Assembly (NCBI GenBank): GCA_038279365.1
Contig: JAYODI010000026.1
Coordinates: 1-62,741 of the forward strand
Direction of reading: 5' to 3'
DNA length: 62,741 nt
From: Candidatus Latescibacterota bacterium
Lineage (GTDB): Bacteria > Latescibacterota > UBA2968
How positions within the stretch are numbered: position 1 is the first letter of the stretch; every line of letters starts with the position of its first letter. Positions 1 to 62,741 of this stretch are shown here, piece by piece. A program made the translations under genes and the position numbers. The notes beneath the pieces are model-generated. The model saw only the letters and a list, made by a program, of their open reading frames with translations, was not told where the DNA came from and made no database searches.

Positions 1-293
1 CTTTAACTCTCCCTTGAAATTTTGTCCATTCGTTTTGGGGGGCAATATACAAACATATGCCAAACATATAAGACTTAGTGCTTTGGGCGTTCTGGGGATT
101 TTGTGGCCAATTATTTGTGGATGCTTTCTGATTTTTAGGCCAGAATAGGCGAGTTATTTGAATAGATTTAATTCATGCTCACATTTTGTGAGGTTTTTTA
201 TATCTGTGTCCTTTTTTATTTGAGAAGGTTAAGACCATCTTTTATCGCCTAAACTTTTACTCTTTTGAGGGGGCTTTTAAAAGAGAAAGGCGG

Positions 294-322
294 TTGACAA
301 ACCCTATAAGCCATTGTATATT
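294..322 (+). promoter_or_regulatory. sigma70-type promoter for a putative small RNA
   Basis: TTGACA (294-299), 17 bp spacer, TATATT (317-322). Confidence 0.65.
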
Positions 323-328
323 TTGGCT

Positions 329-432
329 GGGGCTATGGGATGGCCCAATTGGGATCCTCGAGCATACTAGGGGTGGGATGCCGAGGATCCCGTTTTATAT
401 ACCCAGCACAGTTTCTGTGCTGGGTATTTTTT
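329..432 (+). ncRNA. putative ~100-nt three-hairpin small RNA, family unknown
   Basis: Lies between the promoter and an intrinsic terminator. Stems gggcta/tggccc, gggatcctcg-gcat/atgc-cgaggatccc (351-391) and atacccagcacag/ctgtgctgggtat followed by a T-run. Confidence 0.5.
399..432 (+). terminator. intrinsic terminator
   Basis: 13-bp perfect stem atacccagcacag/ctgtgctgggtat followed by a T tract. Confidence 0.8.
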
Positions 433-550
433 GTGTTTTAGAGTGGGGTTTGCCAGTATGGCTTAAATGTTGGGTTAGGAAATGATAAATATTTGTTTTT
501 ATTTTTTTCATTCCAACTTAATAGAATTCCATTAAACTTAAAAATAATTA

Positions 551-579
551 TTGACACCTGCACCTTTGTTTAGTATTTT
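551..579 (+). promoter_or_regulatory. sigma70-type promoter of the two-gene operon
   Basis: TTGACA (551-556), 17 bp spacer, TATTTT (574-579). Confidence 0.55.
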
Positions 580-627
580 TTGCATGTTGGTTGAATTCTG
601 TGATATCATCTTTAGAGGAGGTGAAAC

Positions 628-912
628 ATGGCAGAAGTAGCAGGTGTTGTTGAAACAGGTATGCTCGCCGATTTAAGCCGTGATTTGCTTAAAGTTGCTG
701 AACGTATCCAAGCAGAGTTAGATGGTGTGGCATTTTATACCATTAAGCCTGAAGCCTTGGCTCAAGTAGAAGCAGCTGAAAAGGCGGTGGATGTGTTGGC
801 TCAAGATCTCAGTCGTGGAGAGGGTGAACTAACCGAATGGCACCAAGTTCTAACAGATTATGAAGCGGCTTGGCATCGGGTGATCGCGTCTTTAGGTGCA
901 AGACAAAACTAA
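628..912 (+). CDS. hypothetical small acidic helical protein (94 aa)
   Basis: Strong RBS AGAGGAGGT before the ATG; promoter upstream. Confidence 0.75.
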   Translation: MAEVAGVVETGMLADLSRDLLKVAERIQAELDGVAFYTIKPEALAQVEAAEKAVDVLAQDLSRGEGELTEWHQVLTDYEAAWHRVIASLGARQN

Positions 913-995
913 AAAACATTATTATTACGTTCGTTTTCAGCGGTGAAGGCTACCGTGGGGCCGCTGATTCAATACAAAAGCAAGGAGAGACACAC

Positions 996-1670
996 ATGGC
1001 CAAAATCATAGATGATGTGAAACGAAAAATTGCCGAATCTGAAGGTTTTCCAATCGAAAAGATTGATGAGTTTGTGGCATTTATCAATGAAGAACCTTAT
1101 ATCACCTCCTCAGGGCTACAGTATAAGATGCTACAGACATATAAGGCTGGAAAATTTGCGGTGCAGGCCGTGATGCCTTCCCAAGAAGAATATGCCCTTT
1201 TACGACGCATGATGGGTTTAAAGGATGACGACCCTTTGGTCGTGATGCGCGGTGAAGTATGGATTGAAGGTTTTGAGCGACCCTTTATAGATTATGGCAC
1301 CACCACACCGAAAAATTTGCGTGGGTTTGTTCGGTTTACCGATTACCCCTTAGAGATGGCGACACGCCGAGCCACCAACCGGGCCATGCGATTGGCCACG
1401 GCAACGGGATTATGCTCTATTGACGAAGTAAAAGAACCCCAATCTGATCAAGTGGGTGATACCGAAGCCACGCAGGGTCAGATAGATTTGCTGCGCAATT
1501 TGGGGCGTAATACACTTTTGACGGAAGATGAACGGGTTCGAATTGAAGCACAAATCACAGAAGGTCTTGGCAAACGTCAGGCGTCAGAATTGATAGATCG
1601 CATCAAGAATAGATTGGATGCAAGGAGAAATAGTCATACACGCGCAACGCCCCCTTCTGTTGCTGCATAA
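996..1670 (+). CDS. putative single-strand annealing protein (RecT/Rad52/Sak-like) with a small C-terminal helical domain
   Basis: RBS AAGGAG before ATG 996. Motifs PYITSSGL and EMATRRATNRAMRLATATGLCSIDE resemble the MA.TRA..RALR core of annealases; C-terminal ATQGQI...ASELID. Confidence 0.55.
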   Translation: MAKIIDDVKRKIAESEGFPIEKIDEFVAFINEEPYITSSGLQYKMLQTYKAGKFAVQAVMPSQEEYALLRRMMGLKDDDPLVVMRGEVWIEGFERPFIDYGTTTPKNLRGFVRFTDYPLEMATRRATNRAMRLATATGLCSIDEVKEPQSDQVGDTEATQGQIDLLRNLGRNTLLTEDERVRIEAQITEGLGKRQASELIDRIKNRLDARRNSHTRATPPSVAA

Positions 1671-1685
1671 TTTATGTTTCAATAA

Positions 1686-1760
1686 GCCGATAGATCGCGC
1701 GGCGATCTGTTCTTCGTCAAGGGGAGAGGGGGAGGAATAGCATCGCGCGATCTATCTGGC
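1686..1760 (+). other. long GC-rich hairpin with a G-rich loop in the 3' region of the operon
   Basis: gatagatcgcgcg (1689-1701) is the exact reverse complement of cgcgcgatctatc (1744-1756); inner ctgttcttc/gaggaatag pairing. Confidence 0.7.
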
Positions 1761-1766
1761 AACATC

Positions 1767-1799
1767 AAAAGCGAAGGTTTTTTTTTACCTTCGCTTTTT
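1767..1799 (+). terminator. intrinsic terminator
   Basis: aaaagcgaaggt/accttcgctttt inverted repeat with T tract. Confidence 0.75.
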
Positions 1800-1908
1800 G
1801 TTGTTTGGGGCCATTATTTGGGTTGACGATGGTTGCTGAGTAAAAGTATATTGCAATCACGGAAATTAGTAAAAATTATATTTTTTATGTTTAACATATT
1901 AAAAATTT

Positions 1909-2817
1909 ATGGAAAATATTATGGATTTGGATCAAATGCGGGGTTTTTTAGAAACGGCTCGGGAAAAGAGCTTTACGAAAGCGGCTGCAAAACTCTTTTT
2001 AACCCAACCTGCGGTGAGTTTGCAAGTTAAGGCATTGGAAACTGAGTTGGGAACACAACTTTTTGAACGGCGCGGTAAGCAGGTGTTGCTTACGGATGCA
2101 GGGCGTTTGTTGTATGAGCGGTCTGAGGTTATTTTGGAATTGGTTACACGCGTGCACCAAGACATGGCATCTTTGGGAGTGCTCAAAACCGGGCGATTGC
2201 GTGTGGGGACGAGTGATACCAATTGTGCTTATGTGTTGCCGCCAGTGGTGAAAGCTTTTCGTGAGGCTTATCCGGGTGTGGAATTGCGTTTGACGGACCG
2301 TATGTCGGCAGATGTGGTGCGTTTGGTGATGGACGGGAATGTCGACTTTGGTTTGGCCACATTGCCCGTTGGGGATATGCGGGTCAAGACCGAATTTTTA
2401 TTTTTTAGAGAGGATGTTATGATTTGTCCTACGGGGCATCCGTTGGCAAGGCAGGAGCATGTTTCATTACAAGAGGTGACGGCCTATCCTATGTTGATGT
2501 TGGCGCAAGGGAGCACCAGTCGGGCAATGCTTGACCGTGTTTTGCTGCAATTGAATTTGACGGCCCACATGGTTATGGAATTGGGCAGTATTGAGGTGAT
2601 AAAACGTTTTGTGGAGATTGGTTTGGGGGTGGCATTGGTGCCTGAAGTGGCAGTGCGTGAAGAAGTGCTTGGCAAACGGATCGTCGCTGTTCGTGTTGTT
2701 GATCTTCCGGCACGGGAAGTGGGGTTGGTGCAAAGACAAAACGGGCACTTATCGCGGGCAGCAGAAGTTTTTTGGGCTTTTTTAAAAACACATGTAGCCG
2801 CACATTTTGGTTTGTGA
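1909..2817 (+). CDS. LysR family transcriptional regulator (CysL/CmpR-like)
   Basis: SFTKAAAKLFLTQPAVSLQVKALE HTH plus substrate-binding domain; start could be 1921. Confidence 0.92.
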   Translation: MENIMDLDQMRGFLETAREKSFTKAAAKLFLTQPAVSLQVKALETELGTQLFERRGKQVLLTDAGRLLYERSEVILELVTRVHQDMASLGVLKTGRLRVGTSDTNCAYVLPPVVKAFREAYPGVELRLTDRMSADVVRLVMDGNVDFGLATLPVGDMRVKTEFLFFREDVMICPTGHPLARQEHVSLQEVTAYPMLMLAQGSTSRAMLDRVLLQLNLTAHMVMELGSIEVIKRFVEIGLGVALVPEVAVREEVLGKRIVAVRVVDLPAREVGLVQRQNGHLSRAAEVFWAFLKTHVAAHFGL

Positions 2818-2824
2818 GGTAGGC

Positions 2825-3805
2825 ATGGCTTATAAGAACATATTGCCACTGAATGAATATGAACTCATTGAGTGGGTTGCGGAAAGTTATGGATTGGTTG
2901 TAGATGGTGTCGATTTGCGCGTGGGGTATATGAGTACCGTTGCCATTTTGTCTACATCTACGCAACGTTTTGTTTTAAAATGTGTTGTGCAAAAGGAAGA
3001 TACGCAACTCGCCTTATCCCGACAAATAACCCTTGCTACTGGTTTGCGCAACCATTTTATGCCTGTGGCAGATTGTGTGATGGGGAAAGGTCGCCAATAT
3101 TTTTTTGAAATTGATAAAAAAATCTTGTCTTTGTGGACATTTTTAGTTGGGAGCGGTTTTGAAATAGGAAATCAGAAGCAATTGCAGGTCGCTGGTGCGA
3201 CTTTGGGGAAGATGCATCGGGTATTTGCCCACGAGCAAGGCGATAAAAGCGGCACCACTTGGGGGTGGTCAGATCGGGTAGCGCAAATGACTCATTCTTG
3301 GCAAGCCATGGCCACAGACAATGGGCAAGGCAAGGCTTTGGTCGCCAATTTGAGCAAATATTTAGACAAATGGGTTTCACCTTCAGAAAAAGAACCACAA
3401 ATCATGATTCATAATGATTTTCGGGCACAGAATCTGTTGTTTCACGGAAATGAGATTTCTGGTATTTTAGATTTAGATGCGGTGTGTATTTCGCCTCGTG
3501 TTTGGGATGTGGTTTATGCATTGGCGTTTTTTCAGGCAGTTATTGCAGATCGGCCTTTACAAGTAAATGAAATGGCGGCATTGCTCAAAGGATATCATGA
3601 CCACAATCCGTTAGATACAAACGATCTGGCTGATTTGCCACAGTGGTTGGGGTTGGCATTGCTGAAAGGTTTAACACTTTGGGGGCAAATTTGTTATGTC
3701 GACAAAGTTCAACCCAATGTGCAAAAGTGGCTTGATGGTTATTTGCCATTGCTTGAGCAAGTGGAAGTTATTGGTGGGGTGTTACAAGATGGGTTGATTG
3801 GCTGA
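2825..3805 (+). CDS. APH / type II homoserine kinase-like phosphotransferase
   Basis: IHNDFRAQN catalytic loop and ILDLD metal-binding motif; RBS GAGGT before ATG 2825. Confidence 0.8.
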   Translation: MAYKNILPLNEYELIEWVAESYGLVVDGVDLRVGYMSTVAILSTSTQRFVLKCVVQKEDTQLALSRQITLATGLRNHFMPVADCVMGKGRQYFFEIDKKILSLWTFLVGSGFEIGNQKQLQVAGATLGKMHRVFAHEQGDKSGTTWGWSDRVAQMTHSWQAMATDNGQGKALVANLSKYLDKWVSPSEKEPQIMIHNDFRAQNLLFHGNEISGILDLDAVCISPRVWDVVYALAFFQAVIADRPLQVNEMAALLKGYHDHNPLDTNDLADLPQWLGLALLKGLTLWGQICYVDKVQPNVQKWLDGYLPLLEQVEVIGGVLQDGLIG

Positions 3806-3882
3806 AGCTTGTATTTTTGATGGGTTTTGATTATCATACTTCCTCGTTAATGTGAGCAAATGTTTTGGTATGGGAGTCATTT

Positions 3883-6237
3883 ATGAAGGCCTTTTTGTTG
3901 AGCATTTGGATGTGTTTGTTGATGGGATGGTGTTTTCAAAGTGTGGAGGCAAAAAAAGCTTCTGCTGAAGACATTGCCCGTGCAGAAATACACCACAAAG
4001 AGGGGCAAGATCATTTCGATGCGAAAAGGTATGATCAAGCCATCGCCGCGTTTTTGGAGGCCATTGCCCTTCATGAAGATTCTGCACCTTTTTATGTGGG
4101 TTTGGGGCATGCCTATTATGAAAGTGGTGACATTGAGACGGCTGAAAAAGCTTTTAAAGATGCATTGCGCAAAGATAAAAAATATGCACCTGCGTTTAAT
4201 GGATTGGGTTTGGTTTATACGCAAAAGAAGAATGCACTGCGTCGAGCCATCCAATATTTTAGAGATGCCAATCGCGCAGACAAAACCTATTCGGAAGCAC
4301 AATACAATTTGGCAAAGACACTCGAAGCATTTGGCAGTTCTGAGACATTAAAAGAGTATCAAAATGTTTTAAAAATTGACTCCAAACATCCAGATGCGCA
4401 TTATCGCATAGGTATTTTATTGCTGCGCAATCGTTCATACGAAGAAGCGGTTCAGGCTTTTCGCGACCAACTGTCTGTCAAAGAAGATCATTGGGGGGCG
4501 CGGTTGCAATTGGGGGCATTGTTAAAAGGGCTTGGACAAACCGATGAGGCTGTGACGCATCTTGCCCGTGTGGCCGCCAGTGAGGGGGAGTTTCAACGCA
4601 AGGGTGTGTTGGAGTTGGCACAAGTTTTTCAGACGCGCCGAGAATTTGATCAATCCAGCCAGTTGTTTGATGCTTATATCAACAAACTGCCCGAGCAGGA
4701 ACAGGCCATTTATTACGATTTAAAATATGTGGCCCAAGGGCCTGTTTTGGAAGCGTTTGAGAAAGCAGATACCTTTGCCAAAAAGAAGGAGATATTTGAT
4801 GACTTTTGGCAACGCTTAGATCCTGCCCCTGTGAGTGTGGCCAATGAACGTCAGTTGGAATATTATCGGCGGGTGGCTTTTGCACGTGAGTATTTTGGTG
4901 AATACCTACAGCCTTGGGATGATCGTGGCGAAGCCTATATTCGCTATGGCGACCCTGCGCATATCAGTCGCTCCAGCAATATTAATATTGAACGACACCC
5001 GCAAGTTGTGGCCGTTAAAAATCGTCTGATTGCATTGGCGGGCGGCGCTGCCGAATCGTTGGCGCAACAACGCCTCGATGTGGTTGCTTCTGGTATGTCC
5101 GATCCGGGTGAATTGTTGAGTGATCGAGATCCTTCACGTGAAGACAGAACGGCCAATGTCGATTTTATGGGATGGCCCGTTTATCCAATTCCTATGGATG
5201 TGCGCTGGGAGTATTGGATTTATACCAATGTGCCAGGAGGAATGGAAGTGACGTTTGTCCAACCCAATTATCCTGGCCCCCATGAATATGCTGAAGTGCC
5301 TTTGGGAACGGGAAATAGTGCTCGAATATGGCAAGATTTAAACCCGCAAATGGTGATGGCAAACATATCGGCTCGCCGGCCTACTACATATCAACCCGAC
5401 TTTGCCACAGGACCATTGGATTTTCACTTTTATACATCGGCGTTTCGTGGCAACGAGGGGCAATCTGCTTTGGAAGTTTATTATGGTATTCCAGTGTCAG
5501 ATTTAAGTTTTGTGACCTCAGAAACGGGTCAACAAGTGGCTTTGTTAGACAGAGGGGTTGCTGTTTATGATGATGAGGGGCGATTGGTTTATCGCAACAG
5601 CGAAGAGATGGTCTTAGGGGCTCCCAAAGATATGGATCAAAGTGCTGGATCTTTGGTGCCTGCCTTGGATCGCATTCTTTTGCCTCCCGGCAATTATCGG
5701 GTCAATTTGCAAGTTTTGGACCGTACGTCGGGTAAGTCACAGGTTTATAATCAAAATCGCGGTGTGCCTGATTTCGATATAAATAATCAACTGAAGGTGA
5801 GTGATATTGAGTTGGCGGCATCTATTGAGATTACGGAGAAAGAGCGGTTTCGAAAAGGGGATGTCGAAGTGATTCCGATGGCGTCTCAAGCATATTTGCC
5901 TGCACAACCTGTGTTTATTTATTTTGAGCTCTACAATTTAAAAGAAGATGCTTTTGGTCAAACAAAGTACAAAGTTTCTTATGAAGTCCGTTCAAAAGAC
6001 CAAAAAGGTGTGGGGGCGCGTATTTTGGGTGGGGTGGGTAAGTTACTGGGGCAGCAAGAGGGTGAAGGTGTGATTACTATTGATTATGAGCAGGTGGGGC
6101 GTGAACGGCAAGAACAGGCTTATTTGGAATTGGACTTGTCAAATACAGAACCTGGCGTGCAGTTGCTCAAGGTGTTGGTAACAGACCAAAACTCTGGACA
6201 GACCGTGGGTGTGTCTACAACCTTTACGGTTCGATAA
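3883..6237 (+). CDS. secreted TPR + GWxTD-like domain protein
   Basis: Signal peptide, tandem TPRs, then FWQRLDP..NERQLEYYRRVAFA..PWDDRGEAYIRYGDP and WEYWIY. Confidence 0.8.
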   Translation: MKAFLLSIWMCLLMGWCFQSVEAKKASAEDIARAEIHHKEGQDHFDAKRYDQAIAAFLEAIALHEDSAPFYVGLGHAYYESGDIETAEKAFKDALRKDKKYAPAFNGLGLVYTQKKNALRRAIQYFRDANRADKTYSEAQYNLAKTLEAFGSSETLKEYQNVLKIDSKHPDAHYRIGILLLRNRSYEEAVQAFRDQLSVKEDHWGARLQLGALLKGLGQTDEAVTHLARVAASEGEFQRKGVLELAQVFQTRREFDQSSQLFDAYINKLPEQEQAIYYDLKYVAQGPVLEAFEKADTFAKKKEIFDDFWQRLDPAPVSVANERQLEYYRRVAFAREYFGEYLQPWDDRGEAYIRYGDPAHISRSSNINIERHPQVVAVKNRLIALAGGAAESLAQQRLDVVASGMSDPGELLSDRDPSREDRTANVDFMGWPVYPIPMDVRWEYWIYTNVPGGMEVTFVQPNYPGPHEYAEVPLGTGNSARIWQDLNPQMVMANISARRPTTYQPDFATGPLDFHFYTSAFRGNEGQSALEVYYGIPVSDLSFVTSETGQQVALLDRGVAVYDDEGRLVYRNSEEMVLGAPKDMDQSAGSLVPALDRILLPPGNYRVNLQVLDRTSGKSQVYNQNRGVPDFDINNQLKVSDIELAASIEITEKERFRKGDVEVIPMASQAYLPAQPVFIYFELYNLKEDAFGQTKYKVSYEVRSKDQKGVGARILGGVGKLLGQQEGEGVITIDYEQVGRERQEQAYLELDLSNTEPGVQLLKVLVTDQNSGQTVGVSTTFTVR

Positions 6238-6238
6238 G

Positions 6239-6946
6239 ATGCCACATTTTTTTTCTTGGATTGTGCCAGGACAATTGGCGGGAATGGGGCGGCCTGGATG
6301 TGGCTTGGAGTTGGCGGGGCAAATGATGCCCTATGAGCAACGGTTTTTGTCTTGGCTGATGCATTCTCAATCTTTGCAATCGGATCGGCAAAAGTTGGCT
6401 CGTAGAATCAGTTTGCCCGCTGGTAAACCCGAGTTGGTTGAACGGCGCATGGTGGAATTGTATCACAAGTTTCGCGATGTTTGGCAAGTGCTTGATACGT
6501 ATACAGAAGGATTTGGAAGTGATGGCCAACCTGTAGATCGGTTTAAATTATGTACTGTGTTGCTCGAACAAGACCTTGCTTTTTTGGTGCAACAAGGCAT
6601 TCATACCATTGTCTCTTTGACTGAAACGCCCTTAAATGAAGATGTTGTAGGTGCATTTGATTTTGAAACTTTGCATATGCCAGTGCCAGACCGAGAGGCA
6701 CCCGAACCAGAGCAAATTGATCAATTGATGGCTTATTTGGATAATCAGTTGGGTGCTGGGCGCAATGTTGTGGTGCATTGTTTGGGGGGGTATGGACGCA
6801 CGGGTACCATGTTGGTGTGTTATTTGATTCATTGTGGTGCGACTGCCGATGAAGCTTTGAAAGAAATGCGCCGGTTGCGACCGCTGTCTGTAGAAACAGA
6901 AGTACAGGAGCAAGCGGTATATGCTTATGAGGAGCGGATTCGATGA
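6239..6946 (+). CDS. dual-specificity protein phosphatase (CX5R) with an internal insertion
   Basis: VHCLGGYGRTG P-loop, FSWIVPGQLAG N-terminus, RRLRPLSVET. Confidence 0.85.
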   Translation: MPHFFSWIVPGQLAGMGRPGCGLELAGQMMPYEQRFLSWLMHSQSLQSDRQKLARRISLPAGKPELVERRMVELYHKFRDVWQVLDTYTEGFGSDGQPVDRFKLCTVLLEQDLAFLVQQGIHTIVSLTETPLNEDVVGAFDFETLHMPVPDREAPEPEQIDQLMAYLDNQLGAGRNVVVHCLGGYGRTGTMLVCYLIHCGATADEALKEMRRLRPLSVETEVQEQAVYAYEERIR

Positions 6947-8289
6947 GTGATTTTTCAGTGGCCACCATGCGAAGGCATGCACGCGAATTGTTTGACGTGG
7001 CCATCCAGGCTGTGGATGCTGAGCAATGTGTGCGTCGGTTTGTGCGCTTGGAAGGCGATGTTTTGCATATTGGCAACCAAGACTACAAATTGTCTTGTTA
7101 TACGCGTATTTTGGTGGTGGGAATGGGCAAAGCATCACCCCAGATGGGCGTTGCCTTAGAAGATATTTTGGGGGATCGCATTGCTGGTGGGGTGATCAAT
7201 ACCAAATATGAACATGGTGAAGCGCTTAAACACATTGAGGTGATTGAATGTGGGCACCCTGTGCCCGATGAGGCCGGCGTGGAGGGGGCCAATCGCATCT
7301 TGGCATTGTTGGATGAGGCAGATGAAAAGACTTTGGTCATTTGTGTGATTTCGGGTGGTGGGTCGGCTTTGACACCGGCTCCTGTTCAGGGCGTCTCATT
7401 GGCAGATAAACAAGAGACAACACGTTTGTTGCTTGCGTGTGGGGCCAACATTGTAGAACTCAATGCCATTCGCAAACATTTGTCTCGCCTGAAAGGGGGC
7501 GGGATGGCGCGTGTGGCTTTTCCTGCTACGGTTGTGGCATTGATGTTGTCCGATGTGATTGGTGATCCGATGGATGTGATTGCATCTGGACCGACGGTGC
7601 CCGATACCTCGACATTTCAAACGTGTATGGATATTTTGGACAAGTATGATTTGCTTGGAAAAATTCCCAAAGCTGTAAGGGCGCGGTTTGAAGCTGGTTT
7701 GGCAGGGGATATTGATGATACGCCTAAGCCAGGTGATGTGGCTTTATCACGGGTGCAAAATTTGGTGGTGGGCAGCAACGGTTTGGCGGTATCCGCTGCG
7801 GCCGAAAAGGCCAAAGAATTGGGTTACAATACTTTGGTACTTTCTACGCGCGTTGAAGGTGAAGCCCGTGAAGTGGCCTATGTGTATGCGGGCATTGCCA
7901 AAGAAATTGTTGCTTCGGGCCAACCGATTGTTGCACCTGCCTGTGTGATTTCAGGGGGTGAGACAACGGTGTTGGTGCGCGGTCAGGGCAAGGGGGGGCG
8001 CAATCAAGAACTGGCGCTTTCTGCGGCGATTCAGTTGGCAGGGTGTGAGCAGGTGGTGATGCTCAGTGGGGGAACCGATGGAACGGATGGGCCCACCGAT
8101 GCGGCTGGGGCAATAGTGGATGGGCTAACAATTGAAAGGGCCAATCAAAAAGATATTTCGGCGTTGGCGCATTTAAAAAACAACGATGCCTACCATTTTT
8201 TTAAGCCATTGGATGACTTGATTATGACAGGGGCAACGGGAACCAATGTGGCAGATGTTGCGTTTGTGATGGTGGGGCAGAAGACGTGA
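6943..8289 (+). CDS. glycerate 2-kinase, MOFRL family
   Basis: GMGKAS, GHPVPD, ISGGGSAL, GGETTV, GGRNQE, GTDGTDG, TGTNV. Confidence 0.92.
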   Translation: MSDFSVATMRRHARELFDVAIQAVDAEQCVRRFVRLEGDVLHIGNQDYKLSCYTRILVVGMGKASPQMGVALEDILGDRIAGGVINTKYEHGEALKHIEVIECGHPVPDEAGVEGANRILALLDEADEKTLVICVISGGGSALTPAPVQGVSLADKQETTRLLLACGANIVELNAIRKHLSRLKGGGMARVAFPATVVALMLSDVIGDPMDVIASGPTVPDTSTFQTCMDILDKYDLLGKIPKAVRARFEAGLAGDIDDTPKPGDVALSRVQNLVVGSNGLAVSAAAEKAKELGYNTLVLSTRVEGEAREVAYVYAGIAKEIVASGQPIVAPACVISGGETTVLVRGQGKGGRNQELALSAAIQLAGCEQVVMLSGGTDGTDGPTDAAGAIVDGLTIERANQKDISALAHLKNNDAYHFFKPLDDLIMTGATGTNVADVAFVMVGQKT

Positions 8290-8309
8290 TGGTTTGGCGA
8301 GATGTGAAA

Positions 8310-9188
8310 CTATGCTTCGCGATTAACGATGGTGATACCCACCCCAACCAAGGCCAAGCTCAATAGAATGCCTGGCGAGATGGGATCGCCAAGCAATTGA
8401 TTGCTGATGATGACACCAATAATGGGTGTGGTAAATCCAAATACGGCCAGTTTGCTTGCCGAGTAGCGCTGCAAGAGGCTGGTGAGCAAAATAAAGCAGA
8501 AACCTGCCACAACAAGCCCCTGATATAATACGCCACTGACGACAGATAGGTTGATGTGAATCGGTTGTGTTTCAAAAAGTGCACTGAGGGCAAAAAAAAT
8601 GGGTAAACTGGGGGCGGCCTGCCAAATGAGTACTTTGCCTGGGTGCATATTTTGTGTGAGGCGTTTGAGGTAGATTTGCCGGGCACCCAATAGCATTGCA
8701 CTGCAAAGCACCATCAGATCTCCTAAAACATATTGAAAATCACTTAGGACTATGCTTTCGGCAAAAACAGAAATCACGCCTGCAAATGCGAGTATCATGC
8801 CAATTACTTTGGAGGTGCTGATGCGGTCACCCGCGATAAAAAAGTGGGCAAAAAACGCGGTAAAAAAGGGATATGCCGAAATAAAAATGGTAGATCGGCT
8901 GGCGAGTGTGTGAGCCGTGCCTGCATTGAGCAAATAGATTTGGGTGAGAAAGATGCATACAAGACCTGCAATGCCTTTGCGTTCGTGGGCTTGTAATTGA
9001 AGCGACAACCCCAATGCTTTTGCCCAAATAAGAACAACCAACCCGCCCAATAAAAAGCGAATGCCTGCCAAACACAATGGCGGAATACCTGCCAATGCAA
9101 ACTTGATGGACACGGAGTTGCCGCCCCACAAGATGGCAGTGAGCAGGTTTAAAAATCCGGCTTTTAAGGTGAGGTTGTCATTGCGCAT
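8310..9188 (-). CDS. DMT/EamA family transporter
   Basis: About 10 TM helices in two repeats; LWGGN..IKFAL..IPP...RF. Confidence 0.88.
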   Translation of the reverse strand: MRNDNLTLKAGFLNLLTAILWGGNSVSIKFALAGIPPLCLAGIRFLLGGLVVLIWAKALGLSLQLQAHERKGIAGLVCIFLTQIYLLNAGTAHTLASRSTIFISAYPFFTAFFAHFFIAGDRISTSKVIGMILAFAGVISVFAESIVLSDFQYVLGDLMVLCSAMLLGARQIYLKRLTQNMHPGKVLIWQAAPSLPIFFALSALFETQPIHINLSVVSGVLYQGLVVAGFCFILLTSLLQRYSASKLAVFGFTTPIIGVIISNQLLGDPISPGILLSLALVGVGITIVNREA

Positions 9189-9747
9189 TGTGAACGTTTT
9201 TTCTGGAAGTTAACCACAGGGTAATCGTTAGGGGTAGCAACAACCAAACGATTTGTAAGGTTGCCGTAAATGTGCCTAAAATGCCAATGCACCCTGAAAC
9301 AATAAGCCCATTGCAAAAGAAGTGTTTGTTGTATGGGGTGATCTGAGGCAAGAGATGGATAAGACGATTGGGAAGGCCTGTGGTTTGTTTGGGCGCATAG
9401 TGGCCAATGAGTATGCTGGCCCACGATAAAAGCCCTATTTCTATACTGACATGAGGAGACAGCCAACCCAACGCGACACCTATGTGGCGCAGGTGGCTGT
9501 GTGTGCAAATGAAGAATGCACCGTCGTGTAAAGGTCGCAGCAGGCCCACCTCATCTAATTGTGTGGCCCTTCGTTTGTCGGAAAAGGTGATGAAGCGAAA
9601 AAAAGCATAGATCACAACAATGGCTGCAGCATATCTATAAACGACATAGGTATGTACATAAGGCAAATGATTTTCAGATAAAAAAGCCGTTATGATGGTG
9701 ATGGATAAGGCAATAAGAGGCACGCGCTGTGATTGGATGTTGGCCAT
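9178..9747 (-). CDS. hypothetical membrane protein
   Basis: Several hydrophobic segments; overlaps the start of the DMT gene, suggesting coupling. Confidence 0.55.
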   Translation of the reverse strand: MANIQSQRVPLIALSITIITAFLSENHLPYVHTYVVYRYAAAIVVIYAFFRFITFSDKRRATQLDEVGLLRPLHDGAFFICTHSHLRHIGVALGWLSPHVSIEIGLLSWASILIGHYAPKQTTGLPNRLIHLLPQITPYNKHFFCNGLIVSGCIGILGTFTATLQIVWLLLPLTITLWLTSRKNVHNAQ

Positions 9748-9830
9748 ACATATCTCGTGATTTGTGGGAATGTTTTTTAGAATTGTGGATTATATAGGCT
9801 TATCATGACCTTGTCAAGGATGGAGGATTG

Positions 9831-11339
9831 ATGTTGAAACAATGGATTTTTATTCTGTGCGCCTGTGTGGTGGGGTTTGCCCCTCGTGTTGAAGCACGAG
9901 AATTTCTTAAAGAAATCGAAGAACAATACAATCAAGGAAAGCTTAAAGAAGCATTGGCCGTTGCACAAGCATTTGCTCAGGCTCACCCCGACAGTGTTGA
10001 TGCACAAGGGTTTTTAGGGACATTGTCTGCCGAAATGGGACAATGGAATGTGGCTGTATCTGCATTTCAGCGTTTGATTGCCCTTAAACCTACAACTGCT
10101 CGCGGCTACCGCGATTTGGCTGTTGTTTATTCCCAGCAGGGAAACGTACAGGAAGCCTTAAAAGCGTTGGCCGACGGCATTGAAAAAAGCGAACAGCCCG
10201 AGGTGTTGTTGGCTGAACGCTCGTCTTTGTATGCCGATCTTGGCAATGGCAAACAGGCCATTGCAGATTTGGAGCGCGCCATAGGTTTGGCACCTGACTT
10301 CATGGACTCTTATCAACAGTTGGCATTGTTGCATGTGGCCTTAAACGACACGGTGAAAGCTGTAGATGTGATGACACGCGCATTGAAGGCCAACCCAGAC
10401 AATGTGATGCTCAAGGTGAATCAAGGGGGAATCTTTCACGCACTGGGCATGACAAATAAAGCCTTGGCCGCTTATCGAAAAGCCATTGATTTGGCACCCG
10501 ATGATCCTGCATCTTATCGGGCTTTGGGATTTATGGCCGCCGAGGTGGAATCTTTGAAGGTTGCACGCGCAGCCTGGGAAAAGGCGAGAGATTTGGCACC
10601 CGATGATTTGGAGGTACGCGATGCCCTGTCCCAGCTTTATTTGGCAGAACGAGATCCAAAATCTGCTGTAGCTGAGATCGATGCGATATTGAAGCTTGCC
10701 CCCAATGCTTCTCGCATACGGTTTCGTTTGGCCGAAATTTATGCCCAAACGGGAAATTTGCCTCAGGCAAAGACACAGTTGTTGGCCTGTATAACCCGTT
10801 CTTCTAATTGGGTGCAGCCTTATAAACGCTTGGCTTTGATTTATATGAGTGAAGATTTGGTTGACTCTGCAGAAGTTATTTATAACAAAGCCTTGACTTT
10901 GGTGCCCAATGATGCCGAAATTCACAACAACTTGGGTTATGTCTATTCTGTACGTGGCGAACTGGGCAAAGCGAAGTCGGCGTATGAAAAGGCCATTGAT
11001 GTCAGCCAAGATGCGGCAACGTTGCGTGATGCACAGAACAATTTGGATATTATTGCGTCTATCCAGGCAGGAAAAATGCGTGCCCGACATATTTTGGTCA
11101 AAACCGAAACGGAGGCGCAAGATATATTGAACCAGCTCAAAGCAGGGGCTGATTTTAGCGAAATGGTTCAAAAATATTCGGTTGACCCATCTAAGGCTGT
11201 AGGTGGCAGTATCGGATTTTTTTCTAAGGGCGATTTGCATCCTGCGTTTGAGGCGGCTGTGATAAAATTGAATCCCAACGATATTAGTGGTGTGGTCAAA
11301 ACCCCTTTGGGCTTTCATATTATTCAGCGTGTGAATTAA
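9831..11339 (+). CDS. secreted TPR protein with a C-terminal parvulin (PpiC-type) PPIase domain
   Basis: RBS GGAGG, signal peptide, TPRs, RARHILVK...YSVDPS..GGSIG..TPLGFHII. Confidence 0.88.
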   Translation: MLKQWIFILCACVVGFAPRVEAREFLKEIEEQYNQGKLKEALAVAQAFAQAHPDSVDAQGFLGTLSAEMGQWNVAVSAFQRLIALKPTTARGYRDLAVVYSQQGNVQEALKALADGIEKSEQPEVLLAERSSLYADLGNGKQAIADLERAIGLAPDFMDSYQQLALLHVALNDTVKAVDVMTRALKANPDNVMLKVNQGGIFHALGMTNKALAAYRKAIDLAPDDPASYRALGFMAAEVESLKVARAAWEKARDLAPDDLEVRDALSQLYLAERDPKSAVAEIDAILKLAPNASRIRFRLAEIYAQTGNLPQAKTQLLACITRSSNWVQPYKRLALIYMSEDLVDSAEVIYNKALTLVPNDAEIHNNLGYVYSVRGELGKAKSAYEKAIDVSQDAATLRDAQNNLDIIASIQAGKMRARHILVKTETEAQDILNQLKAGADFSEMVQKYSVDPSKAVGGSIGFFSKGDLHPAFEAAVIKLNPNDISGVVKTPLGFHIIQRVN

Positions 11340-11490
11340 GGATTGAGACTTACAACGTGATTGATCACAAATGGACACCCGTGATGGAGGCTTTTGGGCT
11401 GAGATTGTATTTTCAAGGGGTGCCTTGGGTTGGTTTAACAAACGGTGGCAAACACATTTGCCACCGTTTGTCTTGGTTGGGGGTGTTGGG

Positions 11491-12513
11491 ATGAAGCGTT
11501 TGCGCAAAATTGCATTTTGGGGTGTTGGCATTGTGTTGTTGGGGTGGCTCATTCACAATGTGGGCATTGCGTCGGCGTGGACACAGGTACGCATGATGGG
11601 GTGGGGGTATATCCCGATCTTATTTATTGCATTTTGTTGGCATTTGAGCAATACGTGGGCGTGGGCAGTTTGTTTTGATCCCAAATTACCTCGCCCAAAT
11701 ATTTGGTCGCTGTTTCGTACCAAAATGTCGGGTGAGGCTGTTGGCAATGTAACGCCGGCCTCTCATGTAGGTGGAGAAGTTGCCAAAGCGTATATGTTGC
11801 GTGATCAAATATCCGTTACGCAGGGTATCCCCTCATTGGTGGTAAATAAAACCATTGAGATGGTGAGCGGTTTGGTGTTTGCTTTGGCTGGAGCTTGTGT
11901 TGCTGTGTGGCAATTTTCTTTGCCCATAGAAGTGCAAGTGGGGTTGGGGATGGCATTGTTTTTGGGTAGTTTGGGTATTGTTACGGCATTCATATCGCAA
12001 CGGCAAAATACATTTGTATGGCTTGTGAATCTGTTGGGGCGATTGCGTCTTACTTTTTTGGAATCTCGACGCGAGAAATTTGTTGAGATGGATCGGGCCA
12101 TTGCCGCATTTTATAAACACAATCGCAAAGGTTTTGGATGGTGCCTGGGGTTGCACATTTTGAGTTGGGTTTTGGGTACGTTTGAGGTTTATGCCATATT
12201 ACACTTATTGGAACAACCCCAACCATTTGCATCTGCTTTTTTGTTTATGTCTTTGTCTTTGGTCATTAATACGGCGTTTTTCTTTATACCGTCGGGTGTG
12301 GGTGTTTTTGAAAGTGGGCATGTTTTTTTGTTTCAGTTGTTGGGGCTTACTGCAGATTTGGGGTTGGGGGTTGCACTGATTCGGAGAATACGAAAAGTTT
12401 TTTGGGTTACTTTTGGGTTTGTATTGATGGTATTAAGACGGCGTAACAAAGGTGATAAAACGCCTCTGTCAATAGATGCTCCAATTTCAGCGGATATCCC
12501 AAAAACGCCTTAA
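11491..12513 (+). CDS. lysylphosphatidylglycerol-synthase TM (flippase-like, HpnL-like) membrane protein
   Basis: GEAVGNVTPASHVGGEVAKAY, FFIPSGVGVFE, IRRIR; multiple TM helices. Confidence 0.8.
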   Translation: MKRLRKIAFWGVGIVLLGWLIHNVGIASAWTQVRMMGWGYIPILFIAFCWHLSNTWAWAVCFDPKLPRPNIWSLFRTKMSGEAVGNVTPASHVGGEVAKAYMLRDQISVTQGIPSLVVNKTIEMVSGLVFALAGACVAVWQFSLPIEVQVGLGMALFLGSLGIVTAFISQRQNTFVWLVNLLGRLRLTFLESRREKFVEMDRAIAAFYKHNRKGFGWCLGLHILSWVLGTFEVYAILHLLEQPQPFASAFLFMSLSLVINTAFFFIPSGVGVFESGHVFLFQLLGLTADLGLGVALIRRIRKVFWVTFGFVLMVLRRRNKGDKTPLSIDAPISADIPKTP

Positions 12514-12688
12514 GCCATTTGATATCTAAAGATGATTGTGAGATGCTGTTAATCTGGCATAGGTTTCGCTTAGATGATGCAGGGGTATGTTTAAATTGTA
12601 AGTATCTTTTATAAATATGCTCAAATTATGGCTGTATTCGCTAATATTCTTGATGTTTTATCCTGTGATCTATTTGGGTTGTGAGGTA

Positions 12689-14068
12689 ATGGTGTTGCAT
12701 AAAAACAACAGGTGTATACTTTTTTCACACACATTTTTACAACGAACCCTCATTGTGGTATGGGGGGTTTTGTTTGGGGCGTCTGGGATATACGCCCAAA
12801 CCTTTGATCTTAAAACCAGCATTGAAAAAGCCCTGGAAATACACCCAGGAGTACAAGCCGCGCAAGTGGATATTGCGATTGCACAATCGCAATTGGATCA
12901 GGCAAGGGCGGCTCGCTTGTTGCCCAAGTTCGAAGTGCGGTCTGTGTTGGGGCCTTCTCCAGAAGCGCGTGGGAATGCGTTGGCTGGCGATACCAATTTG
13001 AGTGATTTGCAGGTGTTTTCGCAAACCGAAGCCACGTTTTTGCAGCCCCTTTATACATTTGGGAAATTAAGTGGGGCACGCGATGCTGCGTCTGCGGGGG
13101 TATTGGCTTATGAAGCGGGATTGGTGAAGTCGAAGGCCGATTTGGAATTGCAGGTTTTTGAAGTGTTTTATGGGGTGCATCTGTCAAAGGCACTTTGGGA
13201 ATTGGCTCAAGAAGCTCAAGGTGATTTTAAAAAAGCCCGCGATTTTGTGGCTGAAAAGCTTGAAAATGATGAAGGAGATTTTACATACGTCGATTTGGCA
13301 CGTATTGATCGTTTTGCTTTTGATGTAACCGAAAAAGTGAATGAGGCACAAAAAGCGCAAGATTTGGCCCAATCGGCAATGCGATTGTTGTTGGGGTTGA
13401 ATGCGTCAGATTCGTTGTCTTTGGGGGGGGCTTTGGTTGCGTTGGAAGTGGATATCTTACCCTTGGATCACTATTTGGAACGTGCCCGTCTACGTGCCGA
13501 AATGAAACAGCTTGATGCGGTTGCTCAGGTGCGCGAGTCGTTGGTGAAAGTGGCCAAGAGTGATTTGTATCCGCAATTGTTTTTGGCTGGACAATTTAAG
13601 TATTCTTATGCGCCTAACAGAGATGATCAAAAAAGCCCTTTTGCCTATGATCCACTCAATTTGTTGCAAACGGGTGCGGTGGTTGGATTTCAGCAATCGC
13701 TCTCTTTTGGATTGACGTCGGCCAAAGTAAAAAAAGCCCAATTAGAGCACCAAAAGATTCTTTATCAAACGGATTTGGCGCGAAAAGGGATGGCCATTGA
13801 GATTGAAAAGATTTATCGGGAATTAAAAGAAGCGGAGAGTAATTTGGCGGCCGCTGAAAAAGCTCGGCGTGCGGCACGACGTTGGTTTATTGCTGTGCGT
13901 GATGGTTTTAACGGAGGTTTTGAAAAAGCCTCTGACATGATTGACGCCGTAAAAGAATACGGCATTATTCGCGCCAAATATTTTGAGGCAGTTTACAATT
14001 TTAACAAGGCATGGGCCAAATTGCAGCGTGCAACAGGACAGCCCATTGTGCAGTCATTAGGACTTTAG
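12689..14068 (+). CDS. TolC family outer-membrane efflux protein
   Basis: Two OEP repeats (QPLYTFGK; AKSDLYPQL); start uncertain (12617 or 12689). Confidence 0.85.
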   Translation: MVLHKNNRCILFSHTFLQRTLIVVWGVLFGASGIYAQTFDLKTSIEKALEIHPGVQAAQVDIAIAQSQLDQARAARLLPKFEVRSVLGPSPEARGNALAGDTNLSDLQVFSQTEATFLQPLYTFGKLSGARDAASAGVLAYEAGLVKSKADLELQVFEVFYGVHLSKALWELAQEAQGDFKKARDFVAEKLENDEGDFTYVDLARIDRFAFDVTEKVNEAQKAQDLAQSAMRLLLGLNASDSLSLGGALVALEVDILPLDHYLERARLRAEMKQLDAVAQVRESLVKVAKSDLYPQLFLAGQFKYSYAPNRDDQKSPFAYDPLNLLQTGAVVGFQQSLSFGLTSAKVKKAQLEHQKILYQTDLARKGMAIEIEKIYRELKEAESNLAAAEKARRAARRWFIAVRDGFNGGFEKASDMIDAVKEYGIIRAKYFEAVYNFNKAWAKLQRATGQPIVQSLGL

Positions 14069-14075
14069 GAAAGGT

Positions 14076-15551
14076 ATGAATATGGTCAAAAAGGCCGTTA
14101 TTATTGCAGCTGGAATGGGGAGCCGTCTGCGTGGGTATGGTAGTGATATGCCCAAGCCTTTGGTGCCTGTCGCGGGTGTTCCACTTTTAAAAAGAACCAT
14201 CTTATCGGCCAAAAGAGGTGGCATTAGCGAACTGGTGGTTATTACGGGTTTTCGTGGCGATGAGATTCGGTCTGCCCTTATGGATGACGCACAGTTTGTC
14301 GATTTGGACATTGATTGGGTGCACAATGCCGATTGGGAACGCGGCAATGGCGTGTCGGTGCTGGCGGCCAAAGAATATGTGGATGAACCTTTTGTTTTGT
14401 TGATGTCTGACCATCTGTTTGACCCTGAGGTTTTGGTTAAATTGCGCCATATTCCCATTGGCCCAGATGAAGCCATTTTGGGTGTCGATTCCAATTTGGA
14501 TGGTATTTTTGATATGGAAGATGCCACCAAGGTGCTTTTAGATGGGGATCGCATAGAGAAAATTGGCAAGGAGTTGGCCAATTACAATGCGGTTGATACG
14601 GGCATGTTTTTGTGTAGCCCGTTTTTGTTTACGGCATTGGAACAATCGATTGCCTCGGGTGAAGGATCACTCTCTGGGGGGATTCGGGTTTTGTCTGAGC
14701 AAGGCACCATGCGCACGGTGGATGTGGAAGGGCATTTTTGGTTGGATGTCGATACACCAGAAGCCCATGTGCAAGCCGAACGATCTTTGTTTCGGATGTT
14801 GGGCAAACCCACAGACGGTTTTGTTTCTCGGAACTTTAATCGAAAAGTTTCCACGCGCATCACGCGACTGTTGGTACACACGCCTTTTACGCCCAATCAA
14901 TTGTCCATAGTGACCATGCTGATTAGTTTTGTTTCTGCGTGGTTGGTGTCTCAGGGGGGGACCAGCTATTGGCATCTTGCTTTGGGTGGGCTGTTGTTTC
15001 AATTTGCGTCTATTGTAGATGGGTGTGACGGGGAGATTGCCAAGCTGAAGTTTATGGGGTCTCGCATGGGAGAATGGGTTGATACCATTGCCGATAATGT
15101 GTCTTATCTGGTTTTTCTAATTGCGGTTATTGCAGGGATGTATGCCCACACGGGGGATTCGTTTTATCCTTTGTTGGGTGGCGCGATGCTGTCGCTTGAT
15201 GTTTTGGGGGTACTGCTCATATTTCTTTATCTAAAAGTGGTTGGGTCGGGCAGTATTGTGAGCTTTAATATGGCCTTTTCGAGCGATGTGCCAGAAGAAG
15301 AGCGCGGTTGGGTGTTTAAGATTTGTAAATCTTTGTTATTTATGAGCCGGCGTGATTTTTTTGCTGCACTTTTTTGCGTGTTGGCTCTCTTAAATAGCAT
15401 AGAAGGAATGTATTGGTATTTGACCATTGGGTCTGGGTTTTTGTGTGCTGGTATTTTTGGTTTTGCGGGGCAGATGTTGCGCACAAGAGGGGCTTGGGCA
15501 AACACGCCTGTCGCGTCTGATCCTGCTAAAATGGTAGAAAAAGCAGATTAA
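14076..15551 (+). CDS. bifunctional NTP-transferase + CDP-alcohol phosphotransferase (IPCT/DIPPS-like)
   Basis: AVIIAAGMGSRL...PKPL at the N-terminus; TPNQLS and DGCDGEIAKLK..G..VDTIAD CDP-OH motif. Confidence 0.88.
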   Translation: MNMVKKAVIIAAGMGSRLRGYGSDMPKPLVPVAGVPLLKRTILSAKRGGISELVVITGFRGDEIRSALMDDAQFVDLDIDWVHNADWERGNGVSVLAAKEYVDEPFVLLMSDHLFDPEVLVKLRHIPIGPDEAILGVDSNLDGIFDMEDATKVLLDGDRIEKIGKELANYNAVDTGMFLCSPFLFTALEQSIASGEGSLSGGIRVLSEQGTMRTVDVEGHFWLDVDTPEAHVQAERSLFRMLGKPTDGFVSRNFNRKVSTRITRLLVHTPFTPNQLSIVTMLISFVSAWLVSQGGTSYWHLALGGLLFQFASIVDGCDGEIAKLKFMGSRMGEWVDTIADNVSYLVFLIAVIAGMYAHTGDSFYPLLGGAMLSLDVLGVLLIFLYLKVVGSGSIVSFNMAFSSDVPEEERGWVFKICKSLLFMSRRDFFAALFCVLALLNSIEGMYWYLTIGSGFLCAGIFGFAGQMLRTRGAWANTPVASDPAKMVEKAD

Positions 15552-15650
15552 TGGGGTGAGGAACTCGAGCGTTATTTGGGCGTTCATCTATTGAGTCTTG
15601 CAGAAAGTTGTTGCCTATATGGGTGTTTTATTCTTATGTAAGAGGTGGTT

Positions 15651-16274
15651 ATGACTGCTTTTATACGTTTTATGCTGTGTATGGTTGCTGCTGTTGGTGT
15701 TTCTGGTGTTGCCAGGGCAGATCAAAGCCAAGCGTTGCTTGATATGGTAAAATCGCGTGACAAAGCCATTCAGGATATCGTGCGTTCAAAAACCAAAGGT
15801 GAAACGCCCGAAGAACGTGCAAGACTAAAAGCGATTGTGGCTGAGCTTTTTGACTTTGAGGCTTTGAGCGAGTTGTCCTTGGGATCCTCTTGGGCGGAAC
15901 GGACAGAGACTGAGAAAAAAGAGTTTACAGAGTTGAATCGGCTTTTAATCGAAAAGAATTATGCCGATCCCAAATTGTATTCCAAAGCTGAGAAAATAGA
16001 TTATGCAGGCGTTGAAATTGATGGTCAAGAGGCCTTGGTTAAAACGGTTGTTTCTTATAAAACCGAAAAAAGCCATATTGATTATCAAATGCATTTGGTT
16101 GGTGGCAAGTGGTTGATTTATGATATGATCGTAGATGACTTAAGCATAGGTAAAAGCAATCGTTCGCAATTTCGAAAAGAAATGCGCAAAACCTCATTTG
16201 AGGGCTTAATGGACAAATTGCGGCAAAGGTTAGATGCTGACGGTTCGGGGGAGAAGGGAGTTTCTACAAGTTGA
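15651..16274 (+). CDS. MlaC/Ttg2D (HpnM-like) periplasmic lipid-binding protein
   Basis: FDFEALSELSLG..W and WLIYDMIVDDLS...RSQF. Confidence 0.85.
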   Translation: MTAFIRFMLCMVAAVGVSGVARADQSQALLDMVKSRDKAIQDIVRSKTKGETPEERARLKAIVAELFDFEALSELSLGSSWAERTETEKKEFTELNRLLIEKNYADPKLYSKAEKIDYAGVEIDGQEALVKTVVSYKTEKSHIDYQMHLVGGKWLIYDMIVDDLSIGKSNRSQFRKEMRKTSFEGLMDKLRQRLDADGSGEKGVSTS

Positions 16275-18721
16275 TAGAACGCTGGTTTAGAGACTTGGCC
16301 GACCTGACTTATCGACACTACAAAAGTATTATTGTGGTGTCGATTTTGTTGACGGTCTTTTGTAGTTTTTTTGTGTTCAAATTGGTTCGCAGATTGGAAA
16401 CCGATATTGCGGCGCTGATTCCTCATGATTACCAGAGCGTCAAGACCATTGACGAGATTAAGAAACGTGTGGGTGGTGTTGGCAGTCTGGTCATTTTGGT
16501 GCAAAGCCCCGATTTTGAGGCCAACAAGCGGTTTGCCGAAGATTTGGTAAAAGAACTACAAGACACGGAATATAAACAGTATGTCAATTTTATCGATTAT
16601 AAACGAGATATCGATTTTTTTACCAAAAATGCACTGTTGTTTATGGATAAGGGTGACTTAGAAGAAATTCTTATGCGTGTGGAAGATCGCATCGCACAAG
16701 AAAAGCTGAAATTGTCTCCTCTTTATATTCAGCTTGATGATGGTGAAGATGAAGATGTCTTGGATTTTTCGGACATAGAGGCCAAATATCGCGGTGCAGA
16801 AGAAGGGGATGGAACCTATTATACCAACCGAGATCGCACCGTTTTGGCTATTGAGGCGATGGCAGCTGGCACAGTAAGTAATATTGGATTTGCCAAGGCT
16901 ATGCATAACAAACTGAAGGAGGCTGTGGCAAAGGTTGGGCCGTTGTCATATCATTCGCAAATGACCATTGAATATGGGGGGCCATTTAAGAATAAGATAG
17001 ATGAGTATGACACCATTTTATCAGATATCAAATCAACCCTGGTTTTGGGTATTGTTGGTGTTGTTTTAATTTTAACCATTTATTTTCGCCAGCCTTTGGC
17101 TGCTGTTTTTGTGGCCTTGCCACTCCTTATGGGGCTTATTTGGGCCTTTGCCATTACCTATTGGGTGATTGGCAATCTCAATACAATGACGGGTTTTTTG
17201 TTTGTCATTTTATTTGGGTTGGGGATTGATTTTGGTATCCATTTGTTTGCTCGGTATCTTGAAGATCGCATGGACAATATGGATGTGCGGTTGTCGATTG
17301 AAACGATGCTGAGTCAAACGGGTCAGGCCATTTTGACAGCTGCACTAACCACCTCTATTGCTTTCTTTTCATTAACGCTTACAGATTTTAAAGGGTTTTC
17401 GGAGTTTGGTTTTATTGTGGGCACTGGCATTATTATGTCGTTAATCACGATGACGACTGTGTTGCCTGCGGTATTGGTTTTGGCAGATAGAAAATTCAAA
17501 CTGGTTCGTATGCGTCATGTATGGGGGCACGATTGGGGAAATAACCGGGGGCATTTTAAAGGCGCAAAAACAGTTCTGGTTTTGGCCTCTGTGGTGACCA
17601 TTTATTTGGGTGTGAATCTGCATAAGATTGAATTTGAATACGACTTTACAAACTTGCGTTCGAATTTGCCAGCTTCTGTTGCCGTCAAGCAAAAGATGGC
17701 TACCATTTCCAAATACAGCAACGAATCACAGTCTTATAGCATTGTATTGGCAGATAGCAAAGCAGAATTGGATGAGATTGTTGTTGCATTGGAGAAAAAA
17801 ATTGCGGAAGATGACCCCACACCGACTATAGATAAAGTAAAAACGCTGTGGTTGGAGTTGCGTGGACAAGATGAAAAGTTGGAGATTATTGAAGAGATTC
17901 GGACATTGGCCAATGGCGAGGCGACGAAACTTCTTAAGGGTGAACAGAAGGCAAAGCTTGATTCGTTGCGTGGATTACTGGATGTTTCTCGATTAGCGGT
18001 TGAAGATTTGCCAGAAAACATTTTGCGCAAGTTTCGCACCATTGATGGCAGTCAAGCTTACTTTGCCCAGATCTTGCCAAGTGTGCAGCTTCGCGATGGA
18101 AAAAATGCCATTGCATTTGCCGAAGATTCACAAGTGATCAATACGGCTTCGGGTAAAACGTTTTACTCTTCGAGTGCCAATATCATTTTTGCAGATATGT
18201 TGCAATTGATGTTGCGTGATAGTCCACAGGCAATTTATCTAACGGTATTTGTGGTTTTTTTAATTGTTTTGGGTGACTTTAAAAGTTTGCGGTCTGCTCT
18301 TTTGGTGATGTTTCCACTTGTGTGTGGCACCGTGTGGATGTGTGGGACGCTTTATTTGCAAAGCTTAAAGCTCAATTTTTATAATATTGTTGCTTTGCCC
18401 ACCATTATTGGTATGGGTATAGACAATGGTGTGCATTTGTATCATCGTTATAAAGAGGAAGGCCCAGGGTCGATGCCTTTGGTTTTAAAGAGCACTGGTG
18501 GAGCCATGCTTGTCTCTATGTTGACAACCATGGTTGGTTTTTTTGGTTTGATGACCGCGCAACATCCTGGGCTCAATTCGATTGGTCGTTTGGCGTTGAT
18601 CGGTTTGTTGACCTGTTTTATTACAGCGGTTTTTGTGTTGCCAGCTTTATTAGAGGTTTTGGATGGCAAACGGATTGTTGACAAAGCTGACAAAGATGAT
18701 GCTGAGGCACAAAGTGATTAA
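16271..18721 (+). CDS. MMPL family RND transporter (HpnN-like)
   Basis: GLGIDFGIH and GMGIDNGVH repeats; two TM bundles. Confidence 0.9.
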   Translation: MIERWFRDLADLTYRHYKSIIVVSILLTVFCSFFVFKLVRRLETDIAALIPHDYQSVKTIDEIKKRVGGVGSLVILVQSPDFEANKRFAEDLVKELQDTEYKQYVNFIDYKRDIDFFTKNALLFMDKGDLEEILMRVEDRIAQEKLKLSPLYIQLDDGEDEDVLDFSDIEAKYRGAEEGDGTYYTNRDRTVLAIEAMAAGTVSNIGFAKAMHNKLKEAVAKVGPLSYHSQMTIEYGGPFKNKIDEYDTILSDIKSTLVLGIVGVVLILTIYFRQPLAAVFVALPLLMGLIWAFAITYWVIGNLNTMTGFLFVILFGLGIDFGIHLFARYLEDRMDNMDVRLSIETMLSQTGQAILTAALTTSIAFFSLTLTDFKGFSEFGFIVGTGIIMSLITMTTVLPAVLVLADRKFKLVRMRHVWGHDWGNNRGHFKGAKTVLVLASVVTIYLGVNLHKIEFEYDFTNLRSNLPASVAVKQKMATISKYSNESQSYSIVLADSKAELDEIVVALEKKIAEDDPTPTIDKVKTLWLELRGQDEKLEIIEEIRTLANGEATKLLKGEQKAKLDSLRGLLDVSRLAVEDLPENILRKFRTIDGSQAYFAQILPSVQLRDGKNAIAFAEDSQVINTASGKTFYSSSANIIFADMLQLMLRDSPQAIYLTVFVVFLIVLGDFKSLRSALLVMFPLVCGTVWMCGTLYLQSLKLNFYNIVALPTIIGMGIDNGVHLYHRYKEEGPGSMPLVLKSTGGAMLVSMLTTMVGFFGLMTAQHPGLNSIGRLALIGLLTCFITAVFVLPALLEVLDGKRIVDKADKDDAEAQSD

Positions 18722-18743
18722 TGGTTTTTAAATAGATAATATG

Positions 18744-18776
18744 ACGCAGTGCGCAAATCGTGCACTGCGTTTTTTT
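18744..18776 (+). terminator. intrinsic terminator
   Basis: acgcagtgc/gcactgcgt stem followed by a T tract. Confidence 0.7.
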
Positions 18777-18782
18777 GTACGG

Positions 18783-18811
18783 TTGACGCAGGTGGGATGA
18801 AGGTTTATTAT
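18783..18811 (+). promoter_or_regulatory. sigma70-type promoter
   Basis: TTGACG, 17 bp spacer, TATTAT. Confidence 0.5.
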
Positions 18812-18881
18812 TGCACTGTTAAAAGAATTGGTCATTGAGATGGTTTCTGTTTGTTAAAAAAGAGAAAGTGGGAGCGGTAAG

Positions 18882-19676
18882 ATGATGAATATTTATGTGG
18901 GGTTTTTGGTGAGTTTGGTGTCGGGTTTATATACATCTTTTTGGGGCGCTTTTAAAGATTCGCCTTTTGAAGATTTTAAAGGGCGTACTTTTCCTCGCAG
19001 TGTCTATTTTCACGCTGTCATATTTGTTGCCTTATATTTTATTCCGTTTTTTCATGCGTCTTTTTCTGCCTTAAAGTTGTTTCAAGTGTTTTTTTTGACA
19101 ATGGGGTTGGAGCGTTTTTTGGCAGAGTTGTATAAAGGTTTTTTTCGCACAGAAGATCAAAGCAAATACTTTGTGCCGTCGCGCATTACCTTTTTTGGCA
19201 AACATGTACAAAGTGATCTTTTGCGTTATGTTGTGGGAACGGTTTTGGTGCTTGCTGTCTTTTCTGTGGTTACCATACCCTTTCAGGTGACCTCGTTTTG
19301 GACGTTTTTGATTGTGGCTTATGCAACTGGGTTGTTGGTTTCTTTGGGGGGGGCGTATAAAGATGCACCATTTGAAGGATTCCAACCTCTAAAATTTCAA
19401 CGGTCGGGCGTTGTTTTGGCTGTTTGTTCTCCGATCTTCTATTTTATTAATGACCCTGCAAGTCCGGTTTCATTGGGTTTTCTCATTTATATGAATGGTG
19501 GTTTGGAACGCTTTGTTGTGGAATATTATAAAACATATATTCAACGCACCATGTCGGGTAAGTTTCGCCCCGATCTTGTGCGCATTCAGCACCGAGTAGA
19601 TACACGTGAAAAATTTCATTATGGGGCTTGGGTCATTATTATTGGGCTGGTTGTCCTTTATATTTGCGAATTGTGA
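18882..19676 (+). CDS. hypothetical membrane protein with an internal two-fold repeat
   Basis: GAFKDSPFEDF..FPRS..GLERFLAELYK is repeated as GAYKDAPFEGF..FQRS..GLERFVVEYYK. Confidence 0.8.
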   Translation: MMNIYVGFLVSLVSGLYTSFWGAFKDSPFEDFKGRTFPRSVYFHAVIFVALYFIPFFHASFSALKLFQVFFLTMGLERFLAELYKGFFRTEDQSKYFVPSRITFFGKHVQSDLLRYVVGTVLVLAVFSVVTIPFQVTSFWTFLIVAYATGLLVSLGGAYKDAPFEGFQPLKFQRSGVVLAVCSPIFYFINDPASPVSLGFLIYMNGGLERFVVEYYKTYIQRTMSGKFRPDLVRIQHRVDTREKFHYGAWVIIIGLVVLYICEL

Positions 19677-19678
19677 AA

Positions 19679-21208
19679 ATGCAAAAAAAACGAGATCATA
19701 TAAATTTTTCAAGCTACGATGCGGTGGTTGTGGGAACTGGGTTTGGGGGAAGTGCCTGTGCATATGCATTGGCACAATCGGGATTGAAAGTGTTGATGCT
19801 GGAGCGAGGGGATTGGGCACGCCGAGATACACAAGATTGGAATGCAAAGGCCATTTTGATTGAAAAGTCTTATCAAGGGCCATCGGCATTGGCAGTGAAG
19901 CAATACAAGGATTCTAATTATCAAACCATAAAAGAAAACGAAGTGGTGGGAGGCATGTCTGTTTTTTATGGCGGTGCCTCATTGAGGTTAAGGGAAAAAG
20001 ACTTTGAACATTGGCCCATTTCTTACGGTGAGTTGGAGCCCTTTTATGCAAAAGCAGAACAAATATTAGAAGTGCATGGTGTTGTAGGAGAAGATCCTTG
20101 TGAGCCTTCGCGATCACAGGCATATGCATATAGTCCCATTGACTTAACACCACCGGCCGAACGCATTTTTAAGGCTGGGCGCAAATTGGGTTTGTCACCT
20201 TTTCAAATGCCCATGGCCATTAATTTTTCAAATACATCTAGAACCACGTGTATTCGATGTCTAACGTGTGATGGGTTCCCGTGTCAAATAGAAGCCAAAA
20301 ATGATCTGACAAAGACATTTTTAAAACAGGCGGTTTTGTCTGGTGTTGATATTGTTGTGGGAATACAGGTTGTGCAGGTGGTAGAATCTGGTGGGCAAAT
20401 AAAAACGTTGCGATGCGTGGATCGGGCTACAAAAAAAGAATTTGAAATTTCTGCACCGATTGTCATTGTTGCAGGAGGTGCGTTACAAAGTCCAGCTTTG
20501 TTGTTGCGTTCGAGTTTGAATCGCTTTTCGCAACATCATTTGATAGGTCGCTACTTAATGCGCCATTGTAATGCGGTGGTTGCTGGGGTATTTCCATTTC
20601 GAACAAATGTGAAGCGTGAGTTTCACAAACAAATTTGTTTTACCGATTTTTATGAAGACTTTCGAGCCAAAGATGAAATGGCTACGGGGGTTGTGCAAGA
20701 CATTTATTCTCCAGATCCAGTTGTGCTCAAGCATTTTGCGCCGCGTGGGCTAAAAAACGCAGCGGCGCTTTCATCCAAGTTTTTGCAAAATCTTTTGTGT
20801 GTAGCCGAAGATGAACCCCAATATGAAAATGGTGTTTCCTTGTCTAAGCAGGCCGATGCTTTTGGTGTTGCACAAGCACAGATTACACACCATTATTCTA
20901 AGCGAGATGGTGAACGGCGCGATTATTTGATTGGCAAAGCCAAACAGATTTTGCGCAAGGCGGGTGCATTGTTTTTTCATGTCTATCATATAGATACATT
21001 TTCACATGGTGTGGGATCGGTTCGGATGGGGTCAGATCCTGCTGATAGTGTGTTGGATGTGCATTGCCGTTTTCGGGATATTGATAATTTGTTTGTGGTC
21101 GATGGAAGTGTGTTTCCCACATCGGGGGGGGTTAACCCCAGTTTGACCATTGCGGCCAATGCGTTGCGGGTGGGCACATATATTTCAAAGACATATCGGA
21201 ATATATAA
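19679..21208 (+). CDS. GMC family FAD oxidoreductase
   Basis: VVGTGFGG, VGGMSVFYGG, CIRCLTCDGFPC, HGVGS, VVDGSVFPTSGGVNPSLTIAANA. Confidence 0.92.
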   Translation: MQKKRDHINFSSYDAVVVGTGFGGSACAYALAQSGLKVLMLERGDWARRDTQDWNAKAILIEKSYQGPSALAVKQYKDSNYQTIKENEVVGGMSVFYGGASLRLREKDFEHWPISYGELEPFYAKAEQILEVHGVVGEDPCEPSRSQAYAYSPIDLTPPAERIFKAGRKLGLSPFQMPMAINFSNTSRTTCIRCLTCDGFPCQIEAKNDLTKTFLKQAVLSGVDIVVGIQVVQVVESGGQIKTLRCVDRATKKEFEISAPIVIVAGGALQSPALLLRSSLNRFSQHHLIGRYLMRHCNAVVAGVFPFRTNVKREFHKQICFTDFYEDFRAKDEMATGVVQDIYSPDPVVLKHFAPRGLKNAAALSSKFLQNLLCVAEDEPQYENGVSLSKQADAFGVAQAQITHHYSKRDGERRDYLIGKAKQILRKAGALFFHVYHIDTFSHGVGSVRMGSDPADSVLDVHCRFRDIDNLFVVDGSVFPTSGGVNPSLTIAANALRVGTYISKTYRNI

Positions 21209-21211
21209 CTT

Positions 21212-22156
21212 ATGAACAGGCATAAACCCAAAGTATGTTTGATCGGATGTGGCCAAATAGGTGCATTGCATGCGCGCAATTTGGTGGGAAAAGCAGATCT
21301 GTTTTTTAACAGCCGTTCTTGGAAAAGTGCGCGTCATTTCCAAAAGAAATTTTTAGGGCGCGGCGTGATCAGCGACTTTGATGTGGTGTTAAATAGTGAT
21401 GTTGATGCGGTGGTTATTGCATCTCCTCCAGAATATCATGCCAGTCAAGTTATTGCGGCATTGCAAGCCAATAAGGCCGTATTGGTTGAAAAGCCGCTTT
21501 GCGTTTCTCGCGAAGAAGTGGCGCAGATTGAAGTTGTTTTGAATAATTTGGAAAATCCTCTCTTGATGGTCGCAGAGAATTATTATTACAAACCCTCTTT
21601 GTCTTATCTAAAAAAAATATTGCGAATGGGGCATTTGGGTGATGTACAATCGGTTTTTGTAAAAAAGCTCACCACACAAAATGCAACGGGTTGGAAAAGC
21701 GCCCACGGCGCATTGTTGGAGGGCGGGATTCACTTTGTGGCATTGGTGAGCGATTTGTTTGATGAAGCGCCAATAGATGTTGAAGCTGTGTTTCCTGGAT
21801 ATGTTTCTGGTGAAGCGGAGCGGCATTCGGTTACACGGTTGACATTTGCCAATAGGGCCACTGCAGAACTTCAATATTCTTGGAATACACCCAGTATAAC
21901 AAAGGGGGTGTTTCAGCATTCACAGATTAGGGGCACAAAAGGTTCGGTCATTTTTGAAAGCAATGGCATTTATGTTTGGCACTCTGGGCGTCCATTGCCT
22001 GTTTTGCCGGGCGTGAGAGATTTGATGGGTTATGGGGCGATGACACAAGACTTTTTGACCTGTGTTCAAGATCGTACTCAAAAACCTTATTCCAATTTTG
22101 ATCGAGCAAAACGCGATTTGAATATTGTTTTTCAAGCCTATAACGATTTGGATTAG
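21212..22156 (+). CDS. Gfo/Idh/MocA oxidoreductase
   Basis: IGCGQIG, VLVEKP, GIH. Confidence 0.88.
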   Translation: MNRHKPKVCLIGCGQIGALHARNLVGKADLFFNSRSWKSARHFQKKFLGRGVISDFDVVLNSDVDAVVIASPPEYHASQVIAALQANKAVLVEKPLCVSREEVAQIEVVLNNLENPLLMVAENYYYKPSLSYLKKILRMGHLGDVQSVFVKKLTTQNATGWKSAHGALLEGGIHFVALVSDLFDEAPIDVEAVFPGYVSGEAERHSVTRLTFANRATAELQYSWNTPSITKGVFQHSQIRGTKGSVIFESNGIYVWHSGRPLPVLPGVRDLMGYGAMTQDFLTCVQDRTQKPYSNFDRAKRDLNIVFQAYNDLD

Positions 22157-22164
22157 GACAAGAT

Positions 22165-22533
22165 ATGAGCCGTTTATTTTGTGGGTTGGGTGCTGGTTTT
22201 GCGTTTTTGGGTGTGATGTTGGGGGCTTTTGGTGCGCATGCATTGCGTGGTAAATTGGAACCGCGCATGTTGGAAGTGTTTGAAACGGGTGTGCGGTATC
22301 AGATGTATCACGCTTTTGCTCTGATGATCACGGCTTGGGTCATATCGCAATGGCCAAATGGGGTTGCCCAAATTGCGGGGTGGTTATTTGTGGCGGGCAT
22401 AGTGATTTTTTCGGGCAGTTTGTATGGTTTAACATTAACGGGTATGCGTGGTTTGGGTGCTGTGACACCATTGGGTGGTTTGATGTTTTTGGCAGGGTGG
22501 TTGTGTTTGGTTTGGGTGGCCATTAAAGGGTAA
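22165..22533 (+). CDS. DUF423 (YgdD-like) small membrane protein
   Basis: GAFGAH, YQMYH, FSGSLY, TPLGG. Confidence 0.9.
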   Translation: MSRLFCGLGAGFAFLGVMLGAFGAHALRGKLEPRMLEVFETGVRYQMYHAFALMITAWVISQWPNGVAQIAGWLFVAGIVIFSGSLYGLTLTGMRGLGAVTPLGGLMFLAGWLCLVWVAIKG

Positions 22534-22548
22534 TTAACGGGGATTTTT

Positions 22549-23673
22549 ATGTCTATTTTGGAACGACTCAATGTGGGTATTGTGGGCGCCGCTGGGCGTG
22601 GGGCCAGTTTTCGGGCGGCATTTGAAGCCCAAGATGTGGCCAAAATCCATGCGGTGTGTGATGTGCGTCAAGAAGCATTGGATGAAGCAGCCGAACGATT
22701 GGGTGCCCAAGAAAAATATACGGATTATGAAATGATGCTGCATCAGTCTGAACTGGATGCGGTGGTGATTGGCACGCCCATGCCTTTTCATGCGCCTCAA
22801 GCGATTATGGCCTTGTCGCAGAATATACACGTTTTGAGCGAGGTGACTGCGGCGGTGTCTGTTGCTGAATGTGAAGCATTGGTGCATGCGGCAACGGCAT
22901 CACAAGCAATTTATATGATGGCTGAAAATTATACATATATGAAGCCCAATGTGTTGGTTAAAGAATTGGTGCGCCAAGGTTTGTTTGGCGAGGTATATTA
23001 TGGTGATGGGGAATATATACACGAACTTAAAGGATTAAACGAGATTACAAAGTGGCGTCGCAAGTGGCAAACAGGCATTGATGGGGTGACATATTGCACG
23101 CACAGTTTGGGACCTATTTTGCAATGGATGCCCAATGACCGTGTGGTGCGTGTGTGTTGTGAAGGCAGTGGACATCACTACGTAGACCCTCGTGGTGATC
23201 ATTATGAAAACCAAGATGCGTGTGTGATGTTGTGCAAAATGGCCAGTGGTGGGCTTGTCAAAATTCGTGTGGATATGTTGTCTGAACGCCCTCACTCAAT
23301 GACCAATTATCAACTTCAGGGCACAAAGGGGTGTTATGAATCGGCGCGTAGCAAGGGTGAAAAAAATCGCATTTGGCTGGCCGATTTATGCGAAGATAAA
23401 AATACATGGATGGATTTAACAGATCTGGAAGCGGATTATATGCCCGAATTATGGCGCAATCCACCCGAGGCAGCCTTAAAGGCTGGACATGGAGGGGGCG
23501 ACTTTTTTGAAGTGTTAGACTTTGTGAAAAGTATTACAAATGAACAAGCGTGTCCTATTGGTATTCATGAGGCCATGGATATGACACTGCCTGGGCTTAT
23601 GAGCCAACTGTCGGTCTTAGAGGGTGGGGTTTGGTTGGATGTGCCCGATTCTCGTTATTGGGTTAGGGGTTGA
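22549..23673 (+). CDS. Gfo/Idh/MocA oxidoreductase
   Basis: Rossmann fold, HVLSEV, YMMAENY, YCTHSLGP, GHGGGDF. Confidence 0.88.
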   Translation: MSILERLNVGIVGAAGRGASFRAAFEAQDVAKIHAVCDVRQEALDEAAERLGAQEKYTDYEMMLHQSELDAVVIGTPMPFHAPQAIMALSQNIHVLSEVTAAVSVAECEALVHAATASQAIYMMAENYTYMKPNVLVKELVRQGLFGEVYYGDGEYIHELKGLNEITKWRRKWQTGIDGVTYCTHSLGPILQWMPNDRVVRVCCEGSGHHYVDPRGDHYENQDACVMLCKMASGGLVKIRVDMLSERPHSMTNYQLQGTKGCYESARSKGEKNRIWLADLCEDKNTWMDLTDLEADYMPELWRNPPEAALKAGHGGGDFFEVLDFVKSITNEQACPIGIHEAMDMTLPGLMSQLSVLEGGVWLDVPDSRYWVRG

Positions 23674-23678
23674 TTGTT

Positions 23679-25160
23679 ATGGGTATGTTAGATGCTGTTG
23701 ACCTGACGCAAAAATTATCCAAAGCCGATTATGATGCCTCTATGGATGCATTGGAGATTAATGTGGGGCAACTCCAGCGCCAAGCCCATGAAATGGGTGT
23801 GCCAATTACAATTATTTTTGAAGGCTGGGGCGCAGCAGGTAAGGGGCGATTGATTAATGAGCTTTTGCTTGCACTTGACCCTCGTGGTGTGAAAGTGCAT
23901 TCGACATTGGCACCCAATCAAGAAGAGTTTTATCGGCCGTTTTTGTGGCGCTTTTGGACAAAAATTCCTGAAAAAGGGCGTATGGCCATTTATGACCGCA
24001 GTTGGTACAGTCGGTTTATTGTTGAAAAAATGGATCCGATGATGGAAAAATTGCCAGTGAAAAAGGCGTTTGACGAGGTGAATTGCTTCGAACGCCAGTT
24101 GATAGATGATGGGCATATTATTATTAAGTTTTTTTTGCATATTTCTCGAGCAGAACAAAAAAAGCGATTTAAAAAATTACAGAAAAACCCTATGACGGCT
24201 TGGCGTGTTACCGATTATGATTGGAAAAAGCATAAGCAATATGACTCTTATCACGATGCCATAGAAGAAATGCTTTCTCGCACAAATAGTGAGTATGCAC
24301 CCTGGCATGTGGTGCCATCTGAAAACTGGCGATTTGCAGCGATGGCGGTGTTTGAAACCATCATTGATGAGGCCGGACGTCAACTCAAAAAAAGAGAAGA
24401 TGCCAAAAAAGCACCCGCCATACAACTGGCACCTGTATCTAAGTCGATTCTGGATACAGCTGATTTGTCAAAAGCGTTGACACGGGCTCAATATGATAAT
24501 CAACGCAAGATTTATCAGCAGCGCCTTTGGGAGCTTGAACATGAAGTGTATTTGCGCCGACTGTCTGTTGTTATGGTTTATGAAGGATGGGATGCCGCTG
24601 GGAAGGGGGGCAACATTAAGCGATTGGTTCGTCGAATGGATCCCCGTGGTTATGAGGTCATTCCTATTGCGGCACCAAATGATGTGGAACTTGCGCATCA
24701 TTACTTGTGGCGTTTTTGGGAAAAGATGCCCAAGGCGGGTCACTTTGCCATTTTTGATCGGTCTTGGTATGGGCGCGTTTTGGTGGAGCGAATAGAAGGT
24801 TATGCACAAGAAAACGAATGGAAACGCGCTTATCAAGAAATCAATGAAATGGAAGAAGTCATGGCCAATTATGGGACATTGATTTTTAAATTTTGGGTTG
24901 ATGTCGATCCTGGTGAACAATTGAAGCGCTTTCAAGACAGAGAAAAGACACCTGCAAAAAAATGGAAGATTACGGAAGAAGACTGGCGAAATCGGGAGAA
25001 ATGGGATCGGTATCGCGAGGCTGTGGATGAGATGTTATATCGCACGCATACATCTTATGCACCGTGGACCATTGTGGAATCAAATAACAAACTTTATGCA
25101 CGTATTAAGGCCATGAAAACAGTGGTAAAAGCATTGGAAAAACATTTGATTACACGATAA
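23679..25160 (+). CDS. pap: polyphosphate:AMP phosphotransferase (two-domain PPK2)
   Basis: Two PPK2 domains: EGWGAAGKG/DRSWY and EGWDAAGKGG/DRSWYGRVLVER. Confidence 0.92.
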   Translation: MGMLDAVDLTQKLSKADYDASMDALEINVGQLQRQAHEMGVPITIIFEGWGAAGKGRLINELLLALDPRGVKVHSTLAPNQEEFYRPFLWRFWTKIPEKGRMAIYDRSWYSRFIVEKMDPMMEKLPVKKAFDEVNCFERQLIDDGHIIIKFFLHISRAEQKKRFKKLQKNPMTAWRVTDYDWKKHKQYDSYHDAIEEMLSRTNSEYAPWHVVPSENWRFAAMAVFETIIDEAGRQLKKREDAKKAPAIQLAPVSKSILDTADLSKALTRAQYDNQRKIYQQRLWELEHEVYLRRLSVVMVYEGWDAAGKGGNIKRLVRRMDPRGYEVIPIAAPNDVELAHHYLWRFWEKMPKAGHFAIFDRSWYGRVLVERIEGYAQENEWKRAYQEINEMEEVMANYGTLIFKFWVDVDPGEQLKRFQDREKTPAKKWKITEEDWRNREKWDRYREAVDEMLYRTHTSYAPWTIVESNNKLYARIKAMKTVVKALEKHLITR

Positions 25161-25199
25161 CGGGTTTTAAGAGAATTCCATTTTAAAGAACGGTTGAAT

Positions 25200-26318
25200 A
25201 TGGTTGAAATTGTTTCAGACCCAGAATATATGGGGATATCCAGAGAGCGGTTTGAGGTGGCCCAAAAGCTGTTGATTGAAGCTGTGGAGAAGAGACGCTT
25301 GATGGGTGCTGTGATGCAGGTGGCTTGCAAGGGCAGAGCATTGCCCGTGGTAACTGTTGGGCGCAAGATTTTAAATGATGAAAGTGCACGCGTTGAAAGA
25401 GATACGATTTTCTTGATTGCTTCTATTACCAAACCCATTGTTTGTGCTGCAATGATGAAATGGATAGAAGATGGGGTGGTGTGTTTAGATGATTATGCAG
25501 CAGATTTTTTACCTGCATTTGGGAACCGAGGAAAAGAGCGCATTACATTACGTCATTTATTGACGCATACATCGGGGCTGCCCGATATGTTGCCTGATAA
25601 TCAAATTTTGCGACAAACCCATCAGCCATTGTCGGTATTTGTAAAAAAGATGTGTGATTTGGATTTGTTATTTGAGCCTGGTTCTCAGATTTCTTATCAA
25701 AGTTGTGGCATTGCCATTTTGAGTGCGATCGTGGAAACCCTTGCAGGTTGTTCGATGCCAGAGATTTTAAAGCGATATTTTTTTGATCCATTGGGCATGA
25801 AAGACACTGCATTGGGAAAACCTTTGGATTCTAAAAAACGTATATCTGAAATTGTAATCCCAAAGTCGAGTGATGGGGGCAATGGGGGCACCGACTGGGA
25901 TTGGAACTCAGACTATTGGCATGGATTTGGTGCGCCTTGGGGGGGGATGTTTACGACCGCGCAGGATTTAACAACTCTGTGTCAGATGTTTTTAAATGGG
26001 GGAGCTTGGAAGGGCAAGCGGATTTTGGGACGTGCAACTGTGGCGATGATGATTGACAACCATACCGATAGGCTGCCCGATTTGTTGGATGCCGACAAGA
26101 AACGCCATAGATGGGGGTTGGGATGGCGACTTGGAGATCGAAAGATCTGTGGCGACTTGGTCTCATCGCAGACCTTTGGGCATGGAGGTGCAACAGGAAC
26201 GGTTGCTTGGATGGACCCTGAATCGGGTGTGAGTTTTGTGTTGCTTACCAATCAGGCCGAAGCGGCAAATGTATTGCGGCCACGGATCTCGAATGTAATA
26301 GCAAGTGCGATCATATAA
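25200..26318 (+). CDS. serine hydrolase, beta-lactamase/esterase family
   Basis: ASITK (SxxK), LLTHTSG, YQS, FGHGGATG. Confidence 0.9.
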   Translation: MVEIVSDPEYMGISRERFEVAQKLLIEAVEKRRLMGAVMQVACKGRALPVVTVGRKILNDESARVERDTIFLIASITKPIVCAAMMKWIEDGVVCLDDYAADFLPAFGNRGKERITLRHLLTHTSGLPDMLPDNQILRQTHQPLSVFVKKMCDLDLLFEPGSQISYQSCGIAILSAIVETLAGCSMPEILKRYFFDPLGMKDTALGKPLDSKKRISEIVIPKSSDGGNGGTDWDWNSDYWHGFGAPWGGMFTTAQDLTTLCQMFLNGGAWKGKRILGRATVAMMIDNHTDRLPDLLDADKKRHRWGLGWRLGDRKICGDLVSSQTFGHGGATGTVAWMDPESGVSFVLLTNQAEAANVLRPRISNVIASAII

Positions 26319-26329
26319 GGGATATCTAT

Positions 26330-26367
26330 AAAAAAGGGCGACTGCTTCAAGCGGTCGCCCTTTTTTT
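26330..26367. terminator. bidirectional intrinsic terminator
   Basis: A6-gggcgactgc/gcggtcgccc-T7 between convergent genes. Confidence 0.8.
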
Positions 26368-26383
26368 ATGGATATCGGAAATA

Positions 26384-27358
26384 TTAACCTTCTACTTTTG
26401 CATTTGCAAACAAGTTACTGACCGATTCGTCATTGTTGATACGGCGAATAGACTCTGCCAAGATGGGGGCAACTGACAGGACTTTGATTTTGCCATTGAG
26501 GCCGCGTTCTGGCACGGGAATGGAATTGGCCACAATCAGTTCTGTAAGCACAGAATTTTCTATGCGGTCAATGGCTGGACCTGCCAATACGGGGTGGACA
26601 ACCGCGGCTCTGATTTCCAGCGCACCTTTGTCGCGTAGAGCCGAAGCCGCTTCGGTGAGTGAGCCACCCGTTGAGATGAGGTCGTCTATGATGACCACGT
26701 TTTTGTCTTTGACATCGCCAATGACATTTAAAACTTCGGTTTTTTGCCCACTCCAACGACGCTTGTCTACAATGGCCAATGGTGCCCCTAATAACTCGGC
26801 ATAGGCGCGGGCCATTTTGATGCCTCCTACATCGGGAGAGACCACCACAAGGTTTTCCATCTTTTTTTGTTTGAGGTATTCACCAAAGATGTTGATGGAG
26901 TAGAGGTGGTCTACGGGGATATCGAAGAAGCCCTGTATTTGGTTGGCATGTAAGTCTAAGCTGAGTACGCGGCGCGCGCCTGCTGTGTAGATCATGTTTG
27001 CAACCAATTTGGCCGTAATGGGTACTCGGGGGCGGTCTTTGCGATCTTGGCGTGCATAGCCATAATAGGGCAATACCGCAGTAATGCGTCTGGCCGAGGC
27101 GCGTCGGGCGGCATCTGTGAGAATGAGGAGTTCCATGAGGGCGTCGTTTGGGTTGACACCAGCTTCGACGTTGTTGCAAATAGGTTGCACGATGAAAATG
27201 TCACATCCTCGCACGTTTTCGTCTATTTGAACATGGGTTTCGCCACCAGGAAATCGGGTCACTACGGCTTGGCCTAGCCGGGTATCGAGTTTGTCGCAAA
27301 TTTCTTCGGCAAGGGGCCGATTGGTATTGCCAGTGAAAACTTTAAGATCATAACCCAC
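26384..27358 (-). CDS. prs: ribose-phosphate pyrophosphokinase
   Basis: PYYGYARQDRK, DLHANQIQGFF, VSPDVGG, DDLISTGG; GTG start after GAGGAGG. Confidence 0.97.
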   Translation of the reverse strand: MGYDLKVFTGNTNRPLAEEICDKLDTRLGQAVVTRFPGGETHVQIDENVRGCDIFIVQPICNNVEAGVNPNDALMELLILTDAARRASARRITAVLPYYGYARQDRKDRPRVPITAKLVANMIYTAGARRVLSLDLHANQIQGFFDIPVDHLYSINIFGEYLKQKKMENLVVVSPDVGGIKMARAYAELLGAPLAIVDKRRWSGQKTEVLNVIGDVKDKNVVIIDDLISTGGSLTEAASALRDKGALEIRAAVVHPVLAGPAIDRIENSVLTELIVANSIPVPERGLNGKIKVLSVAPILAESIRRINNDESVSNLFANAKVEG

Positions 27359-27462
27359 GTGTGATTTCCTCCTCTGATCAGATTTCATCTCATTCCTGAT
27401 GTGTCGCACGTTCAATATATACCGAGGTGCTCTTTCTATCAACCGAGAATTTGGGGCACAGA

Positions 27463-28320
27463 TTACAGCACGACTGCATTGAGATTTTGCACAACCATAT
27501 CGGTTGCACCAAGGGTGCGCAGTTGAATCAACAATTGCGCCAAGTGTGTTTTGGGAACCACTGTTTCGATGGCAAATGCGTTATCCGATAAGGTACTGAC
27601 TGTTGGGGCACGCAATGCGGGTAGCAGGTTGATGACCTGGTTTTTGTGTTTTTGGTCTATGTTTAGTTTGAGTATTTGGTGGCGATCTGCTTCAAGGGCT
27701 CCCAAGAGCAAATCGCCAAAGGCCATGAGTTCGGGAATGGATTCTCTGGCAATGAGAAGGGTTGGGGTTATGAGCAGTTCGTCAACAATTTGCAAGTTGT
27801 TATCCCGCAGACTGCTGCCTGTTTCTGTGAGGGCAACGCCATAATCATATTGGCCTAAGGCCACTTTTATTTCCGTACTGCCGTGTGAGAAACTGAGCGT
27901 GGCTTGTGGGTAGGCTTGTTTTGTGAGGTGTGTGTATTCGGTGCTGATGGCAATGGCGGGGTTTTGAAGAGGTGGGCTGTCTGGGCGACCAAAAACAATG
28001 ATACGAGCCGATTTTTTTATGGCACGACTATAAGGCAATTCTTTGAGGCGTTTGATGGCTGACCCGATGGGGATGTTTTGCTGAAGCTCTGTTTCGATCA
28101 CCCAATCGAGGCCACAGATGGCGCAGTCTATTTGTTTTTGCAAGAGTGCCAAGGCCAAGTCTTGGGGGCGCATCAGGATGGCTTGGGAAAATAAATTGAG
28201 GCCTTCAATGTCGATGAGTCCACTTCTACCTTGTGGGTAAATTTCTATGCCGATTTGTGCCAGTAAGGCGAGTGTGGCTTGTTGCATGCTGCCATTGGGG
28301 AGGCCAATAGTCAACTTCAT
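27463..28320 (-). CDS. hisG: ATP phosphoribosyltransferase (long form)
   Basis: GLPNGS, RPQD, GSTE, ETGSSLRDN, PALRAPTVS C-terminal domain. Confidence 0.93.
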   Translation of the reverse strand: MKLTIGLPNGSMQQATLALLAQIGIEIYPQGRSGLIDIEGLNLFSQAILMRPQDLALALLQKQIDCAICGLDWVIETELQQNIPIGSAIKRLKELPYSRAIKKSARIIVFGRPDSPPLQNPAIAISTEYTHLTKQAYPQATLSFSHGSTEIKVALGQYDYGVALTETGSSLRDNNLQIVDELLITPTLLIARESIPELMAFGDLLLGALEADRHQILKLNIDQKHKNQVINLLPALRAPTVSTLSDNAFAIETVVPKTHLAQLLIQLRTLGATDMVVQNLNAVVL

Positions 28321-28323
28321 AAG

Positions 28324-28755
28324 TTACTCCGGTATTGTTTTGGGGTCTGTAAAGATGAGCGTGTTGTTTTGAATACTTCTGTAATAACATCCATAGCGAC
28401 TTTGATTATCTTCTTTGGTATGGCACGAACCACCCCCTTTGAGGCGCACGATATAGAGCAATGAATTTTGCTCACAGTTGACGCGCACATCTACCAGTTC
28501 GAGTACATCGCCTGATGTGGCACCTTTGATCCATAGTTCATTGCGCGAGGTGCTCCAAAAGGTAGCTACGCGGTTTTTGAGGGTGTGTTGTAATGCCAAT
28601 TCGTTGACGTAGCCTATGAGTAAGACGGCTTTTGTGTCTGCATCTTGTACGGCAACGGGAATAACGGGGTGATCTGTTTGGGCCACTTTTTTGAGTTTTT
28701 CAAAGTCGAGATGCAGGTTGAGGCCCTCTTCGAGCTGACGATGATCTGTTGCCAT
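28324..28755 (-). CDS. hisI: phosphoribosyl-AMP cyclohydrolase
   Basis: FWSTSRNELWIKGATSG, NCEQN, CH..CYYR. Confidence 0.92.
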   Translation of the reverse strand: MATDHRQLEEGLNLHLDFEKLKKVAQTDHPVIPVAVQDADTKAVLLIGYVNELALQHTLKNRVATFWSTSRNELWIKGATSGDVLELVDVRVNCEQNSLLYIVRLKGGGSCHTKEDNQSRYGCYYRSIQNNTLIFTDPKTIPE

Positions 28756-28790
28756 TGACTTCTCCTTGATAATGGGTTTGTGGTCTTTTT

Positions 28791-29585
28791 TTAAACTTTC
28801 AGTTCGCCTTGAAGGATTGTAACTGCCTGACCGCGTATAAAAATGCGGTTATCGGATAGTTGTAGGTATAGCTCTCCTTTGCGCGACGATATTTGGTGGG
28901 CAACCAATTCAGTCTTGCCCAGTTTTGTGGCCCAGTAAGGCCCTAAACAACAGTGTGCGGAGCCTGTAACAGGGTCTTCGTCAATACCTGCACCAGGCGC
29001 AAAAAAACGAGAAACAAAATCACATTTTGATGAATGGGATTTTGCCGTGACCATGACGCCACGCAATTTGAGTTTTTTAAGTTGGTCAAAATCGGGGTTC
29101 AAGTTTTTTACTTCATCGACTGTGGCCACTTCAATTAAATAATCGAAGCGATTTTTGCCAACAAAGGTGGCATTTATGCCAAGTGCCTCCAGTAGGTAAG
29201 GTGGTGGGGTGTTTGTTGGTTCAGCGGGTTCTATTGGAAAATTGAGTGCGATAATATCTTTTGTTTTGGTGGCGGTTAGATTGCCACTTTTGGTAAAAAA
29301 TGTGACAGGTTCATTGTCGATCAGGTGTCCCAATTCGTATAATGCTTGTGTGGCAGCTAAGGTGGCGTGCCCGCACAAATCAACTTCGGTTGTGGGGGTA
29401 AACCATCGCAGGGAGTATCCTTCGTTTTGTTTGTGGAGAAATGCCGTTTCTGACAAGTTCATTTCTGCTGCCACATTTTGCATCCATACGGTTTCGCCTG
29501 GGGCAGACAACACACAAACAGCAGCTGAATTGCCCCCAAAGGGTTTGTTTGTGAATGCGTCAATTTGAAAAAATGGAATGGACAT
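28791..29585 (-). CDS. PhzF family isomerase/epimerase
   Basis: DAF....FGGN, EMNLSETAF, RWFTP..EVDLCGHATLA, EDPVTGSAH. Confidence 0.92.
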   Translation of the reverse strand: MSIPFFQIDAFTNKPFGGNSAAVCVLSAPGETVWMQNVAAEMNLSETAFLHKQNEGYSLRWFTPTTEVDLCGHATLAATQALYELGHLIDNEPVTFFTKSGNLTATKTKDIIALNFPIEPAEPTNTPPPYLLEALGINATFVGKNRFDYLIEVATVDEVKNLNPDFDQLKKLKLRGVMVTAKSHSSKCDFVSRFFAPGAGIDEDPVTGSAHCCLGPYWATKLGKTELVAHQISSRKGELYLQLSDNRIFIRGQAVTILQGELKV

Positions 29586-29642
29586 GCGATCATATCCTTG
29601 TGTTTATGATGGGGTGGATAGAATGTGGAATTGCAAGAACAT

Positions 29643-29675
29643 AAAAAAAGCCCGTTGTCGCGTGCGACAACGGGC
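29643..29675 (-). terminator. attenuator terminator of the his-related operon
   Basis: Minus strand gcccgttgtcg-cacg-cgacaacgggc-T7, between the leader peptide and the first gene. Confidence 0.85.
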
Positions 29676-29700
29676 AAAAATAAAGCTTTAAAAATGAGGC

Positions 29701-29796
29701 TTAAACTGCCGAGGGCGCACCTAAAAACATCGTCATTAAATGATGATGTACATGATGGGCTGTATGGGCAGCAATATATAAAGGCAGAACGTTCAT
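29701..29796 (-). CDS. hisL: His-rich attenuator leader peptide (31 aa)
   Basis: MNVLPLYIAAHTAHHVHHHLMTMFLGAPSAV*: 6 His in 9 codons, upstream of a terminator and hisI/hisG. Confidence 0.8.
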   Translation of the reverse strand: MNVLPLYIAAHTAHHVHHHLMTMFLGAPSAV

Positions 29797-29875
29797 AGTG
29801 TTTTGAATTTGTGTGTTGATTTTGTTTTGTGGCAATGTGGTCATTGTGCAATCCTATCTATGGGCATCTGCGAAG

Positions 29876-29904
29876 AAAATAGACAGGTTAGGCGGTGGCG
29901 TCAA
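29876..29904 (-). promoter_or_regulatory. sigma70-type promoter of the leader-PhzF-hisI-hisG-prs operon
   Basis: Minus strand TTGACG, 17 bp spacer, TATTTT. Confidence 0.6.
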
Positions 29905-29949
29905 GCGTTTTTTGTATTTAAACAGGAAATGGTGATTCAAAAAGAAAGG

Positions 29950-31203
29950 TTAAGAGGAGAGAATGCTGTCTATTTGTTGGGCAATTTCGTCTTTTTTGTC
30001 TAACAGGTCAGGCAGGGGAATTGGCAATCGTATTTTTTCGGCAAATGGGTCTTTGATTTCTGGTGGTGCGTAATTGCCACTGGAGCCTATTTGCATTTGT
30101 CGGGCAATCATATCGGCTGTGTAGACCAAGCCTGTAAGTAATTTGTGGCGCGATGCCAAGTAGGGGTGATGATGATTGGCAATGCTTTCAGCGATTTCGT
30201 TGGGAAGATTCCATAAAATTGCAATTTCTTGGCCAATTTCGGAGTGGTTGATACCCAAAATATCTTTTTCTATTTCTGCACGTGGTTGTTTTGTTCTTTG
30301 TGCTTGCAAATCTATGGCTTTTGAAAAGGGACCAAAGCTCACATCCAGAACGAGTTTGCCAACATCGTGTAAAAGCCCTGCCATAAAATGTTTGGATGAC
30401 ATGTTGTCGCGTGAGATCATTTGCATAATTATGGCACTGGCCATAGAGTGTTCCCAGAAAGCGCGAAAATCTAAGGCTCCTTGGTGTGTTTCATTTTGCT
30501 GAAAGACGTCCAATATGGTGGCGCTTTGAACAATTTGACGAATCTTTTTTATGCCTAAAAATGTGACAGCAGTGGGTAATAGGTTGCCCTGGAAACCATA
30601 ACCTGCTGAGCGTGCGATACGCAAGGTGCGCATTGTAAGGCCTTGATCGGATTGTATGGCCGCTATCAGGTCGTCAACTTCAACTTGGTCATCATCAACC
30701 GATAAAATATTAATCAATTTTTGTTGGGCAGGTGATAAGGTCGGGATCTCTGTAAGGGTTCGCACTTTTTGGCGGATGTGATGGCCTAATTCTTCTTTGG
30801 TAAGGGGTGTTTTTTGTGTTTTTGCGCTTTTGTCTAATTGTTCATGAATTTTTTCGATGATTCGCTCGGGGTTGTAGGGACGAGCTATGACCCAAGATAC
30901 CCCTCCGTCCATGGCCGATTTGAGCACTTGACGTGTATGTTCTGGCGCACCTGGTTTGAGACCCAGTAAAATAGGCATGTGTTGGTGTTGGGGTTTGATG
31001 CGAAGAATTTGAGCTGTTTTAATGCCCGTTAAAGCAACGCCTTGGTCAATGATGGTTAAATCGGGAATATCGTGACATAGGAGTTTGGCTGCATCTACGC
31101 CATTTCGGACGGCTGCCGACTGAAAGCCCTTTTGTGAGAGCAGATTGTTGAGCGCTTTTCCCATTTGGGGGTCGCTATCTATTACTAATATTTTAGGCAT
31201 CAT
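29950..31203 (-). CDS. receiver (REC) + HDOD domain signalling protein
   Basis: KILVIDSD..PDLTIID N-terminus; FWEHS, AGLLHDVGKL, HSEIG..W.LP..I..HH. Confidence 0.88.
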   Translation of the reverse strand: MMPKILVIDSDPQMGKALNNLLSQKGFQSAAVRNGVDAAKLLCHDIPDLTIIDQGVALTGIKTAQILRIKPQHQHMPILLGLKPGAPEHTRQVLKSAMDGGVSWVIARPYNPERIIEKIHEQLDKSAKTQKTPLTKEELGHHIRQKVRTLTEIPTLSPAQQKLINILSVDDDQVEVDDLIAAIQSDQGLTMRTLRIARSAGYGFQGNLLPTAVTFLGIKKIRQIVQSATILDVFQQNETHQGALDFRAFWEHSMASAIIMQMISRDNMSSKHFMAGLLHDVGKLVLDVSFGPFSKAIDLQAQRTKQPRAEIEKDILGINHSEIGQEIAILWNLPNEIAESIANHHHPYLASRHKLLTGLVYTADMIARQMQIGSSGNYAPPEIKDPFAEKIRLPIPLPDLLDKKDEIAQQIDSILSS

Positions 31204-31529
31204 ATTTCCATATAAGTGGAGGGGGCGAGATGGGGGAGGCTAATATTTGCTTTGCTTTAATGGATGTTGTGGATGTGTTTGTTGCGCAACTTGGGGAGGG
31301 GGTGTACTGTGTTTATGGCAATAGATGTGCCAAAAACATTGATTGGGCTTAAGTTGTTGTTTATATTTTTTTTAATAGGTTTCGTTGTGTTGTTCAAAGT
31401 TGCAAAGGTCGTCAAATCACGAGCTTCGTTAACCAATGGCGCGATTTCGCGTGGTTCTTACTTGCTCTTTTGACGGGAAGACCATACATTGAGTGAAAAT
31501 TAAAAAATTAAAAAAACAGGAGTGAAATC

Positions 31530-32576
31530 GTGTTTTTGTGGCTGGGTGAACAATTATTTGGCGTTTATGGGCCGTTTCGGCTTTTTACGTCATATCTGTT
31601 TTTGGCGGGTGTTGGTACGGCATTATCAGCTGTGTTAACGTGGTGGTTGTTGCCACGTCTTTGGAATCGGTTACCCAAAGATCGAGGACGCGCATTTGCT
31701 GTGGGGGCGGCGCAAAGTGAAGGGAAGCCCGTTGGTGCTGGGATCATTTTCATCCCTATTTTTATTATTGCAGGCATTCTTTTTGTGCCCTTACACCCGC
31801 GTTATTTGGAAACTTTAGGGTGTTTGTTTTTGGCTATGTGGGTTGGTTATTTAGATGATCGCAGTGGGGGGTGGAGCGAATATCGCATGGGCGCATTTGA
31901 TTTGGGGATTTCGGCTTTGGCGGCAATGGTTGTTTGCCAAGGTCAACCTGTTCACTTGTGGTTGCCGTTGCTCAAATCTACCGTGATCGTATCCCCGTGG
32001 GTTTTTGTGCCTGTTGCGGCGGTGTTGTTGTGGCTGGCCATTAATGCAACCAATTGCACAGATGGCGTAGACGGTCTTTCGGGCAGTCTGTGTGGATTGG
32101 CGTTTATTTATTTAGGTGGCATCTTGTATGGTATTGTGGGACACCGGTTTATTGCACAGTATTTGTTGGTGCCGCACTATCCCGATGGGGCAGGGTGGGC
32201 CATATTGGCATTTATTATGACGGGGTGTTTGGCTGGATACTTATGGCATAATGCCAATCCAAGTTCTGTGTTGATGGGCGATGCGGGTTCACGTCCTTTG
32301 GGTTTGTTTTTGGGGATGTTGGTGTTGGCTTGTGGCAACCCTTTTTTGATTGTGGTGGTTGCGGGTGTTGTTTTGGTAAATGGGGCTACCGGGTTGCTCA
32401 AGGTGGCCTTATTGCGTTTCTTTAAGATCGGGATTTTTAAAAATGTGCGCTATCCTTTGCATGACCATGTGCGCCATAACAAAGGATGGTCCAATACGCA
32501 GGTGTTGGTTCGGTTTATTTTATTGCAAGCTGTGGTGACACCTATCTTGTTGGTGCTGTTGCTAAAAATTCGATAA
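31530..32576 (+). CDS. mraY: phospho-N-acetylmuramoyl-pentapeptide transferase (MraY-like)
   Basis: GYLDD, NATNCTDGVDGL, MGDAGS, PLHDH; RBS AGGAG and GTG start. Confidence 0.82.
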   Translation: MFLWLGEQLFGVYGPFRLFTSYLFLAGVGTALSAVLTWWLLPRLWNRLPKDRGRAFAVGAAQSEGKPVGAGIIFIPIFIIAGILFVPLHPRYLETLGCLFLAMWVGYLDDRSGGWSEYRMGAFDLGISALAAMVVCQGQPVHLWLPLLKSTVIVSPWVFVPVAAVLLWLAINATNCTDGVDGLSGSLCGLAFIYLGGILYGIVGHRFIAQYLLVPHYPDGAGWAILAFIMTGCLAGYLWHNANPSSVLMGDAGSRPLGLFLGMLVLACGNPFLIVVVAGVVLVNGATGLLKVALLRFFKIGIFKNVRYPLHDHVRHNKGWSNTQVLVRFILLQAVVTPILLVLLLKIR

Positions 32577-32640
32577 CAAAATATATGGATGTGTGAAAAA
32601 GGTATTTTGCAGGGCTGTTCTTTTAGGTTTTGGAGGTTTT

Positions 32641-33972
32641 GTGGCCAATAAAGAAGATATTAAGAGACGCATTAGTGAAGCCATTGACAGACGACGAGAT
32701 CAGATTTGTCGTATGGGTGATCACATTATGTTAAACCCAGAACTGGGCTTTAAGGAATTTGAAACCGCGAAATTGGTTGCTCAGACAATGGATGAATTTG
32801 GCATCCCTTGTCAGACCGAATTGGCCATAACGGGTGTGAAGGGTGTGCTTAAGGGGAAAAAACCTGGTCCAACAGTGGCCCTTATTGGCGAGTTGGATTC
32901 GTTGTTGGTGTCGGATCATCCTCAAGCCAATAAAGAAACAGGTGCTGCGCATGCTTGTGGGCACAATGCCCAAATTGCGGGGTTGATGGGGGCTATGATG
33001 GGCCTGGTTGACTGCAAAGTTGCAGATGATTTGGCGGGTAATGTGGTGTTTTTTGCTGTGCCTGCTGAAGAATATGTGGAAGTCGAATATCGCATGGGTT
33101 TGGTTAAGGCTGGTAAGCTGAGCTTTTTAGGTGGCAAACCCGAATTGATCAAATTGGGACATTTTGATGATGTGGATATGGCCATTATGATTCATACGCA
33201 CAGTGATGGCCATATGACTCCGGCTGCTGTTTCGGCATCATCTAATGGTTTTTTGGCCAAAATGATACGCTTTTTGGGTAAGGCCGCACATGCAGGTGGG
33301 GCACCACACAAAGGTGTTAATGCCTTAAATGCGGCACAAATTGCACTTTGTGCGATTAATGCCCAAAGAGAAACCTTTCAAGATCAGGATGCCATTCGTG
33401 TACACCCTGTGATTACAAAAGGTGGGGATTTGGTAAATGTGGTGCCTGCGGAAGTTTGTATGGAAACGTATGTGCGTGGTCGTACGGCCGAGGCAATTTT
33501 GGATGCCAATGCCAAAGTAGATCGTTCATTGCGGGCGGGTGCGTTGGCGATGGGGGCAAAGGTTGAAATAGAGACATTGCCAGGATATATGCCCCTTAAA
33601 AACAATGCGGTTTTGACACAATTATTCAGGTCTAATTCTGAAGATCTGTTTGGCAAAGAAGCATTTAGTGAAGTGGGGCACCGAACAGGGTCTACGGACA
33701 TGGGGGATTTGTCTCATATTATGCCCGCTTTGCATCCTTACATGTCTGGTGCGTCTGGGCCGGGACACAGCGTGGATTGGCACATCTCTGATAAGGAGAT
33801 GGGATATTTGGGTCCTGCCAAATCTTTGGCTTGGATGGCCGTAGATTTGTTATATGGGGATGCCACACAGGCCAGGCGTGTGTTGGATGGATATCAACCC
33901 GAAATGACAAAAGATGCTTTTTTATCTTTTCAGCACGATTTATATAAAACAGAATTGTTTGATGGTGAATAA
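32641..33972 (+). CDS. M20 family amidohydrolase
   Basis: HACGHN, PAEE, GKAAHAG, GSTDMGD; RBS GGAGG and GTG start. Confidence 0.9.
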   Translation: MANKEDIKRRISEAIDRRRDQICRMGDHIMLNPELGFKEFETAKLVAQTMDEFGIPCQTELAITGVKGVLKGKKPGPTVALIGELDSLLVSDHPQANKETGAAHACGHNAQIAGLMGAMMGLVDCKVADDLAGNVVFFAVPAEEYVEVEYRMGLVKAGKLSFLGGKPELIKLGHFDDVDMAIMIHTHSDGHMTPAAVSASSNGFLAKMIRFLGKAAHAGGAPHKGVNALNAAQIALCAINAQRETFQDQDAIRVHPVITKGGDLVNVVPAEVCMETYVRGRTAEAILDANAKVDRSLRAGALAMGAKVEIETLPGYMPLKNNAVLTQLFRSNSEDLFGKEAFSEVGHRTGSTDMGDLSHIMPALHPYMSGASGPGHSVDWHISDKEMGYLGPAKSLAWMAVDLLYGDATQARRVLDGYQPEMTKDAFLSFQHDLYKTELFDGE

Positions 33973-34033
33973 CGTTAGATATTTGATCTGGTAATTTTAA
34001 ACGTCCCTTGTGAATATTGGGATTGGGCAAAAT

Positions 34034-34372
34034 ATGAGGTGTTTGGCAGGGATTGGATGGCACCTGTTGGTTGGGTGCTTTTTTTTGTGTGGGTGTGGAA
34101 TAGATGCGTGGGCGAATGTGGCACCCATTGCAAGGAATGATTCGGTTCGTGTGGAACAAAATGGAAAGATCAATATTGATGTTTTGGGTGATTTTGACGG
34201 GGATGGAGGGGTGGGTTTTGCCGATTTTGTGCTATTTGCCACACGGTTTGGTTTGGAGAATATCGAAGAAAACTTTGATAAACGTATGGATTTTGATGGT
34301 GATGGCCGTATTGCTTTTTCAGACTTTTTGCGATTTATTGGTTTGTTTGGAAAAACACCAACAGGTGGATAG
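34034..34372 (+). CDS. small secreted protein with a paired EF-hand/dockerin-like module, possibly internally deleted
   Basis: GDFDGDGGVGFADF and MDFDGDGRIAFSDF repeats after a partial Ig/cadherin-like start. Confidence 0.65.
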   Translation: MRCLAGIGWHLLVGCFFLCGCGIDAWANVAPIARNDSVRVEQNGKINIDVLGDFDGDGGVGFADFVLFATRFGLENIEENFDKRMDFDGDGRIAFSDFLRFIGLFGKTPTGG

Positions 34373-34386
34373 ACTTCCCTGAAAAC

Positions 34387-34423
34387 AAAAAAGCGGTTGC
34401 CATGTTTGGCAACCGCTTTTTTT
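34387..34423. terminator. bidirectional terminator
   Basis: aaaaaagcggttgcca/tggcaaccgcttttttt. Confidence 0.8.
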
Positions 34424-34440
34424 ATGGGCAAACCGATATG

Positions 34441-35490
34441 TTATCGAATTTCGAGCATGCGTTCTACCGAGCGCAATGCGCGAATGCGAATGTCTTCGGG
34501 TACGTCGATAATTTGTTCATTATTTTGAAGTGCGTTGAGTGTGTCTTCGAGTGTGATTTCATTCATGTGTGGGCATCGAATGCTACAAAGGCCTACCATC
34601 TCTTTGTCTGGGTTTTCTGCGGCAATGTTATCGGCCATGCTGCATTCGGTGAGAAGCAAGTAGCGATCTGCTTCCATGTCGCGCACATAATCGACCATGC
34701 GTGAGGTGCTGCTTGAAAAATCAGAGGCTTCAACGACCTCGGGACTGCATTCTGGATGTGCCAAAACCAAGACGCCGGGAAATTGTTCGCGCACATTGAT
34801 GATGTCTTGCACTGTAAATTGATCATGGACTTCACAACGACCATGCCAACCAATCATTTGATAGTCTAAACCGGGTTTGGGGTTGTTGGGCATGTTTTTG
34901 GTGGGATAGATGATTTTTTTGCCTGTTTCTCTGGCCACATTGGCGGCCAAGTATTCGTCGGGCAAAAAGATGATGGTATCCGAATCGAGAGACTCGACCA
35001 CTTTATGGGCATTGCCCGATGTACAGCAAATATCTGTTTCAGCTTTGACATCGGCATATGTGTTGATGTAGGTGACAACAGGTACACCAGGGTATTGTTT
35101 GCGCAAGTTACGAACGTCTTCGGCTGTGATGCTTTCTGCCAAAGAACAGCCTGCAACTTTTGCTGGTAAAAGCACGGTTTTGGTGGGGTTTAGGATTTTG
35201 GCTGTTTCTGCCATAAAGCGCACCCCACAAAACACAATGGGGTCGGCGTCTGTTTCGGCGGCTTTGCGAGACAGTTCGAGTGAATCACCCACAAAGTCGG
35301 GCACGGAGTGAAAGAGAGCGGGTTCCATGTAATTGTGCCCCAGGATGATGGCGCCGCGTTCTTTTTTAATTTTATTGATTTCGTAGGCCAACTCGGCTTT
35401 GTATTTGAGCTCAATTTCGGGCACAATGCCGTCGAGCTTTTTGGCCATTTGTTGATAGGTTTCTTCGAGGGTTGTGGCGGTAAGTGCCAT
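34441..35490 (-). CDS. nadA: quinolinate synthase
   Basis: GHNYM, GDSLEL, FCGVRFMAE, GCSLA, YINT, HPEC, CPHM. Confidence 0.96.
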   Translation of the reverse strand: MALTATTLEETYQQMAKKLDGIVPEIELKYKAELAYEINKIKKERGAIILGHNYMEPALFHSVPDFVGDSLELSRKAAETDADPIVFCGVRFMAETAKILNPTKTVLLPAKVAGCSLAESITAEDVRNLRKQYPGVPVVTYINTYADVKAETDICCTSGNAHKVVESLDSDTIIFLPDEYLAANVARETGKKIIYPTKNMPNNPKPGLDYQMIGWHGRCEVHDQFTVQDIINVREQFPGVLVLAHPECSPEVVEASDFSSSTSRMVDYVRDMEADRYLLLTECSMADNIAAENPDKEMVGLCSIRCPHMNEITLEDTLNALQNNEQIIDVPEDIRIRALRSVERMLEIR

Positions 35491-35776
35491 TTGTTGGCTC
35501 CTATTTGGACTTGCACATGGTGAAATTATATGGGGTTAAAGATATAAAAAGAATAAGCATACGGCAAGGCATTCAAACGCAATCTATTTTGAGTGGGCGT
35601 GGCAGATGGTGAGTGGCTTTGGTATAAATAATATGTGAATGGTGTTGTTTTTCATTGTTTTTTGGGTGATAGAGGTTTAAACTAAAGCAGTGTGGGCACA
35701 AAATCCCCATTGGGATGAATGAATGCCATAAATTTATTGATGAATAAATAAAATGACGGAATGTTGGGGAAAAATT

Positions 35777-36856
35777 ATGAAGATTGTGATTCGGGCAGGT
35801 GGTATTGGAACCCGTTTGTGGCCATTTAGTCGCAAGACGCAGCCAAAACAGTTTCATGCAATTGTAGGAAACCAAACGATGGTTCAGGAAGCTGTGGCTC
35901 GCATGTTGCCTATTGCAAATGAGGCCGATATTTATGTGTCAACGGGGACCGATTTGGTGGGTTTGGTGGGTAAACAATTGCCCAATATACCTTTAGGTCA
36001 GGTGATAGTTGAACCAGCTTTGCGCAATACTGGCCCTGCAGTGGGCTTAGAGTGCATTCTTTTGGAAACGCGTTTTCCGGGTTGTACAATTGCAAGTTTG
36101 GGGTCGGACCACCATATTGGAAAACCTGATGAATTTTGTCGGTTGCTTCAAGTGGCTGCCGATGCATTGGAAGAAATGCCGACTACGTTGTTTACTATTG
36201 GTGTTAAACCTACGCGTGTGGATACGGGATTTGGATATATTAAAAAGGGTGTCGTTTCAAATACGGTAAATGATGAACCGGTTTATATTGTAGACGGATT
36301 TACTGAAAAACCCGATGCAGAACGCGCCAAGGCCTATGTGGATAGTGGGCAGTATTTGTGGAACAGCAATATGTTTGTATGGAAAGCGCGTACGGTGTTG
36401 GATCTGTTTGCTGAATATGAACCTGAAATATATACATTGTTAGAAGAAATTGGTGTGGCTGTGGGTACTGACCGAGAAGCTGAAGTCATTCGAACTGTTT
36501 ATCCTAAAATGAAAGAAATTGCGGTAGACAATGCGATTATTGAACGCGCACCCCATGTTGCTACATTGGAAGCCGATATTGCGTGGAGTGATATTGGCAG
36601 TTGGGGGGCATTGACGGATGTGTTACCCGTTGATGAAGACGGAAATTTATTAAATGGCAATGTGGTTGCATTAAATGCCCAAAATGTGACCGTTTATGGT
36701 GGACAAGACAAAGTGATTGCATTGGTGGATGTGGAAAACTTAATTGTTGTGGATACAGGTGACGCGTTGTTGATTTTGCCGCGTGATGGTTCGCAGCGTG
36801 TGAAAGATGTTGTGGGGGCTTTATCGGCAAGGGAAGATGGTGGGCGTTATTGCTGA
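35777..36856 (+). CDS. manC: mannose-1-phosphate guanylyltransferase
   Basis: AGGIGTRLWP.SR...PKQF, EP..RNTGPA, FTEKPD, WNS.MF, WSDIGSW. Confidence 0.9.
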   Translation: MKIVIRAGGIGTRLWPFSRKTQPKQFHAIVGNQTMVQEAVARMLPIANEADIYVSTGTDLVGLVGKQLPNIPLGQVIVEPALRNTGPAVGLECILLETRFPGCTIASLGSDHHIGKPDEFCRLLQVAADALEEMPTTLFTIGVKPTRVDTGFGYIKKGVVSNTVNDEPVYIVDGFTEKPDAERAKAYVDSGQYLWNSNMFVWKARTVLDLFAEYEPEIYTLLEEIGVAVGTDREAEVIRTVYPKMKEIAVDNAIIERAPHVATLEADIAWSDIGSWGALTDVLPVDEDGNLLNGNVVALNAQNVTVYGGQDKVIALVDVENLIVVDTGDALLILPRDGSQRVKDVVGALSAREDGGRYC

Positions 36857-36901
36857 TTTGGGTTTGTAGGCAATGAACTTAAAAGTCATAAGGGTATTGG
36901 C

Positions 36902-37258
36902 GTGAAAATATTATTGGCAGATGATGAAAAAGATATCCTGCTTATTTATTCCGAACTGTTGGCTGGAAATGGGCATGTGGTTACTGCGGCCAGCAATGGC
37001 AATGAGGTGATTCGGCTGTTGTCCGAAACCGACTTTGACATGCTGATTTTGGATTTGTATATGCCACAGATGGATGGTTTTGAGGCCATTCAAGCCTTGC
37101 GTGATAAGGGATATGCCATGCCTGTGATTGTGATGACGGGACATTTTCCAGATGATGAAGTCAGTGCCCGTCTGGAGGGCTTACAGGTTTGCGCCGCACT
37201 TCGAAAGCCTGTTATGATTTCGACGTTGTTAAATGCGGTGAATGAGGCTTTACAATAA
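36902..37258 (+). CDS. single-domain response regulator
   Basis: ILLADDE, LDLYMPQMDG, KP. Confidence 0.9.
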   Translation: MKILLADDEKDILLIYSELLAGNGHVVTAASNGNEVIRLLSETDFDMLILDLYMPQMDGFEAIQALRDKGYAMPVIVMTGHFPDDEVSARLEGLQVCAALRKPVMISTLLNAVNEALQ

Positions 37259-37274
37259 GATTATAAGTTGAGCG

Positions 37275-37319
37275 AAAATAAAAAGCCCCGATCAGGCACT
37301 GATCGGGGCTTTTTATTTT
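37275..37319. terminator. bidirectional terminator
   Basis: Perfect 21-bp inverted repeat aaaataaaaagccccgatcag/ctgatcggggctttttatttt. Confidence 0.85.
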
Positions 37320-37335
37320 GATAAATGTCTGTGTT

Positions 37336-38001
37336 TTATCTGAGATCAAATTTGTAACCCACACCGCGCACTGTGGCGATGGCATTGCCAATATCGTCTA
37401 ACTTGGATCGCAAGCGTCGAATGTGAACATCAACCGTGCGCATGCCACCGTAATAATCGTAGCCCCAAATGCTGTCAAGTAGGTCTGAACGCGTGAAAAC
37501 ACGGCCTTGATGGGTAACCAGATGCTTGAGTAATTCGTATTCTTTAAGTGTGAGTTCGATAATGGCACCCTTAACACGTACTTCATAACGAATGAGATTG
37601 ATGCTTAAGTCTTCAATTTTGATGGTGTGCTCATCTACGGGGCGGTTGTCGTTCCACATGGCAAGGCGCAAACGGGCTTCGAGCTCACGCAGGCTATAGG
37701 GTGTAATGATAAAATCATCAATGCCCAAAGAAAAGTCGAGATTGAGGGCCGTCATTTCATCAGTAATGACCAAAAGGGACAAATCTTGAACTTGAACACG
37801 TTTCAATATTTGAGCAAGACGCTCGGGGGAGGATTCGGGAACGACAATGAGGAGTTCTACGGTATCGGCGGGAATGAGGGTGGTGTTGGTGGCCAAATGA
37901 TCGCGCAAAGACACATGATCTACTTGGTGCCCAATATACCCCAAATCGGATTTTAGACGGGCCCCGTGAGCCTCATCGGCCAACAAAAGAATTTGTGCCA
38001 T
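37336..38001 (-). CDS. OmpR/PhoB-type winged-helix regulator with an atypical receiver (GlnR-like)
   Basis: LTLKEYELL...RTVDVHIRRLRSKL..TVRGVGY; degenerate REC domain. Confidence 0.85.
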   Translation of the reverse strand: MAQILLLADEAHGARLKSDLGYIGHQVDHVSLRDHLATNTTLIPADTVELLIVVPESSPERLAQILKRVQVQDLSLLVITDEMTALNLDFSLGIDDFIITPYSLRELEARLRLAMWNDNRPVDEHTIKIEDLSINLIRYEVRVKGAIIELTLKEYELLKHLVTHQGRVFTRSDLLDSIWGYDYYGGMRTVDVHIRRLRSKLDDIGNAIATVRGVGYKFDLR

Positions 38002-38172
38002 AATACGCCAAGGTTTAGAAACTGTGTTGATATAGGACTATGAACATTAATTTTACTAAACAATATTACAAAGGATTTGTGTTTTCAACCGACTGGAAAA
38101 TAGAGACCTAAGAACATTTTGTCAAGGTGTATCTGGCATTTTATTTTTGTATGCAAGGAATAGATAAAACAT

Positions 38173-38212
38173 AAAAAAAGCCAGAAAAGACCCATGGGGG
38201 GGCTTTTCTGGC
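38173..38212 (-). terminator. terminator-like hairpin with a C-rich loop
   Basis: Minus strand gccagaaaag-cccccccatgggt-cttttctggc-T7. Confidence 0.65.
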
Positions 38213-38221
38213 CACGGTGAT

Positions 38222-38250
38222 AATATAACAAAAAGAGATTGTTTTGTCAA
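38222..38250 (-). promoter_or_regulatory. sigma70-type promoter with an extended -10
   Basis: Minus strand TTGACA, 17 bp spacer, TGn-TATATT. Confidence 0.65.
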
Positions 38251-38373
38251 GTTTGTAAATCTTTTATTAACAATAATTTAAATATTGACTTTGGACTTTG
38301 GGATGGTTAAGTTTACAATGTTCTGTTTCCAGACTTTCTGGAGCGATCGACGACTCTTTTTTGGAGGGGCTTA

Positions 38374-39339
38374 ATGAGCGAGAAGCCTTTCGGGGGCGAG
38401 GGGGAAGTCATTTGTATGGTTTGTAAGACGGCCATTCCTGTGGCACGTCTTCAGGTTGTACCTGATGCGAAATTGTGCGTGACGTGTCAGGGAAAAGTTG
38501 AAAGGGGGTTGCTCGACCTTAACGCATTTTTGGTGGGCGATTTGGGGATTGAAGAAGAAAAAGAACCACAACCTTTGGAGATACAAGAAGATCGTTTGGT
38601 GGTAGGCACTTGGTCGGGTGGGTTTTTGGAAGTGGCCGATCAAAGTGGAAAAATGCGTGCGCTGTTGCGCGAAGGCAAAAAAGAAGAGGCACTGGCTTTG
38701 GTGCAGGCATTGCCAATTGAGGCACAGGCTGCACTGGTGGTGGTGGATGAAGATCCAGAAGAAGCCCTTTCTATAACGGGTATGGATCGTTTGGGAAACC
38801 CAGGTTATCGTTCTGAGGTGGTGAGTTTGTTGCCCACCGAGATGCTGACGGGGCTTATTGCCTATGACGGGGAGGAGAAACGGTTTAATACACGGTTGAT
38901 TCAGGCCATGACACCTGGCACATTTAGCCGAACAGTGTCTGATACTTTAGAGCCGATAGACAATGCTGAGGCACGCGCGGAGGTGACTTGGGAGTGGCTG
39001 GAGGCTTTGGCTGAGCTTCTCGATGTGAACAAACGCGCAGAATTGTTGCGCAGTGTCGAACCCGAATTGTTGGAGGACGCGCTGATTACACGTATTCACC
39101 ATTTTAACTTGAACAAAACGGTAACCTCTGTCAATATAGATGGTGTTGAGTGGGGCGTGGATATGTTTCGGGTATTTTCCGAAGACAGTGCCGTGGGGCC
39201 TTTGCCCAGCAAGTTTATTGAAGATGTGAAGGTGGGTAGTGTGATGGATTCGCTTTATGAAGCCGCTCCCGATGTGATGAGTGCGATGGTGCGTGGCGCT
39301 TGGGAGAGGCAATTTGATGGATGGGAGGATTTGGAATGA
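38374..39339 (+). CDS. TraR/DksA C4-type zinc finger fused to an unknown acidic helical domain
   Basis: CMVCKTAIPVARLQVVPDAKLCVTCQ matches C..C...Ip..Rl...P....C..C; RBS GGAGG. Confidence 0.75.
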   Translation: MSEKPFGGEGEVICMVCKTAIPVARLQVVPDAKLCVTCQGKVERGLLDLNAFLVGDLGIEEEKEPQPLEIQEDRLVVGTWSGGFLEVADQSGKMRALLREGKKEEALALVQALPIEAQAALVVVDEDPEEALSITGMDRLGNPGYRSEVVSLLPTEMLTGLIAYDGEEKRFNTRLIQAMTPGTFSRTVSDTLEPIDNAEARAEVTWEWLEALAELLDVNKRAELLRSVEPELLEDALITRIHHFNLNKTVTSVNIDGVEWGVDMFRVFSEDSAVGPLPSKFIEDVKVGSVMDSLYEAAPDVMSAMVRGAWERQFDGWEDLE

Positions 39340-40292
39340 ATCCATTGGCAAGATTAGATTTAAGCCGATTCCAGATTGACGATGAAAGTTTTGTTGGGCA
39401 AGCCATTGCTTTGGGCATGCGTTTTAACAAACTCCCCTCTCAGACATCGGATGCTTTGTTGGGTTTTTTGCGTGCTAAGGGGTTGTATTATGGGCAACGC
39501 AATCGATCTGGCATTGCCATTGCCAGAGATGGTTTGGAGCGCGGTGTGCGCCAAGCGTTGATCTGTTTGGATATGGGGCTTAAAGATACGTCTCAAGGCG
39601 ATCTCAATACGGCTGTTGAGTTGTTGGCGCAGGGTGATTTTGAGGCCATTCGAAAAAATGGATATCAAATTGCTTTTTTCCAATTGCAAGAAATTCGCAA
39701 AAGCAGTTTGGCTTTGCTCACGCGCCCAACGGCTACTTTTTTACAAGAAGAACATCGCAATTTGATGCGGTGGTCTACTTTGGTACCCGAAACGTGGACA
39801 CGGCCTCCAGATGATTTAGAAGAAGAAGCGATGTTGGTTGATGTCCGAACAGATTATGGTGTTTTTTTGCAAACGCAAGCCCGTATGGATTTTCTCAATT
39901 CGATTCCCAATGAGGCGCTTAATCAATTGCAACAATCGGTTTCGGATGGTCGATCTTTTGATGGTTTGTTGCGCAATTTGATTTTGGCGTTGGCGTTGGA
40001 TTTGGAAACACTTTTGCCATCGGCGATGGAAATCGAACGGTTTAGAGAAACGTGTTTTGAACAAAACAAAATTCGGCCTGAGATTCGGGATAAGGTTTTG
40101 CATTTGATGGACCGCCAGCTTGAAGCCAGTGTTTTGAAGGCGTTTCATCGGTCTGAAATTCGTACATCAGTAGAAGATGAAATTGAATTTTTAGAGCAAG
40201 TTTCGGGTGGCGATATGGTCAACTTTTTCTTGTTGCCCGGAAAAAAGGCTGTGACGGCAGATGATTTATTGGGGGGAGAGGCAATCGCGTAA
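39336..40292 (+). CDS. hypothetical helical protein (possibly DUF6178-related), translationally coupled
   Basis: ATGA overlap with the upstream gene and RBS GGAGG; the family guess is from memory only. Confidence 0.65.
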   Translation: MNPLARLDLSRFQIDDESFVGQAIALGMRFNKLPSQTSDALLGFLRAKGLYYGQRNRSGIAIARDGLERGVRQALICLDMGLKDTSQGDLNTAVELLAQGDFEAIRKNGYQIAFFQLQEIRKSSLALLTRPTATFLQEEHRNLMRWSTLVPETWTRPPDDLEEEAMLVDVRTDYGVFLQTQARMDFLNSIPNEALNQLQQSVSDGRSFDGLLRNLILALALDLETLLPSAMEIERFRETCFEQNKIRPEIRDKVLHLMDRQLEASVLKAFHRSEIRTSVEDEIEFLEQVSGGDMVNFFLLPGKKAVTADDLLGGEAIA

Positions 40293-40315
40293 TATTTTTT
40301 TAAAGGCGACGTGTT

Positions 40316-40347
40316 GGGGCGTGCTCGTGAGGGTACGTCCCATTTTT
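40316..40347 (+). terminator. probable terminator
   Basis: ggggcgtgctc-GTGA-gggtacgtccc (with G-U pairs) followed by a T-rich tract. Confidence 0.55.
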
Positions 40348-40444
40348 ATTTTTAAGAACACACAGGGTTTGAAACAGGGTGATGTGATTAAAAGACGAAT
40401 GTTGTTGTATCTCAAAAAGGGTGTGCTTTTTTTGTTGTCGGTAT

Positions 40445-40470
40445 GAACCTCTATCATCCAGGCGGTGTCA
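40445..40470 (+). promoter_or_regulatory. candidate ECF-sigma autoregulatory promoter
   Basis: GAACCT-N16-GTCA about 20 nt upstream of the sigma start codon. Confidence 0.4.
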
Positions 40471-40489
40471 TTGTAGCAGAGGCCCTTTT

Positions 40490-41080
40490 ATGACTCCAAC
40501 AGATGCAGAACTGATACAGCGCATATTAAACCGAGACACAGATGCATTTGCTGTGTTGTTTGATCGGTATATGGTTCAGGTGACCGATCACTTGGCACGT
40601 ATGTTGAAAGAAAGTGGTGCCGCAGATGATGTGGCACAAGAAGTGTTTTTGCGTGTTTGGAGTCGGGCAGATCAGTGGTCTGGTGCGGGATCATTTCGGG
40701 CGTGGTTGTTGCGCATTGCGACCAATTTGGCTCTGAATCATTTGCGAGGCAAAAAACGTCGTCGCGAATTGCCTTTGGAGATGCCTTCTCTCTATGACGA
40801 CGATGAAGATGAAAACCTTGTTCCTGGTTGGATGATCGATCACGCATCTTTGGGCCCAGATGCACAGATTGAACAATCGGAACAACAGCAGATGATTCGG
40901 CAAATGATTTCCGATTTGCCAAAAGATAAACGAGAGGTTTTTGAAATGGTTCACAAGGATGAGTTGGCCCTTCAGGAGGTGGCCAAGCGCTTGGACATTC
41001 CTGAAGGAACTGTAAAGTCTCGGTTGTTTCACGCACGAAAAAGATTGGTCCTTGCTTGGCAAGAAAGAACAGGGGAATAG
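40490..41080 (+). CDS. ECF (group 4) RNA polymerase sigma factor
   Basis: ADDVAQEVFLRVW, FRAWLLRIATNLALN (sigma2); EVAKRLDIPEGTVKSRLFHARKRL (sigma4). Confidence 0.95.
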   Translation: MTPTDAELIQRILNRDTDAFAVLFDRYMVQVTDHLARMLKESGAADDVAQEVFLRVWSRADQWSGAGSFRAWLLRIATNLALNHLRGKKRRRELPLEMPSLYDDDEDENLVPGWMIDHASLGPDAQIEQSEQQQMIRQMISDLPKDKREVFEMVHKDELALQEVAKRLDIPEGTVKSRLFHARKRLVLAWQERTGE

Positions 41081-41146
41081 CGCACCACGGGCATTGGTGA
41101 GATGTTTTTTCGCATTTGGACATCATCATGTTTTGGAGGATATAAA

Positions 41147-44100
41147 ATGGCAATTGATATGCAGGCACCGTGGCATAAAGATTCTTGGGATGCATTTTTG
41201 CAAAATGGGTTGCCCCGTTTATTGGCTGACCGTGTGGGGATTGCAGGATACAATATTGAGCAGATAGATACCTATTTTTGTCGGTTGCATTTGTCAGTGA
41301 AGGGAACGCGGGGCTTAACCGATGTGGTTTATGAAAATATCCCTTTGTGTGATGACTTGGGGCGGTTTCGTGTTGATGGGTATACGCGCATAGTGGTACC
41401 CAAACCCACAGAAGTAGATTTGGAAAAGGCCGACATTTTGTGTGTGGGTGAGCAAGTTTTGGGGTTTTTGGCTACACAAATTGGCGACGTGCCAGAGGGT
41501 ATTGTGGGAACAGATGCGATTTTGGCGTGTTTGCCTTTGGCCGAGTGGATTCACGAATTTTTTGTTTCCGAACCGACGTCACAGTATCTGCAAATGACAA
41601 ATGATGTGGATATGCACACCCACTTGCGACGCATTACTTTATACACACTTTTGGGTGAAGCGATTGACGACAAGTATGTCGTTCACCCGTCACAAGAAGG
41701 GCGTGTTTGTTTGTTTGCCACACCCGAAGGACCCAATATTTCGCGCATTTTTGAAGTGGCGTTAGGGGCAACGATTCGAGATGGCAAGTTGATTGTTGTG
41801 GATGATACCCCTGCAATGGCCTTGGGGAGCAATGCGTCGATGATTCCGTTTTTGGAACACGACGATACCAACCGGTCTTTAATGGGCATGAATATGGTGC
41901 GCCAATGGGTGGGCGTGCCAAACCCAAAGTGGCCACGTGATGAGGTGGGTGTTTGGCACACCTACCACAGTGAATATGACGGGCTCAAACCCGAAACAGA
42001 ACCGGCCTTGGTGCAAACGGGTTGTGAGACAGATGATGCTTACTTTTGGAAAGGCTATAATCTGCTGACCGCTTTTATGTCTTGGGACGGCGATACCTAT
42101 GAAGATGGCGTGGTGATCAGTGAGTCGGCGGCAAAAAAAATGACGCAACCCCAAGGTGTGGCATTGGGCGATAAATTGAGCAATCGACACGGTTACAAGG
42201 GGGTGGTGACACGGATTTTACCCGACGCAGATATGCCATACTTGCCCGATGGCACGCCGGTGGAATTGATTGTGAGTGTGTGCTCATTGCCTTCTCGAAT
42301 GAATATGGGGCAATTGCGAGAGGCGGCATTGGGGCGTGTGGCAAAGGCCGAGGGCAAACCCGTGATTGTGCCGCCATTTGCTGGGCCGTCAACGGAAGAA
42401 ATAAAAGGGCGATTGAAAGCCAATGGATTGTCTGATGATGGAATGGAACAACTGACGTTAAAGGGGAATGCACTTCCGCGACGCACAACAGCAGGGTGGG
42501 TGTATTGGGGGCGGTTGAGTCATATGGTGAAAAATAAGATTCACTTTGCGGTGCATCCTCAAGAGAGAGGGCAGTTTTTGGGCGAGATGGAGTTTGTTGC
42601 GCTGAAAGAAGCGGGTGCGGTGGCTCTTGTGAATGAGTTTTTCAATACGTGTTCTGCCGAACATCCAGAAGCCGATTCTTTGGCTGATCGTGTGTCTAAT
42701 GGAACGGTATCACCTGCTGGTGCACCTTCGGCAAGATATGGTGCTTTGACCAGGCGATTAGGCTGTGACGGCGTGGTGGCGTCACTGGGTGATAAAGGCG
42801 TGTCATTTTCAACTAAACAGTCGGGTGATTTTTCTTTGGCGCGTTCGGTGGCGCATCCGTGGCTTTCCGGGCATCAATTGTCTCATATTGGGCAGACCGA
42901 TTTGCCTGAGGGCGAGGCGGTGCAAGAGGCCAACGCGCGTTTGGAACAGATGGTTGCCAAGGGTGCGCCTCAGGTGCTGATTGATCGGGCAACAGACACC
43001 TTGTCAGAGCGGGTTCAGGCTTTTTATAATGTGTTGGTGACACGAAGGGATTTGTGCTTTCAGGCGCGGGTAATTTTTAGCGGGCGTTCGGTCATTGTGC
43101 CCAATAAACATTTTAAATATGACCAAGTGGGTGTACCAGAAGAAATGGCGTGGGCATTGTTTGGGCCGTTTGTGACACGGGCATTGGGCAGTGACACGGA
43201 CGTGAAAAAACGCTCGAAAAAAGCAGAGCAGGCGTTGGATGAGGTGATGGCAAAAATGTGGATTGTTTCAACGCGTGCCCCTGCGGTGTCACCCACTTCG
43301 TTTTTGGCATTTCATCCTGTGCGTGTTTCGGGTGATGCGATTCAAGTGCCCATTTTGAGCAGCAAGCTGATGGATGCCGATTTTGATGGCGATCAAATGG
43401 CTTTGTTGTTGCCCGTGACGGATGAGGGGCAACAGGCTGCGCGCGATCATTTAACTGTTAAGGCACATTTGACCCGCGACCCCAGTTTGATTCGGCGTGA
43501 AAAAATTCACCCCATGCACGACGCGTTATTTGGTTTGGCCACGTTGAGTATGACCGATGCTGGTTTGAAGGCATTGGAAGACATTGCGGGGGAACCTTTC
43601 AAGCGTGAAGGCAAGTTTTTAGATAAGAAGCATTTTATCGCTTTGCTGGAAAATGTGATGATCAAAGACGGGGCAGAAGCGGTGCTGGACTTGTCTGAAC
43701 GGTTGCAAAGAAAAGGTTTTGAAGTGGCCCAGCAAACAGGGGCTTCGATGGGTGCGTTTTTGGGTGGCGACCTTAATTTGCCCAATCCGCCAGAAGGAGA
43801 TGATGTGGATGAGTGGCGATCTTATGTGGATGAGTTGACGGCTGAATTGAGTCCGTTCGATGATTTTAACGATGACGAATTTGGCGTGATCGCCATGTTG
43901 GCCGAATGTGGTGCAAGGGGCAATTGGACACAGTTACGGCACTTTGTGGCCCCTCAGGGGTTGGTTCGCACCGCACGAGGTGACTTGATGCCCATTCGGC
44001 ATTGTTACCGAGATGGTCTCACCCCCCAAGAGATTATCACACGAACCGTTGGCGCACGCTTGGGCTTGGCCAATGCGTTGGCTGAAATGATGGAGGTCAA

Positions 44101-44257
44101 CCGCGATTTGTCCATTCAAGGGGCACCCAGTGGTTACGGTGTTTTGTCACGCGCTCGTCGCTCAGAAAAACCTGGCGTGGTGTTTGCCCGGGCCGCACAA
44201 AAGGGTGAAGTGGACCCTTTGACGGATGAATACAGTCGGTTGTTTGTTGGGGTGTAG
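41147..44257 (+). CDS. miniaturised fused beta/beta' DNA-directed RNA polymerase-like protein (1036 aa)
   Basis: RpoB motifs THLRR, TPEGPNI, IPFLEHDD.NRSLMG.NM.RQ, YEDG, GDKLSNRHGYKG, DMPYLPDGTP, PSRMN.GQ, GQ.LGEME, then RpoC motifs SGRSVI, RAPA, DADFDGDQM, GARG, GL..QE, GARLGLA, all in one frame; RBS GGAGG. Confidence 0.92.
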   Translation: MAIDMQAPWHKDSWDAFLQNGLPRLLADRVGIAGYNIEQIDTYFCRLHLSVKGTRGLTDVVYENIPLCDDLGRFRVDGYTRIVVPKPTEVDLEKADILCVGEQVLGFLATQIGDVPEGIVGTDAILACLPLAEWIHEFFVSEPTSQYLQMTNDVDMHTHLRRITLYTLLGEAIDDKYVVHPSQEGRVCLFATPEGPNISRIFEVALGATIRDGKLIVVDDTPAMALGSNASMIPFLEHDDTNRSLMGMNMVRQWVGVPNPKWPRDEVGVWHTYHSEYDGLKPETEPALVQTGCETDDAYFWKGYNLLTAFMSWDGDTYEDGVVISESAAKKMTQPQGVALGDKLSNRHGYKGVVTRILPDADMPYLPDGTPVELIVSVCSLPSRMNMGQLREAALGRVAKAEGKPVIVPPFAGPSTEEIKGRLKANGLSDDGMEQLTLKGNALPRRTTAGWVYWGRLSHMVKNKIHFAVHPQERGQFLGEMEFVALKEAGAVALVNEFFNTCSAEHPEADSLADRVSNGTVSPAGAPSARYGALTRRLGCDGVVASLGDKGVSFSTKQSGDFSLARSVAHPWLSGHQLSHIGQTDLPEGEAVQEANARLEQMVAKGAPQVLIDRATDTLSERVQAFYNVLVTRRDLCFQARVIFSGRSVIVPNKHFKYDQVGVPEEMAWALFGPFVTRALGSDTDVKKRSKKAEQALDEVMAKMWIVSTRAPAVSPTSFLAFHPVRVSGDAIQVPILSSKLMDADFDGDQMALLLPVTDEGQQAARDHLTVKAHLTRDPSLIRREKIHPMHDALFGLATLSMTDAGLKALEDIAGEPFKREGKFLDKKHFIALLENVMIKDGAEAVLDLSERLQRKGFEVAQQTGASMGAFLGGDLNLPNPPEGDDVDEWRSYVDELTAELSPFDDFNDDEFGVIAMLAECGARGNWTQLRHFVAPQGLVRTARGDLMPIRHCYRDGLTPQEIITRTVGARLGLANALAEMMEVNRDLSIQGAPSGYGVLSRARRSEKPGVVFARAAQKGEVDPLTDEYSRLFVGV

Positions 44258-44288
44258 ATAGGTAATAGTGATTGAGAATGTGAGTCGT

Positions 44289-44325
44289 AAGGCGTGTCTG
44301 CAAACAAGCAGACACGCCTTTTTTT
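44289..44325 (+). terminator. intrinsic terminator closing the sigma-polymerase operon
   Basis: aaggcgtgtctgc/gcagacacgcctt followed by a T tract. Confidence 0.85.
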
Positions 44326-44417
44326 GAAACAAAATGGAGCAATAACCGACAATCTCAGGGAATCATTTGTTCAAATGACCTATTGATAAATCACAAATAT
44401 CTCTCGCCCCAATCACC

Positions 44418-44441
44418 GTAGGGGCGCGGTTCCCGCGCCCT
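44418..44441 (+). repeat. GTAG-family REP-like palindrome (single copy here)
   Basis: GTAGGGGCGCGG-TT-CCCGCGCCCT. Confidence 0.5.
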
Positions 44442-44565
44442 AATTTTAGCGTTATTCGCGCCAAAATTTTAATGGCGATAAAATGTTAATTTTATTTTTT
44501 ACATTGCGTGGAAGATTCGTAATGATTTTTTGAGGTGATTGATTAAGAAATATTTTTTTTAAGGA

Positions 44566-45096
44566 ATGAAAATGGAACGGTTATTTCACGTGAGCGATCA
44601 GGCTGATATTCAACGCTTCGAACCACGGGTGTCACCTTCGGTAAATGAGGTTGTCCAAGACGACAAGGTGGTTTGGGCCATTGCTGAGAGTTTATTACAC
44701 AATTATTTGTTTCCGCGAGATTGCCCGCGCGTGACGTTTTACGCAGGCGAGCAAACCACGCAAGAAGATCGTGAACGGCTGTGGCAAACGAGTACCGCCA
44801 AACACATTGTGGCCATTGAGTCGTGTTGGGTGAGTAATATGTTGACGGAGACGTTATACGGTTACGTGTTGCCTGACGAGACGTTTGAAAAGACGGATGA
44901 TATCGCACGGTATTACATTTCTCGCAAAGCCGTTGAGCCGATTTCTGTGATCGTTTTTAACAATTTGTTTTTAGAATTGTCTCGGCGCGATGTTGAGGTG
45001 CGAATTCTTCCGTCTCTTTGGGCTTTGCGAGACGCTGTGGTGAATTCTACAGTAAATTTCTCAATTATTCGAATGAGAAATGCCCAACCGAGATAG
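44566..45096 (+). CDS. conserved hypothetical protein (DUF6886-like)
   Basis: LFHVS....I.RFEPR, VWAI, NYLFPRDCPRV, FSIIRMRNA. Confidence 0.7.
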   Translation: MKMERLFHVSDQADIQRFEPRVSPSVNEVVQDDKVVWAIAESLLHNYLFPRDCPRVTFYAGEQTTQEDRERLWQTSTAKHIVAIESCWVSNMLTETLYGYVLPDETFEKTDDIARYYISRKAVEPISVIVFNNLFLELSRRDVEVRILPSLWALRDAVVNSTVNFSIIRMRNAQPR

Positions 45097-45309
45097 TTCC
45101 GAAAGCTGTGGTGTGTTTCAATTTTGAGGTGGATCTGGAACGTCTTAGCTATAAATAGTGCATGTGTGATGAACTTTTTTAAGAAATTGATTTCAAGAAC
45201 TAAATTTTATATGATAATTAAGTGTTTAAAAAACAAATGATAATTTTTATATATTGTGAAAAATATGATTAATTATATGGTTAGGTTATTTTTGATTGAA
45301 AATAAATAC

Positions 45310-45353
45310 TTGACACTTACTATGGTATTCGTCATGTTACTAAAAATTTAGTA
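45310..45353 (+). promoter_or_regulatory. promoter with a BlaI-type operator palindrome
   Basis: TTGACA at 45310; TACTAAA-AA-TTTAGTA (45338-45353) and a degenerate TACTA half-site at 45318. Confidence 0.6.
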
Positions 45354-45404
45354 GATCGACTTGTGTTTGTAGAAGTGCAATGCGTGTTTGACCAAGGAGA
45401 TGAG

Positions 45405-45800
45405 ATGGGCAAGAAAAAACGATTGGCCGAGGCCGAGTGGGAAGTGATGGACTGTGTGTGGGATTTTGACCATCAGGTGACGGTGCGCGAGGTGCACGAA
45501 TTTTTGTATCCCAATGGGGAGAAAGCCTATACCACCGTTCAGACGATTATGAATATTTTGACGGAAAAAGGCGTTCTGTTGCGTCAAAAAATTGGACCCG
45601 TCAATGTCTATTCACCGGCTTTGTCACGTGAAGATGCCGCCCGTGATGAAACGCAGTCTTTGGTGGCGCGTATGTTTGAAGGCTCGTTTGGTGCATTGGC
45701 CACTTATTTGGTGAATTCTGACACGCTTTCTCGCGAAGAATTGGACGAATTAAAGTCGCTTATTGATGAACGTGAGCGCGATCAGGGAGGAGGTAAATAA
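45405..45800 (+). CDS. BlaI/MecI/CopY family repressor
   Basis: LAEAEWEVM..VW, AYTTVQTIMNILTEKG, FEGS; RBS AAGGAG. Confidence 0.93.
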   Translation: MGKKKRLAEAEWEVMDCVWDFDHQVTVREVHEFLYPNGEKAYTTVQTIMNILTEKGVLLRQKIGPVNVYSPALSREDAARDETQSLVARMFEGSFGALATYLVNSDTLSREELDELKSLIDERERDQGGGK

Positions 45801-48800
45801 TGATCCATACCTTGATTCAACTCGCCGAATCTTGGTGGCCGCTTTATGCGGTACATATGCTCGAAACGTCGTTGTTCATTTTGGTTGTGTGGGCACTTGA
45901 TCGGTGGGTGCATTTGGATACGCGACTGCGCTATTCATTGTGGCTGTGTGCATTGGTGAAGACGTTTGTGCCGCCTTTTTACGCGTTGCCTTTGCCTACG
46001 TTTTTGTCTGAGGCACCCACGCCCGTTCAGCCGGTATCCTTTGGTGGGGAAGCTGTGTGGTCAGAGATGTCTTATGTTGCGCCTGTTGCGTTGCCACCTG
46101 AGCCGATTCCAATGGTCTTTTGGGCTTTTACGCTGTGGAGTGTATCAGTTATTGTTTTTGTTGGGATGACGCTGTGGCGCAATCTCGCTTTTCAACGCAC
46201 GTTGGGCATTGCGAATCCCGTGTCTTTGTCTGGCGATTTGGACGATTTGACCCAAGGAGCCAATCTCAAAGTTTTCTCAAAAGCCAATCTCACATCTCCG
46301 TTGCTGGTGGGCGTGGTGAAACCGCGTTTGTATTTGCCATCCACTTGGCAAACCTGGACGCCCACCCAATTACGCGGCATTGTGGCGCATGAATTGGCGC
46401 ATTATCACAACCGCGATTTGTGGGCATTGGCCTTCCAAGTTTTGGCCACGGTGTTTTGTGGTCTTAATCCTTTGATTTGGCTGGTGAACCGTCGCTTGGC
46501 GCATTTGCGCGAGTTGCGTTGTGATGAAGATGCGTTGCTCAAGTCTGGCATTTCACCCGTGGAATATGGCAAGTTGCTTTACGCGTTTTTAGATGCCAAT
46601 GCACACCCAGGGTTGCCCGCGTTGGGCTTTAACGAAAAAGACACACCGCTTAAGAAACGTTTTGAACACGTTCTCAATTTTAAGGGGGGCACGATGAAAC
46701 GATCCAAATGGCAATACGCAATTCCAGTTTTGGTCGCCTTGGCGATTGTGCCGTTTTCAATTCGAGAAACATATTCACAACCTCAGGAAGTGGTGCAAAA
46801 AGCAAGTGACACACCTTTATTGAACACGCCATCAAGTGAACAGGGGAGAATACGAGTCAAACCAATCAAGCGGATTCCAGCCTCCTACCCAGAGAGCGCA
46901 GAGAAGAATGGCATTGAAGGGTATGTGCTCGCGGAGTTGACGATTGATCCTGATGGCACGGTCAGTGGTATTACCATGCTTGAAGGTGATACGATGTTTT
47001 TGAATTCGGTGACAACAGCATTGCTTCAATACCGCTATACACCGTTTACACACGCAAATTCGATTAAGAAAAAACAAATCATTGCGTTTCAATTGGCAGG
47101 AGACAGTCGCCCTGTGTATAGTCCTGCCGAAGAGGTGATGAAAAAATCAGACTTTGGCCTAATGGTTGTGATGGGTGAAGCACCCGGGGCTAATTCTGAA
47201 AATAAAACATCTACAGTTTCAGCAGATGTTTTAACACGGGTAGATTTTATGCCCTTAGGTGAAAAGCATGTTAAGATGTCATTGCTTGTGGGGGTAGACG
47301 GTGCGACGCCACGGGACCAAGAAGTGCTAAAAGCCAATCGGTCAGAGATATTAAAGACCATTCATAAGATTGTGAGTGGTGACGGACGAGATGTTTTTTA
47401 TGAAGAAGGTATGCGTTTTCAAGTGCGACAAGAAATTCGTTTCATGCTTGAACATCAATTGAAGGTCAAGATCAAAGATGTCAAACTTGGAGATGCCCAG
47501 GCCAAAACAGAGCTTACTCAAATGTCTGATATTTGGGTGAACTACAAGGGTGATATGTTAATAAACATGAATAAAGCCGTTACTGTCAATGAGCTGGAGG
47601 CGTCGTTTAGGTCATTAAAAAATGATCAAAATACAAAGACATTGTTGATGCGGGTAGATCGTGGTGCGCCACAACATATCATTGATGCCATTCAACAAAG
47701 TGCCACACGTGTAGGCATTGAGGTGCGCGATACTGGGGGCCCCCCATTGATTCAAGAGCCATCAGGTATCACACAGGCTGATGGTCTTCAAATTTTACAG
47801 TTTTTTAAAGTGGATCATAAACCCAAGCCGATTACCAAAGTGGATCCAATTTACCCACCTAATGCCAAAGCCAAAGGATTAACGGGTAAAGTGTTTCTCA
47901 AGTTTTTAATTCATACAGATGGCTCTGTAAGTGACGTGAAGGTGTTACGGGGAAAGGAAGAATTCCACCAAGCCGCAATTGACGCCATCCTCCAATACAA
48001 ATTTGAACCGGCCAAACATCAAGGTCAAATTGTACCCGTGTGGATGACTCAACCGATTTCATTTCAGTTAGAGAATTCTCTGGATAAATCAGAATCTTCA
48101 ACACCTGAATCGGATATGTTAAAGGTTTTGGAAACGAGAAATGCTGAAAGGAACCAAATTCTCGATGCCTCTCAAGTAGACGAAAAACCTCATCCCGCTC
48201 GAATCGTCACACCACAATATCCAGAAGAAGCAAAGGCGCAAGGCATCGAAGGAAATGTATTGGTGAGTGGTGTGGTGAATACGGATGGAACCGTAAGTGA
48301 TTTAAAGATTGTGAGTGGTGATGAGATGTTTCATGAGTCTGCTTTGGTAGCCGCAAAACAAATGCGGTTTCGCCCCGCTAAACATCAAGGCCAAACGGTT
48401 CCTGTGCGGTTGACAATGCCGATGGATTTTCGACTGAAAAGTTCCCAAAGCAATAGACAGTTACCATTGGGGCTTAGAGGAGGGTTTTTCGGGAATAAGA
48501 GAATGTCTGAAATCTGGATCAATACCAAAGGAGATTTGTTAATAGATCAATCCAAAGCCGTCACTCTGGAAACTCTGGGTTCTGAATTGGCACAGTTAAA
48601 AGAACAAAAGAATATTGATACCATATTGTTGAAACCTGATGTCAAAACACCTATGGACCACGTGCAAAAGGTTTTGGATGTTGTGGGGCAAACAGGGTTG
48701 AAAGTGCATATGTTCAGTTTTGATCCTGCTGAACTTAAGGAACGCAATAGGCCAAAGGATCTGAATAACATAGAGTTCTACCAGGCCGATGTGAAACCCG

Positions 48801-49669
48801 AACCGATTCATCAAGTGGCACCTGTTTACCCAGAAATAGCGCGTAAAGCGGGTTTGACGGGTAAGGTGTTTTTGAAGTTTCGTGTGAATGTGGATGGCAG
48901 CGTGAGTGATGTTTCAGTGTTGAGAGGGCAACAAATTTTCCGAAAAGCCGCAATGGAGGCGATTGAAAAATTCCGTTTCAAGCCCGCCGAATATGACGGC
49001 AAAATTGTTGCTGTGTGGATGACTCAACCCGTGAGTTTCAGATTGGGATTGGGAAAACCATTAGAAGCACAAACGCTTGATTTGGGAACCTTTACCATAA
49101 AAGTACCAAATGGTCATGATGGCAACGCATTGATACAACCTCGCCTGACCTTAAATGTCATATCGGCGGGTGCGGCAGATGTGATCACTGACGATTTGGA
49201 CAAAGCACAAAAAATGGCATCGTCTTATCTGTCTTCAATTCCTTTAGATCAGTGGGTATCGGCAGAACAACAAAATGCAATTTTAGAAGGTGTGCGAGAG
49301 CAAGTGAATGTCGGTTTTGGTGCGCCATTGATTAACAGTGTGACGTTTTCAAACCTCACCTTAACCCCTTCCGAATATCTCGCTGAGAATCGGGAATTCA
49401 AACTACACACCAATTTCCCAAATCCATTTAATCCTGAAACGGCGATTCAATATGAAGTGGCCGAACCCGTTTTTGTGAGAATGGAAATCTACAACGTCAC
49501 TGGGCAAGTCATTCGTACATTGGTTGCAGAAGACAAATCTCCTGGCAAATATGAAACACGGTGGGATGGCAAAGATGATCAGGGCAAACTTGTCGCAAGT
49601 GGTGTCTATTATTATCACATCAATGCGGGATCATTCAATGCCGTAAAGAAAATGCAACTGGTGAAGTAA
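45800..49669 (+). CDS. BlaR1/M56 metallopeptidase fused to four TonB C-terminal domains, ExbD-like and FliL-like domains and an FlgD-Ig-like tail
   Basis: HELAH, NPLIW, RELRCD; four YP..A...G..G.V repeats; NFPNPFNPET...WDGKD..G..VASGVY. Confidence 0.85.
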   Translation: MIHTLIQLAESWWPLYAVHMLETSLFILVVWALDRWVHLDTRLRYSLWLCALVKTFVPPFYALPLPTFLSEAPTPVQPVSFGGEAVWSEMSYVAPVALPPEPIPMVFWAFTLWSVSVIVFVGMTLWRNLAFQRTLGIANPVSLSGDLDDLTQGANLKVFSKANLTSPLLVGVVKPRLYLPSTWQTWTPTQLRGIVAHELAHYHNRDLWALAFQVLATVFCGLNPLIWLVNRRLAHLRELRCDEDALLKSGISPVEYGKLLYAFLDANAHPGLPALGFNEKDTPLKKRFEHVLNFKGGTMKRSKWQYAIPVLVALAIVPFSIRETYSQPQEVVQKASDTPLLNTPSSEQGRIRVKPIKRIPASYPESAEKNGIEGYVLAELTIDPDGTVSGITMLEGDTMFLNSVTTALLQYRYTPFTHANSIKKKQIIAFQLAGDSRPVYSPAEEVMKKSDFGLMVVMGEAPGANSENKTSTVSADVLTRVDFMPLGEKHVKMSLLVGVDGATPRDQEVLKANRSEILKTIHKIVSGDGRDVFYEEGMRFQVRQEIRFMLEHQLKVKIKDVKLGDAQAKTELTQMSDIWVNYKGDMLINMNKAVTVNELEASFRSLKNDQNTKTLLMRVDRGAPQHIIDAIQQSATRVGIEVRDTGGPPLIQEPSGITQADGLQILQFFKVDHKPKPITKVDPIYPPNAKAKGLTGKVFLKFLIHTDGSVSDVKVLRGKEEFHQAAIDAILQYKFEPAKHQGQIVPVWMTQPISFQLENSLDKSESSTPESDMLKVLETRNAERNQILDASQVDEKPHPARIVTPQYPEEAKAQGIEGNVLVSGVVNTDGTVSDLKIVSGDEMFHESALVAAKQMRFRPAKHQGQTVPVRLTMPMDFRLKSSQSNRQLPLGLRGGFFGNKRMSEIWINTKGDLLIDQSKAVTLETLGSELAQLKEQKNIDTILLKPDVKTPMDHVQKVLDVVGQTGLKVHMFSFDPAELKERNRPKDLNNIEFYQADVKPEPIHQVAPVYPEIARKAGLTGKVFLKFRVNVDGSVSDVSVLRGQQIFRKAAMEAIEKFRFKPAEYDGKIVAVWMTQPVSFRLGLGKPLEAQTLDLGTFTIKVPNGHDGNALIQPRLTLNVISAGAADVITDDLDKAQKMASSYLSSIPLDQWVSAEQQNAILEGVREQVNVGFGAPLINSVTFSNLTLTPSEYLAENREFKLHTNFPNPFNPETAIQYEVAEPVFVRMEIYNVTGQVIRTLVAEDKSPGKYETRWDGKDDQGKLVASGVYYYHINAGSFNAVKKMQLVK

Positions 49670-49990
49670 GGCTTAGAAGAGATGTTGCATGGTACACGGG
49701 TTTTGCAAAACAAGGAACTCGATTTAATAAATCGGAAATGGCTTCCTTGTGTTTTTGATCTTCAGTCCGGAGGACTTCGTAATCATTGCACGGGAATTCA
49801 TTCCCGTGCGGGTCGCAAGCGGTGTCTATTATTATCACATCAATGCGAGATCATTCAATGCCGTAAAGAAAATGCAGTTGGTCAAATAAGTCTTTGAAGT
49901 GATAGTGCACCAGTTTTGCAAAACAAGGAACTCGATTTAATAAATCGGAAATGGCTTCCTTGTGCTTTTGATCTTCAGTCCGAAGGACTT
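49592..49990 (+). repeat. imperfect tandem duplication of the gene 3' end and downstream DNA
   Basis: 49592-49670 resembles 49812-49890, and 49700-49777 resembles 49913-49990. Confidence 0.9.
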
Positions 49991-50151
49991 TTCCATTGTA
50001 GTGCAGGAAACGCAAGTTCAGCGAAGCTCATTCATTCCTGCGCGAAGGTGATGTGGTTCCCGAAGTCATTTTTCAATCTCCATCATTCCTGTGCTTTTGA
50101 TCTTCAGTCCGAAGGACTTGCCCTATCATTGCACGGGAATTCATTCCCGTG
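49749..50151. repeat. cluster of short REP-like palindromic repeats
   Basis: ttttgatcttcagtccg(g/a)aggactt occurs three times; gcacgggaattcattcccgtgc occurs twice (~49788 and ~50131). Confidence 0.7.
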
Positions 50152-50227
50152 CCTAACCTCCTTTTCAATCTCAATTCCCTGCAAAACCCGTATTATGTTT
50201 TTCCCAAATAAATAGGTCACACACGCT

Positions 50228-52069
50228 ATGAAACAATCACACGTAATCATAGTAATCCTCTTGACGCTATGCGCCTGTTCCCCCGGCATAGACACCTATG
50301 TCCGCCAACTGCAATACCCCAACACAGATATGCGGGTTTACGCCGCTGAAAAGTTAGGCCAAAGCAAAAATCCCAACGCCGTGCCACACCTTATCCAAGC
50401 CCTAAACGATGAAAAGCTCAGTGTGCGTTTGGCTGCCATAGACGCTTTAGGTTATTTACAAGATCATCGCGCCACCCAGTCGCTTTTGCCATTTTTGCGC
50501 AATGAACGCTTGCGGTTTGTATTTGCCACCATAGAAGCTTTGGGGCGTATAGGCGATCCCGATGCGGTTGATTCATTGAATGCGATTGTTGCCGATAACC
50601 TGCCCACCATTCGCCTTGCTGCCATTGATGCTTTGGGGCAAATAGGAAGCCCCAAGGCAACGGATGTATTGACCGAACAATTCAAAAATCCATCATCCGA
50701 TGTCAGGCGAATGACCGCACTTGCAATGGCGCGTATTGCAGATCGGAAAACGATGGGGGTGCTTATTGAATCACTTGCCGATCCTTCGGATGCGGTTTCC
50801 AAGATGGCCTGTTATGCCTTAGATAAAATGGATGCCCAGTGGCGGAATGGAGAGGAAGCCAAGACCGCTCTCTCCCAATTCAAATATGACCTCATGATGA
50901 AAGACATTGTTGACAATGATGCAATTCTCAAACGTTATGGACTGCTCAAAGGGTTAAACACAATTGATCCCAATTGGCACCATCGTGCGTGGGGAGAAGC
51001 GGTTACTCGGCACTACGAAGGCTATCTCAATAGCCCAATCCCTCGCGAACGGTGGATGGCTGCACGTGTGTTGGGTGACATCGGAGATGTGCGTGCTATT
51101 GATGCACTCTTGGCGTGTTTAAACCATGAAGATCGGGGCGTGAGCAAAAATGCGATTTTGTCATTGGGCAAATTAGGTGATCGGCGTGTCCTTCCCTCAT
51201 TAAGAGAAATATTGTCTGGTGACGATTTACAACTTAAAAGCGCAACCGCCACGGCATTGGCCGACTTGGGTGACACAACAGCCATTCCTTTGCTCATGGA
51301 TCAAATCACGCCAGAGATCATGCAATTGCGCATTGGGCGAATAGGCAGAGACATTGCATATAGCATCGCCAATGCCTTAGGCAAATTAAAGGCCACACAA
51401 AGTGTCGATCTCCTGATGCAATTGGTGACCCATTCCCAATCGGGAACACGTGTTCAAGCTCTTCGCGCATTGGGCAATATTGGAGATTTCAAAGCCACTT
51501 CCAGTGTGCGATTGGCTTTGGTGGACCGTGATTTTCATGTGCGAACAACAGCGGTTAAGACATTGGCCAAGTTGGGTGATGTGCATGCTGTTAACGATTT
51601 AATCACACTGTTGGGAAGCGGGAAAGTATCTGACCCGCTTTTGGTTGAATCATTGGATCGTTTGGAGCCACGCTGGCGAGAACGAAAGTTGGCCCAATCA
51701 CAAATTTCGCAGCTGATTGCACAATACAAGTCTGGTAACACACAAGACCAAAAAGACATCATCGCTGTATTGGCAGAGGTGGGTGGGGCACGTGCAGATG
51801 AGATTTTGTCGGAGGTTTTAAAGAAGCGCAATCTGTTGCTTATTGCCCAGGCCCATAAATACTATATCACACAAGGTATTTCTCAAGCTTTACCCGTTTT
51901 AAAACATGCCTTAGAAGCCTATGGCAACGAAAGAATGGTCAAAGTCTATCTGGCTTCTGGCTACGAACCCTTATCTCAAGCAGCCCGCATCTGGGCACAC
52001 GATCATGGTATGGCGCTTGTCTCTGGCCTTGATATGGAACCCGAAGTAGGCATTTGGGCAGGTGGTTGA
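50228..52069 (+). CDS. HEAT-repeat lipoprotein
   Basis: LCAC lipobox; many VR..A..ALG.IGD..A repeats. Confidence 0.85.
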   Translation: MKQSHVIIVILLTLCACSPGIDTYVRQLQYPNTDMRVYAAEKLGQSKNPNAVPHLIQALNDEKLSVRLAAIDALGYLQDHRATQSLLPFLRNERLRFVFATIEALGRIGDPDAVDSLNAIVADNLPTIRLAAIDALGQIGSPKATDVLTEQFKNPSSDVRRMTALAMARIADRKTMGVLIESLADPSDAVSKMACYALDKMDAQWRNGEEAKTALSQFKYDLMMKDIVDNDAILKRYGLLKGLNTIDPNWHHRAWGEAVTRHYEGYLNSPIPRERWMAARVLGDIGDVRAIDALLACLNHEDRGVSKNAILSLGKLGDRRVLPSLREILSGDDLQLKSATATALADLGDTTAIPLLMDQITPEIMQLRIGRIGRDIAYSIANALGKLKATQSVDLLMQLVTHSQSGTRVQALRALGNIGDFKATSSVRLALVDRDFHVRTTAVKTLAKLGDVHAVNDLITLLGSGKVSDPLLVESLDRLEPRWRERKLAQSQISQLIAQYKSGNTQDQKDIIAVLAEVGGARADEILSEVLKKRNLLLIAQAHKYYITQGISQALPVLKHALEAYGNERMVKVYLASGYEPLSQAARIWAHDHGMALVSGLDMEPEVGIWAGG

Positions 52070-52165
52070 TGCGTAAGGCAAAATTGTTTACTTGACATCT
52101 GCTCCATTGACGTTCATACATACGTGTGAACGTTTTTTATTTTTTCACATTATCAAGAGGGCCAT

Positions 52166-53176
52166 ATGGCAAAAAGAGCTACCAAAAAAACCGCAAAGAA
52201 GTCGCACAGTCGCAAAACCGTAAAAGTCGCTATCATTGGTGCTGGGGGGCGTGCGGTGAGTGCGCATTACCCATCCTTACAAGATATGCCCGATGTGAAA
52301 ATCGTGGGCGTGTCTGAGTTAAACGAAACCCGTTTGCAAACGGTAGGGGCGAAATTTGGCATCAAGGGATTGTATACCAATTATGTGGAGATGATAGAAA
52401 AAGAAAAGCCCGACGTGGTCTACGCCATCATGCCTCCCCATCATATGTATGATGTGTGTGCAAATGTGATTCAAATGGGGTGTCACCTGATGATCGAAAA
52501 ACCCCCCTTTGTCACCACAGAGCAAACCCGCCAAATGGCTATTTTGGCACGAAAGCACAATGTTTTAACAGGGGTGACCTTTCAACGCCGGTTTGCACCT
52601 GTGATTCGAACGGGCAAAAGCATCTGTGAAAAGAAAGGCCCCGTTCACAGTGCCGTGTCAACGTTTTACAAATGCGCCGTGGGTGGCGCACCTTATTACA
52701 ATGGGGCCATTGATATTTTGACGTGTGATGCCATTCATGCTGTTGATACCTTGCGCTATTTGTGTGGTGGTGAGGTCGAAAGTGTGGCCAGCGATGTGCG
52801 CCGATTAGATGCCGAACATTGCAACATTCACCAAGCCCTCATCCGGTTTTCTTCGGGTGCAACAGGGGTGTTGCTCACCAATTGGATGACGGGGCGGCGT
52901 ATGTTTACGGTTGAAATCCATAGTCCAGGTATTTCTGTGTTTGGAGATCCTGAAGAAGGTGGGAAGGTGTATGCCGATGGCAAGGTTCAAGCCGTTCAAG
53001 AACTCGACCCATTTGCCATGACCAAAAGCAAAGCCGAGCATGTTGCCTACGGTGCATTTGCCACCAACAGACATCTCATCGATTGTGTCAAAAACGGCAA
53101 ACAACCCGAAACCAACTTTGCTGATGCGGTAAAATCTATGGAGTTGGTCGACGCCATTTATAACGCACAAATTTAA
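52166..53176 (+). CDS. Gfo/Idh/MocA oxidoreductase
   Basis: IIGAGG, IEKPP, DAIHAVD. Confidence 0.88.
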   Translation: MAKRATKKTAKKSHSRKTVKVAIIGAGGRAVSAHYPSLQDMPDVKIVGVSELNETRLQTVGAKFGIKGLYTNYVEMIEKEKPDVVYAIMPPHHMYDVCANVIQMGCHLMIEKPPFVTTEQTRQMAILARKHNVLTGVTFQRRFAPVIRTGKSICEKKGPVHSAVSTFYKCAVGGAPYYNGAIDILTCDAIHAVDTLRYLCGGEVESVASDVRRLDAEHCNIHQALIRFSSGATGVLLTNWMTGRRMFTVEIHSPGISVFGDPEEGGKVYADGKVQAVQELDPFAMTKSKAEHVAYGAFATNRHLIDCVKNGKQPETNFADAVKSMELVDAIYNAQI

Positions 53177-53211
53177 GAGCCAAAACACATGCTTATAGGA
53201 AAGGAAACACC

Positions 53212-54030
53212 ATGCATTATATTATGTTCACCAAACATTTAGAAGGGTATGACGTTCCCCAAATTATCGAAGCTTTGTTATCGGCTGGTGTTAAGGGTGC
53301 CGACTTATGTACCCGCCCTGGTTATCCCGTCAATCCCGAAAATGTTGCCACGGCATTGCCCGCTGCAGCCAAGCAGTTTGCAGAGGCGGGGTTGGATATT
53401 CCACTGGTAACCACACCCGGTGACTTTGTCACACCCGACATAGATTATGCCGAAACCCTTTATGCCGCTTGTGCCGAAGCAGGTGTGCGCCATATTAAAT
53501 TGGGCTATTGGCATTTTAAACCCGGTATGGATTATTGGACCGAGTTGGATGTGGTGCGTGGGCATTTGGATGGGTTTCAAAAGCTGTCTGAAAAACATGG
53601 TGTACAAACGGTTGTTCACAACCATTCGGGTTTGTCTATGGGGCTTAATTCTTGTGCAGCCATGAATGTGGTCAAAGGGTTTGATCCCAAGCTTGTGGGC
53701 ATTTTTACCGATCCGGGGCATTTGTCTATTTGTGGTGAGCCCATTCAAATGGCGCTGAGCATTGTGAAAGATTATGTGTCCATTTTGTCATTTAAAGACC
53801 TGATCAAAGCCCAACAAGAACGCAATGGCAAAATGAGTTGGGTAACCAAGGTGGTACCCTTGGGCACAGGTTTTGGTGATTTCCCTGCCTTGTTGCAAAC
53901 CCTTAAATCCATGAACTACAATGGGGCCATCAGCTTTCACAGCGAATACAGTGGTGAAACACCCGAGCGCATTGTTGAGTTGGCACGCAACGATGTGAAA
54001 TTTATTGATGGGTTGTTGGCCAATATGTAG
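53212..54030 (+). CDS. sugar-phosphate isomerase/epimerase (xylose-isomerase-like TIM barrel)
   Basis: HNHSG, DPGH, KD, HSEY. Confidence 0.85.
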   Translation: MHYIMFTKHLEGYDVPQIIEALLSAGVKGADLCTRPGYPVNPENVATALPAAAKQFAEAGLDIPLVTTPGDFVTPDIDYAETLYAACAEAGVRHIKLGYWHFKPGMDYWTELDVVRGHLDGFQKLSEKHGVQTVVHNHSGLSMGLNSCAAMNVVKGFDPKLVGIFTDPGHLSICGEPIQMALSIVKDYVSILSFKDLIKAQQERNGKMSWVTKVVPLGTGFGDFPALLQTLKSMNYNGAISFHSEYSGETPERIVELARNDVKFIDGLLANM

Positions 54031-54055
54031 TGTGATGTGGGGCAACATTGAAGTT

Positions 54056-54098
54056 AAAAAAAAGGCGATGAAATTTTATATTTCATCGCCTTTTTTTT
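54056..54098. terminator. bidirectional terminator
   Basis: A8-ggcgatgaaat/atttcatcgcc-T8. Confidence 0.8.
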
Positions 54099-54134
54099 AA
54101 TAAACAGTGTGGATGTTGCGTGTTTGTGTATGTC

Positions 54135-54743
54135 TTAGGCCAAGTGGCCATTGCCACGTGTGCGACGTTTGATTTCTGCAAGGTCTGCGATGACATTGTT
54201 TAAGATGTTCATCATCAGTTGTAATCGATTGTTTACGGAGGTTTCTTCTAAAAGGGCCTGTTGTTTTTCATGTGGGAGACTGAGGTTGGCGGCAACAATA
54301 TATGAAATAAGGCTCAAGTTTTCTGTGGGCGGCGGGGGTGTGGCCCAACCAATAGAGAGTTTGAGCGCTTGGGTATAAAGCTGTTTGAGCTGGTTGCCCA
54401 AGTCAATGTTATAAGGCTCAGTGTCATCTTCTATGTCTTCTACAAAACCCGATATATACGAGTGAATGTCTTGGCGACTGATCACTCGAAAACGTTTCAT
54501 CCCCTCAATGATAATGTTCATGCGGCCATCGGGAAATTCTTCAACCACTTGCACAATCCGCGCAGAACACCCCACATCGCTAAATTGGTCATCCGTGCCC
54601 CAAACAAGACCGAATTCTGAATCTCGATCCAAACATTCTCGAATCATTTGTTGATAGCGATCTTCAAATATATGAAGCGGTACTTTGCGTGTGGGCAAAA
54701 GGACCATGTCCAGTGGAAAGAGAGGCAATTCGTTGTTGGCCAT
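54135..54743 (-). CDS. Lon peptidase substrate-binding (N-domain only) protein
   Basis: LPLFPL.MVLLP...PLHIFE.RY, DGR.NI...G..RF, KQQALLE. Confidence 0.88.
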   Translation of the reverse strand: MANNELPLFPLDMVLLPTRKVPLHIFEDRYQQMIRECLDRDSEFGLVWGTDDQFSDVGCSARIVQVVEEFPDGRMNIIIEGMKRFRVISRQDIHSYISGFVEDIEDDTEPYNIDLGNQLKQLYTQALKLSIGWATPPPPTENLSLISYIVAANLSLPHEKQQALLEETSVNNRLQLMMNILNNVIADLAEIKRRTRGNGHLA

Positions 54744-54746
54744 ATT

Positions 54747-56951
54747 TTAATAGGGGGTATGAAGGTTGGCGATGCCAAAACGTTTTGGGTTGTTGGGCAT
54801 GCCATAAGTGGGTGTCCAGGTCCATCGGTTTTTGCTGGTGATCAGTGCGGTGTTGAAATGAAGATAGGGAATTGGGGTTGATGGGTCAAGGCCAAGGTCT
54901 TGTAGAGCTATGGCACCTTCCACAACCCAAGCTGTGTCTGTAAGGGTTTCTTTAAGCAGTAAGGTCGGGTCGCGTGTGATATCGCGCGCTGTTGGGGGGT
55001 AAATGGTAAAGACAAATGGAATTTGCGGTGTCAAAGCAGTTGCAAATGACAATTCGATATGGGATACGGTTTGTGTATCTGGGGTGGCCACTTTAACAGC
55101 AAAGAGCAGGTGTGTGTGATTGCGTGTGAGCCACGTTGTTATACGGGGTGCAATTTGGCCTGTGTGTGCATCGTCAACAAAGTGATTGATGTGTGCCGCA
55201 CCGTGCCATTCGGCATCGATTAACATGCCGTCAATCTGGGGTGTTGCGCCTCGGTCTTGTATTTCGGGTTTATCGGGATAATGGTCTTCTTCAGGATAGA
55301 ACATTTGGAGGATGCGAAACGCTGTGTTTTTGAGTGGGCTCGGTATCGCTTGGGTATAAATTTTCTCAATGTCTTTGGCCACGCGTTCATCACCAATGGT
55401 ACCCAATATTTCCAAACTTGTGATGTGACCGGCATAGGCCGAATCACGCAATGATCGGATAACACGAAAATTGCGGTTGCCCATTTCAACCAACTTGGCT
55501 GTTGCGGCGCGTGCCACGCCAAATTGGTTGTCGCGTGTTAGGTGAATGAGGTCGCGATAAATGGTTGGATCTGATGTGGTTGGGGGCAATGCCAGTATTA
55601 AGTAGTTGCGCGCAGAAATGTCTACACGTGAGATGAGTTCATACAGCTGAGAGGTGTCTTGGAAATTGGTGTATTGCAGCAACATGCGCGCGGCATATGC
55701 TTGGATTGTGGTATCTGGATCCAATAGGAGTTGTGTTAAATGGGTTGAAAGTATGGGGGTATTGCGCATAACGCGCACAAAAGCGGCACCCAAACGCACT
55801 TGCGGAAATGGGGATTCCAAAAGGGCTTCTATAAGCGGTTCTGAGAGAATGTCGGATCGGTTTTCGAGCGCAAGTGCCATTGAAAATTGTGTTTGGGGTG
55901 TGCTGATATATTCTGCCACAACACGCGCTTGTGCTTCTGGAGACAAATACGTGAGAGATTCAAGCACCCCATCGAGTGTGACGTGAAAGGGCACATGCTC
56001 AATCGATAGGTCTATTGCTGGAGCGTAAAATTTAGATTCAAAATAAACAGGTGACGTAAGGGTCTTGTGCGCCTCTGTTTGGCATTCGGCTCTGATATAG
56101 CGCTGTTGATCAAGCGGTATCTGAAAACGTGTTGAATACGTGTTTGTATTGGGTGTGGCAGACCAAATTATTTGCCCATCTGCAATGAGTTGGATGTGTG
56201 TAATGGGTGCTTGTGATGTGGCTGATAAACGGATGTTGATGTGGGCTTCTGCCAATAGGGTTGCACCGGGAGGGTGTTCGTCTACGCGAAAGTCTAACTG
56301 AATATCATTGGCTTCCGATACAATGGTCGATAGATCGTTGAACCCTGCAAACAGAGGATCGGGTTGGGGGGCTTCTGCCCAGACGTAGGTATGAGATGTG
56401 GGCAAAGCTTGTCCCACAATTCCAATGCGATGTCCTTGTGTGAGCAAGCTATCCCACAGTCCTCCCACTTGACAATCTGGATGCCAGCCCAAAGTATTGA
56501 TGGCTTGGAATAAGATGGGAGAGGGAAATGTGTGTGTGGTCGATTTGGGAAGTTGGGTCACAATGGCAACACCACCTTGTGAGGTGGCCCATTGGTGGAG
56601 TTCTTGAGGTGTGGTTTTGGGAATGGGGCTGCGTGGGTCAATGCCCATACAAATGATTACTTGTGAGCTGTCTAAAACAACGGCAGTGGCTAAAATAGGC
56701 GTTAATAGACTGGGGTCGTTAAATGTTTCTTCGCGCAAAAATTCTGACAGCCCGACAAAGTAACCTTCTTGGGGATGGTTATAAAAAATACGATAATCTA
56801 AATGATTGTCTAAGGCTGCTTGATAGTGGTGTGATATTTGCCCTGGTGGGTATAGGGCATACACACGTAGGTCTCCTGCATACCAATTCCAAGTGGCAAG
56901 ACACGGTTGTGACAGGAAGAGCAAACAGATGAAGAACGCATATTTTTTCAT
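54747..56951 (-). CDS. secreted multidomain protein (degenerate PHP-like, HEAT-like and CBM9-like parts)
   Basis: Signal peptide, WYAGDL, YIRAEC..TSPVY, helical repeats, PQIDG.L.D.EW. Confidence 0.6.
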   Translation of the reverse strand: MKKYAFFICLLFLSQPCLATWNWYAGDLRVYALYPPGQISHHYQAALDNHLDYRIFYNHPQEGYFVGLSEFLREETFNDPSLLTPILATAVVLDSSQVIICMGIDPRSPIPKTTPQELHQWATSQGGVAIVTQLPKSTTHTFPSPILFQAINTLGWHPDCQVGGLWDSLLTQGHRIGIVGQALPTSHTYVWAEAPQPDPLFAGFNDLSTIVSEANDIQLDFRVDEHPPGATLLAEAHINIRLSATSQAPITHIQLIADGQIIWSATPNTNTYSTRFQIPLDQQRYIRAECQTEAHKTLTSPVYFESKFYAPAIDLSIEHVPFHVTLDGVLESLTYLSPEAQARVVAEYISTPQTQFSMALALENRSDILSEPLIEALLESPFPQVRLGAAFVRVMRNTPILSTHLTQLLLDPDTTIQAYAARMLLQYTNFQDTSQLYELISRVDISARNYLILALPPTTSDPTIYRDLIHLTRDNQFGVARAATAKLVEMGNRNFRVIRSLRDSAYAGHITSLEILGTIGDERVAKDIEKIYTQAIPSPLKNTAFRILQMFYPEEDHYPDKPEIQDRGATPQIDGMLIDAEWHGAAHINHFVDDAHTGQIAPRITTWLTRNHTHLLFAVKVATPDTQTVSHIELSFATALTPQIPFVFTIYPPTARDITRDPTLLLKETLTDTAWVVEGAIALQDLGLDPSTPIPYLHFNTALITSKNRWTWTPTYGMPNNPKRFGIANLHTPY

Positions 56952-56987
56952 GGTATGCCTGACACTGTTATTTTATGGAGCCGTTAG

Positions 56988-57037
56988 AAAAAAAGAATCC
57001 AGAAGTGCGAATGGTGGGCAGGCTTCTGGATTCTTTT
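56988..57037 (-). terminator. terminator after the second lysR
   Basis: aaaagaatccagaag/cttctggattctttt stem with a T tract on the minus strand. Confidence 0.65.
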
Positions 57038-57064
57038 GTTTTTAACGATTGCATATCCCGATCA

Positions 57065-57973
57065 TTACTTTGCGGGTATAAAGGGGGTTTTGCCTGCACC
57101 CTCAAGCAATACATCGAGCAATTTTTGAGTGGCAACAGAAAGGCTACGCCCTTTGCGATACAAAATCCCTAAGGGGCGTACAAAACCTTTGTCGTCAAAC
57201 GGGATGTAACTGATTGCGTTGCGCTCAATTTCTTCATCAATGGAATTGAGCGGTACAATAGAGATACCAATGTCTACCTCAACCGCATGTTTCATCGTTG
57301 CAATGTGATCCAATTCCATCACCACATTGGGGCGCACATTGTGCTTGCGAAAGAAGCGGTCTATGGCTTTGCGTGTGGGGGTTTCTTGTGTGAAAAGGAT
57401 CAGAGGATAGTCGGCCAAATCTTTGGCCTCCACGGTGTCATTGTCGGTCAGTTTGTGGTTGGGTGGCGTAATGACGACCATTTGGTTTTCTGTAAATTCA
57501 ATAACATCTACATTGCGTTGAGCCCGTGGGTAAGGCACAATGCCCAAGTCGATTTCACTGCTGCTGACATCATCATAAATTTTTTGTGCTTGGTCATATT
57601 GTAAGCGAAAATTCACCCTGGGATAGGCTTTGAGATAAGATTTCAGATACGGAGCCAGCTCAAGCATCCCCACGCTGTAAATAGATGCCAAGCGCACCGT
57701 ACCGGATACCACACCGCCCAAGGCCTGAATGCGGTGTTCCATTTCTTCAAAACGACGCACAATTTCACGTGCATATCGATAAAAAATTTCACCTTCGGCA
57801 GTAAGGGTTAAACGGCGTTTTTCTCGTTCAATCAGCTGTTTTCCTTGTCGTTTTTCAATGCTTTTGAGTTGTTGGCTCACGGCCGATTGGGTAACCGCAT
57901 TGAGCAAGGCCGTTTTGGAAAAGCTCTGTGTTTCCACTAAGTCACAAAAGACTTTCAAACTTGCAATAAGCAC
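57065..57973 (-). CDS. LysR family transcriptional regulator
   Basis: SFSKTA..N.VTQSAVSQQLK HTH plus substrate-binding domain. Confidence 0.9.
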   Translation of the reverse strand: MLIASLKVFCDLVETQSFSKTALLNAVTQSAVSQQLKSIEKRQGKQLIEREKRRLTLTAEGEIFYRYAREIVRRFEEMEHRIQALGGVVSGTVRLASIYSVGMLELAPYLKSYLKAYPRVNFRLQYDQAQKIYDDVSSSEIDLGIVPYPRAQRNVDVIEFTENQMVVITPPNHKLTDNDTVEAKDLADYPLILFTQETPTRKAIDRFFRKHNVRPNVVMELDHIATMKHAVEVDIGISIVPLNSIDEEIERNAISYIPFDDKGFVRPLGILYRKGRSLSVATQKLLDVLLEGAGKTPFIPAK

Positions 57974-57976
57974 GGG

Positions 57977-58786
57977 TTAATCTCCGGTTTGAGGAGGGTG
58001 ATCAAGGGGGGCAACATGTCTGTGATGTTTGCGTATTCGAATCAGATCGATGGTGTTTCTTACAATACTTTCTATGATTTTGGTACGGGTGTCATGGTCG
58101 CTGGACCATTTAACGGGAATTTCTTTGACCTGAAAGCCCAATCGATGGGCCAAATAGAGTACTTCTGCATCAAACATAAAACGTTCGATGATTTGTCTTG
58201 AGAAGATTTCGTGTGCTGCCCGATGCGTGTAAAACTTAAAACCACATTGGGTGTCTTTATAATGGCCCAATATGGGAAGCAATGTGTGGATATATTTGTT
58301 AAAGAGCAAAGACCCAATGCGTCGGTAGAGCTTGGGTTTATGGGCTATTTCTGTGCCAGCCATTTTGCGAGAACCGATCACGATTGGGATGCCTGAATCC
58401 AAGTGCTTGAGGGCATCTGAAGTGCAGGTGATGTCGGTTTTATAATCGGCATCCATAAACCCGATATAATGGCCTGTCGCTTGTAAGACACCTACTTTGA
58501 GGGCATGCCCTTTTCCCTTATTGGGTAATACCCGCACGACACGAATATTTTTGTGTTTGTTTGCAAACAATTCGGCCAAGTCGGCAGTGTGATCGTTGCT
58601 GCCATCATCAACAACAACAAGCTCCCAATTATAAGGTTGGGATGTGAGGTAAGATACTGTTTTTTCGAGGGTAAAATTTATTCGGCGTGCTTCGTTGTAG
58701 GCGGGGATCACCAAGGAAAGATAGGGTGACGATCCTTGAGGTGGAGGCGGTTCTACATGGTGTTCTTCTGCCTCCTCGCGTCCCAT
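57977..58786 (-). CDS. GT2 polyprenyl-phosphate glycosyltransferase (Dol-P-Glc synthase-like)
   Basis: VIPAYNE, VDDGS.D, GKG, DAD, DTQCGFK, FD.EVL. Confidence 0.9.
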   Translation of the reverse strand: MGREEAEEHHVEPPPPQGSSPYLSLVIPAYNEARRINFTLEKTVSYLTSQPYNWELVVVDDGSNDHTADLAELFANKHKNIRVVRVLPNKGKGHALKVGVLQATGHYIGFMDADYKTDITCTSDALKHLDSGIPIVIGSRKMAGTEIAHKPKLYRRIGSLLFNKYIHTLLPILGHYKDTQCGFKFYTHRAAHEIFSRQIIERFMFDAEVLYLAHRLGFQVKEIPVKWSSDHDTRTKIIESIVRNTIDLIRIRKHHRHVAPLDHPPQTGD

Positions 58787-59044
58787 ATGTCACATCTTTC
58801 CTTTTATGGTAATTATAAGAACATATAAATTTTGAAGATAAAAATATAAGATTTATGAAACTGTGTCAATAGAAAAACTGGTGGAAAAAATGCCTAAAAA
58901 GATAGAAATGCAAGCCAGATTTAGGTGTATGAATTGCTAAATTTGTGATGACCTAAAAAGTAGAATGCTTAAAAAAGCTTGTATGAACACCCTGTAGATC
59001 TTATCTTTACCCAATGCAAACGCTTATCGAAAGGCACTCTTATA

Positions 59045-59923
59045 ATGAATTGGTTTAATAAGCTCAAGACAGGGATTCAAACGCTTGTACGGCGACGCAT
59101 GCCCGATAATCTTTGGATTAAATGCGAGCGTTGTCATCAAACGGTTTATCGCAAGCAGTTGGAACAAAATTTTGGTGTTTGTAATCATTGTGGGCATCAT
59201 TTCCGAATCCCTTGCCATGATTACTTAAATGTGATTTTGGATGAAGACTCATTTAAGGAAGTTGCCGCCGATGTGATTGGGGCAGATGCTTTAAATTTTG
59301 TTGATCGTGTCGCGTATAAAGATCGTCTCAAAGACTATCGCAAGCGCACAGGTTTGGGCGCGGCAGTTGTTACAGGCATTGGGCGCATCAATGGCATGGC
59401 GGTGGGGGTGGGGATTCACGAAATGGCATTTATTGGGGGGTCTTTGGGGTCTGCCGAAGGTGAGCGCATTTGTCAGCTCATAGATCGGTGCATCAATGAT
59501 CGTTTGCCCCTTATTTTGATTTGTCGTTCGGGCGGGGCCCGTATGCAAGAGAGTATTTTGTCGTTGATGCAAATGGCCAAAGTAAATGCCAAACTTTCAC
59601 AATTTGCCGATGCAGGATTGCTCTACATTGCCGTTTTGATCGACCCAACCACCGCAGGTGTATCTGCCAGTTATGCTTCCGTGGGCGATATTACCATTGC
59701 CGAACCCCATGCACTTATTGGTTTTACGGGAGAGCGCATTACGGGCAGTTCGGTAGGGGCCGAAGAGATGGAAGCATTGCGACAGGCACAACGTGCCGAA
59801 ATGGTTTTGGAACATGGTTTTGTCGATATGATCGTACCGCGTGAAGACATGAAAGAGACTTTGGGCCAAGTGCTTCATATGTTATGTGGCAAGCCCAAGT
59901 TACTCGTGGAGCATCAAGAGTAG
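59045..59923 (+). CDS. accD: acetyl-CoA carboxylase carboxyltransferase beta subunit
   Basis: LWIKC..C...C..C zinc finger, GGSLG..EGE, SGGARMQE, AEP.ALIGF.G. Confidence 0.95.
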   Translation: MNWFNKLKTGIQTLVRRRMPDNLWIKCERCHQTVYRKQLEQNFGVCNHCGHHFRIPCHDYLNVILDEDSFKEVAADVIGADALNFVDRVAYKDRLKDYRKRTGLGAAVVTGIGRINGMAVGVGIHEMAFIGGSLGSAEGERICQLIDRCINDRLPLILICRSGGARMQESILSLMQMAKVNAKLSQFADAGLLYIAVLIDPTTAGVSASYASVGDITIAEPHALIGFTGERITGSSVGAEEMEALRQAQRAEMVLEHGFVDMIVPREDMKETLGQVLHMLCGKPKLLVEHQE

Positions 59924-59971
59924 ATGAACTGGCGGAAGGCTTTGTTTTTTTGACCCCTTTGGAGTTTGATG

Positions 59972-60406
59972 ATGAAGATCCTTGTTCTACAAGGCCCCAA
60001 TATCAATATGTTGGGCAGGCGTAAGACAGAACATTATGGCACCATGACAATGGATGAAATCCACAATCGCATGGCAGAAAAAGCCAAAGCTTTGGATTGT
60101 GAACTTATTTTTTTTCAGTCTAATTACGAAGGTGCGTTGGTCGATAAGGTTCAAGAAACACGAGATGGGATCGATGGTATTATCTTGAATCCCGCTGGGT
60201 TGACGACCACAAGTGTTTCTTTGCGCGATGCGATTGAAGACAGCCATTTGCCACTAGTAGAGGTTCATTTGTCCAATATTCACGCCCGTGAAGAATGGCG
60301 CAGACATTCTATGTTTTCCGAAATTGCAGTGGGTATTGTTGCAGGTTTTCGATGGCGAGGATATGTGGCCGCATTGGAGATGTTGATGGGCGGGTTGAGA
60401 GATTAA
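59972..60406 (+). CDS. aroQ: type II 3-dehydroquinate dehydratase
   Basis: GPNINMLGRR...YG, QSNYEG, NPAG, EVHLSNIHARE. Confidence 0.95.
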   Translation: MKILVLQGPNINMLGRRKTEHYGTMTMDEIHNRMAEKAKALDCELIFFQSNYEGALVDKVQETRDGIDGIILNPAGLTTTSVSLRDAIEDSHLPLVEVHLSNIHAREEWRRHSMFSEIAVGIVAGFRWRGYVAALEMLMGGLRD

Positions 60407-60431
60407 ATTTTCTCATATATGGTTGATGAAT

Positions 60432-60468
60432 AAGGGTGGAAATGCAATGCATTTCCACCCTTTTTTTT
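60432..60468 (+). terminator. intrinsic terminator
   Basis: aagggtggaaatgc/gcatttccaccctt followed by a T tract. Confidence 0.8.
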
Positions 60469-60756
60469 GAATCGACGACGCGGATACTGAATGGTGCTTA
60501 TTCAACAGATTGCTATGTATTGAGTATTTATCGTTTCAGCGCGTGGAGTAATTGGGCTACAACAAAGAGGCAGGCAGGTGGGGAATTGAACATAAATATA
60601 GTTTGAAGGAGCAAGTGACAGGGCTCTATTTGGACAGAATCGAAGAAATGGGTGTTGTTTACTGATTAATTTGCTTCGAGAGGTTAAAAATGATGATATG
60701 AGACTTGTGTGTCACAGTTCATGGTGGATTTTGCAAATGGGATCTGTCGATGTGTT

Positions 60757-61890
60757 TTAGGACGTTTTCTGTGACGTCCGTTTGGGTTTCAGGCGTTTTT
60801 GGAAATCATCTACGGTCATGTGGGAAGCGATATAGAGAAGTAATTGATGATGTTTTTCTGCATCCATGGTCAAGAAGCGACACTCCATCGTTTCAGCACC
60901 ACTTTTGACCACACGCCCAATTTGGTTGTCTAAAAATGCAGGAAGGTTATCGCTTGCCTTGATGCGCACCAAATCATCCACTTCAACGCGTCCGTCAAAC
61001 GAAAGGCCAAAACCACTGCCACTGATGTAGGTGAGTGAAAGGGCAAGTGTGTCCGGATCGTCGATGCGTTCAAAAATATTGGGCGACAAATTATTGCCAT
61101 GTTGTTGAGTAGATATCCATTCAACAACTGTTTCAAGGTCTTGGTTGCAGATAAATATTTCACGGTTGGTATTGTGAAATAAAGTGTCTCCATGTTTGAT
61201 TAAGAGATAATGTGTGGGGCGTTTTACCTCTTTGAGCAAATGGGTTCGAAAGCGATACTCGCCCCCACCTTCAGACCAAAAGAACCCCCAAATATTGTTT
61301 TTTTTGCCTAATTTAACGGTATTTTTAGCTGTTCTAAAGGGGCGTGTGTAGATGGCCAAATCATTGATGTCAAAAACATCGGCATAGATTAAGCGCACAC
61401 CTTTGGGGGAGGCTGCTAATGAATAAACCTTTTGACCGATATTGAGTTCTCTTGTTGAAATAGGGGGGCGTTCGGCTGGGAGAAAGTGAAAGCCCGATTT
61501 TTTTCGAATGTTTGAGAGGTGCTCAACGTGTTCTTCCATTTCTAACCAAGGTAAACATTCTACCTTTTGCATATACGCAGAAATGGCACGATCAAATGTT
61601 TCTACAGACGATAAGAGCAGGGCGGGATTGTTGAGGCTGACTTCATCGGCAATCTTTTCCACAATGACTTGTTCGGGATATGATAAGCCTTTTTCTGCCG
61701 TTAATTTTTCGAGTTGTACATAACTGCGCGCCCGATTTTGACGTCGTTGTAAGTATAACCGAAGATAGTTGCCCAATAATAAAATGATGGGTAAAAGCAG
61801 AAGGATGAGGGCAATCCACAACATAGTATCAGAGTCTGTTGTGTTGCGTTGGCCAAGCATTTTGAGTACGGGGGAATAGTTGTCATTCAT
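60757..61890 (-). CDS. membrane-anchored protein with a degenerate YcgR/PilZ-like C-terminus
   Basis: N-terminal TM helix; YRFRT; degenerate R...(NRE) and ISGSG motifs. Confidence 0.55.
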   Translation of the reverse strand: MNDNYSPVLKMLGQRNTTDSDTMLWIALILLLLPIILLLGNYLRLYLQRRQNRARSYVQLEKLTAEKGLSYPEQVIVEKIADEVSLNNPALLLSSVETFDRAISAYMQKVECLPWLEMEEHVEHLSNIRKKSGFHFLPAERPPISTRELNIGQKVYSLAASPKGVRLIYADVFDINDLAIYTRPFRTAKNTVKLGKKNNIWGFFWSEGGGEYRFRTHLLKEVKRPTHYLLIKHGDTLFHNTNREIFICNQDLETVVEWISTQQHGNNLSPNIFERIDDPDTLALSLTYISGSGFGLSFDGRVEVDDLVRIKASDNLPAFLDNQIGRVVKSGAETMECRFLTMDAEKHHQLLLYIASHMTVDDFQKRLKPKRTSQKTS

Positions 61891-61967
61891 TGGGGAGTCC
61901 TTTTTATAGACAACTTGAACTTGTTCTACCCAAATTTAAGCAATTAATGTGCCTGTGGCAATGTGGC

Positions 61968-62693
61968 TTAATTTGAGTATAAATGTAGGTAATGAATGGC
62001 TTTGGAAATAACTTGGGGCACCAGGTGTTCAATGGGCTGCTTGGATTGGATATTGTTTCTGACTTGGGTAGACGAAATTTGAGCCATGTTAAGGGGTAAG
62101 GAAATGGTATGTATCCGCTTTGAAAAGGGCTGTACGTCTGATTTTTTTAAAAAAGCATCTAAGACCCGTTGATCGTTATTTTCTCGATTGGCCGCTATAA
62201 AGTGACAGGTCTGAAAAAGTTTTTGTAAGTCTGCTTGCATGTCGGCATAATATTTGGGATCAAATAGGCGTACAAGCGTGTCATACCCAACAATAAAATA
62301 AAATTGTGTATTGGGTGCATAACATGGCGTAAGCGCCATAATCTTGTCTACGAACCGTGCGTGACTGCAAATCGCCACCGATAAATGGTGTTGTTTGGCA
62401 TATTCTGTCAGCATCGCCAACCGTTGCTCTAAGGTGGCACCAAAGAGCTCTTTGTCTACATTGGCAAGTGATAGCATAAGGAGCATGCTGTCTAATTTGA
62501 GTGTCTCTTTGGAGGTCTGAATCAGTGACTCGTGGGCCAATGTGAAAGGATTAAAGGACGCGTCAAGTATGCCTACTTTTAGGGCGTAATCTTGCGTGTT
62601 TTGATGAATCATTTTTGCAGTGGGTGAACCGTGAGGGTTCAGTTGATTTATCAGTGTTTGGTAGTGGTTAAGCGTTTGTTCATCAAATGCCAT
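61968..62693 (-). CDS. nicotinate/nicotinamide-nucleotide adenylyltransferase-like (NadD fold)
   Basis: ASFNPFTLAH, QRLAML, FIVGYDT, ISSTQVR. Confidence 0.8.
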   Translation of the reverse strand: MAFDEQTLNHYQTLINQLNPHGSPTAKMIHQNTQDYALKVGILDASFNPFTLAHESLIQTSKETLKLDSMLLMLSLANVDKELFGATLEQRLAMLTEYAKQHHLSVAICSHARFVDKIMALTPCYAPNTQFYFIVGYDTLVRLFDPKYYADMQADLQKLFQTCHFIAANRENNDQRVLDAFLKKSDVQPFSKRIHTISLPLNMAQISSTQVRNNIQSKQPIEHLVPQVISKAIHYLHLYSN

Positions 62694-62741
62694 GGTTTAG
62701 AAGTCCAATATGAAAAGGCAGATTAAGTTTGTCTTGACTTT

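What the first reader, a model, noticed from the sequence alone, without database searches (positions are those of the whole stretch)
40490..44325. Two-gene system: ECF sigma plus a miniaturised single-chain beta-beta' RNA polymerase
Seen: one uninterrupted 1036-aa ORF with RpoB motifs followed in order by RpoC motifs, including YED (42098), GDKLSNRHGYKG (42167, both barrel lysines) and DADFDGD (43373-43393). It lies 66 nt behind an ECF sigma and is closed by a terminator, with no rplKAJL/rpsL neighbours and no phage genes. Known: normal beta+beta' total roughly 2700 aa; the Helicobacter/Wolbachia fusions are full length; YonO- and crAss-type single-subunit enzymes are phage-encoded and much less RpoBC-like. 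Inference: a second, streamlined, chromosomal RNAP-derived enzyme with a dedicated sigma. It could be an orthogonal transcription system, a primer/short-RNA synthetase or a sigma-sequestering decoy. I do not know of a description of it.
Basis: partly seen in the sequence, partly recalled or inferred. Interest (0 to 1): 0.96.

Follow-up and report, generated by a model that had tools for sequence, protein, structure and literature searches.

The report
Miniature single-chain RNA polymerase with own sigma
This bacterial chromosome carries a two-gene operon, found in several bacterial phyla, that encodes a dedicated sigma factor and a one-third-size, single-chain version of the cell's RNA polymerase, probably a second, self-contained transcription machine that nobody seems to have described.

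Summary
Window 41147-44257 encodes a 1036-aa protein that joins a cut-down RNA polymerase beta to a cut-down beta'. It lies 66 nt behind an ECF sigma (40490-41080), and the pair is bracketed by two strong terminators.

It is not a chimera or a pseudogene.
- Full-length relatives (39-97% identity) occur in up to 202 species genomes of several phyla, many on complete 4.5-8.4 Mb chromosomes.
- The catalytic residues are invariant, and dN/dS is 0.10-0.24.
- AlphaFold gives one compact fold (pLDDT 92, pTM 0.91).
- The beta lobes and flap and the beta' zinc finger, rudder, trigger loop and jaw are gone. Both barrels, the bridge helix and the sigma-binding clamp helices remain.

An orthologous sigma sits directly upstream in 72 of 80 loci, and the two genes overlap in 24 of them. 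An ECF-type promoter, TGAACY-N13-CGGTGTC, precedes the sigma gene in 71 of 73 loci.

My best reading (about 0.5) is a sigma-dependent, two-protein transcription system that switches itself on; its targets are unknown. The main rival is that sigma only drives the gene through the host polymerase.

Ten literature searches found no description. Every named relative is called a hypothetical protein or carries only Pfam domain names, and none is shown as coming from a cultured strain.

The parts
40315..40349 (+). Intrinsic terminator (12-pair stem plus T-run) that ends the upstream gene pair and insulates the operon.
40444..40469 (+). ECF-type promoter: -35 TGAACC (40444-40449) and -10 CGGTGTC (40463-40469), ending 20 nt before the sigma ATG.
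   Evidence: Sequence. The same motif at fixed spacing was found upstream of sigma in 71 of 73 sequences (72 loci plus the window). It is the only strict match in the 62.7-kb window.
40490..41080 (+). ECF sigma factor, 196 aa: sigma-2 and sigma-4 joined by a linker that carries a conserved VPxWMID..LGPD motif.
   Evidence: TIGR02937 scores 111.3 bits against a cutoff of 42.9; 42-sequence alignment; P112 and W114 conserved in 90% or more.
41135..41139 (+). Shine-Dalgarno sequence GGAGG, 7 nt before the ATG of the polymerase gene.
41147..44257 (+). Single-chain mini RNA polymerase, 1036 aa plus stop. Residues about 1-557 are beta-derived and residues about 558-1036 are beta'-derived.
42098..42106 (+). 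YED of the beta-type barrel. E319 and D320 are invariant in 27 sequences; D320 stays invariant and E319 is 90% or more in 109.
42167..42202 (+). GDKLSNRHGYKG, the beta-type barrel motif with both lysines. G341, D342, R347, H348, G349 and K351 are invariant in 109 sequences.
42905..43036 (+). Two long helices (residues 587-604 and 609-630) that align to the beta' clamp coiled coil, the site where sigma region 2 docks on canonical polymerase.
   Evidence: secondary structure; aligned to M. tuberculosis beta' 347-383; profile 583-803 matches beta' 341-596. N596 and R598 are nearly invariant.
43373..43393 (+). DADFDGD, the Mg-binding aspartate triad of the beta'-type barrel. D745, D747, G748 and D749 are invariant in 109 sequences.
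44024..44119 (+). Bridge helix (residues 960-991), preceded by an F-loop-like SGARG segment.
   Evidence: (aligned to beta' 775-864 of M. tuberculosis and 718-790 of C. thermocellum).
44289..44326 (+). Intrinsic terminator (13 pairs, 8 G-C, T-run) that closes the operon.
   Evidence: sequence.

Best explanation
The two genes form a self-contained, sigma-dependent transcription module.

Proposed mechanism:
1. A conserved ECF-type promoter (TGAACY-N13-CGGTGTC) drives a bicistronic mRNA for the sigma and a 115-kDa single-chain polymerase. The polymerase keeps only the catalytic heart of bacterial RNA polymerase: both double-psi barrels, switch 2, the F-loop and bridge helix, and the clamp coiled coil.
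2. The sigma docks through region 2 on the retained clamp helices. It recognises the -35 and -10 elements and opens the DNA, and the mini-enzyme makes RNA at the DFDGD / two-lysine centre.
3. The operon's own promoter carries the motif, so the module probably switches itself on. Equal amounts of the polymerase would capture the sigma, taking the place of the missing anti-sigma factor.
4. Without the flap, lobes, rudder, trigger loop and jaw, the enzyme should be slower and less accurate. It should also be blind to many factors and inhibitors that act on the host enzyme.

Shown here: the anatomy, the conservation, the gene linkage, the promoter motif and the predicted fold.
Inferred: sigma binding to the mini-enzyme, DNA-templated RNA synthesis and self-activation.
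Unknown: the targets other than the operon itself.
For: Family and selection
- The best 120 hits of each of two searches are, apart from 4 fragments, 991-1107 aa long with 99-100% coverage.
- A genome scan found 202 stretches that encode a relative. The 80 kept are labelled Latescibacterota, Poribacteria, Gemmatimonadota, Planctomycetota, Chloroflexota, Armatimonadota, Hydrogenedentota and Candidatus Moanabacter. Many lie on complete 4.5-8.4 Mb chromosomes.
- About 75 full-length representatives at 50% identity score 500-1066 bits. Full-length beta-beta' fusions of 1948-2522 aa appear only at 254 bits or below.
- dN/dS is 0.10-0.24 for the polymerase (10 pairs) and 0.08-0.26 for the sigma (9 pairs).

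Active site
- Invariant in 109 sequences: G341 D342 R347 H348 G349 K351; D320; D745 D747 G748 D749; R252 Q253; G922 A923.

Fold
- AlphaFold2 gives pLDDT 92.1 and pTM 0.91 with no disordered segment.
- Foldseek matches only bacterial or plastid beta and beta' chains.

Sigma linkage
- A same-strand upstream sigma hit is present in 76 of 80 loci.
- It is a full-length orthologue (41-77% identity to the window's sigma) in 72.
- Distance to the polymerase gene among those 72: overlap or zero in 24, 1-30 nt in 16, 31-110 nt in 17, 111-400 nt in 5, more than 400 nt in 10.
- No other gene is conserved beyond single clades.
- Pairwise identities of sigma and polymerase correlate (Spearman 0.65, 2145 pairs from 66 loci). 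This is not a probability, because the pairs are not independent.

Promoter
- The motif lies upstream of sigma in 71 of 73 sequences. The spacing between GAAC and GTC is 18 nt in 69 and 17 nt in 2, and the motif mostly ends 16-26 nt before the start codon.
- A strict pattern gave 80 matches in 1.42 Mb (both strands), 68 of them at the listed sigma genes.
- In L067, which has no adjacent sigma, the motif sits directly in front of the polymerase gene.

Sigma docking site
- Residues 587-630 align to the beta' clamp helices, and the N-x-R-L motif is conserved.

Complex prediction (sigma against polymerase residues 1-800): weak support
- Score 0.40 (runs 0.49, 0.40, 0.37); best of 3 controls 0.00.
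- 116 of 157 solved complexes and 2 of 215 mismatched pairs reach the mark. At 0.60 or under, only 18 of those 157 do, as do both mismatches that passed.
- The runs agree in at least 43% of contacts, and the partner's pLDDT is at least 64.
- My own alignments were used, so the counts hold only roughly. Sigma-beta' complexes are solved, so the pass may reflect likeness rather than binding.
Against: - The beta flap, whose tip helix holds sigma region 4 on canonical polymerase, is deleted: C. thermocellum beta 794-929 has no counterpart. How sigma-4 would be positioned for the conserved -35 element is therefore unexplained.
- The complex prediction passed only weakly, and no interface was reported.
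- No sigma-polymerase fusion protein was seen among the hits listed.
- In L029 the sigma has been deleted, leaving its last 9 codons, while the polymerase gene stays intact.
- In 10 to 12 Latescibacterota loci another gene lies between the two.
- No target promoter other than the operon's own was found in the window or in the 80 loci.
- Two residues that contact the NTP ribose in canonical enzymes are not kept. I identify them from memory as E. coli beta' R425 and N458. The Arg of HRLG aligns to a Pro, and the position before ADFDGD is variable. The substrate could therefore differ.
- The trigger loop is absent.
- No activity has been measured.
Confidence: 0.5

Rival explanations
1. The sigma works only with the host's normal core polymerase. 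It switches on its own operon, and the mini-polymerase is simply the regulated product. The enzyme then acts without sigma, like YonO, on a template or a task still unknown, such as special DNA structures, RNA templates, primers or short RNAs.
For: - ECF sigmas are typically co-transcribed with what they regulate, and their promoters look like the one found here. The ECF paradigm is established knowledge, which I recall rather than tested.
- The flap, the canonical sigma-4 dock, is missing.
- The ribose-contact residues and trigger loop are not conserved. This would suit a non-standard substrate or template.
- YonO shows that a single-chain two-barrel enzyme lacking trigger-loop homology can be processive (PMC5467207, passages read).
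- In L029 the polymerase gene is intact although the sigma has been deleted.
Against: - The clamp coiled coil and its N-x-R-L motif are retained and conserved.
- Overlapping genes in 24 of 72 loci suggest equal dosing, as expected for partners.
- The sigma linker motif is conserved in loci labelled with several different phyla.
- The complex prediction gave a weak pass with clean controls.
- No other conserved output gene is present.
Confidence: 0.28
2. The protein is a regulatory sink. It acts as an anti-sigma-like decoy that holds the sigma, or other clamp-binding factors, away from the host polymerase. Catalysis would be irrelevant.
For: - It occupies the genomic position of the anti-sigma gene, immediately after an ECF sigma and often overlapping it.
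- No other anti-sigma candidate is conserved.
- It keeps the sigma-docking helices.
Against: - Every catalytic residue of both barrels is invariant in 109 sequences of 43-97% identity to the window's protein. The bridge helix, switch 2 and F-loop are kept as well.
- dN/dS is low over the whole 1036 aa.
- A decoy would need only about 50 residues.
Confidence: 0.05
3. The ORF is an assembly chimera, a decaying rpoBC pseudogene or a phage or plasmid remnant.
For: - The gene has the highest G+C of the window: 0.513 in 42001-44000 against 0.41-0.50 elsewhere.
Against: - The same junctions occur in all full-length loci and in more than 230 proteins from independent assemblies, including complete chromosomes.
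- The gene is under purifying selection.
- The predicted single fold is confident.
- None of the 50,697 phage records and none of the 72,556 plasmid records covers 80% or more of the protein.
- The window has no phage genes, and there is no PADLOC hit.
Confidence: 0.01

Closest known systems
Canonical bacterial RNA polymerase core (beta/RpoB plus beta'/RpoC) with an ECF sigma
   Same: - Clear sequence homology: E 5.7e-52 to beta and 6.2e-27 to beta'.
- The same order of conserved regions, the same two barrels with identical catalytic motifs, the bridge helix, switch 2 and the clamp coiled coil.
- The partner is a normal two-domain ECF sigma with an AAC/CGT-type promoter.
   Different: - One chain of 1036 aa instead of about 2,500-2,700 aa in two chains.
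- Missing from beta: the lobes (C. thermocellum beta 136-423), the flap (794-929) and smaller segments.
- Missing from beta': the N-terminal zinc-finger region, the rudder, the trigger loop with any insertion, and the jaw.
- It scores far below NCBI's cutoffs for rpoB and rpoC.
- No alpha or omega gene is nearby.
Full-length beta-beta' fusions (the Helicobacter and Wolbachia type; NCBIfam NF007172 and NF011417)
   Same: - Beta is followed by beta' in one reading frame.
- These are the top-scoring NCBIfam models.
   Different: - Those proteins are about 2,840-2,890 aa and are the cell's only polymerase.
- This protein scores 207-208 bits against cutoffs of 5372 and 4632.
- In the representative search, long proteins of 1948-2522 aa, which I take to be such fusions, appear only at 254 bits or below, well beneath the family.
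K2ORF6p (Rpo1) of yeast cytoplasmic linear plasmids (virus-like elements)
   Same: - The closest architecture: a beta::beta' fusion of 982 aa with roughly half of each subunit deleted and the lid and rudder missing (PMC2919709 and PMC6211774, passages read).
   Different: - That enzyme is eukaryotic and plasmid-borne.
- It needs a second small subunit (K2ORF7p) that carries the C-terminal beta' regions.
- It uses an ATNTGA upstream element and no sigma.
- Sykora et al. [quoted passage not shown]
- I did not compare the sequences directly.
YonO of Bacillus prophage SPbeta and YonO-like single-chain polymerases
   Same: - A single chain of about 100 kDa of the two-barrel type with no trigger-loop homology.
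- YonO shows that such an enzyme can be a processive DNA-dependent RNA polymerase (PMC5467207).
   Different: - YonO shares only a few residues with cellular polymerases, is prophage-encoded and has no known sigma.
- This family is plainly RpoB/RpoC-like, chromosomal and sigma-linked.
- tblastn of the protein against 50,697 phage records matched no record whose organism name begins with Bacillus.

Membership tests
Canonical RpoB / RpoC (NCBIfam equivalogs) | Whole-protein score above the curated cutoff. | tested here: not met
   NF001616 rpoB 194 bits against 896; TIGR02013 189.9 against 801; TIGR02386 rpoC 126.5 against 963.5.
Canonical RpoB / RpoC (NCBIfam equivalogs) | Two double-psi barrels with DFDGD, two lysines and ED. 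| tested here: met
   These residues are invariant or nearly so in 109 sequences.
Canonical RpoB / RpoC (NCBIfam equivalogs) | Beta lobes and flap; beta' zinc finger, rudder, trigger loop and jaw. | tested here: not met
   these regions have no counterpart in the alignments to solved beta and beta' chains. The names of the elements are recalled.
Canonical RpoB / RpoC (NCBIfam equivalogs) | Assembly with an alpha dimer and omega. | not tested
   There is no alpha or omega gene in the window. Binding was not modelled.
Full-length beta-beta' fusion (NF007172, NF011417) | A protein of about 2,840-2,890 aa that scores above the cutoff. | tested here: not met
   207.5 against 5372 and 208.3 against 4632. 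The length here is 1036 aa.
ECF (group 4) sigma-70 family | Only the sigma-2 and sigma-4 domains, with a family model score above the cutoff. | tested here: met
   Sigma70_r2 and r4_2. TIGR02937 scores 111.3 against 42.9. All 24 specific equivalog or subfamily models among the 25 shown (of 111 matched) fall below their cutoffs, for example PRK12513 at 122.4 against 206.
ECF (group 4) sigma-70 family | An autoregulated promoter with an AAC-type -35 and a CGT-type -10. | tested here: met
   TGAACY-N13-CGGTGTC in 71 of 73 sequences. That the sigma reads this promoter is inferred, not shown.
ECF (group 4) sigma-70 family | A co-transcribed anti-sigma factor. This is usual for the family, not universal. 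| tested here: not met
   the only gene conserved next to the sigma across clades is the mini-polymerase.
YonO-like single-chain polymerases | Homology to cellular polymerases limited to a few catalytic residues; prophage context. | tested here: not met
   Searches show extensive beta and beta' homology. Searches show a chromosomal context and no matching phage record.
Yeast linear-plasmid Rpo1 (K2ORF6p) type | A beta::beta' mini-fusion plus a separate small subunit with the C-terminal beta' regions. | tested here: inconclusive
   The fusion architecture is alike. No conserved third gene is present. I did not compare the sequence with K2ORF6p because none was at hand.

The most novel reading that the evidence does not exclude
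Free-living bacteria of several phyla run a second, autonomous transcription machine made of just two proteins: an ECF sigma and a 115-kDa single-chain core. It reads its own promoter class in parallel with the normal five-subunit polymerase. It would be the smallest sigma-dependent cellular-type RNA polymerase known and a natural proof of the minimal core. It lacks the flap, the trigger loop and much of the rifamycin-pocket sequence, so it might keep a small gene set running when the main enzyme is blocked by antibiotics, phage proteins or stress. A bolder variant rests on the lost ribose-contact residues: the enzyme may have relaxed sugar selectivity, and sigma may direct it to make primers or DNA.
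Probability: 0.45. Interest if true: 0.93.

Novelty: new variant of a known kind. Interest (0 to 1): 0.88.

Why it matters
Textbooks hold that bacteria have one RNA polymerase, whose roughly 400-kDa five-subunit core is invariant. The small single-chain relatives known so far belong to phages, prophages or yeast plasmids, and none is known to use a sigma factor.

A chromosomal, strongly conserved, sigma-coupled mini-polymerase would matter in four ways:
- It would show that a second cellular-type transcription system exists in bacteria.
- It would define by natural experiment which parts of beta and beta' suffice for sigma-directed transcription. That includes how sigma-4 can work without a flap.
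- It would offer a compact two-gene orthogonal expression tool whose promoter is already known.
- It would give a new data point on how the polymerase core can be reduced or was built up.

The family appears only in metagenome-assembled genomes among the hits I saw, which may be why it has been missed.

Tried and rejected
- **Sigma-polymerase fusion.** Long ORFs in L070 (1174 aa) and L072 (1238 aa) looked like fusions. Their N-terminal extensions are Arg/Pro/Gly-rich read-through in another frame of high-GC DNA, not sigma. Rejected.
- **Half a trigger loop.** I first read the C-terminus (...PGVVFARAAQKGEVDPL...SRLFVG) as the first trigger helix. HMMER instead pairs it, not significantly (i-Evalue about 5e3), with the beta' C-terminal region H motif. 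I now say only that no trigger loop is recognisable.
- **Defence system.** No PADLOC model matches the polymerase or its neighbours. The sigma gives only weak HTH-type hits.
- **Phage or plasmid origin.** No record covers 80% or more of the protein. The PHROG hits are to full-length phage beta- and beta'-like families. BFVD shows only polymerase subunits of giant viruses and phages.
- **Upstream gene pair as part of the system.** The pair at 38374-40292 (a DksA/TraR zinc-finger protein plus an unknown protein) is present in only 18-19 of 80 loci, all labelled Latescibacterota apart from one locus labelled only 'bacterium'. A terminator separates it from the operon.
- **More target promoters.** My first window pattern had the wrong spacing and missed the real site. 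The corrected scans found only the operon's own promoter. The 8 stray matches in other loci lie inside or antisense to ORFs, apart from one 66 nt before an 83-aa ORF in L017.
- **Known ECF group with a polymerase neighbour.** Neither the main text nor the one held supplement of Casas-Pastor 2021 mentions Rpb1, Rpb2 or RpoB.
- **A cultured host.** A second protein search, with a Chloroflexota member as query, again listed only metagenome or MAG proteins.
- **Iyer and Aravind 2012** (J Struct Biol) could not be read because it is not held.

Full report
**What is there**

On the + strand, a strong terminator (40315-40342 plus T-run) ends the preceding gene. An ECF-type promoter follows: TGAACC at 40444-40449 and CGGTGTC at 40463-40469. 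After it come:
- a 196-aa sigma gene (40490-41080);
- a 66-nt spacer with GGAGG at 41135-41139;
- a 1036-aa ORF (41147-44257);
- a 13-pair terminator (44289-44320).

I ran Pfam on 47 other ORFs of the window. The context is ordinary chromosomal: prs, hisG, hisI, nadA, accD, aroQ, transporters and regulators. There are no phage genes, no ribosomal-protein genes and no rpoBC genes. There are also no tRNA genes and no Rfam matches.

**The protein is a cut-down beta joined to a cut-down beta'**

Pfam finds Rpb2_6 (E 1.4e-43), Rpb2_3 and Rpb1_2 (5.9e-14). NCBIfam's rpoB, rpoC and fused-rpoBC models all match, but at 126-208 bits against cutoffs of 801-5372.

A profile of 109 family members aligns to solved chains as follows:
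- residues 11-85: weakly to the beta N-terminus
- residues 91-209: C. thermocellum beta 424-560
- residues 210-273: beta 628-692
- residues 283-320: beta 756-793
- residues 329-557: beta 930-1175, which runs to the beta C-terminus
- residues 583-803: M. tuberculosis beta' 341-596

In addition, residues 887-978 of the window's own protein align to beta' 775-864, the F-loop and bridge helix.

Several parts therefore have no counterpart. In beta these are 136-423 (the lobes) and 794-929 (the flap). In beta' they are the N-terminal zinc-finger part, the rudder segment, and everything between the bridge helix and the last 30 residues or so, meaning the trigger loop and jaw. The last 30 residues pair weakly, and not significantly, with the beta' C-terminal motif. 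The names of these elements, and the E. coli residue numbers used below, come from my memory of the polymerase literature and not from a tool.

AlphaFold2 with the 109-sequence alignment gives a single confident fold: mean pLDDT 92.1, pTM 0.91, and 816 residues at 90 or above. It shows a two-helix coiled coil at 587-630 and a long bridge helix at 960-991. Foldseek against the PDB returns only bacterial and plastid beta and beta' chains (E from 5.8e-25, TM 0.3-0.44 on the query). Foldseek against BFVD finds no whole-chain viral analogue.

**It is a real, widespread family under selection**

- A search of 5.8 billion proteins listed 120 best hits. Apart from four fragments, all are 1002-1107 aa long, cover 99-100% of the query and are 41-97% identical.
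- A second search with a Chloroflexota member as query listed 120 more, 991-1067 aa long.
- Every name given by a source is 'hypothetical protein' or a string of Pfam domains. Every organism name shown is an uncultured or candidate taxon, nearly all marked MAG.
- In the 1.84-billion representative library, about 75 full-length representatives at 50% identity score 500-1066 bits. Proteins of 1948-2522 aa, which I take to be full-length beta-beta' fusions, appear only at 254 bits or below.
- The scan of one genome per species (185,579 species) found 248 pattern matches, of which 202 encode a relative. The 80 kept are labelled Latescibacterota (the majority), Poribacteria, Gemmatimonadota, Planctomycetota, Chloroflexota, Armatimonadota, Hydrogenedentota and Candidatus Moanabacter. 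Many lie on complete chromosomes of 4.5-8.4 Mb.
- A FastTree of 74 members places the window next to L001, a Latescibacterota MAG (76% identity). Members cluster broadly by phylum label, with some mixing.
- None of 50,697 phage records and none of 72,556 plasmid records covers 80% or more of the protein.
- In 109 sequences these residues are invariant: G341 D342 R347 H348 G349 K351, D320, D745 D747 G748 D749, R252 Q253, G922 A923 and others.
- dN/dS in ten close pairs is 0.10-0.24 for the polymerase. In nine pairs it is 0.08-0.26 for the sigma.

**The sigma is a dedicated partner at the gene level**

A tblastn search with the window's neighbours on the 80 loci finds a sigma on the same strand upstream in 76. 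In 72 it is a full-length orthologue. The 41 that I aligned are 41-77% identical to the window's sigma.

Of the four loci without such a hit:
- L066 and L075 are cut by contig ends.
- L029 keeps only the last nine sigma codons, which points to a recent deletion.
- L067 has no sigma nearby.

Among the 72, the distance from the sigma stop to the polymerase start is zero or an overlap in 24, 1-30 nt in 16, 31-110 nt in 17, 111-400 nt in 5 and more than 400 nt in 10. The long gaps hold an ABC transporter or a 381-396-aa protein that was inserted in one Latescibacterota subclade.

Clustering all ORFs of the loci shows no other gene conserved beyond single clades, and therefore no anti-sigma factor. 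The sigma alignment shows a conserved motif, VPxWMID..LGPD, in the normally variable linker between sigma-2 and sigma-4. Pairwise identities of sigma and polymerase go together (Spearman 0.65 over 2145 pairs from 66 loci). These pairs are not independent, so this shows only co-inheritance.

**A conserved promoter**

In 71 of 73 sequences (72 loci plus the window), the 250 nt upstream of the sigma gene contain TGAAC[C/T], then 13 variable bases, then CGGTGTC or a close variant. There are 18 nt between GAAC and GTC in 69 of them and 17 nt in 2. The motif mostly ends 16-26 nt before the start codon. One of the two misses, L077, has the motif further upstream, and my start call there was probably wrong.

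A strict pattern matched 80 times in 1.42 Mb on both strands, 68 of them at the listed sigma genes. Of the other 12:
- 3 are at sigma genes that I had not listed or had mis-started.
- 1 (L067) lies directly in front of a polymerase gene that has no adjacent sigma.
- 8 lie inside or antisense to ORFs, apart from one 66 nt before an 83-aa ORF in L017, and look like chance.

The window has a single site. The motif has the AAC / CGT character of ECF promoters, which is established knowledge that I recall. The operon is therefore very probably switched on by its own sigma.

**Does the sigma bind the mini-polymerase?**

The segment that aligns to the beta' clamp helices is retained (M. tuberculosis beta' 347-383). 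On canonical polymerase this is the main dock for sigma region 2. Its N-x-R-L motif is nearly invariant (N596 and R598).

I predicted the complex of the sigma (42-row alignment) with residues 1-800 of the polymerase (109 rows). The result was weak support:
- The score was 0.40 (runs 0.49, 0.40, 0.37), and the best of 3 controls scored 0.00.
- 116 of 157 solved complexes and 2 of 215 mismatched pairs reach the mark. At 0.60 or under, only 18 of those 157 do, as do both mismatches that passed.
- The runs agree in at least 43% of contacts, and the partner's pLDDT is at least 64.
- No interface was reported.
- I used my own alignments, so the calibration holds only roughly.
- Sigma-beta' complexes are solved, so the pass may reflect likeness.

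Against binding in the canonical mode, the flap that holds sigma-4 is gone.

**Interpretation**

The invariant active site, the bridge helix, switch 2 and the overall fold point to a working nucleotide polymerase, not a decoy. The most economical model has four supports: the overlapping genes, the absence of any anti-sigma factor, the conserved linker motif and the retained clamp helices. In this model the sigma and the mini-core form a two-protein holoenzyme that reads TGAACY-N13-CGGTGTC promoters, its own included. I give this model about 0.5.

The main rival (about 0.28) is that the sigma works only with the host core to express a sigma-independent enzyme whose template is unknown. Four findings support it: the missing flap, the missing trigger loop, the replacement of the HRLG arginine by proline, and the variable residue before ADFDGD. 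I recall that these two positions contact the NTP ribose in E. coli (R425, N458).

The rifampicin-cluster region is also changed: SQYLQMTN stands where canonical beta has SQFMDQNN. The window side is, and the canonical side and its meaning are recalled. This makes a drug-insensitive backup enzyme conceivable, but that is speculation.

**Comparison with known systems and novelty**

The closest architecture is the beta::beta' mini-fusion K2ORF6p of yeast linear plasmids. It needs a second subunit and uses no sigma. In 2018 its fusion was called unknown in any other polymerase (PMC6211774 and PMC2919709, passages read).

YonO is a single-chain enzyme but barely resembles RpoB or RpoC, and it is prophage-borne (PMC5467207, abstract and passages). 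A 2021 overview of the two-barrel superfamily lists cellular, killer-plasmid, RdRP/YonO, transposon-type and PolD enzymes and nothing like this one (PMC7824862, passages).

Ten full-text searches found no description. Neither did the main text or the one held supplement of the ECF reclassification paper (PMC7826278).

The limits of that check:
- The library lacks most subscription journals.
- Iyer and Aravind 2012 is not held.
- bioRxiv supplements were closed.

I rate this a new variant of a known kind. It is a cellular-type two-barrel polymerase with a sigma, in a miniature single-chain form not described before.

**What stayed unchecked**
- Whether the same genomes hold canonical rpoB/rpoC, and where else the promoter occurs.
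- The metagenome and viral contig collections, which were closed.
- Any biochemical activity.

Noticed in passing
window 1-62741: GC skew is strongly and almost uniformly positive on the + strand. It is 0.08-0.29 in 2-kb windows except at 50001-52000, and the cumulative value rises to 6.1. This is far above what I recall as typical for bacteria. One by-product is long shadow ORFs on the opposite strand, for example 40488-41195 (-), 235 aa, opposite the sigma gene.
   Followed up: no
window 38374-40292 (+): Two overlapping genes lie just upstream of the operon. One is a 321-aa protein with an N-terminal DksA/TraR C4 zinc finger (Pfam 8.2e-9). The other is a 323-aa protein with no Pfam, PHROG or PADLOC match. 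The pair precedes the sigma in 18-19 of 80 loci, all labelled Latescibacterota apart from one locus labelled only 'bacterium'. A terminator separates it from the operon. DksA-type fingers bind polymerase channels (recalled), so an accessory role in that clade is not excluded.
   Followed up: partly
window 45363-49669 (+): A BlaI-type repressor is followed by a 1289-aa protein that combines a BlaR1 M56 peptidase domain, four TonB_C domains, an ExbD-like segment and a FlgD-Ig / type IX secretion tail. The pair lies downstream of the polymerase gene in 14 of 80 loci.
   Followed up: partly
L003-L009, L011, L012, L015, L016 (between sigma and polymerase genes): In one Latescibacterota subclade a gene has been inserted inside the operon. 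It is either a 586-620-aa ABC transporter (ATPase plus permease) or a 381-396-aa protein. No second copy of the promoter motif lies before the polymerase gene.
   Followed up: partly
L029:7975-8001 and L067:5146-5171: Two informative exceptions. In L029 the sigma gene is deleted down to its last nine codons, while the 1047-aa polymerase gene is intact. In L067 (Chthonomonadaceae) there is no adjacent sigma, but the promoter motif sits directly in front of the polymerase gene.
   Followed up: yes
window 42001-44000: The polymerase gene has the highest G+C of the window (0.513 against 0.41-0.50 elsewhere). The cause could be amino-acid composition or past horizontal transfer.
   Followed up: no
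window 44566-45096 (+) and 44420-44445: A DUF6886 protein (Pfam 5.8e-59) lies just downstream of the operon and recurs in only 1 of 80 loci. The spacer before it holds a G+C-rich palindrome, GGGGCGCGGTTCCCGCGCCC.
   Followed up: no
JAPPEG01 contigs (L027 and L078): One Gemmatimonadota bin carries two different copies of the polymerase gene on two contigs, one complete and one cut at residue 458. Each has its own sigma and promoter motif. This is either paralogy or a mixed bin.
   Followed up: no

Follow-up and report, generated by a model that had tools for sequence, protein, structure and literature searches.

A pruned single-chain RpoB-RpoC fusion with a dedicated ECF sigma factor encoded in a Candidatus Latescibacterota genome

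The window, that is the whole stretch of DNA that was analysed, comprises the 62,741 nucleotides of contig JAYODI010000026.1 (assembly GCA_038279365.1) of a Candidatus Latescibacterota bacterium. It encodes an ECF sigma factor and, downstream of it, a single-chain RNA polymerase-like protein, here termed the mini-polymerase, with the following features:

40315..40352, forward strand: terminator-like hairpin and T run, 3' of the upstream gene (consensus scan only)
40444..40469, forward strand: putative ECF promoter of 26 bp (-35 TGAAC at 40444-40448, 14-nt spacer, extended -10 CGGTGTC at 40463-40469)
40490..41080, forward strand: ECF sigma factor of 196 aa (sigma2, acidic linker, sigma4)
41147..44257, forward strand: single-chain mini RNA polymerase of 1036 aa (pruned beta, residues ~1-550; pruned beta', residues ~555-1036)
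41579..41905, forward strand: beta hybrid-binding/rifampicin-pocket region (residues 145-253), which extends to the R678/N684/R687/Q688 block and lacks fork loop 2
42098..42202, forward strand: beta barrel motifs E319 and D320 (= E813/D814), K343 and K351 (= K1065/K1073), the flap between them deleted
42905..43036, forward strand: beta' clamp helices (residues 587-630), where sigma2 would dock
43373..43393, forward strand: catalytic aspartates D745/D747/D749 (= beta' D460/D462/D464)
44024..44254, forward strand: bridge helix (residues 960-991) and beta' C-terminal clamp segment, directly joined (trigger loop and jaw absent)
44289..44327, forward strand: intrinsic terminator (13-pair stem, 6-nt loop, T run)

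The mini-polymerase gene is a single stop-free ORF preceded by GGAGG at 41135-41139; an alternative ATG upstream at 41102 would give 1051 aa, and the homologues begin at the Met at 41147. The first-pass annotation, made from the letters alone, had described an ECF sigma gene 66 nt upstream of this ORF, the motifs YED (42098), GDKLSNRHGYKG (42167) and DADFDGD (43373-43393) within it, and a terminator closing the unit, all of which are borne out, the last as a hairpin at 44289-44320 followed by a T run (z -4.98). The terminator-like hairpin on the upstream side would insulate the operon. The claim that rplKAJL and rpsL neighbours are lacking agrees with the nine other neighbourhood ORFs scanned, none of which is a ribosomal-protein gene; they are housekeeping, regulatory or function-unknown, and include NadA, a nucleotidyl transferase, response regulators, a DksA-type zinc finger, DUF6886 and BlaI/BlaR-TonB. 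A separate canonical rpoB and rpoC, which the same reading presupposed, are present within the ribosomal-protein cluster of another contig (C20), and rpoB scored above the cut-off in 5/5 genomes of other carriers checked. Two features are absent from that annotation, namely the loss of the trigger loop and the conserved ECF promoter at 40444-40469.

The mini-polymerase is an in-order, pruned RpoB-RpoC fusion of approximately 40 % of the normal polymerase size (1036 aa versus 2749 aa for E. coli beta plus beta'). Its predicted model (pLDDT 89.6; pTM 0.88) superposes on beta over 516 residues (rmsd 3.1; Z 24.6) and on beta' over 480 residues (rmsd 3.3; Z 17.9). Profile scores are higher with bacterial (194 bits) than with archaeal models (142 bits), and the best 60 of 200 PDB sequence matches are bacterial. 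Two double-psi barrels are present in the model and the alignment, one carrying the DxDGD triad and the other the two lysines and, as judged from these, the protein retains a complete two-barrel active site. The metal-, NTP- and hybrid-binding residues are near-invariant among ninety family representatives (943-1101 aa; less than 70 % identity to each other), both in beta' (D460 in 88, D462 in 88, D464 in 87, R425 in 78, R352 in 79 and R731 in 84) and in beta (E813 in 81, D814 in 85, K1065 in 83, K1073 in 86, R1106 in 88, R678 in 89, Q688 in 88, H1237 in 83, E565 in 86 and R529 in 85). The beta' N458 equivalent is Asp in the copy described here.

Family-wide deletions have removed the lobe, the flap, the jaw and the entire trigger loop, and fork loop 2, the zinc ribbon and the rudder are missing as well. 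The beta lobe and flap are represented by medians of 23 and 21 residues, versus 317 and 249 in E. coli, and the trigger loop/jaw region by 59 residues (range 55-73) versus 569, with a trigger-loop motif in 0/90 representatives. The bridge helix spans 32 residues in the model; its N-terminal half is conserved, while the templating half (K789-T797 equivalents; K789, T790, G794 and Y795) is unconserved in the family. Also shortened are the equivalents of beta 690-796 and beta' 510-729, which we take to be the alpha-contact regions. A role as rifamycin sink was rejected, since a protein whose rifampicin pocket has degenerated to this extent (variable residues at S531 and F514; D516 in 47/90; fork loop 2 gone) would serve poorly as one.

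The deletion junctions are identical in 89-90 of the 90 representatives, and among the 120 homologues listed (42-97 % identity), 114 align over 99-100 % of the length; many homologues lie on single-contig chromosomes. The family is under purifying selection (dN/dS about 0.16; range 0.097-0.236). Comparison with eighteen canonical or fused sequences, those of the host included, gave 33-35 % identity over 650 columns, and the family forms its own clade in a FastTree tree built with no archaeal outgroup and with phage Arash left out. These results bear on the explanation that the gene arose by assembly error, is a duplicate of rpoBC in decay or is carried along neutrally, for which the patchy distribution (63/153, 6/301 and 3/301) and the split or truncated state of some copies might speak. 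The homologues, common junctions, single-contig chromosomes and dN/dS values exclude a chimera or pseudogene, and a recent duplication of the host rpoBC is excluded by a host RpoB/RpoC that is no closer than that of non-hosts, leaving this explanation extremely improbable. The homologues with the same junctions, conserved catalytic residues and purifying selection sought in following up the first-pass annotation were thus all found, and no refuting result appeared. The searches gave no sign of a phage or plasmid origin: no family member could be confirmed among 33 pattern matches in viral contigs, a comparison of limited sensitivity, and no phage or plasmid record covered 80 % of the mini-polymerase. 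Remote viral forms may nevertheless exist.

The sigma factor consists of sigma2 and sigma4 only, as do the sigma factors of the family (192-222 aa), and a single ECF sigma clade lies upstream of the mini-polymerase in 78/80 loci. Among the 153 genomes of the phylum both genes occur in 60 and neither in 89; the two proteins were compared by identity correlation. Together with the canonical rpoBC elsewhere, this linkage and co-occurrence uphold the proposal that the chromosome encodes a second protein derived from RNAP, streamlined and provided with a sigma factor dedicated to it. The motif PxWMxD (residues 112-117) is found in the linker of 70/71 family sigma factors vs 0/22 other sigma-like proteins of the genome; the linker in an ECF sigma factor generally lacks conservation according to the relevant section of PMC6648896. 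On the clamp helices, four of the eight published sigma2 contacts (R275, R278, R281, L282, L285, I291, E295 and M298) are conserved. The equivalents of R278, R281, P288 and I291 are kept, while R275 and E295 are replaced by Ala in 67/90 and 65/90 representatives, respectively, and L285 and M298 are variable. Structure prediction with the sigma factor, as suggested in the first-pass annotation, predicted a complex weakly, at a score of 0.42 against 0.00 for the best control (runs agreeing in 30 % of contacts or more; partner pLDDT of 58 or higher). The score mark was attained by 116/157 solved complexes and 2/215 mismatches, but at scores of 0.60 or less lie only 18 of the 157 solved complexes and both mismatches, and the value of 0.42 may reflect resemblance to solved sigma-RNAP structures.

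The altered half of this contact face would suit a stand-alone enzyme that is produced under sigma control and does not bind the sigma factor, such as a primase-like, RNA-templated or untemplated polymerase, a hybrid nuclease or a pyrophosphorylase. An active site retained while the promoter-handling domains are lost, a fold likeness to QDE-1 (Z 9.9; 486 residues aligned; rmsd 6.5) and the promoter that remains before a sigma-less second copy of the gene (locus L047) are consistent with this. However, the clamp helices with their conserved R278, R281, P288 and I291 equivalents, the family-specific linker motif and the weakly predicted complex all speak against it, and the sigma factor would be left with no brake; a stand-alone enzyme appears quite improbable. 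At a further locus, on a complete chromosome (L043), the polymerase is present with neither sigma gene nor promoter.

The putative promoter ends 20 nt before the sigma start, and its pattern TGAAC-N14-CGGTGTC is found in 74/76 sigma-upstream regions and in 4/5 held-out sigma loci, the spacer measuring exactly 14 nt in 71/74 sites. Promoter motif, sigma factor and mini-polymerase travel together across the loci compared. Since the site before the sigma gene is the only strong one in the genome (26.6 bits vs 17.8 for the next), the circuit appears to be a closed one, with a regulon comprising the operon alone, a reading for which the profile was itself derived from autoregulatory sites. Between genes of this genome there are three related GGAAC sites, and a wider regulon was rejected here, as the loose pattern matched 40 sites vs 34-59 in shuffles. 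Five other chromosomes contain 37 strict matches vs 15 control matches; among the 30 of these 37 that were checked, four are the sigma factor's own promoter and 23 of the 26 others fall in stop-free frames of at least 250 codons, by a rough test. A single RNA run yielded five short contigs of at least 99 % identity (those listed 151-183 nt long, at a depth of 2-3.5), two of which lie outside the operon, making the run uninformative on its expression.

ECF sigma factors typically, though not universally, have a co-encoded anti-sigma factor or a regulatory extension. The conserved-neighbour scan detected no anti-sigma gene or other neighbour common across lineages besides the polymerase; a third conserved gene is therefore excluded, the remaining neighbours following lineage. 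In 9/80 loci, from two lineages, a gene for an MsbA-like exporter lies between the sigma and polymerase genes. The lack of a common anti-sigma neighbour and the apparently closed regulon could mean that the polymerase-like protein is itself a non-catalytic anti-sigma factor, which would mimic the core, hold the sigma factor and release it on binding an inhibitor directed at RNAP, a protein of phage origin or nucleic acid, leading to production of more decoy. The loss of the trigger loop and of the templating half of the bridge helix, the capture of the exporter gene in two lineages and a dN/dS of 0.16, which leaves room for some relaxation, are all compatible with a decoy. It would, however, have no need of barrel lysines, metal-B acids and NTP-phosphate arginines, yet these show 87-99 % conservation even where overall identity is as low as 32 %, and its pocket would hardly capture rifamycins. 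The near-invariance of the catalytic residues argues against a pure decoy, which we consider decidedly unlikely.

At the other extreme, the mini-polymerase and its sigma factor might form a true orthogonal machine, reading the private promoter and transcribing the operon and any cargo within it independently of alpha, omega and the core of the host, with the sigma linker or another element replacing the trigger loop. The retention of active site, clamp and protrusion and of the residues that bind the hybrid, the private promoter with its extended and conserved -10, the linker motif, the score of 0.42 and the exporter gene between the pair as potential cargo would accord with such a machine, as would the observation that YonO transcribes while lacking trigger-loop homology (PMC5467207, in the portion cited). 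Nevertheless, there is no flap to receive sigma4, while the 14-nt spacer is fixed as a flap-bearing host enzyme would need, and there is neither lobe nor jaw for downstream DNA. With its trigger loop, flap, lobe and jaw gone, the protein is hard to reconcile with a normal processive polymerase, and an orthogonal machine is considered unlikely.

Of the three functions put forward in the first-pass annotation (orthogonal transcription, primer or short-RNA synthesis and sigma sequestration), short-RNA synthesis combined with sigma binding fits best with the sequence evidence. The reading preferred here, tentatively and with a probability of roughly 40 %, is a self-regulating two-gene module, in which a slow, non-processive short-RNA polymerase partners with its sigma factor and also dampens it. 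The operon would be transcribed from the sigma factor's own promoter by the host RNA polymerase with this sigma factor, as the host enzyme has the flap required to keep sigma4 on the -35 element. The mini-polymerase would fold without alpha or omega and bind the same sigma factor by means of the conserved sigma linker and of that half of the clamp helices which is retained, titrating it and so providing negative feedback in place of the usual anti-sigma factor. The complex would act as a Mg-dependent ribonucleotidyl transferase of low speed, fidelity and processivity, producing short RNAs from template that is melted or single-stranded, and it may serve to deliver a short product or to report transcription stress rather than to supply regulon mRNA. 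Main-polymerase inhibition or stalling is a guess as to the trigger. Trigger-loop deletion slows cellular RNAP by four orders of magnitude, with NTP binding and weak catalysis remaining, in the part of PMC2874521 drawn on here. Points that weigh against the module are the lost half of the sigma2 contacts, the unconserved templating part of the bridge helix, the L043 locus and several split or truncated copies. The slowness, too, is uncertain, as YonO, for which the cited portion of PMC5467207 describes no trigger-loop homology and error-prone synthesis, elongates efficiently.

The canonical bacterial core (alpha2-beta-beta'-omega) with an ECF sigma factor is the direct source of the mini-polymerase, having the same fold and catalytic residues, the same type of sigma factor and the same promoter layout. 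Unlike it, the mini-polymerase is accessory, lies outside the rpl-rpoBC cluster and has no anti-sigma neighbour. By description, a similar architecture is seen in K2ORF6p of the yeast killer plasmid pGKL2, a virus-like element, which acts with K2ORF7p and is likewise a beta-then-beta' fusion, of 982 aa and with about half of the sequence lost (PMC2919709, as excerpted). In that system ORF7 supplies the beta' C-terminal regions (excerpt of PMC6211774) and the flap insert is retained (excerpt of PMC7824862), and the cytoplasmic yeast element has no sigma factor; the mini-polymerase, in contrast, resides on bacterial chromosomes, carries the C-terminal clamp in-chain and has its flap deleted. The YonO-like single-chain RNAPs (SPbeta YonO, P23-45 gp64/gp96, crAss-like gp66 and QDE-1) are also of ~100 kDa with both barrels and no flap, but their cellular homology is limited to the barrels, while that of the mini-polymerase extends along the whole chain (structural Z of 7-10 to YonO-like/QDE-1 proteins vs 18-25 to cellular subunits), and they are without cognate sigma factor and promoter. 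The full-length RpoBC fusions of Helicobacter and Wolbachia constitute the cell's main polymerase. They have the same beta-beta' order in a single chain, but their models (NF007172 and NF011417) comprise 2839-2890 positions, and the mini-polymerase scores ~208 bits vs cut-offs above 4600. Phage multi-subunit RNAPs of the mReC lineage (PMC7481178) also have bacteria-like beta/beta' outside the housekeeping locus, but are viral and larger. Salmonella phage Arash gp206 (1525 aa) combines beta and beta' domains in a single chain, as does the mini-polymerase. The duplicate rpoB of actinomycetes is a full-length paralogue serving the normal core. That of Nonomuraea (PMC5431353) is a second chromosomal RNAP gene too, but is unfused, unpruned and has no sigma link. 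The 2021 ECF classification (PMC7826278) contains no Rpb1/Rpb2 term in its main text or one supplementary file and, in keeping with the expectation of the first-pass annotation, no description of the sigma factor plus mini-polymerase unit was found in the literature searched.

In at least seven phyla a sigma clade is coupled with a heavily pruned core of its own. Bacteria are, to our knowledge, taken to have a single RNA polymerase core common to all sigma factors. The family constitutes a natural deletion test of a cell-type active site without trigger loop, of sigma initiation without flap and of core folding without alpha, and each outcome would be new, be it an orthogonal polymerase of minimal size for use in synthetic biology, an enzyme that synthesises short RNAs or a novel type of anti-sigma factor derived from the polymerase. 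It is rather doubtful that the 1036-aa chain and the 196-aa sigma factor make up a complete promoter-specific machine that can dispense with alpha and omega as well as with flap, lobe and trigger loop. If they did, no sigma-dependent RNA polymerase would be smaller, bacterial chromosomes would have a second transcription system of a private kind, the conserved sigma linker would do the work of the lost domains, and the fusions of intermediate size that also occur (1600-1950 aa) would document the path of pruning.

The sigma factor and mini-polymerase unit comprises the following features:
40490-41080, + strand, ECF sigma factor gene (196 aa)
41147-44257, + strand, mini-polymerase gene, a single ORF (1036 aa) located 66 nt past the sigma gene
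44289-44327, + strand, terminator, a 13-pair hairpin with a T run (z -4.98)

The mini-polymerase motifs lie at the positions claimed in the first-pass annotation, and the Pfam domains Rpb2_3, Rpb2_6 and Rpb1_2 are matched in that order, with NCBIfam scores far under all rpoB and rpoC cut-offs. The separate canonical rpoB/rpoC pair which that annotation wanted confirmed is also present. Across the whole genome (98.5 % complete), one further catalytic motif occurs in an RNAP frame, namely that of a canonical rpoC on contig C20, which sits behind rpoB inside a ribosomal-protein cluster. Similarly, rpoB scored above cut-off in 5/5 other carrier genomes tested.

In the AlphaFold model of the mini-polymerase (pLDDT 89.6; pTM 0.88), residues 1-548 superpose on bacterial beta (Z 24.6; rmsd 3.1; 516 aligned) and residues 525-1036 on beta' (Z 17.9; rmsd 3.3; 480 aligned), while QDE-1, P74 gp62 and crAss gp66 are matched at Z 9.9, 8.9 and 7.5, respectively. 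The protein presumably works like a bacterial-type two-barrel polymerase. Mapped on E. coli, whole domains are deleted at junctions common to the family, with median lengths of 23 residues in the lobe region (317 in E. coli), 16 in the fork loop 2 region (27), 21 in the flap region (249), 20 in switch 3, which is deleted in part (34), 27 in the clamp head and lid (163), 38 in the rudder and switch 2 (63) and 59 between the bridge helix and the C-terminal clamp segment (569). The last of these deletions removes the trigger loop and jaw, and a trigger-loop motif was found in 0/90 family representatives.

By contrast with these deletions, the catalytic centre is intact. The beta' triad (D460 and D462, 88/90 each; D464, 87/90) is retained, as are R425 (78/90), R352 (79/90) and R731 (84/90), and in beta E813 (81/90), D814 (85/90), K1065 (83/90), K1073 (86/90), R1106 (88/90), R678 (89/90), Q688 (88/90), H1237 (83/90), E565 (86/90) and R529 (85/90). 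The N458 position is occupied by N in 54/90 and D in 24/90, including the window copy. Variable positions are found in the templating half of the bridge helix and, within the rifampicin site, at F514, D516 and S531. A non-catalytic decoy or sensor is an improbable reading of a protein with this residue complement. In part of the family only, the stretch from the beta Q688 block to the conserved block that follows it (window 41906-41995) carries a 24-residue insert.

Homologues with the same junctions were found; the first-pass annotation had taken their absence as the sign of an assembly chimera or decaying pseudogene. Among the matches listed (n=120), identities range from 42 to 97 %, and 114/120 cover 99-100 % of the length. 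When 1.84 billion representatives were searched with a profile, the family came out first, and long canonical-type fusions did not appear until close to the end of the best 150. Of these hits, 180 with lengths of 940-1110 aa were retained, with shorter fragments excluded, giving the 90 representatives at <70 % identity. There are 340 confirmed GTDB matches, of which the best 80, apparently all metagenome bins, bear titles from Latescibacterota, Poribacteria, Gemmatimonadota, Chloroflexota, Planctomycetota, Armatimonadota, Kiritimatiellae and Hydrogenedentota. The gene occurs in 63/153 genomes and 16/46 genera of the window's phylum, in 6/301 genomes, the unpublished G425 among them, around one Chloroflexota genome and in 3/301 around one Planctomycetota genome. 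No family members were found in viral contigs, phage records or plasmid records. Several public plasmid-filed records (loci L125-L128) carry complete rpoB-rpoC pairs and look like chromosome fragments, two having the pair amid ribosomal-protein genes. Pairwise dN/dS is 0.16 for the mini-polymerase (0.097-0.236; 334 non-independent pairs, 67 loci) and 0.12 for the sigma factor. Split or truncated copies occur in some genomes (G012, G082 and G139); that the gene is a relic is nevertheless very improbable.

The dedicated sigma factor proposed in the first-pass annotation is borne out by the gene neighbourhood. Members of one sigma clade are encoded upstream of the mini-polymerase in 78/80 loci, at up to 300 nt in 65 and at 0.4-2.4 kb in 13, a few being partial or broken, and no further neighbour common across lineages was found. 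Among the 153 phylum genomes, where kin are non-independent, both genes occur in 60 and both are missing from 89; three have the mini-polymerase only, and one has the sigma only, which lies there at a contig edge. Two pairs are present in each of two genomes. Pairwise identities of the two proteins are correlated (Pearson 0.98, 2211 pairs; 0.63, 1820 distant pairs). An MsbA-like ABC exporter gene, in two different forms, separates sigma and polymerase in 9/80 loci (L004:6165-7958 and seven close loci; L013:6002-7762), and an unannotated 396-aa ORF takes its place in L014. Upstream of the sigma lie two genes that are found there in 17-18/81 loci, all from close relatives. The first (38374-39339, +) encodes 321 aa with a DksA/TraR-type zinc finger at the N-terminus, the only part to match DksA, and the second (39339-40292, +) a 317-aa protein weakly matching DUF6178. 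Downstream (45405-49669, +), a BlaI-type repressor is followed by a 1289-aa fusion of an M56 peptidase, four TonB C-terminal domains, ExbD and a FlgD-type sorting domain.

The putative promoter motif TGAAC-N14-CGG(T/C)GTC precedes the sigma in 74/76 upstream regions, including the window, with a spacer of 14 nt in 71 sites and 13 nt in three. It recurs in 4/5 sigma loci left out of its definition, and in one of the two misses it lies further upstream. In one Armatimonadota genome, a second, sigma-less mini-polymerase copy keeps the promoter, with a full pair elsewhere (L047:5146, L119:1444). At locus L043, neither sigma nor promoter remains. A scan of the window's genome, using a profile built from autoregulatory sites, yielded one site at 26.6 bits, the sigma's own; the second best (17.8 bits) falls within a 503-codon frame. 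Intergenic GGAAC-N13-NGGTGTCT sites (+; G000:C46:26834, C65:13379 and C196:17097), which have one base fewer than the family promoter, are probably targets of another ECF sigma, or possibly weak targets of this one.

Eight beta' clamp-helix residues contact sigma2 in the sigma32 structure, as reported in part of PMC10216364. Four of these (R278, R281, L282 and I291) are retained or conservatively substituted in the family, while R275, L285, E295 and M298 are not. ECF sigma linkers in general are described in a section of PMC6648896 as having no conserved residues, whereas PxW(M/L/I/V)x(D/E) is found in the linkers of 70/71 family sigmas and in 0/22 other sigma-like proteins of the window's genome. 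A complex prediction with the sigma, as proposed in the first-pass annotation, weakly favours binding: the sigma folded together with mini-polymerase residues 225-1036 gave a score of 0.42, against 0.00 for the best of three controls, with runs agreeing in at least 30 % of contacts and a partner pLDDT of at least 58. In the calibration at 0.60 or below, the mark was reached by 18/157 solved complexes and both passing mismatches (2/215), and the score may possibly stem from likeness to solved holoenzymes.

One explanation has to cover three facts: the catalytic centre is intact, the parts that give speed, processivity and anchoring at -35 are lost, and the sigma has its own operon as sole clear target and lacks an anti-sigma. 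Our tentative preference, at a probability of about 0.4, is that host core carrying the sigma would transcribe the operon, and that the mini-polymerase would complete a feedback loop by binding the sigma, and would act as a slow, inaccurate, non-processive polymerase producing short RNAs. Trigger-loop deletion renders a cellular RNAP four orders of magnitude slower and weakens discrimination, with NTP binding retained, as stated in part of PMC2874521. YonO is efficient without trigger-loop homology, according to a portion of PMC5467207, which favours a full orthogonal transcription machine; we regard this as unlikely, though the foremost alternative to the feedback reading. A stand-alone nucleic-acid enzyme is about as improbable as the decoy. 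The unit itself is real; its gene linkage, conservation and deletions are demonstrated, and sigma binding, catalysis, product and signal of the mini-polymerase are putative.

Canonical cores, full-length fusions, YonO-like and killer-plasmid enzymes were each rejected as a class for the mini-polymerase, which falls outside the definition of all four. Closest in design is the killer-plasmid RNAP, likewise a pruned fusion (982 aa; PMC2919709, in part), but it requires a second gene (part of PMC6211774) and keeps the flap insert (part of PMC7824862) that is deleted here. No published account of the unit, including any characterisation of the family, was found among open-literature listings and the opening lines of abstracts, though an earlier description elsewhere is possible; it is apparently undescribed so far. 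Searched by term, the ECF reclassification and its single supplementary file (PMC7826278) yielded no RNAP-subunit gene context, and the part of PMC7481178 consulted deals with phage enzymes. In the ESM Atlas the family appears as clusters labelled hypothetical or generic RNAP.

The beta-then-beta' order is that of rpoB-rpoC. The average identity of sixteen family members is 33-35 % to every one of the 18 canonical or fused sequences compared, the host's own among them (650 columns). They group as a clade of their own (FastTree support 1.0) in a midpoint-rooted tree with long branches and no archaeal outgroup. Three further pruned single-chain fusions, P0249 (1948 aa, with an RpoA-like N-terminus), P0260 (1613 aa) and P0271 (1670 aa), branch between the family and the canonical or fused sequences, and keep the flap and altered trigger-helix remnants; P0249 looks like an alpha-beta-beta' fusion. 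Tree and fusions fit an old, stepwise pruning of bacterial rpoBC, though long-branch attraction could produce the same picture. Similar fusion clusters of 1330-1787 aa occur in the ESM Atlas.

Follow-up and report, generated by a model that had tools for sequence, protein, structure and literature searches.

Can an RNA polymerase that lacks the flap still start transcription with a sigma factor? In known enzymes the placement of sigma4 at a fixed distance depends on the flap, and the clamp-helix hairpin of beta' is the canonical docking element for sigma2. The question is raised by a locus in a contig of a Candidatus Latescibacterota bacterium (JAYODI010000026.1; the window is the whole analysed stretch of 62,741 nucleotides), in which an ECF sigma factor gene precedes the gene of a single-chain, strongly reduced polymerase, here called the mini polymerase. 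On balance we favour a reading in which the co-encoded sigma factor and the 1,036-aa polymerase make up a dedicated holoenzyme at their own promoter, with sigma2 docking on the retained hairpin.

As read from its sequence, the window holds a two-gene module with one promoter and a terminator-like hairpin on either side. The neighbouring genes of the module in the window are cellular. The module has the following parts:

40315 to 40342, forward strand: terminator-like hairpin with a 12-bp stem and a T run, which would close the upstream gene and insulate the module
40444 to 40469, forward strand: ECF-type promoter, composed of a -35-like TGAACC (40444-40449), a 13-nt spacer and a -10-like CGGTGTC (40463-40469)
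40490 to 41080, forward strand: ECF sigma factor gene, 196 aa from ATG 40490 (Pfam, TIGR02937)
41147 to 44257, forward strand: single-chain mini RNA polymerase gene, 1,036 aa from M16 of the open reading frame that opens at 41102
44289 to 44320, forward strand: terminator-like hairpin with a 13-bp stem (8 GC pairs) and a T run, 32 nt past the polymerase stop codon

Architecture of the mini polymerase

The open reading frame P0001 (41102-44257) fuses trimmed beta and beta' RNA polymerase cores in one chain. Its start codon is probably the ATG at 41147 (M16), because residues 1-14 have a pLDDT below 50 in the model and the relatives are 1,036 aa long, beginning with MxLxxxAPWHK. The AlphaFold2 model has a pLDDT of 94 and a pTM of 0.92. 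The host genome (6.03 Mb) also has separate, full rpoB and rpoC genes, and their products are referred to as own beta (P0272) and own beta' (P0271). Numbered along the open reading frame, the main features of the polymerase are:

41147 to 42796, forward strand: beta-like half, aa 16-565 (hhalign, VIA-align)
42122 to 42166, forward strand: flap deletion junction, aa 341-355, a short helix and a loop where own beta is about 245 residues longer
42797 to 42901, forward strand: beta' N-terminal strands without the Zn ribbon, aa 566-600, containing an invariant HPW
42902 to 43039, forward strand: clamp-helix hairpin, aa 601-646 (hhalign, AlphaFold2, hairpin-only HMM)
43379 to 43393, forward strand: catalytic DFDGD, aa 760-764, within MDADFDGDQ (aa 757-765)
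44024 to 44119, forward strand: bridge helix, aa 975-1006 (hhalign, AlphaFold2)

Beta plus beta' are readily recognised in the chain (Pfam match, E 1.4e-43), with PF00562, the catalytic Rpb2 domain 6, at 149.9 bits against a cut-off of 23.4. The equivalog models score below their cut-offs, both for beta (TIGR02013, 190.0 against 801.15 bits; NF001616, 193.7 against 896) and for beta' (TIGR02386, 126.4 against 963.5 bits). The same holds for the fused RpoBC models NF007172 (207.3 against 5372 bits) and NF011417 (208.2 against 4632).

The beta-like half contains the Rif-region, the fork segment, EHDDTNR, the beta double-psi barrel, GDK..NRHG.KG, GEME (aa 494) and a beta C-terminal clamp piece. 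With an 85-member family profile, hhalign aligned aa 103-523 to own beta 388-1252 (E 9.4e-54), and VIA-align superposed 497 residues of this half on 8i23_C (Z 30.0, rmsd 2.2 A). As for the beta' half, the family profile is collinear with own beta' from the hairpin to the bridge helix (hhalign, E 3.2e-33). In the model, 479 of its 496 residues superpose on E. coli beta' with a Z of about 30, the aligned part beginning at E. coli residue 16 and ending opposite residue 1355.

Residues D760 to D764 do not vary among 30 sequences, and the motifs DFDGD, GDK..NRHG.KG and EHDDxNR show little or no variation in the relatives compared. The bridge helix was aligned by hhalign to the own beta' segment GARKGLADTALKTA, and everything from there to the beta' C-terminus appears to have been deleted; the 45 residues that follow the helix match that C-terminus. 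Because just 45 residues are present, there is no space for the trigger-loop region of beta', and we infer its absence from this length. Sequence and predicted structure thus describe a bacterial beta-beta' core cut down to its catalytic scaffold, with both double-psi barrels, the Mg site, the bridge helix and a small clamp.

Elements lost and the hairpin kept

The initial annotation had described a polymerase that lost the flap and the beta' zinc-binding domain and kept the clamp coiled coil, with about 20 residues between ED.VVISES and GDK. We measured 22 residues from EDGVVISES (aa 334) to GDKLSNRHG (aa 356). In own beta, taken as the comparator, the same motif pair begins at aa 759 and 1028, 269 residues apart. 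The alignment of the family profile to own beta has one gap of about 245 residues, placed precisely at the flap position between ED..ISE and GDK, which bears out the loss of the flap.

The zinc-binding domain is likewise missing after GEME. Between GEME and the hairpin C517 and C555 are the only cysteines, against the four of the own beta' ribbon (C66, C68, C81 and C84), so the Zn ribbon is absent. The rudder, which would lie between the clamp helices and the RxRQNLLGKRVDYSGRS segment, is absent as well; in this stretch, from beta' 306 to 340, hhalign opens two gaps, one of 14 columns and one of 11. The beta lobes are mostly missing. About 100 residues stand ahead of the aligned part (aa 103, aligned with beta 388), compared with about 388 ahead of the Rif region in own beta. 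A remnant of the beta N-terminus was kept, since VIA-align covers model residues 13..539 against 5..1136 of chain 8i23_C.

The nucleotides 42914-43030, which had been matched to the beta' clamp coiled coil, encode aa 605-643, and this match holds. The alignment of the family profile to P0271 begins at the hairpin, which pairs with own beta' 262-305 (...DALFDN). The AlphaFold2 model predicts a two-helix hairpin here, with helices at aa 602-619 and 624-645 and a turn between them. Compared alone as a single sequence in HMMER, the hairpin gave no significant match (4.2 bits, i-E 210), and a profile took the place of this comparison. A 51-column hairpin HMM was run against 55,047 six-frame open reading frames of the genome. 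The polymerase itself ranked first (63.3 bits) and the rpoC frame at the clamp helices second (19.9 bits, E 0.0015), followed by a frame with 10.6 bits (E 1.2). By this profile, the likeness of the hairpin to the beta' clamp helices exceeds chance.

In terms of conservation, seven hairpin residues stand out among 85 relatives: N611 (70), R613 (66), L614 (71), P623 (82), L626 (79), L634 (69) and V638 (58). They correspond to N, R, L, P, I, L and V of own beta'. The substitutions R275Q, E295K and A302D in E. coli beta' are reported to impair holoenzyme formation (PMC8321222). In the mini polymerase family the R275 position is Ala in 66/85 sequences and the E295 position Ala in 64/85, and the A302 position is Arg in 38/85 or Ala in 20/85; two of the three known sigma-binding hot spots are therefore alanine. 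The view that the sigma docking site was selectively kept stands in so far as the hairpin was retained and nearly all other peripheral elements were lost, and sequence and model make it the sole protruding element of the enzyme. The alanines at R275 and E295 speak against sigma binding there.

The sigma factor and its promoter

The product of the upstream gene has a sigma2 domain (Sigma70_r2, PF04542, 62.1 bits), a conserved acidic linker with VPGWMID..LGPD, and a sigma4 domain (Sigma70_r4_2, PF08281, 53 bits). Its TIGR02937 score of 111.3 bits, above the cut-off of 42.9, places it in the ECF (group 4) family. In a set of 30 sigmas, the linker residues P112, W114 and P123 each reach a conservation of 90% or more, and ECF linkers are generally described as non-conserved (PMC6648896). 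Region 2.2 carries an ordinary D..QE motif (D47, Q50, E51), and because of this the sigma factor may equally bind the host core. PADLOC reported no match for the polymerase and one marginal match for the sigma factor.

The sigma start lies 20 nt past the end of the promoter, and GCAGAGG probably serves as its ribosome site. The pattern GAAC-N16-GNGTC was found in 73 of 74 sigma upstream regions, with identical spacing each time. The consensus is TGAACY-N13-CGGTGTC, in which the -35-like TGAAC lies at a fixed distance of 16 nt from G-N-GTC. For comparison, the E. coli sigmaE consensus is GGAACTT and GTC (PMC6648896). A promoter with a GAAC-type -35 and a GTC-type -10 ahead of the sigma's own gene fits an ECF system. 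Both the -35 element and the spacing look standard. This speaks against the non-standard mode of -35 recognition that had been suggested for this locus, since the promoter is laid out in the usual ECF way. Were the mini polymerase to use it, nothing about the DNA elements would be unusual, and the difference would have to lie solely in the protein that anchors sigma4. The host polymerase may also be the one that reads this promoter. One RNA library covers part of the stretch and leaves most of the operon bare, with no cover over the promoter or the sigma gene.

We then considered sites elsewhere. A position weight matrix found one strong site in the 6.03-Mb genome, the module's own (31.9 bits). 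The next reached 18.1 bits, and the runners-up at or below this score sit within open reading frames or have no downstream gene. The exact pattern gave two matches in this genome, the module's own site and a CGGGGTC variant, against one for a reversed control pattern. No other strong site was seen in the 73 loci (1.03 Mb in total). Five other genomes were also searched; extra matches exceed the reversed control in G042 and G080, and are no commoner than this control in G128, G098 and G010. Two identical extra sites in G010 were rejected as targets, as they lie in a near-identical pair of stretches with no convincing same-strand open reading frame downstream. These two sites are apparently antisense to a duplicated gene. 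Across the own genome, the five others and the 73 loci, no target turned up beyond the module's own promoter. In G070, which has two modules, distinct promoters were considered, an idea that was dropped because both modules have the common consensus, one with a spacer 1 nt shorter.

Pairing and distribution of the two genes

In 73 of 80 loci, which represent six or more phylum-level groups, the gene directly upstream in the same orientation encodes a sigma ortholog (E < 1e-40). Stop and start codons overlap in 27 of the 73 pairs, by heuristic start calls. The loci are chromosomal, on chromosomes of 4.5-8.4 Mb, and among PHROGs only generic RNAP beta families were matched. A locus search from the single protein found one true relative, an alignment being required for the others.

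Both genes occur in 62 of 168 genomes of the phylum, the polymerase only in 3, the sigma factor only in 1 and neither in 102. For this count orthologous sigmas scored at least 247 bits and other ECFs at most 127 bits. In the single sigma-only genome, the sigma gene lies at a contig end. A contrary case is the complete genome G143 (locus L042), where the polymerase gene is intact and the sigma gene has been reduced by deletion to a short remnant. No sigma-polymerase fusion was present among the 120 and 150 proteins listed.

In the comparison of the loci, no other neighbour is conserved beyond close kin, no NusG-like gene is linked, and an anti-sigma gene is not among the conserved neighbours. 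A large, seemingly conserved cluster (67 loci, opposite strand, adjoining the polymerase gene) was set aside, being tentatively read as antisense frames of the sigma gene.

Gene order, co-occurrence and the common promoter are strong evidence for a partnership between the polymerase and the adjacent ECF sigma. The physical side of this earlier claim fared less well, as described below.

Sigma binding and alternative explanations

A complex prediction for sigma and polymerase scored 0.45, against 0.00 for the best of 3 controls, with no contacts given. The runs, which used custom alignments, agree in at least 29% of contacts, with a partner pLDDT of at least 67. The mark it passed was also passed by 116 of 157 solved complexes and 2 of 215 mismatched pairs, and passes at or below 0.60 comprise 18 of the 157 solved complexes and both of these mismatches. 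Because ECF holoenzymes have already been solved, the pass may reflect likeness only. The complex prediction is thus a weak pass. Mutual information over 53 sigma-polymerase pairs (APC-corrected) placed 11 sigma2-hairpin pairs in the top 300 against 7.9 expected, which is no enrichment; 53 pairs are too few for this method, and no region pair was enriched enough to be worth reporting.

In the holoenzyme that we favour, sigma2 of the co-encoded factor would dock on the hairpin, and this would be the most likely reason for the hairpin's retention. The complex would have two polypeptides and about 140 kDa. It would initiate at TGAACY-N13-CGGTGTC promoters, the module's own first, giving positive feedback. 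Because the flap is missing, sigma4 would have to be held at the -35 element by something else. One guess is the conserved sigma2-sigma4 linker (VPGWMID..LGPD), which could pack on the polymerase and so anchor sigma4. More tentatively, and with slightly more doubt than confidence, we propose that this is a natural, self-contained and horizontally spread two-gene system, with a 115-kDa core and a private ECF sigma, which together would be smaller than any sigma-dependent holoenzyme known so far. Lacking a flap, Zn ribbon, lid-side exit channel, alpha and omega, this enzyme would recognise a bipartite -35/-10 promoter with a rigid conserved linker setting the place of sigma4, and it would act as an orthogonal positive-feedback circuit beside the host polymerase.

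A different and, in our judgement, rather unlikely explanation is that the sigma factor works only with the host core and activates its own operon, the mini polymerase being a regulated product that acts without sigma. It might then find its targets alone or via another factor, a matter equally open for YonO. Such an arrangement fits a typical ECF sigma with canonical core-binding residues and a standard -35/-10 layout that a flap-bearing enzyme could read. The two hot spots that are Ala in the hairpin, the polymerase retained without sigma in G143 and the weak complex prediction point the same way. It is harder to reconcile with a conserved hairpin that is the sole protruding beta' element kept when the Zn ribbon and the rudder were deleted. 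Moreover, no genome in the count had the sigma ortholog without the polymerase, save for the one in which it lies at a contig end, the regulon is apparently the module alone, and a conserved linker is unusual for an ECF sigma.

The hairpin could also have been kept for a reason other than sigma, which we regard as improbable: as a structural part of a minimal clamp gripping the DNA-RNA hybrid, or as a dock for an NGN-domain factor, since factors of this type (NusG/Spt5) also use the clamp coiled coil in cellular polymerases. The hot-spot residues for sigma are not conserved, no co-variation with sigma was detected, and the pattern of L614, L626, L634, V638 and P623 would equally suit packing within the hairpin. 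Yet other clamp-associated elements proved dispensable, a NusG-like gene is not linked, and linkage to sigma is very strong; the small residues conserved where E. coli has its hot spots, A610 and A630, would be more typical of a tight protein contact. Least credible, and in our view very improbable, is a mini polymerase that acts mainly as a sigma-binding regulator or decoy in place of the missing anti-sigma factor, RNA synthesis not being the point. That no anti-sigma gene is conserved beside this ECF sigma, and that the module's own promoter is the only one found, would suit a decoy, but the invariant or nearly invariant DFDGD, GDK..NRHG.KG, EHDDxNR and bridge helix are hard to explain without polymerase activity.

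Relation to known polymerases

Compared with bacterial holoenzymes that carry an ECF sigma (E. coli sigmaE-RPo, M. tuberculosis sigmaH and sigmaL; 5zx3, 6kon), the catalytic fold and motifs are alike, and the clamp-helix hairpin, the two-domain ECF sigma and the GAAC / GTC promoter type are in common. The beta half shares 33% identity with a clostridial beta (497 residues superposed), and the beta' half 26% with E. coli and M. tuberculosis beta'. The differences are large. The mini polymerase is one chain of 1,036 aa, whereas the core of the bacterial holoenzyme, alpha2-beta-beta'-omega, has about 3,300 aa. It has no flap, hence no flap-tip helix for sigma4, and is without the Zn ribbon, the rudder and, judged by length, the trigger-loop region, with almost no lobes. 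The sigma-binding hot spots are changed, and the sigma linker is conserved instead of variable.

Should the two proteins form an active holoenzyme, sigma-dependent initiation at specific promoters would be seen to require only a small part of the bacterial polymerase. The pair would then be a natural minimal enzyme against which the roles of the flap, lobes, Zn ribbon, rudder, trigger loop, alpha and omega could be compared directly. Cells of several phyla would be running a second, private polymerase beside the essential one, a situation known for phages and organelles, for which we found no report in free-living bacteria. A compact sigma-polymerase pair with a defined 26-nt promoter would also be an attractive orthogonal expression system and a small structural target. 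The targets beyond the module itself are the main biological puzzle.

Full-text literature searches returned no published description of a sigma-paired mini polymerase family. The text and one supplementary file of the ECF reclassification paper do not mention Rpb1, Rpb2 or rpoB; a gene neighbourhood of this kind could appear in its other supplements. Reduced two-barrel enzymes without alpha and many cellular modules are described from phages, namely the non-canonical multisubunit RNAPs of jumbo phages and the polymerases of P23-45 phage (PMC7598289, PMC10770324). These viral enzymes are mostly split into several peptides or fused to a tail protein, and pairing with an ECF sigma is not mentioned in the abstracts (PMC7598289, PMC10770324).

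YonO, from the Bacillus subtilis prophage SPbeta, is described as a single-peptide RNAP homologous to multisubunit RNAPs, without homology to the trigger loop, flap, lid, zipper, rudder or lobe (PMC5467207). The same account calls it only very distantly homologous to cellular enzymes and leaves its promoter recognition and need for factors open (PMC5467207). Compared by description, the mini polymerase resembles YonO in being a single chain of about 100 kDa with a two-barrel active site. YonO is encoded by a prophage, whereas the mini polymerase family lies on the chromosomes of cellular organisms, has retained the clamp helices and comes with a sigma factor as neighbour.

Lastly, full-length fused RpoB-RpoC proteins (NF007172, NF011417; about 2,840-2,890 aa) have the same order of beta, then beta'. 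They consist of complete subunits and replace rpoB and rpoC, whereas the mini polymerase has about one third of their length and coexists with both genes.

A single-chain polymerase beside the host enzyme

The feature under study lies within one long open reading frame (ORF) encoding a mini polymerase, which is preceded by the gene of an ECF sigma factor. The two genes, here called the module, are flanked by terminator-like hairpins.

Features of the module in the window
40315-40342: terminator-like hairpin
40444-40469: ECF-type promoter, consensus match
40490-41080, plus strand: ECF sigma, the upstream ORF, likely start ATG 40490, 196 aa
41102-44257, plus strand: mini polymerase ORF
44289-44320: terminator-like hairpin

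In Pfam, Rpb2 domain 6 (149.9 bits), Rpb2 domain 3 and Rpb1 domain 2 are all assigned to this one chain. For aa 134-515 the closest PDB sequence matches are bacterial beta chains, and for aa 653-794 they are beta' chains. The protein is therefore a fusion of beta followed by beta', about one third as long as the two normally are together. Translation probably begins at the ATG at 41147 (M16), since relatives of 1,028-1,040 aa begin with MxLxxxAPWHK and residues 1-14 of the ORF are modelled with pLDDT below 50. On another contig, the host genome (6.03 Mb in 199 contigs, completeness 98.5%) carries single ordinary copies of rpoB (1,255 aa) and rpoC (1,363 aa). The mini polymerase is therefore an additional polymerase and no replacement for the host enzyme.

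Word-indexed and exhaustive profile searches delimit a compact family of 1,000-1,100 aa proteins, with about 70-80 full-length clusters at 50% identity. Beyond it, the next matches, at about 440 bits, are fused rpoBC proteins of full length. In every named source, members are labelled hypothetical or by Pfam domains only. Full-text searches of the accessible literature, including the accessible material of the ECF reclassification paper, turned up no published description of the family. By function, the closest characterised single-chain relative is YonO, which is phage-borne and only distantly homologous, and whose mode of promoter recognition was left open by its authors (PMC5467207).

Excised regions and the retained clamp helices

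The initial annotation described a flap deletion and an absent zinc-binding domain, and both are borne out by comparison with the beta and beta' of the same genome. ED..ISE and GDK are separated by 22 residues, versus 269 in own beta, and the 85-sequence family profile aligns to own beta (hhalign, E 9.4e-54) with a single gap of about 245 residues at the flap position. Only two cysteines lie between GEME (aa 494) and the clamp-helix hairpin (aa 601-646, the canonical sigma2 docking element in beta'), where own beta' has C66, C68, C81 and C84. The alignments also show that the beta lobes are mostly lost (about 100 residues vs 388 in own beta), that beta' residues 110-260 are mostly without counterpart, and that the rudder is lost in two gaps of 14 and 11 columns relative to own beta'. 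By alignment and model, the stretch that should join the bridge helix (aa 975-1006) to the final 45 residues appears to be missing altogether. The catalytic motifs are invariant or nearly so among 30 and 85 relatives.

The beta half superposes on whole second-largest subunits, such as 8i23_C (Z 30.0, rmsd 2.2 Å, 497 residues, 33% identity; model 13-539 against chain 5-1136). When the beta' half was modelled separately (aa 556-1051, pLDDT 86), 477-479 of 496 residues superposed on E. coli beta' between residues 16 and 1355 (rmsd about 5 Å, Z about 30), so nearly every residue is matched in beta'. The half is a beta' from which peripheral parts have been excised.

Given the losses around it, the hairpin is the sole protruding element of the N-terminal third of beta' to survive, in agreement with the selective retention of the clamp helices proposed initially. 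The family profile alignment to own beta' (E 3.2e-33) opens at residue 262, the first of the clamp-helix segment, and stays collinear past RV.FSGRSVI and DFDGD and across the bridge helix up to residue 769. AlphaFold2 with the family alignment returns helices 602-619 and 624-645 linked by a turn (pLDDT 94, pTM 0.92). A profile of the 51 hairpin columns only was searched against all six-frame ORFs of the genome with a minimum length of 50 aa, 55,047 in number. It recovered the mini polymerase itself (63.3 bits) and rpoC at its clamp helices (19.9 bits, E 0.0015), with no other ORF above 10.6 bits (E 1.2). The likeness to the beta' clamp helices is genuine and specific.

Among 85 sequences, hairpin residues are found in the following numbers: A610 66, N611 70, R613 66, L614 71, R616 55, A622 56, P623 82, L626 79, A630 64, L634 69 and V638 58. 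Where E. coli has R275, E295 and A302, the family carries Ala, Ala, and Arg or Ala; own beta' retains R, E and A there. Substitutions at these E. coli residues are reported to impair holoenzyme formation (PMC8321222). We take the altered hot spots to be compatible with a re-tuned, possibly private interface.

Gene pairing with the sigma factor

In contigs of one genome per species, 205 stretches fit the search patterns. Of these, 187 encode a relative, and the 80 best were retained. A sigma was found at 77 of these 80 loci (phmmer), and at 73 a close ortholog (E < 1e-40) precedes the polymerase gene on the same strand.

Other loci among the best 80
L088, L091: locus begins within the polymerase gene
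L056: partial sigma at contig start
L076, L089: sigma split over two frames
L081: weaker ECF only, opposite strand
L042: sigma deleted

With heuristic start calls, the genes overlap by 4 nt in 23 of the 73 pairs and by 1 nt in 4, and 11 pairs are separated by 1.2-2.3 kb. In the widely spaced locus that was examined (L016), a 597-aa ABC exporter gene (4165-5958) stands between sigma (3457-4059) and polymerase (6001-9087), and the three are probably co-transcribed, as no second promoter motif lies in between. When neighbouring ORFs were compared all against all, no further component proved common to the loci beyond close relatives.

The mini polymerase occurs in 65 of 168 genomes of the window's phylum, and in 19 of the 52 with completeness of 90% or more and contamination of 5% or less. 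A sigma profile search of the same 168 genomes gave bimodal scores: orthologs at 247-330 bits, a few fragments, and all other ECF sigmas at or below 127 bits. With a cut of best E <= 1e-45, chosen after viewing this distribution, 62 genomes have both genes, 3 the polymerase only, 1 sigma only and 102 neither; these counts are a description and not a test, as related genomes are not independent. In the polymerase-only genomes, sigma is deleted (G143), the polymerase is truncated at its N-terminus (G146) or the gene is at a contig end (G149). In the sigma-only genome (G156), sigma lies 377 nt from a contig end and the polymerase side is missing.

The sigma deletion in G143, a closed 4.6-Mb genome, is that of locus L042 (5747-9156). 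A C-terminal remnant (..NPEEHQ) is fused to unrelated sequence, a carbonic-anhydrase-like gene is on the other strand, and the polymerase remains an open frame of 1,047 aa with an intact DFDGD.

Promoter and expression

Upstream of sigma, GAAC-N16-G-N-GTC is present in 73 of 74 regions (73 loci and the window; 56 distinct sequences), with identical spacing in all 73, though 14-19 was allowed in the search. The lone exception (L059) carries a variant. The fuller consensus is TGAACY-N13-CGGTGTC, usually ending about 20 nt before the start codon. This layout is of the usual ECF type; E. coli sigmaE reportedly recognises GGAACTT and GTC (PMC6648896). The non-standard -35 recognition suggested initially stands only in part: the known anchor, the flap, is gone, but the DNA points to a normal -35 element at a rigid distance.

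By weight matrix, the window's own site scores 31.9 bits, being part of the training set, and the next best of the genome 18.1 bits; the weaker matches fall inside ORFs. In five other genomes the exact pattern recovered the module's own site every time. Extra matches stayed within the reversed-pattern control count in three and exceeded it in two (G042 and G080). No second site was found in the 73 loci (1.03 Mb). With a single strong site, none elsewhere in the loci, and flanking terminator-like hairpins, the module looks like a closed, self-activating bicistronic unit whose own promoter would be its sole recognisable target.

In one salt-marsh metatranscriptome library, three short contigs (151-183 nt) match 41595-41892 and 42354-42536 without differences. 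As DNA carry-over is possible in that library, they give no more than a hint of polymerase gene expression.

Possible sigma binding and rival explanations

The mini polymerase (aa 300-1051) and whole sigma were submitted to complex prediction with custom alignments; the output listed no contacts. The pair passed weakly, at 0.45 vs 0.00 for the best of three controls, with runs agreeing in at least 29% of contacts and partner pLDDT of at least 67. Of 157 solved complexes, 116 reach the mark, as do 2 of 215 mismatches; with scores no higher than 0.60, only 18 of the 157 reach it, along with both passing mismatches. The pass may reflect likeness only, since ECF holoenzymes are already solved. Physical partnership, as initially put forward, is favoured by gene linkage, hairpin retention and conservation, the conserved sigma linker described below, and this weak pass. 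The changed hot spots speak against it, as does region 2.2 of sigma, which keeps D47, Q50 and E51, so that sigma could bind the host core as well; co-variation between sigma and polymerase was uninformative.

We slightly favour a two-protein holoenzyme. Sigma2 would dock on the hairpin, a standard bipartite promoter would be read, sigma4 would be held by something other than the flap, and the enzyme would drive its own operon in positive feedback, with possible further targets. It is conceivable, if rather unlikely, that the operon is expressed by sigma together with the host core, and that the mini enzyme acts without sigma. It is improbable that the hairpin was retained for structure or for an NGN-type factor. 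That the mini polymerase is mainly a sigma sink is very improbable given its invariant catalytic residues.

Within the sigma, aa 101-127 (40790-40870) form a sigma2-sigma4 linker with an acidic run and VPGWMID..LGPD, conserved across phyla, including P112, W114 and P123. Such conservation is unusual, as ECF linkers are reported to be generally non-conserved (PMC6648896).

Distribution and neighbourhood

Record titles of the best 80 loci name Latescibacterota, Poribacteria, Gemmatimonadota, Hydrogenedentota, a Chthonomonadaceae genome, several Planctomycetota and several Chloroflexota, though MAG labels may err. Within the window's phylum distribution is patchy: one genus has the gene in 21 of 21 genomes, another, some of whose genomes are closed, in 0 of 15. 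The mini polymerase is an accessory gene. One 8.4-Mb genome (G070) has two modules (L102 and L103) with sigmas 52% and polymerases 40% identical. Both have the consensus promoter, with a spacer 1 nt shorter in one. This points to two independent acquisitions rather than to recent duplication.

Upstream of the module, on the plus strand, lie a 321-aa protein (38374-39339) with an N-terminal DksA/TraR-type C4 zinc finger, a motif of RNA polymerase-binding proteins, and a 323-aa protein without family match (39321-40292). Both are conserved beside the module in 17 of the 80 loci, which all belong to close Latescibacterota, and a link to the mini polymerase is possible. Directly after the terminator, a DUF6886 protein (44566-45096, plus strand, 198.8 bits) is matched in 1 of 80 loci (L004). 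It is followed at 45363-49669 (plus strand) by a BlaI-type repressor gene and a 1,289-aa BlaR1/M56 protein that combines four TonB_C domains with an ExbD-like part and a type IX secretion tail; in 15-17 of the 80 loci this pair lies on the downstream side of the module.

Residues 152-180 of the mini polymerase (41555-41640; 28 letters, not shown) align to the rifampicin-region motif FFGSSQLSQF..QTNPL.ELTHKRRLSA of own beta. Several positions that we take to be rifampicin contacts differ, and we would guess that the enzyme is rifampicin-insensitive.

Over the whole window (1-62741), 30 of the 31 2-kb windows have positive GC skew, cumulative skew climbs steadily and long ORFs are mostly on the plus strand, as expected for one replication arm.
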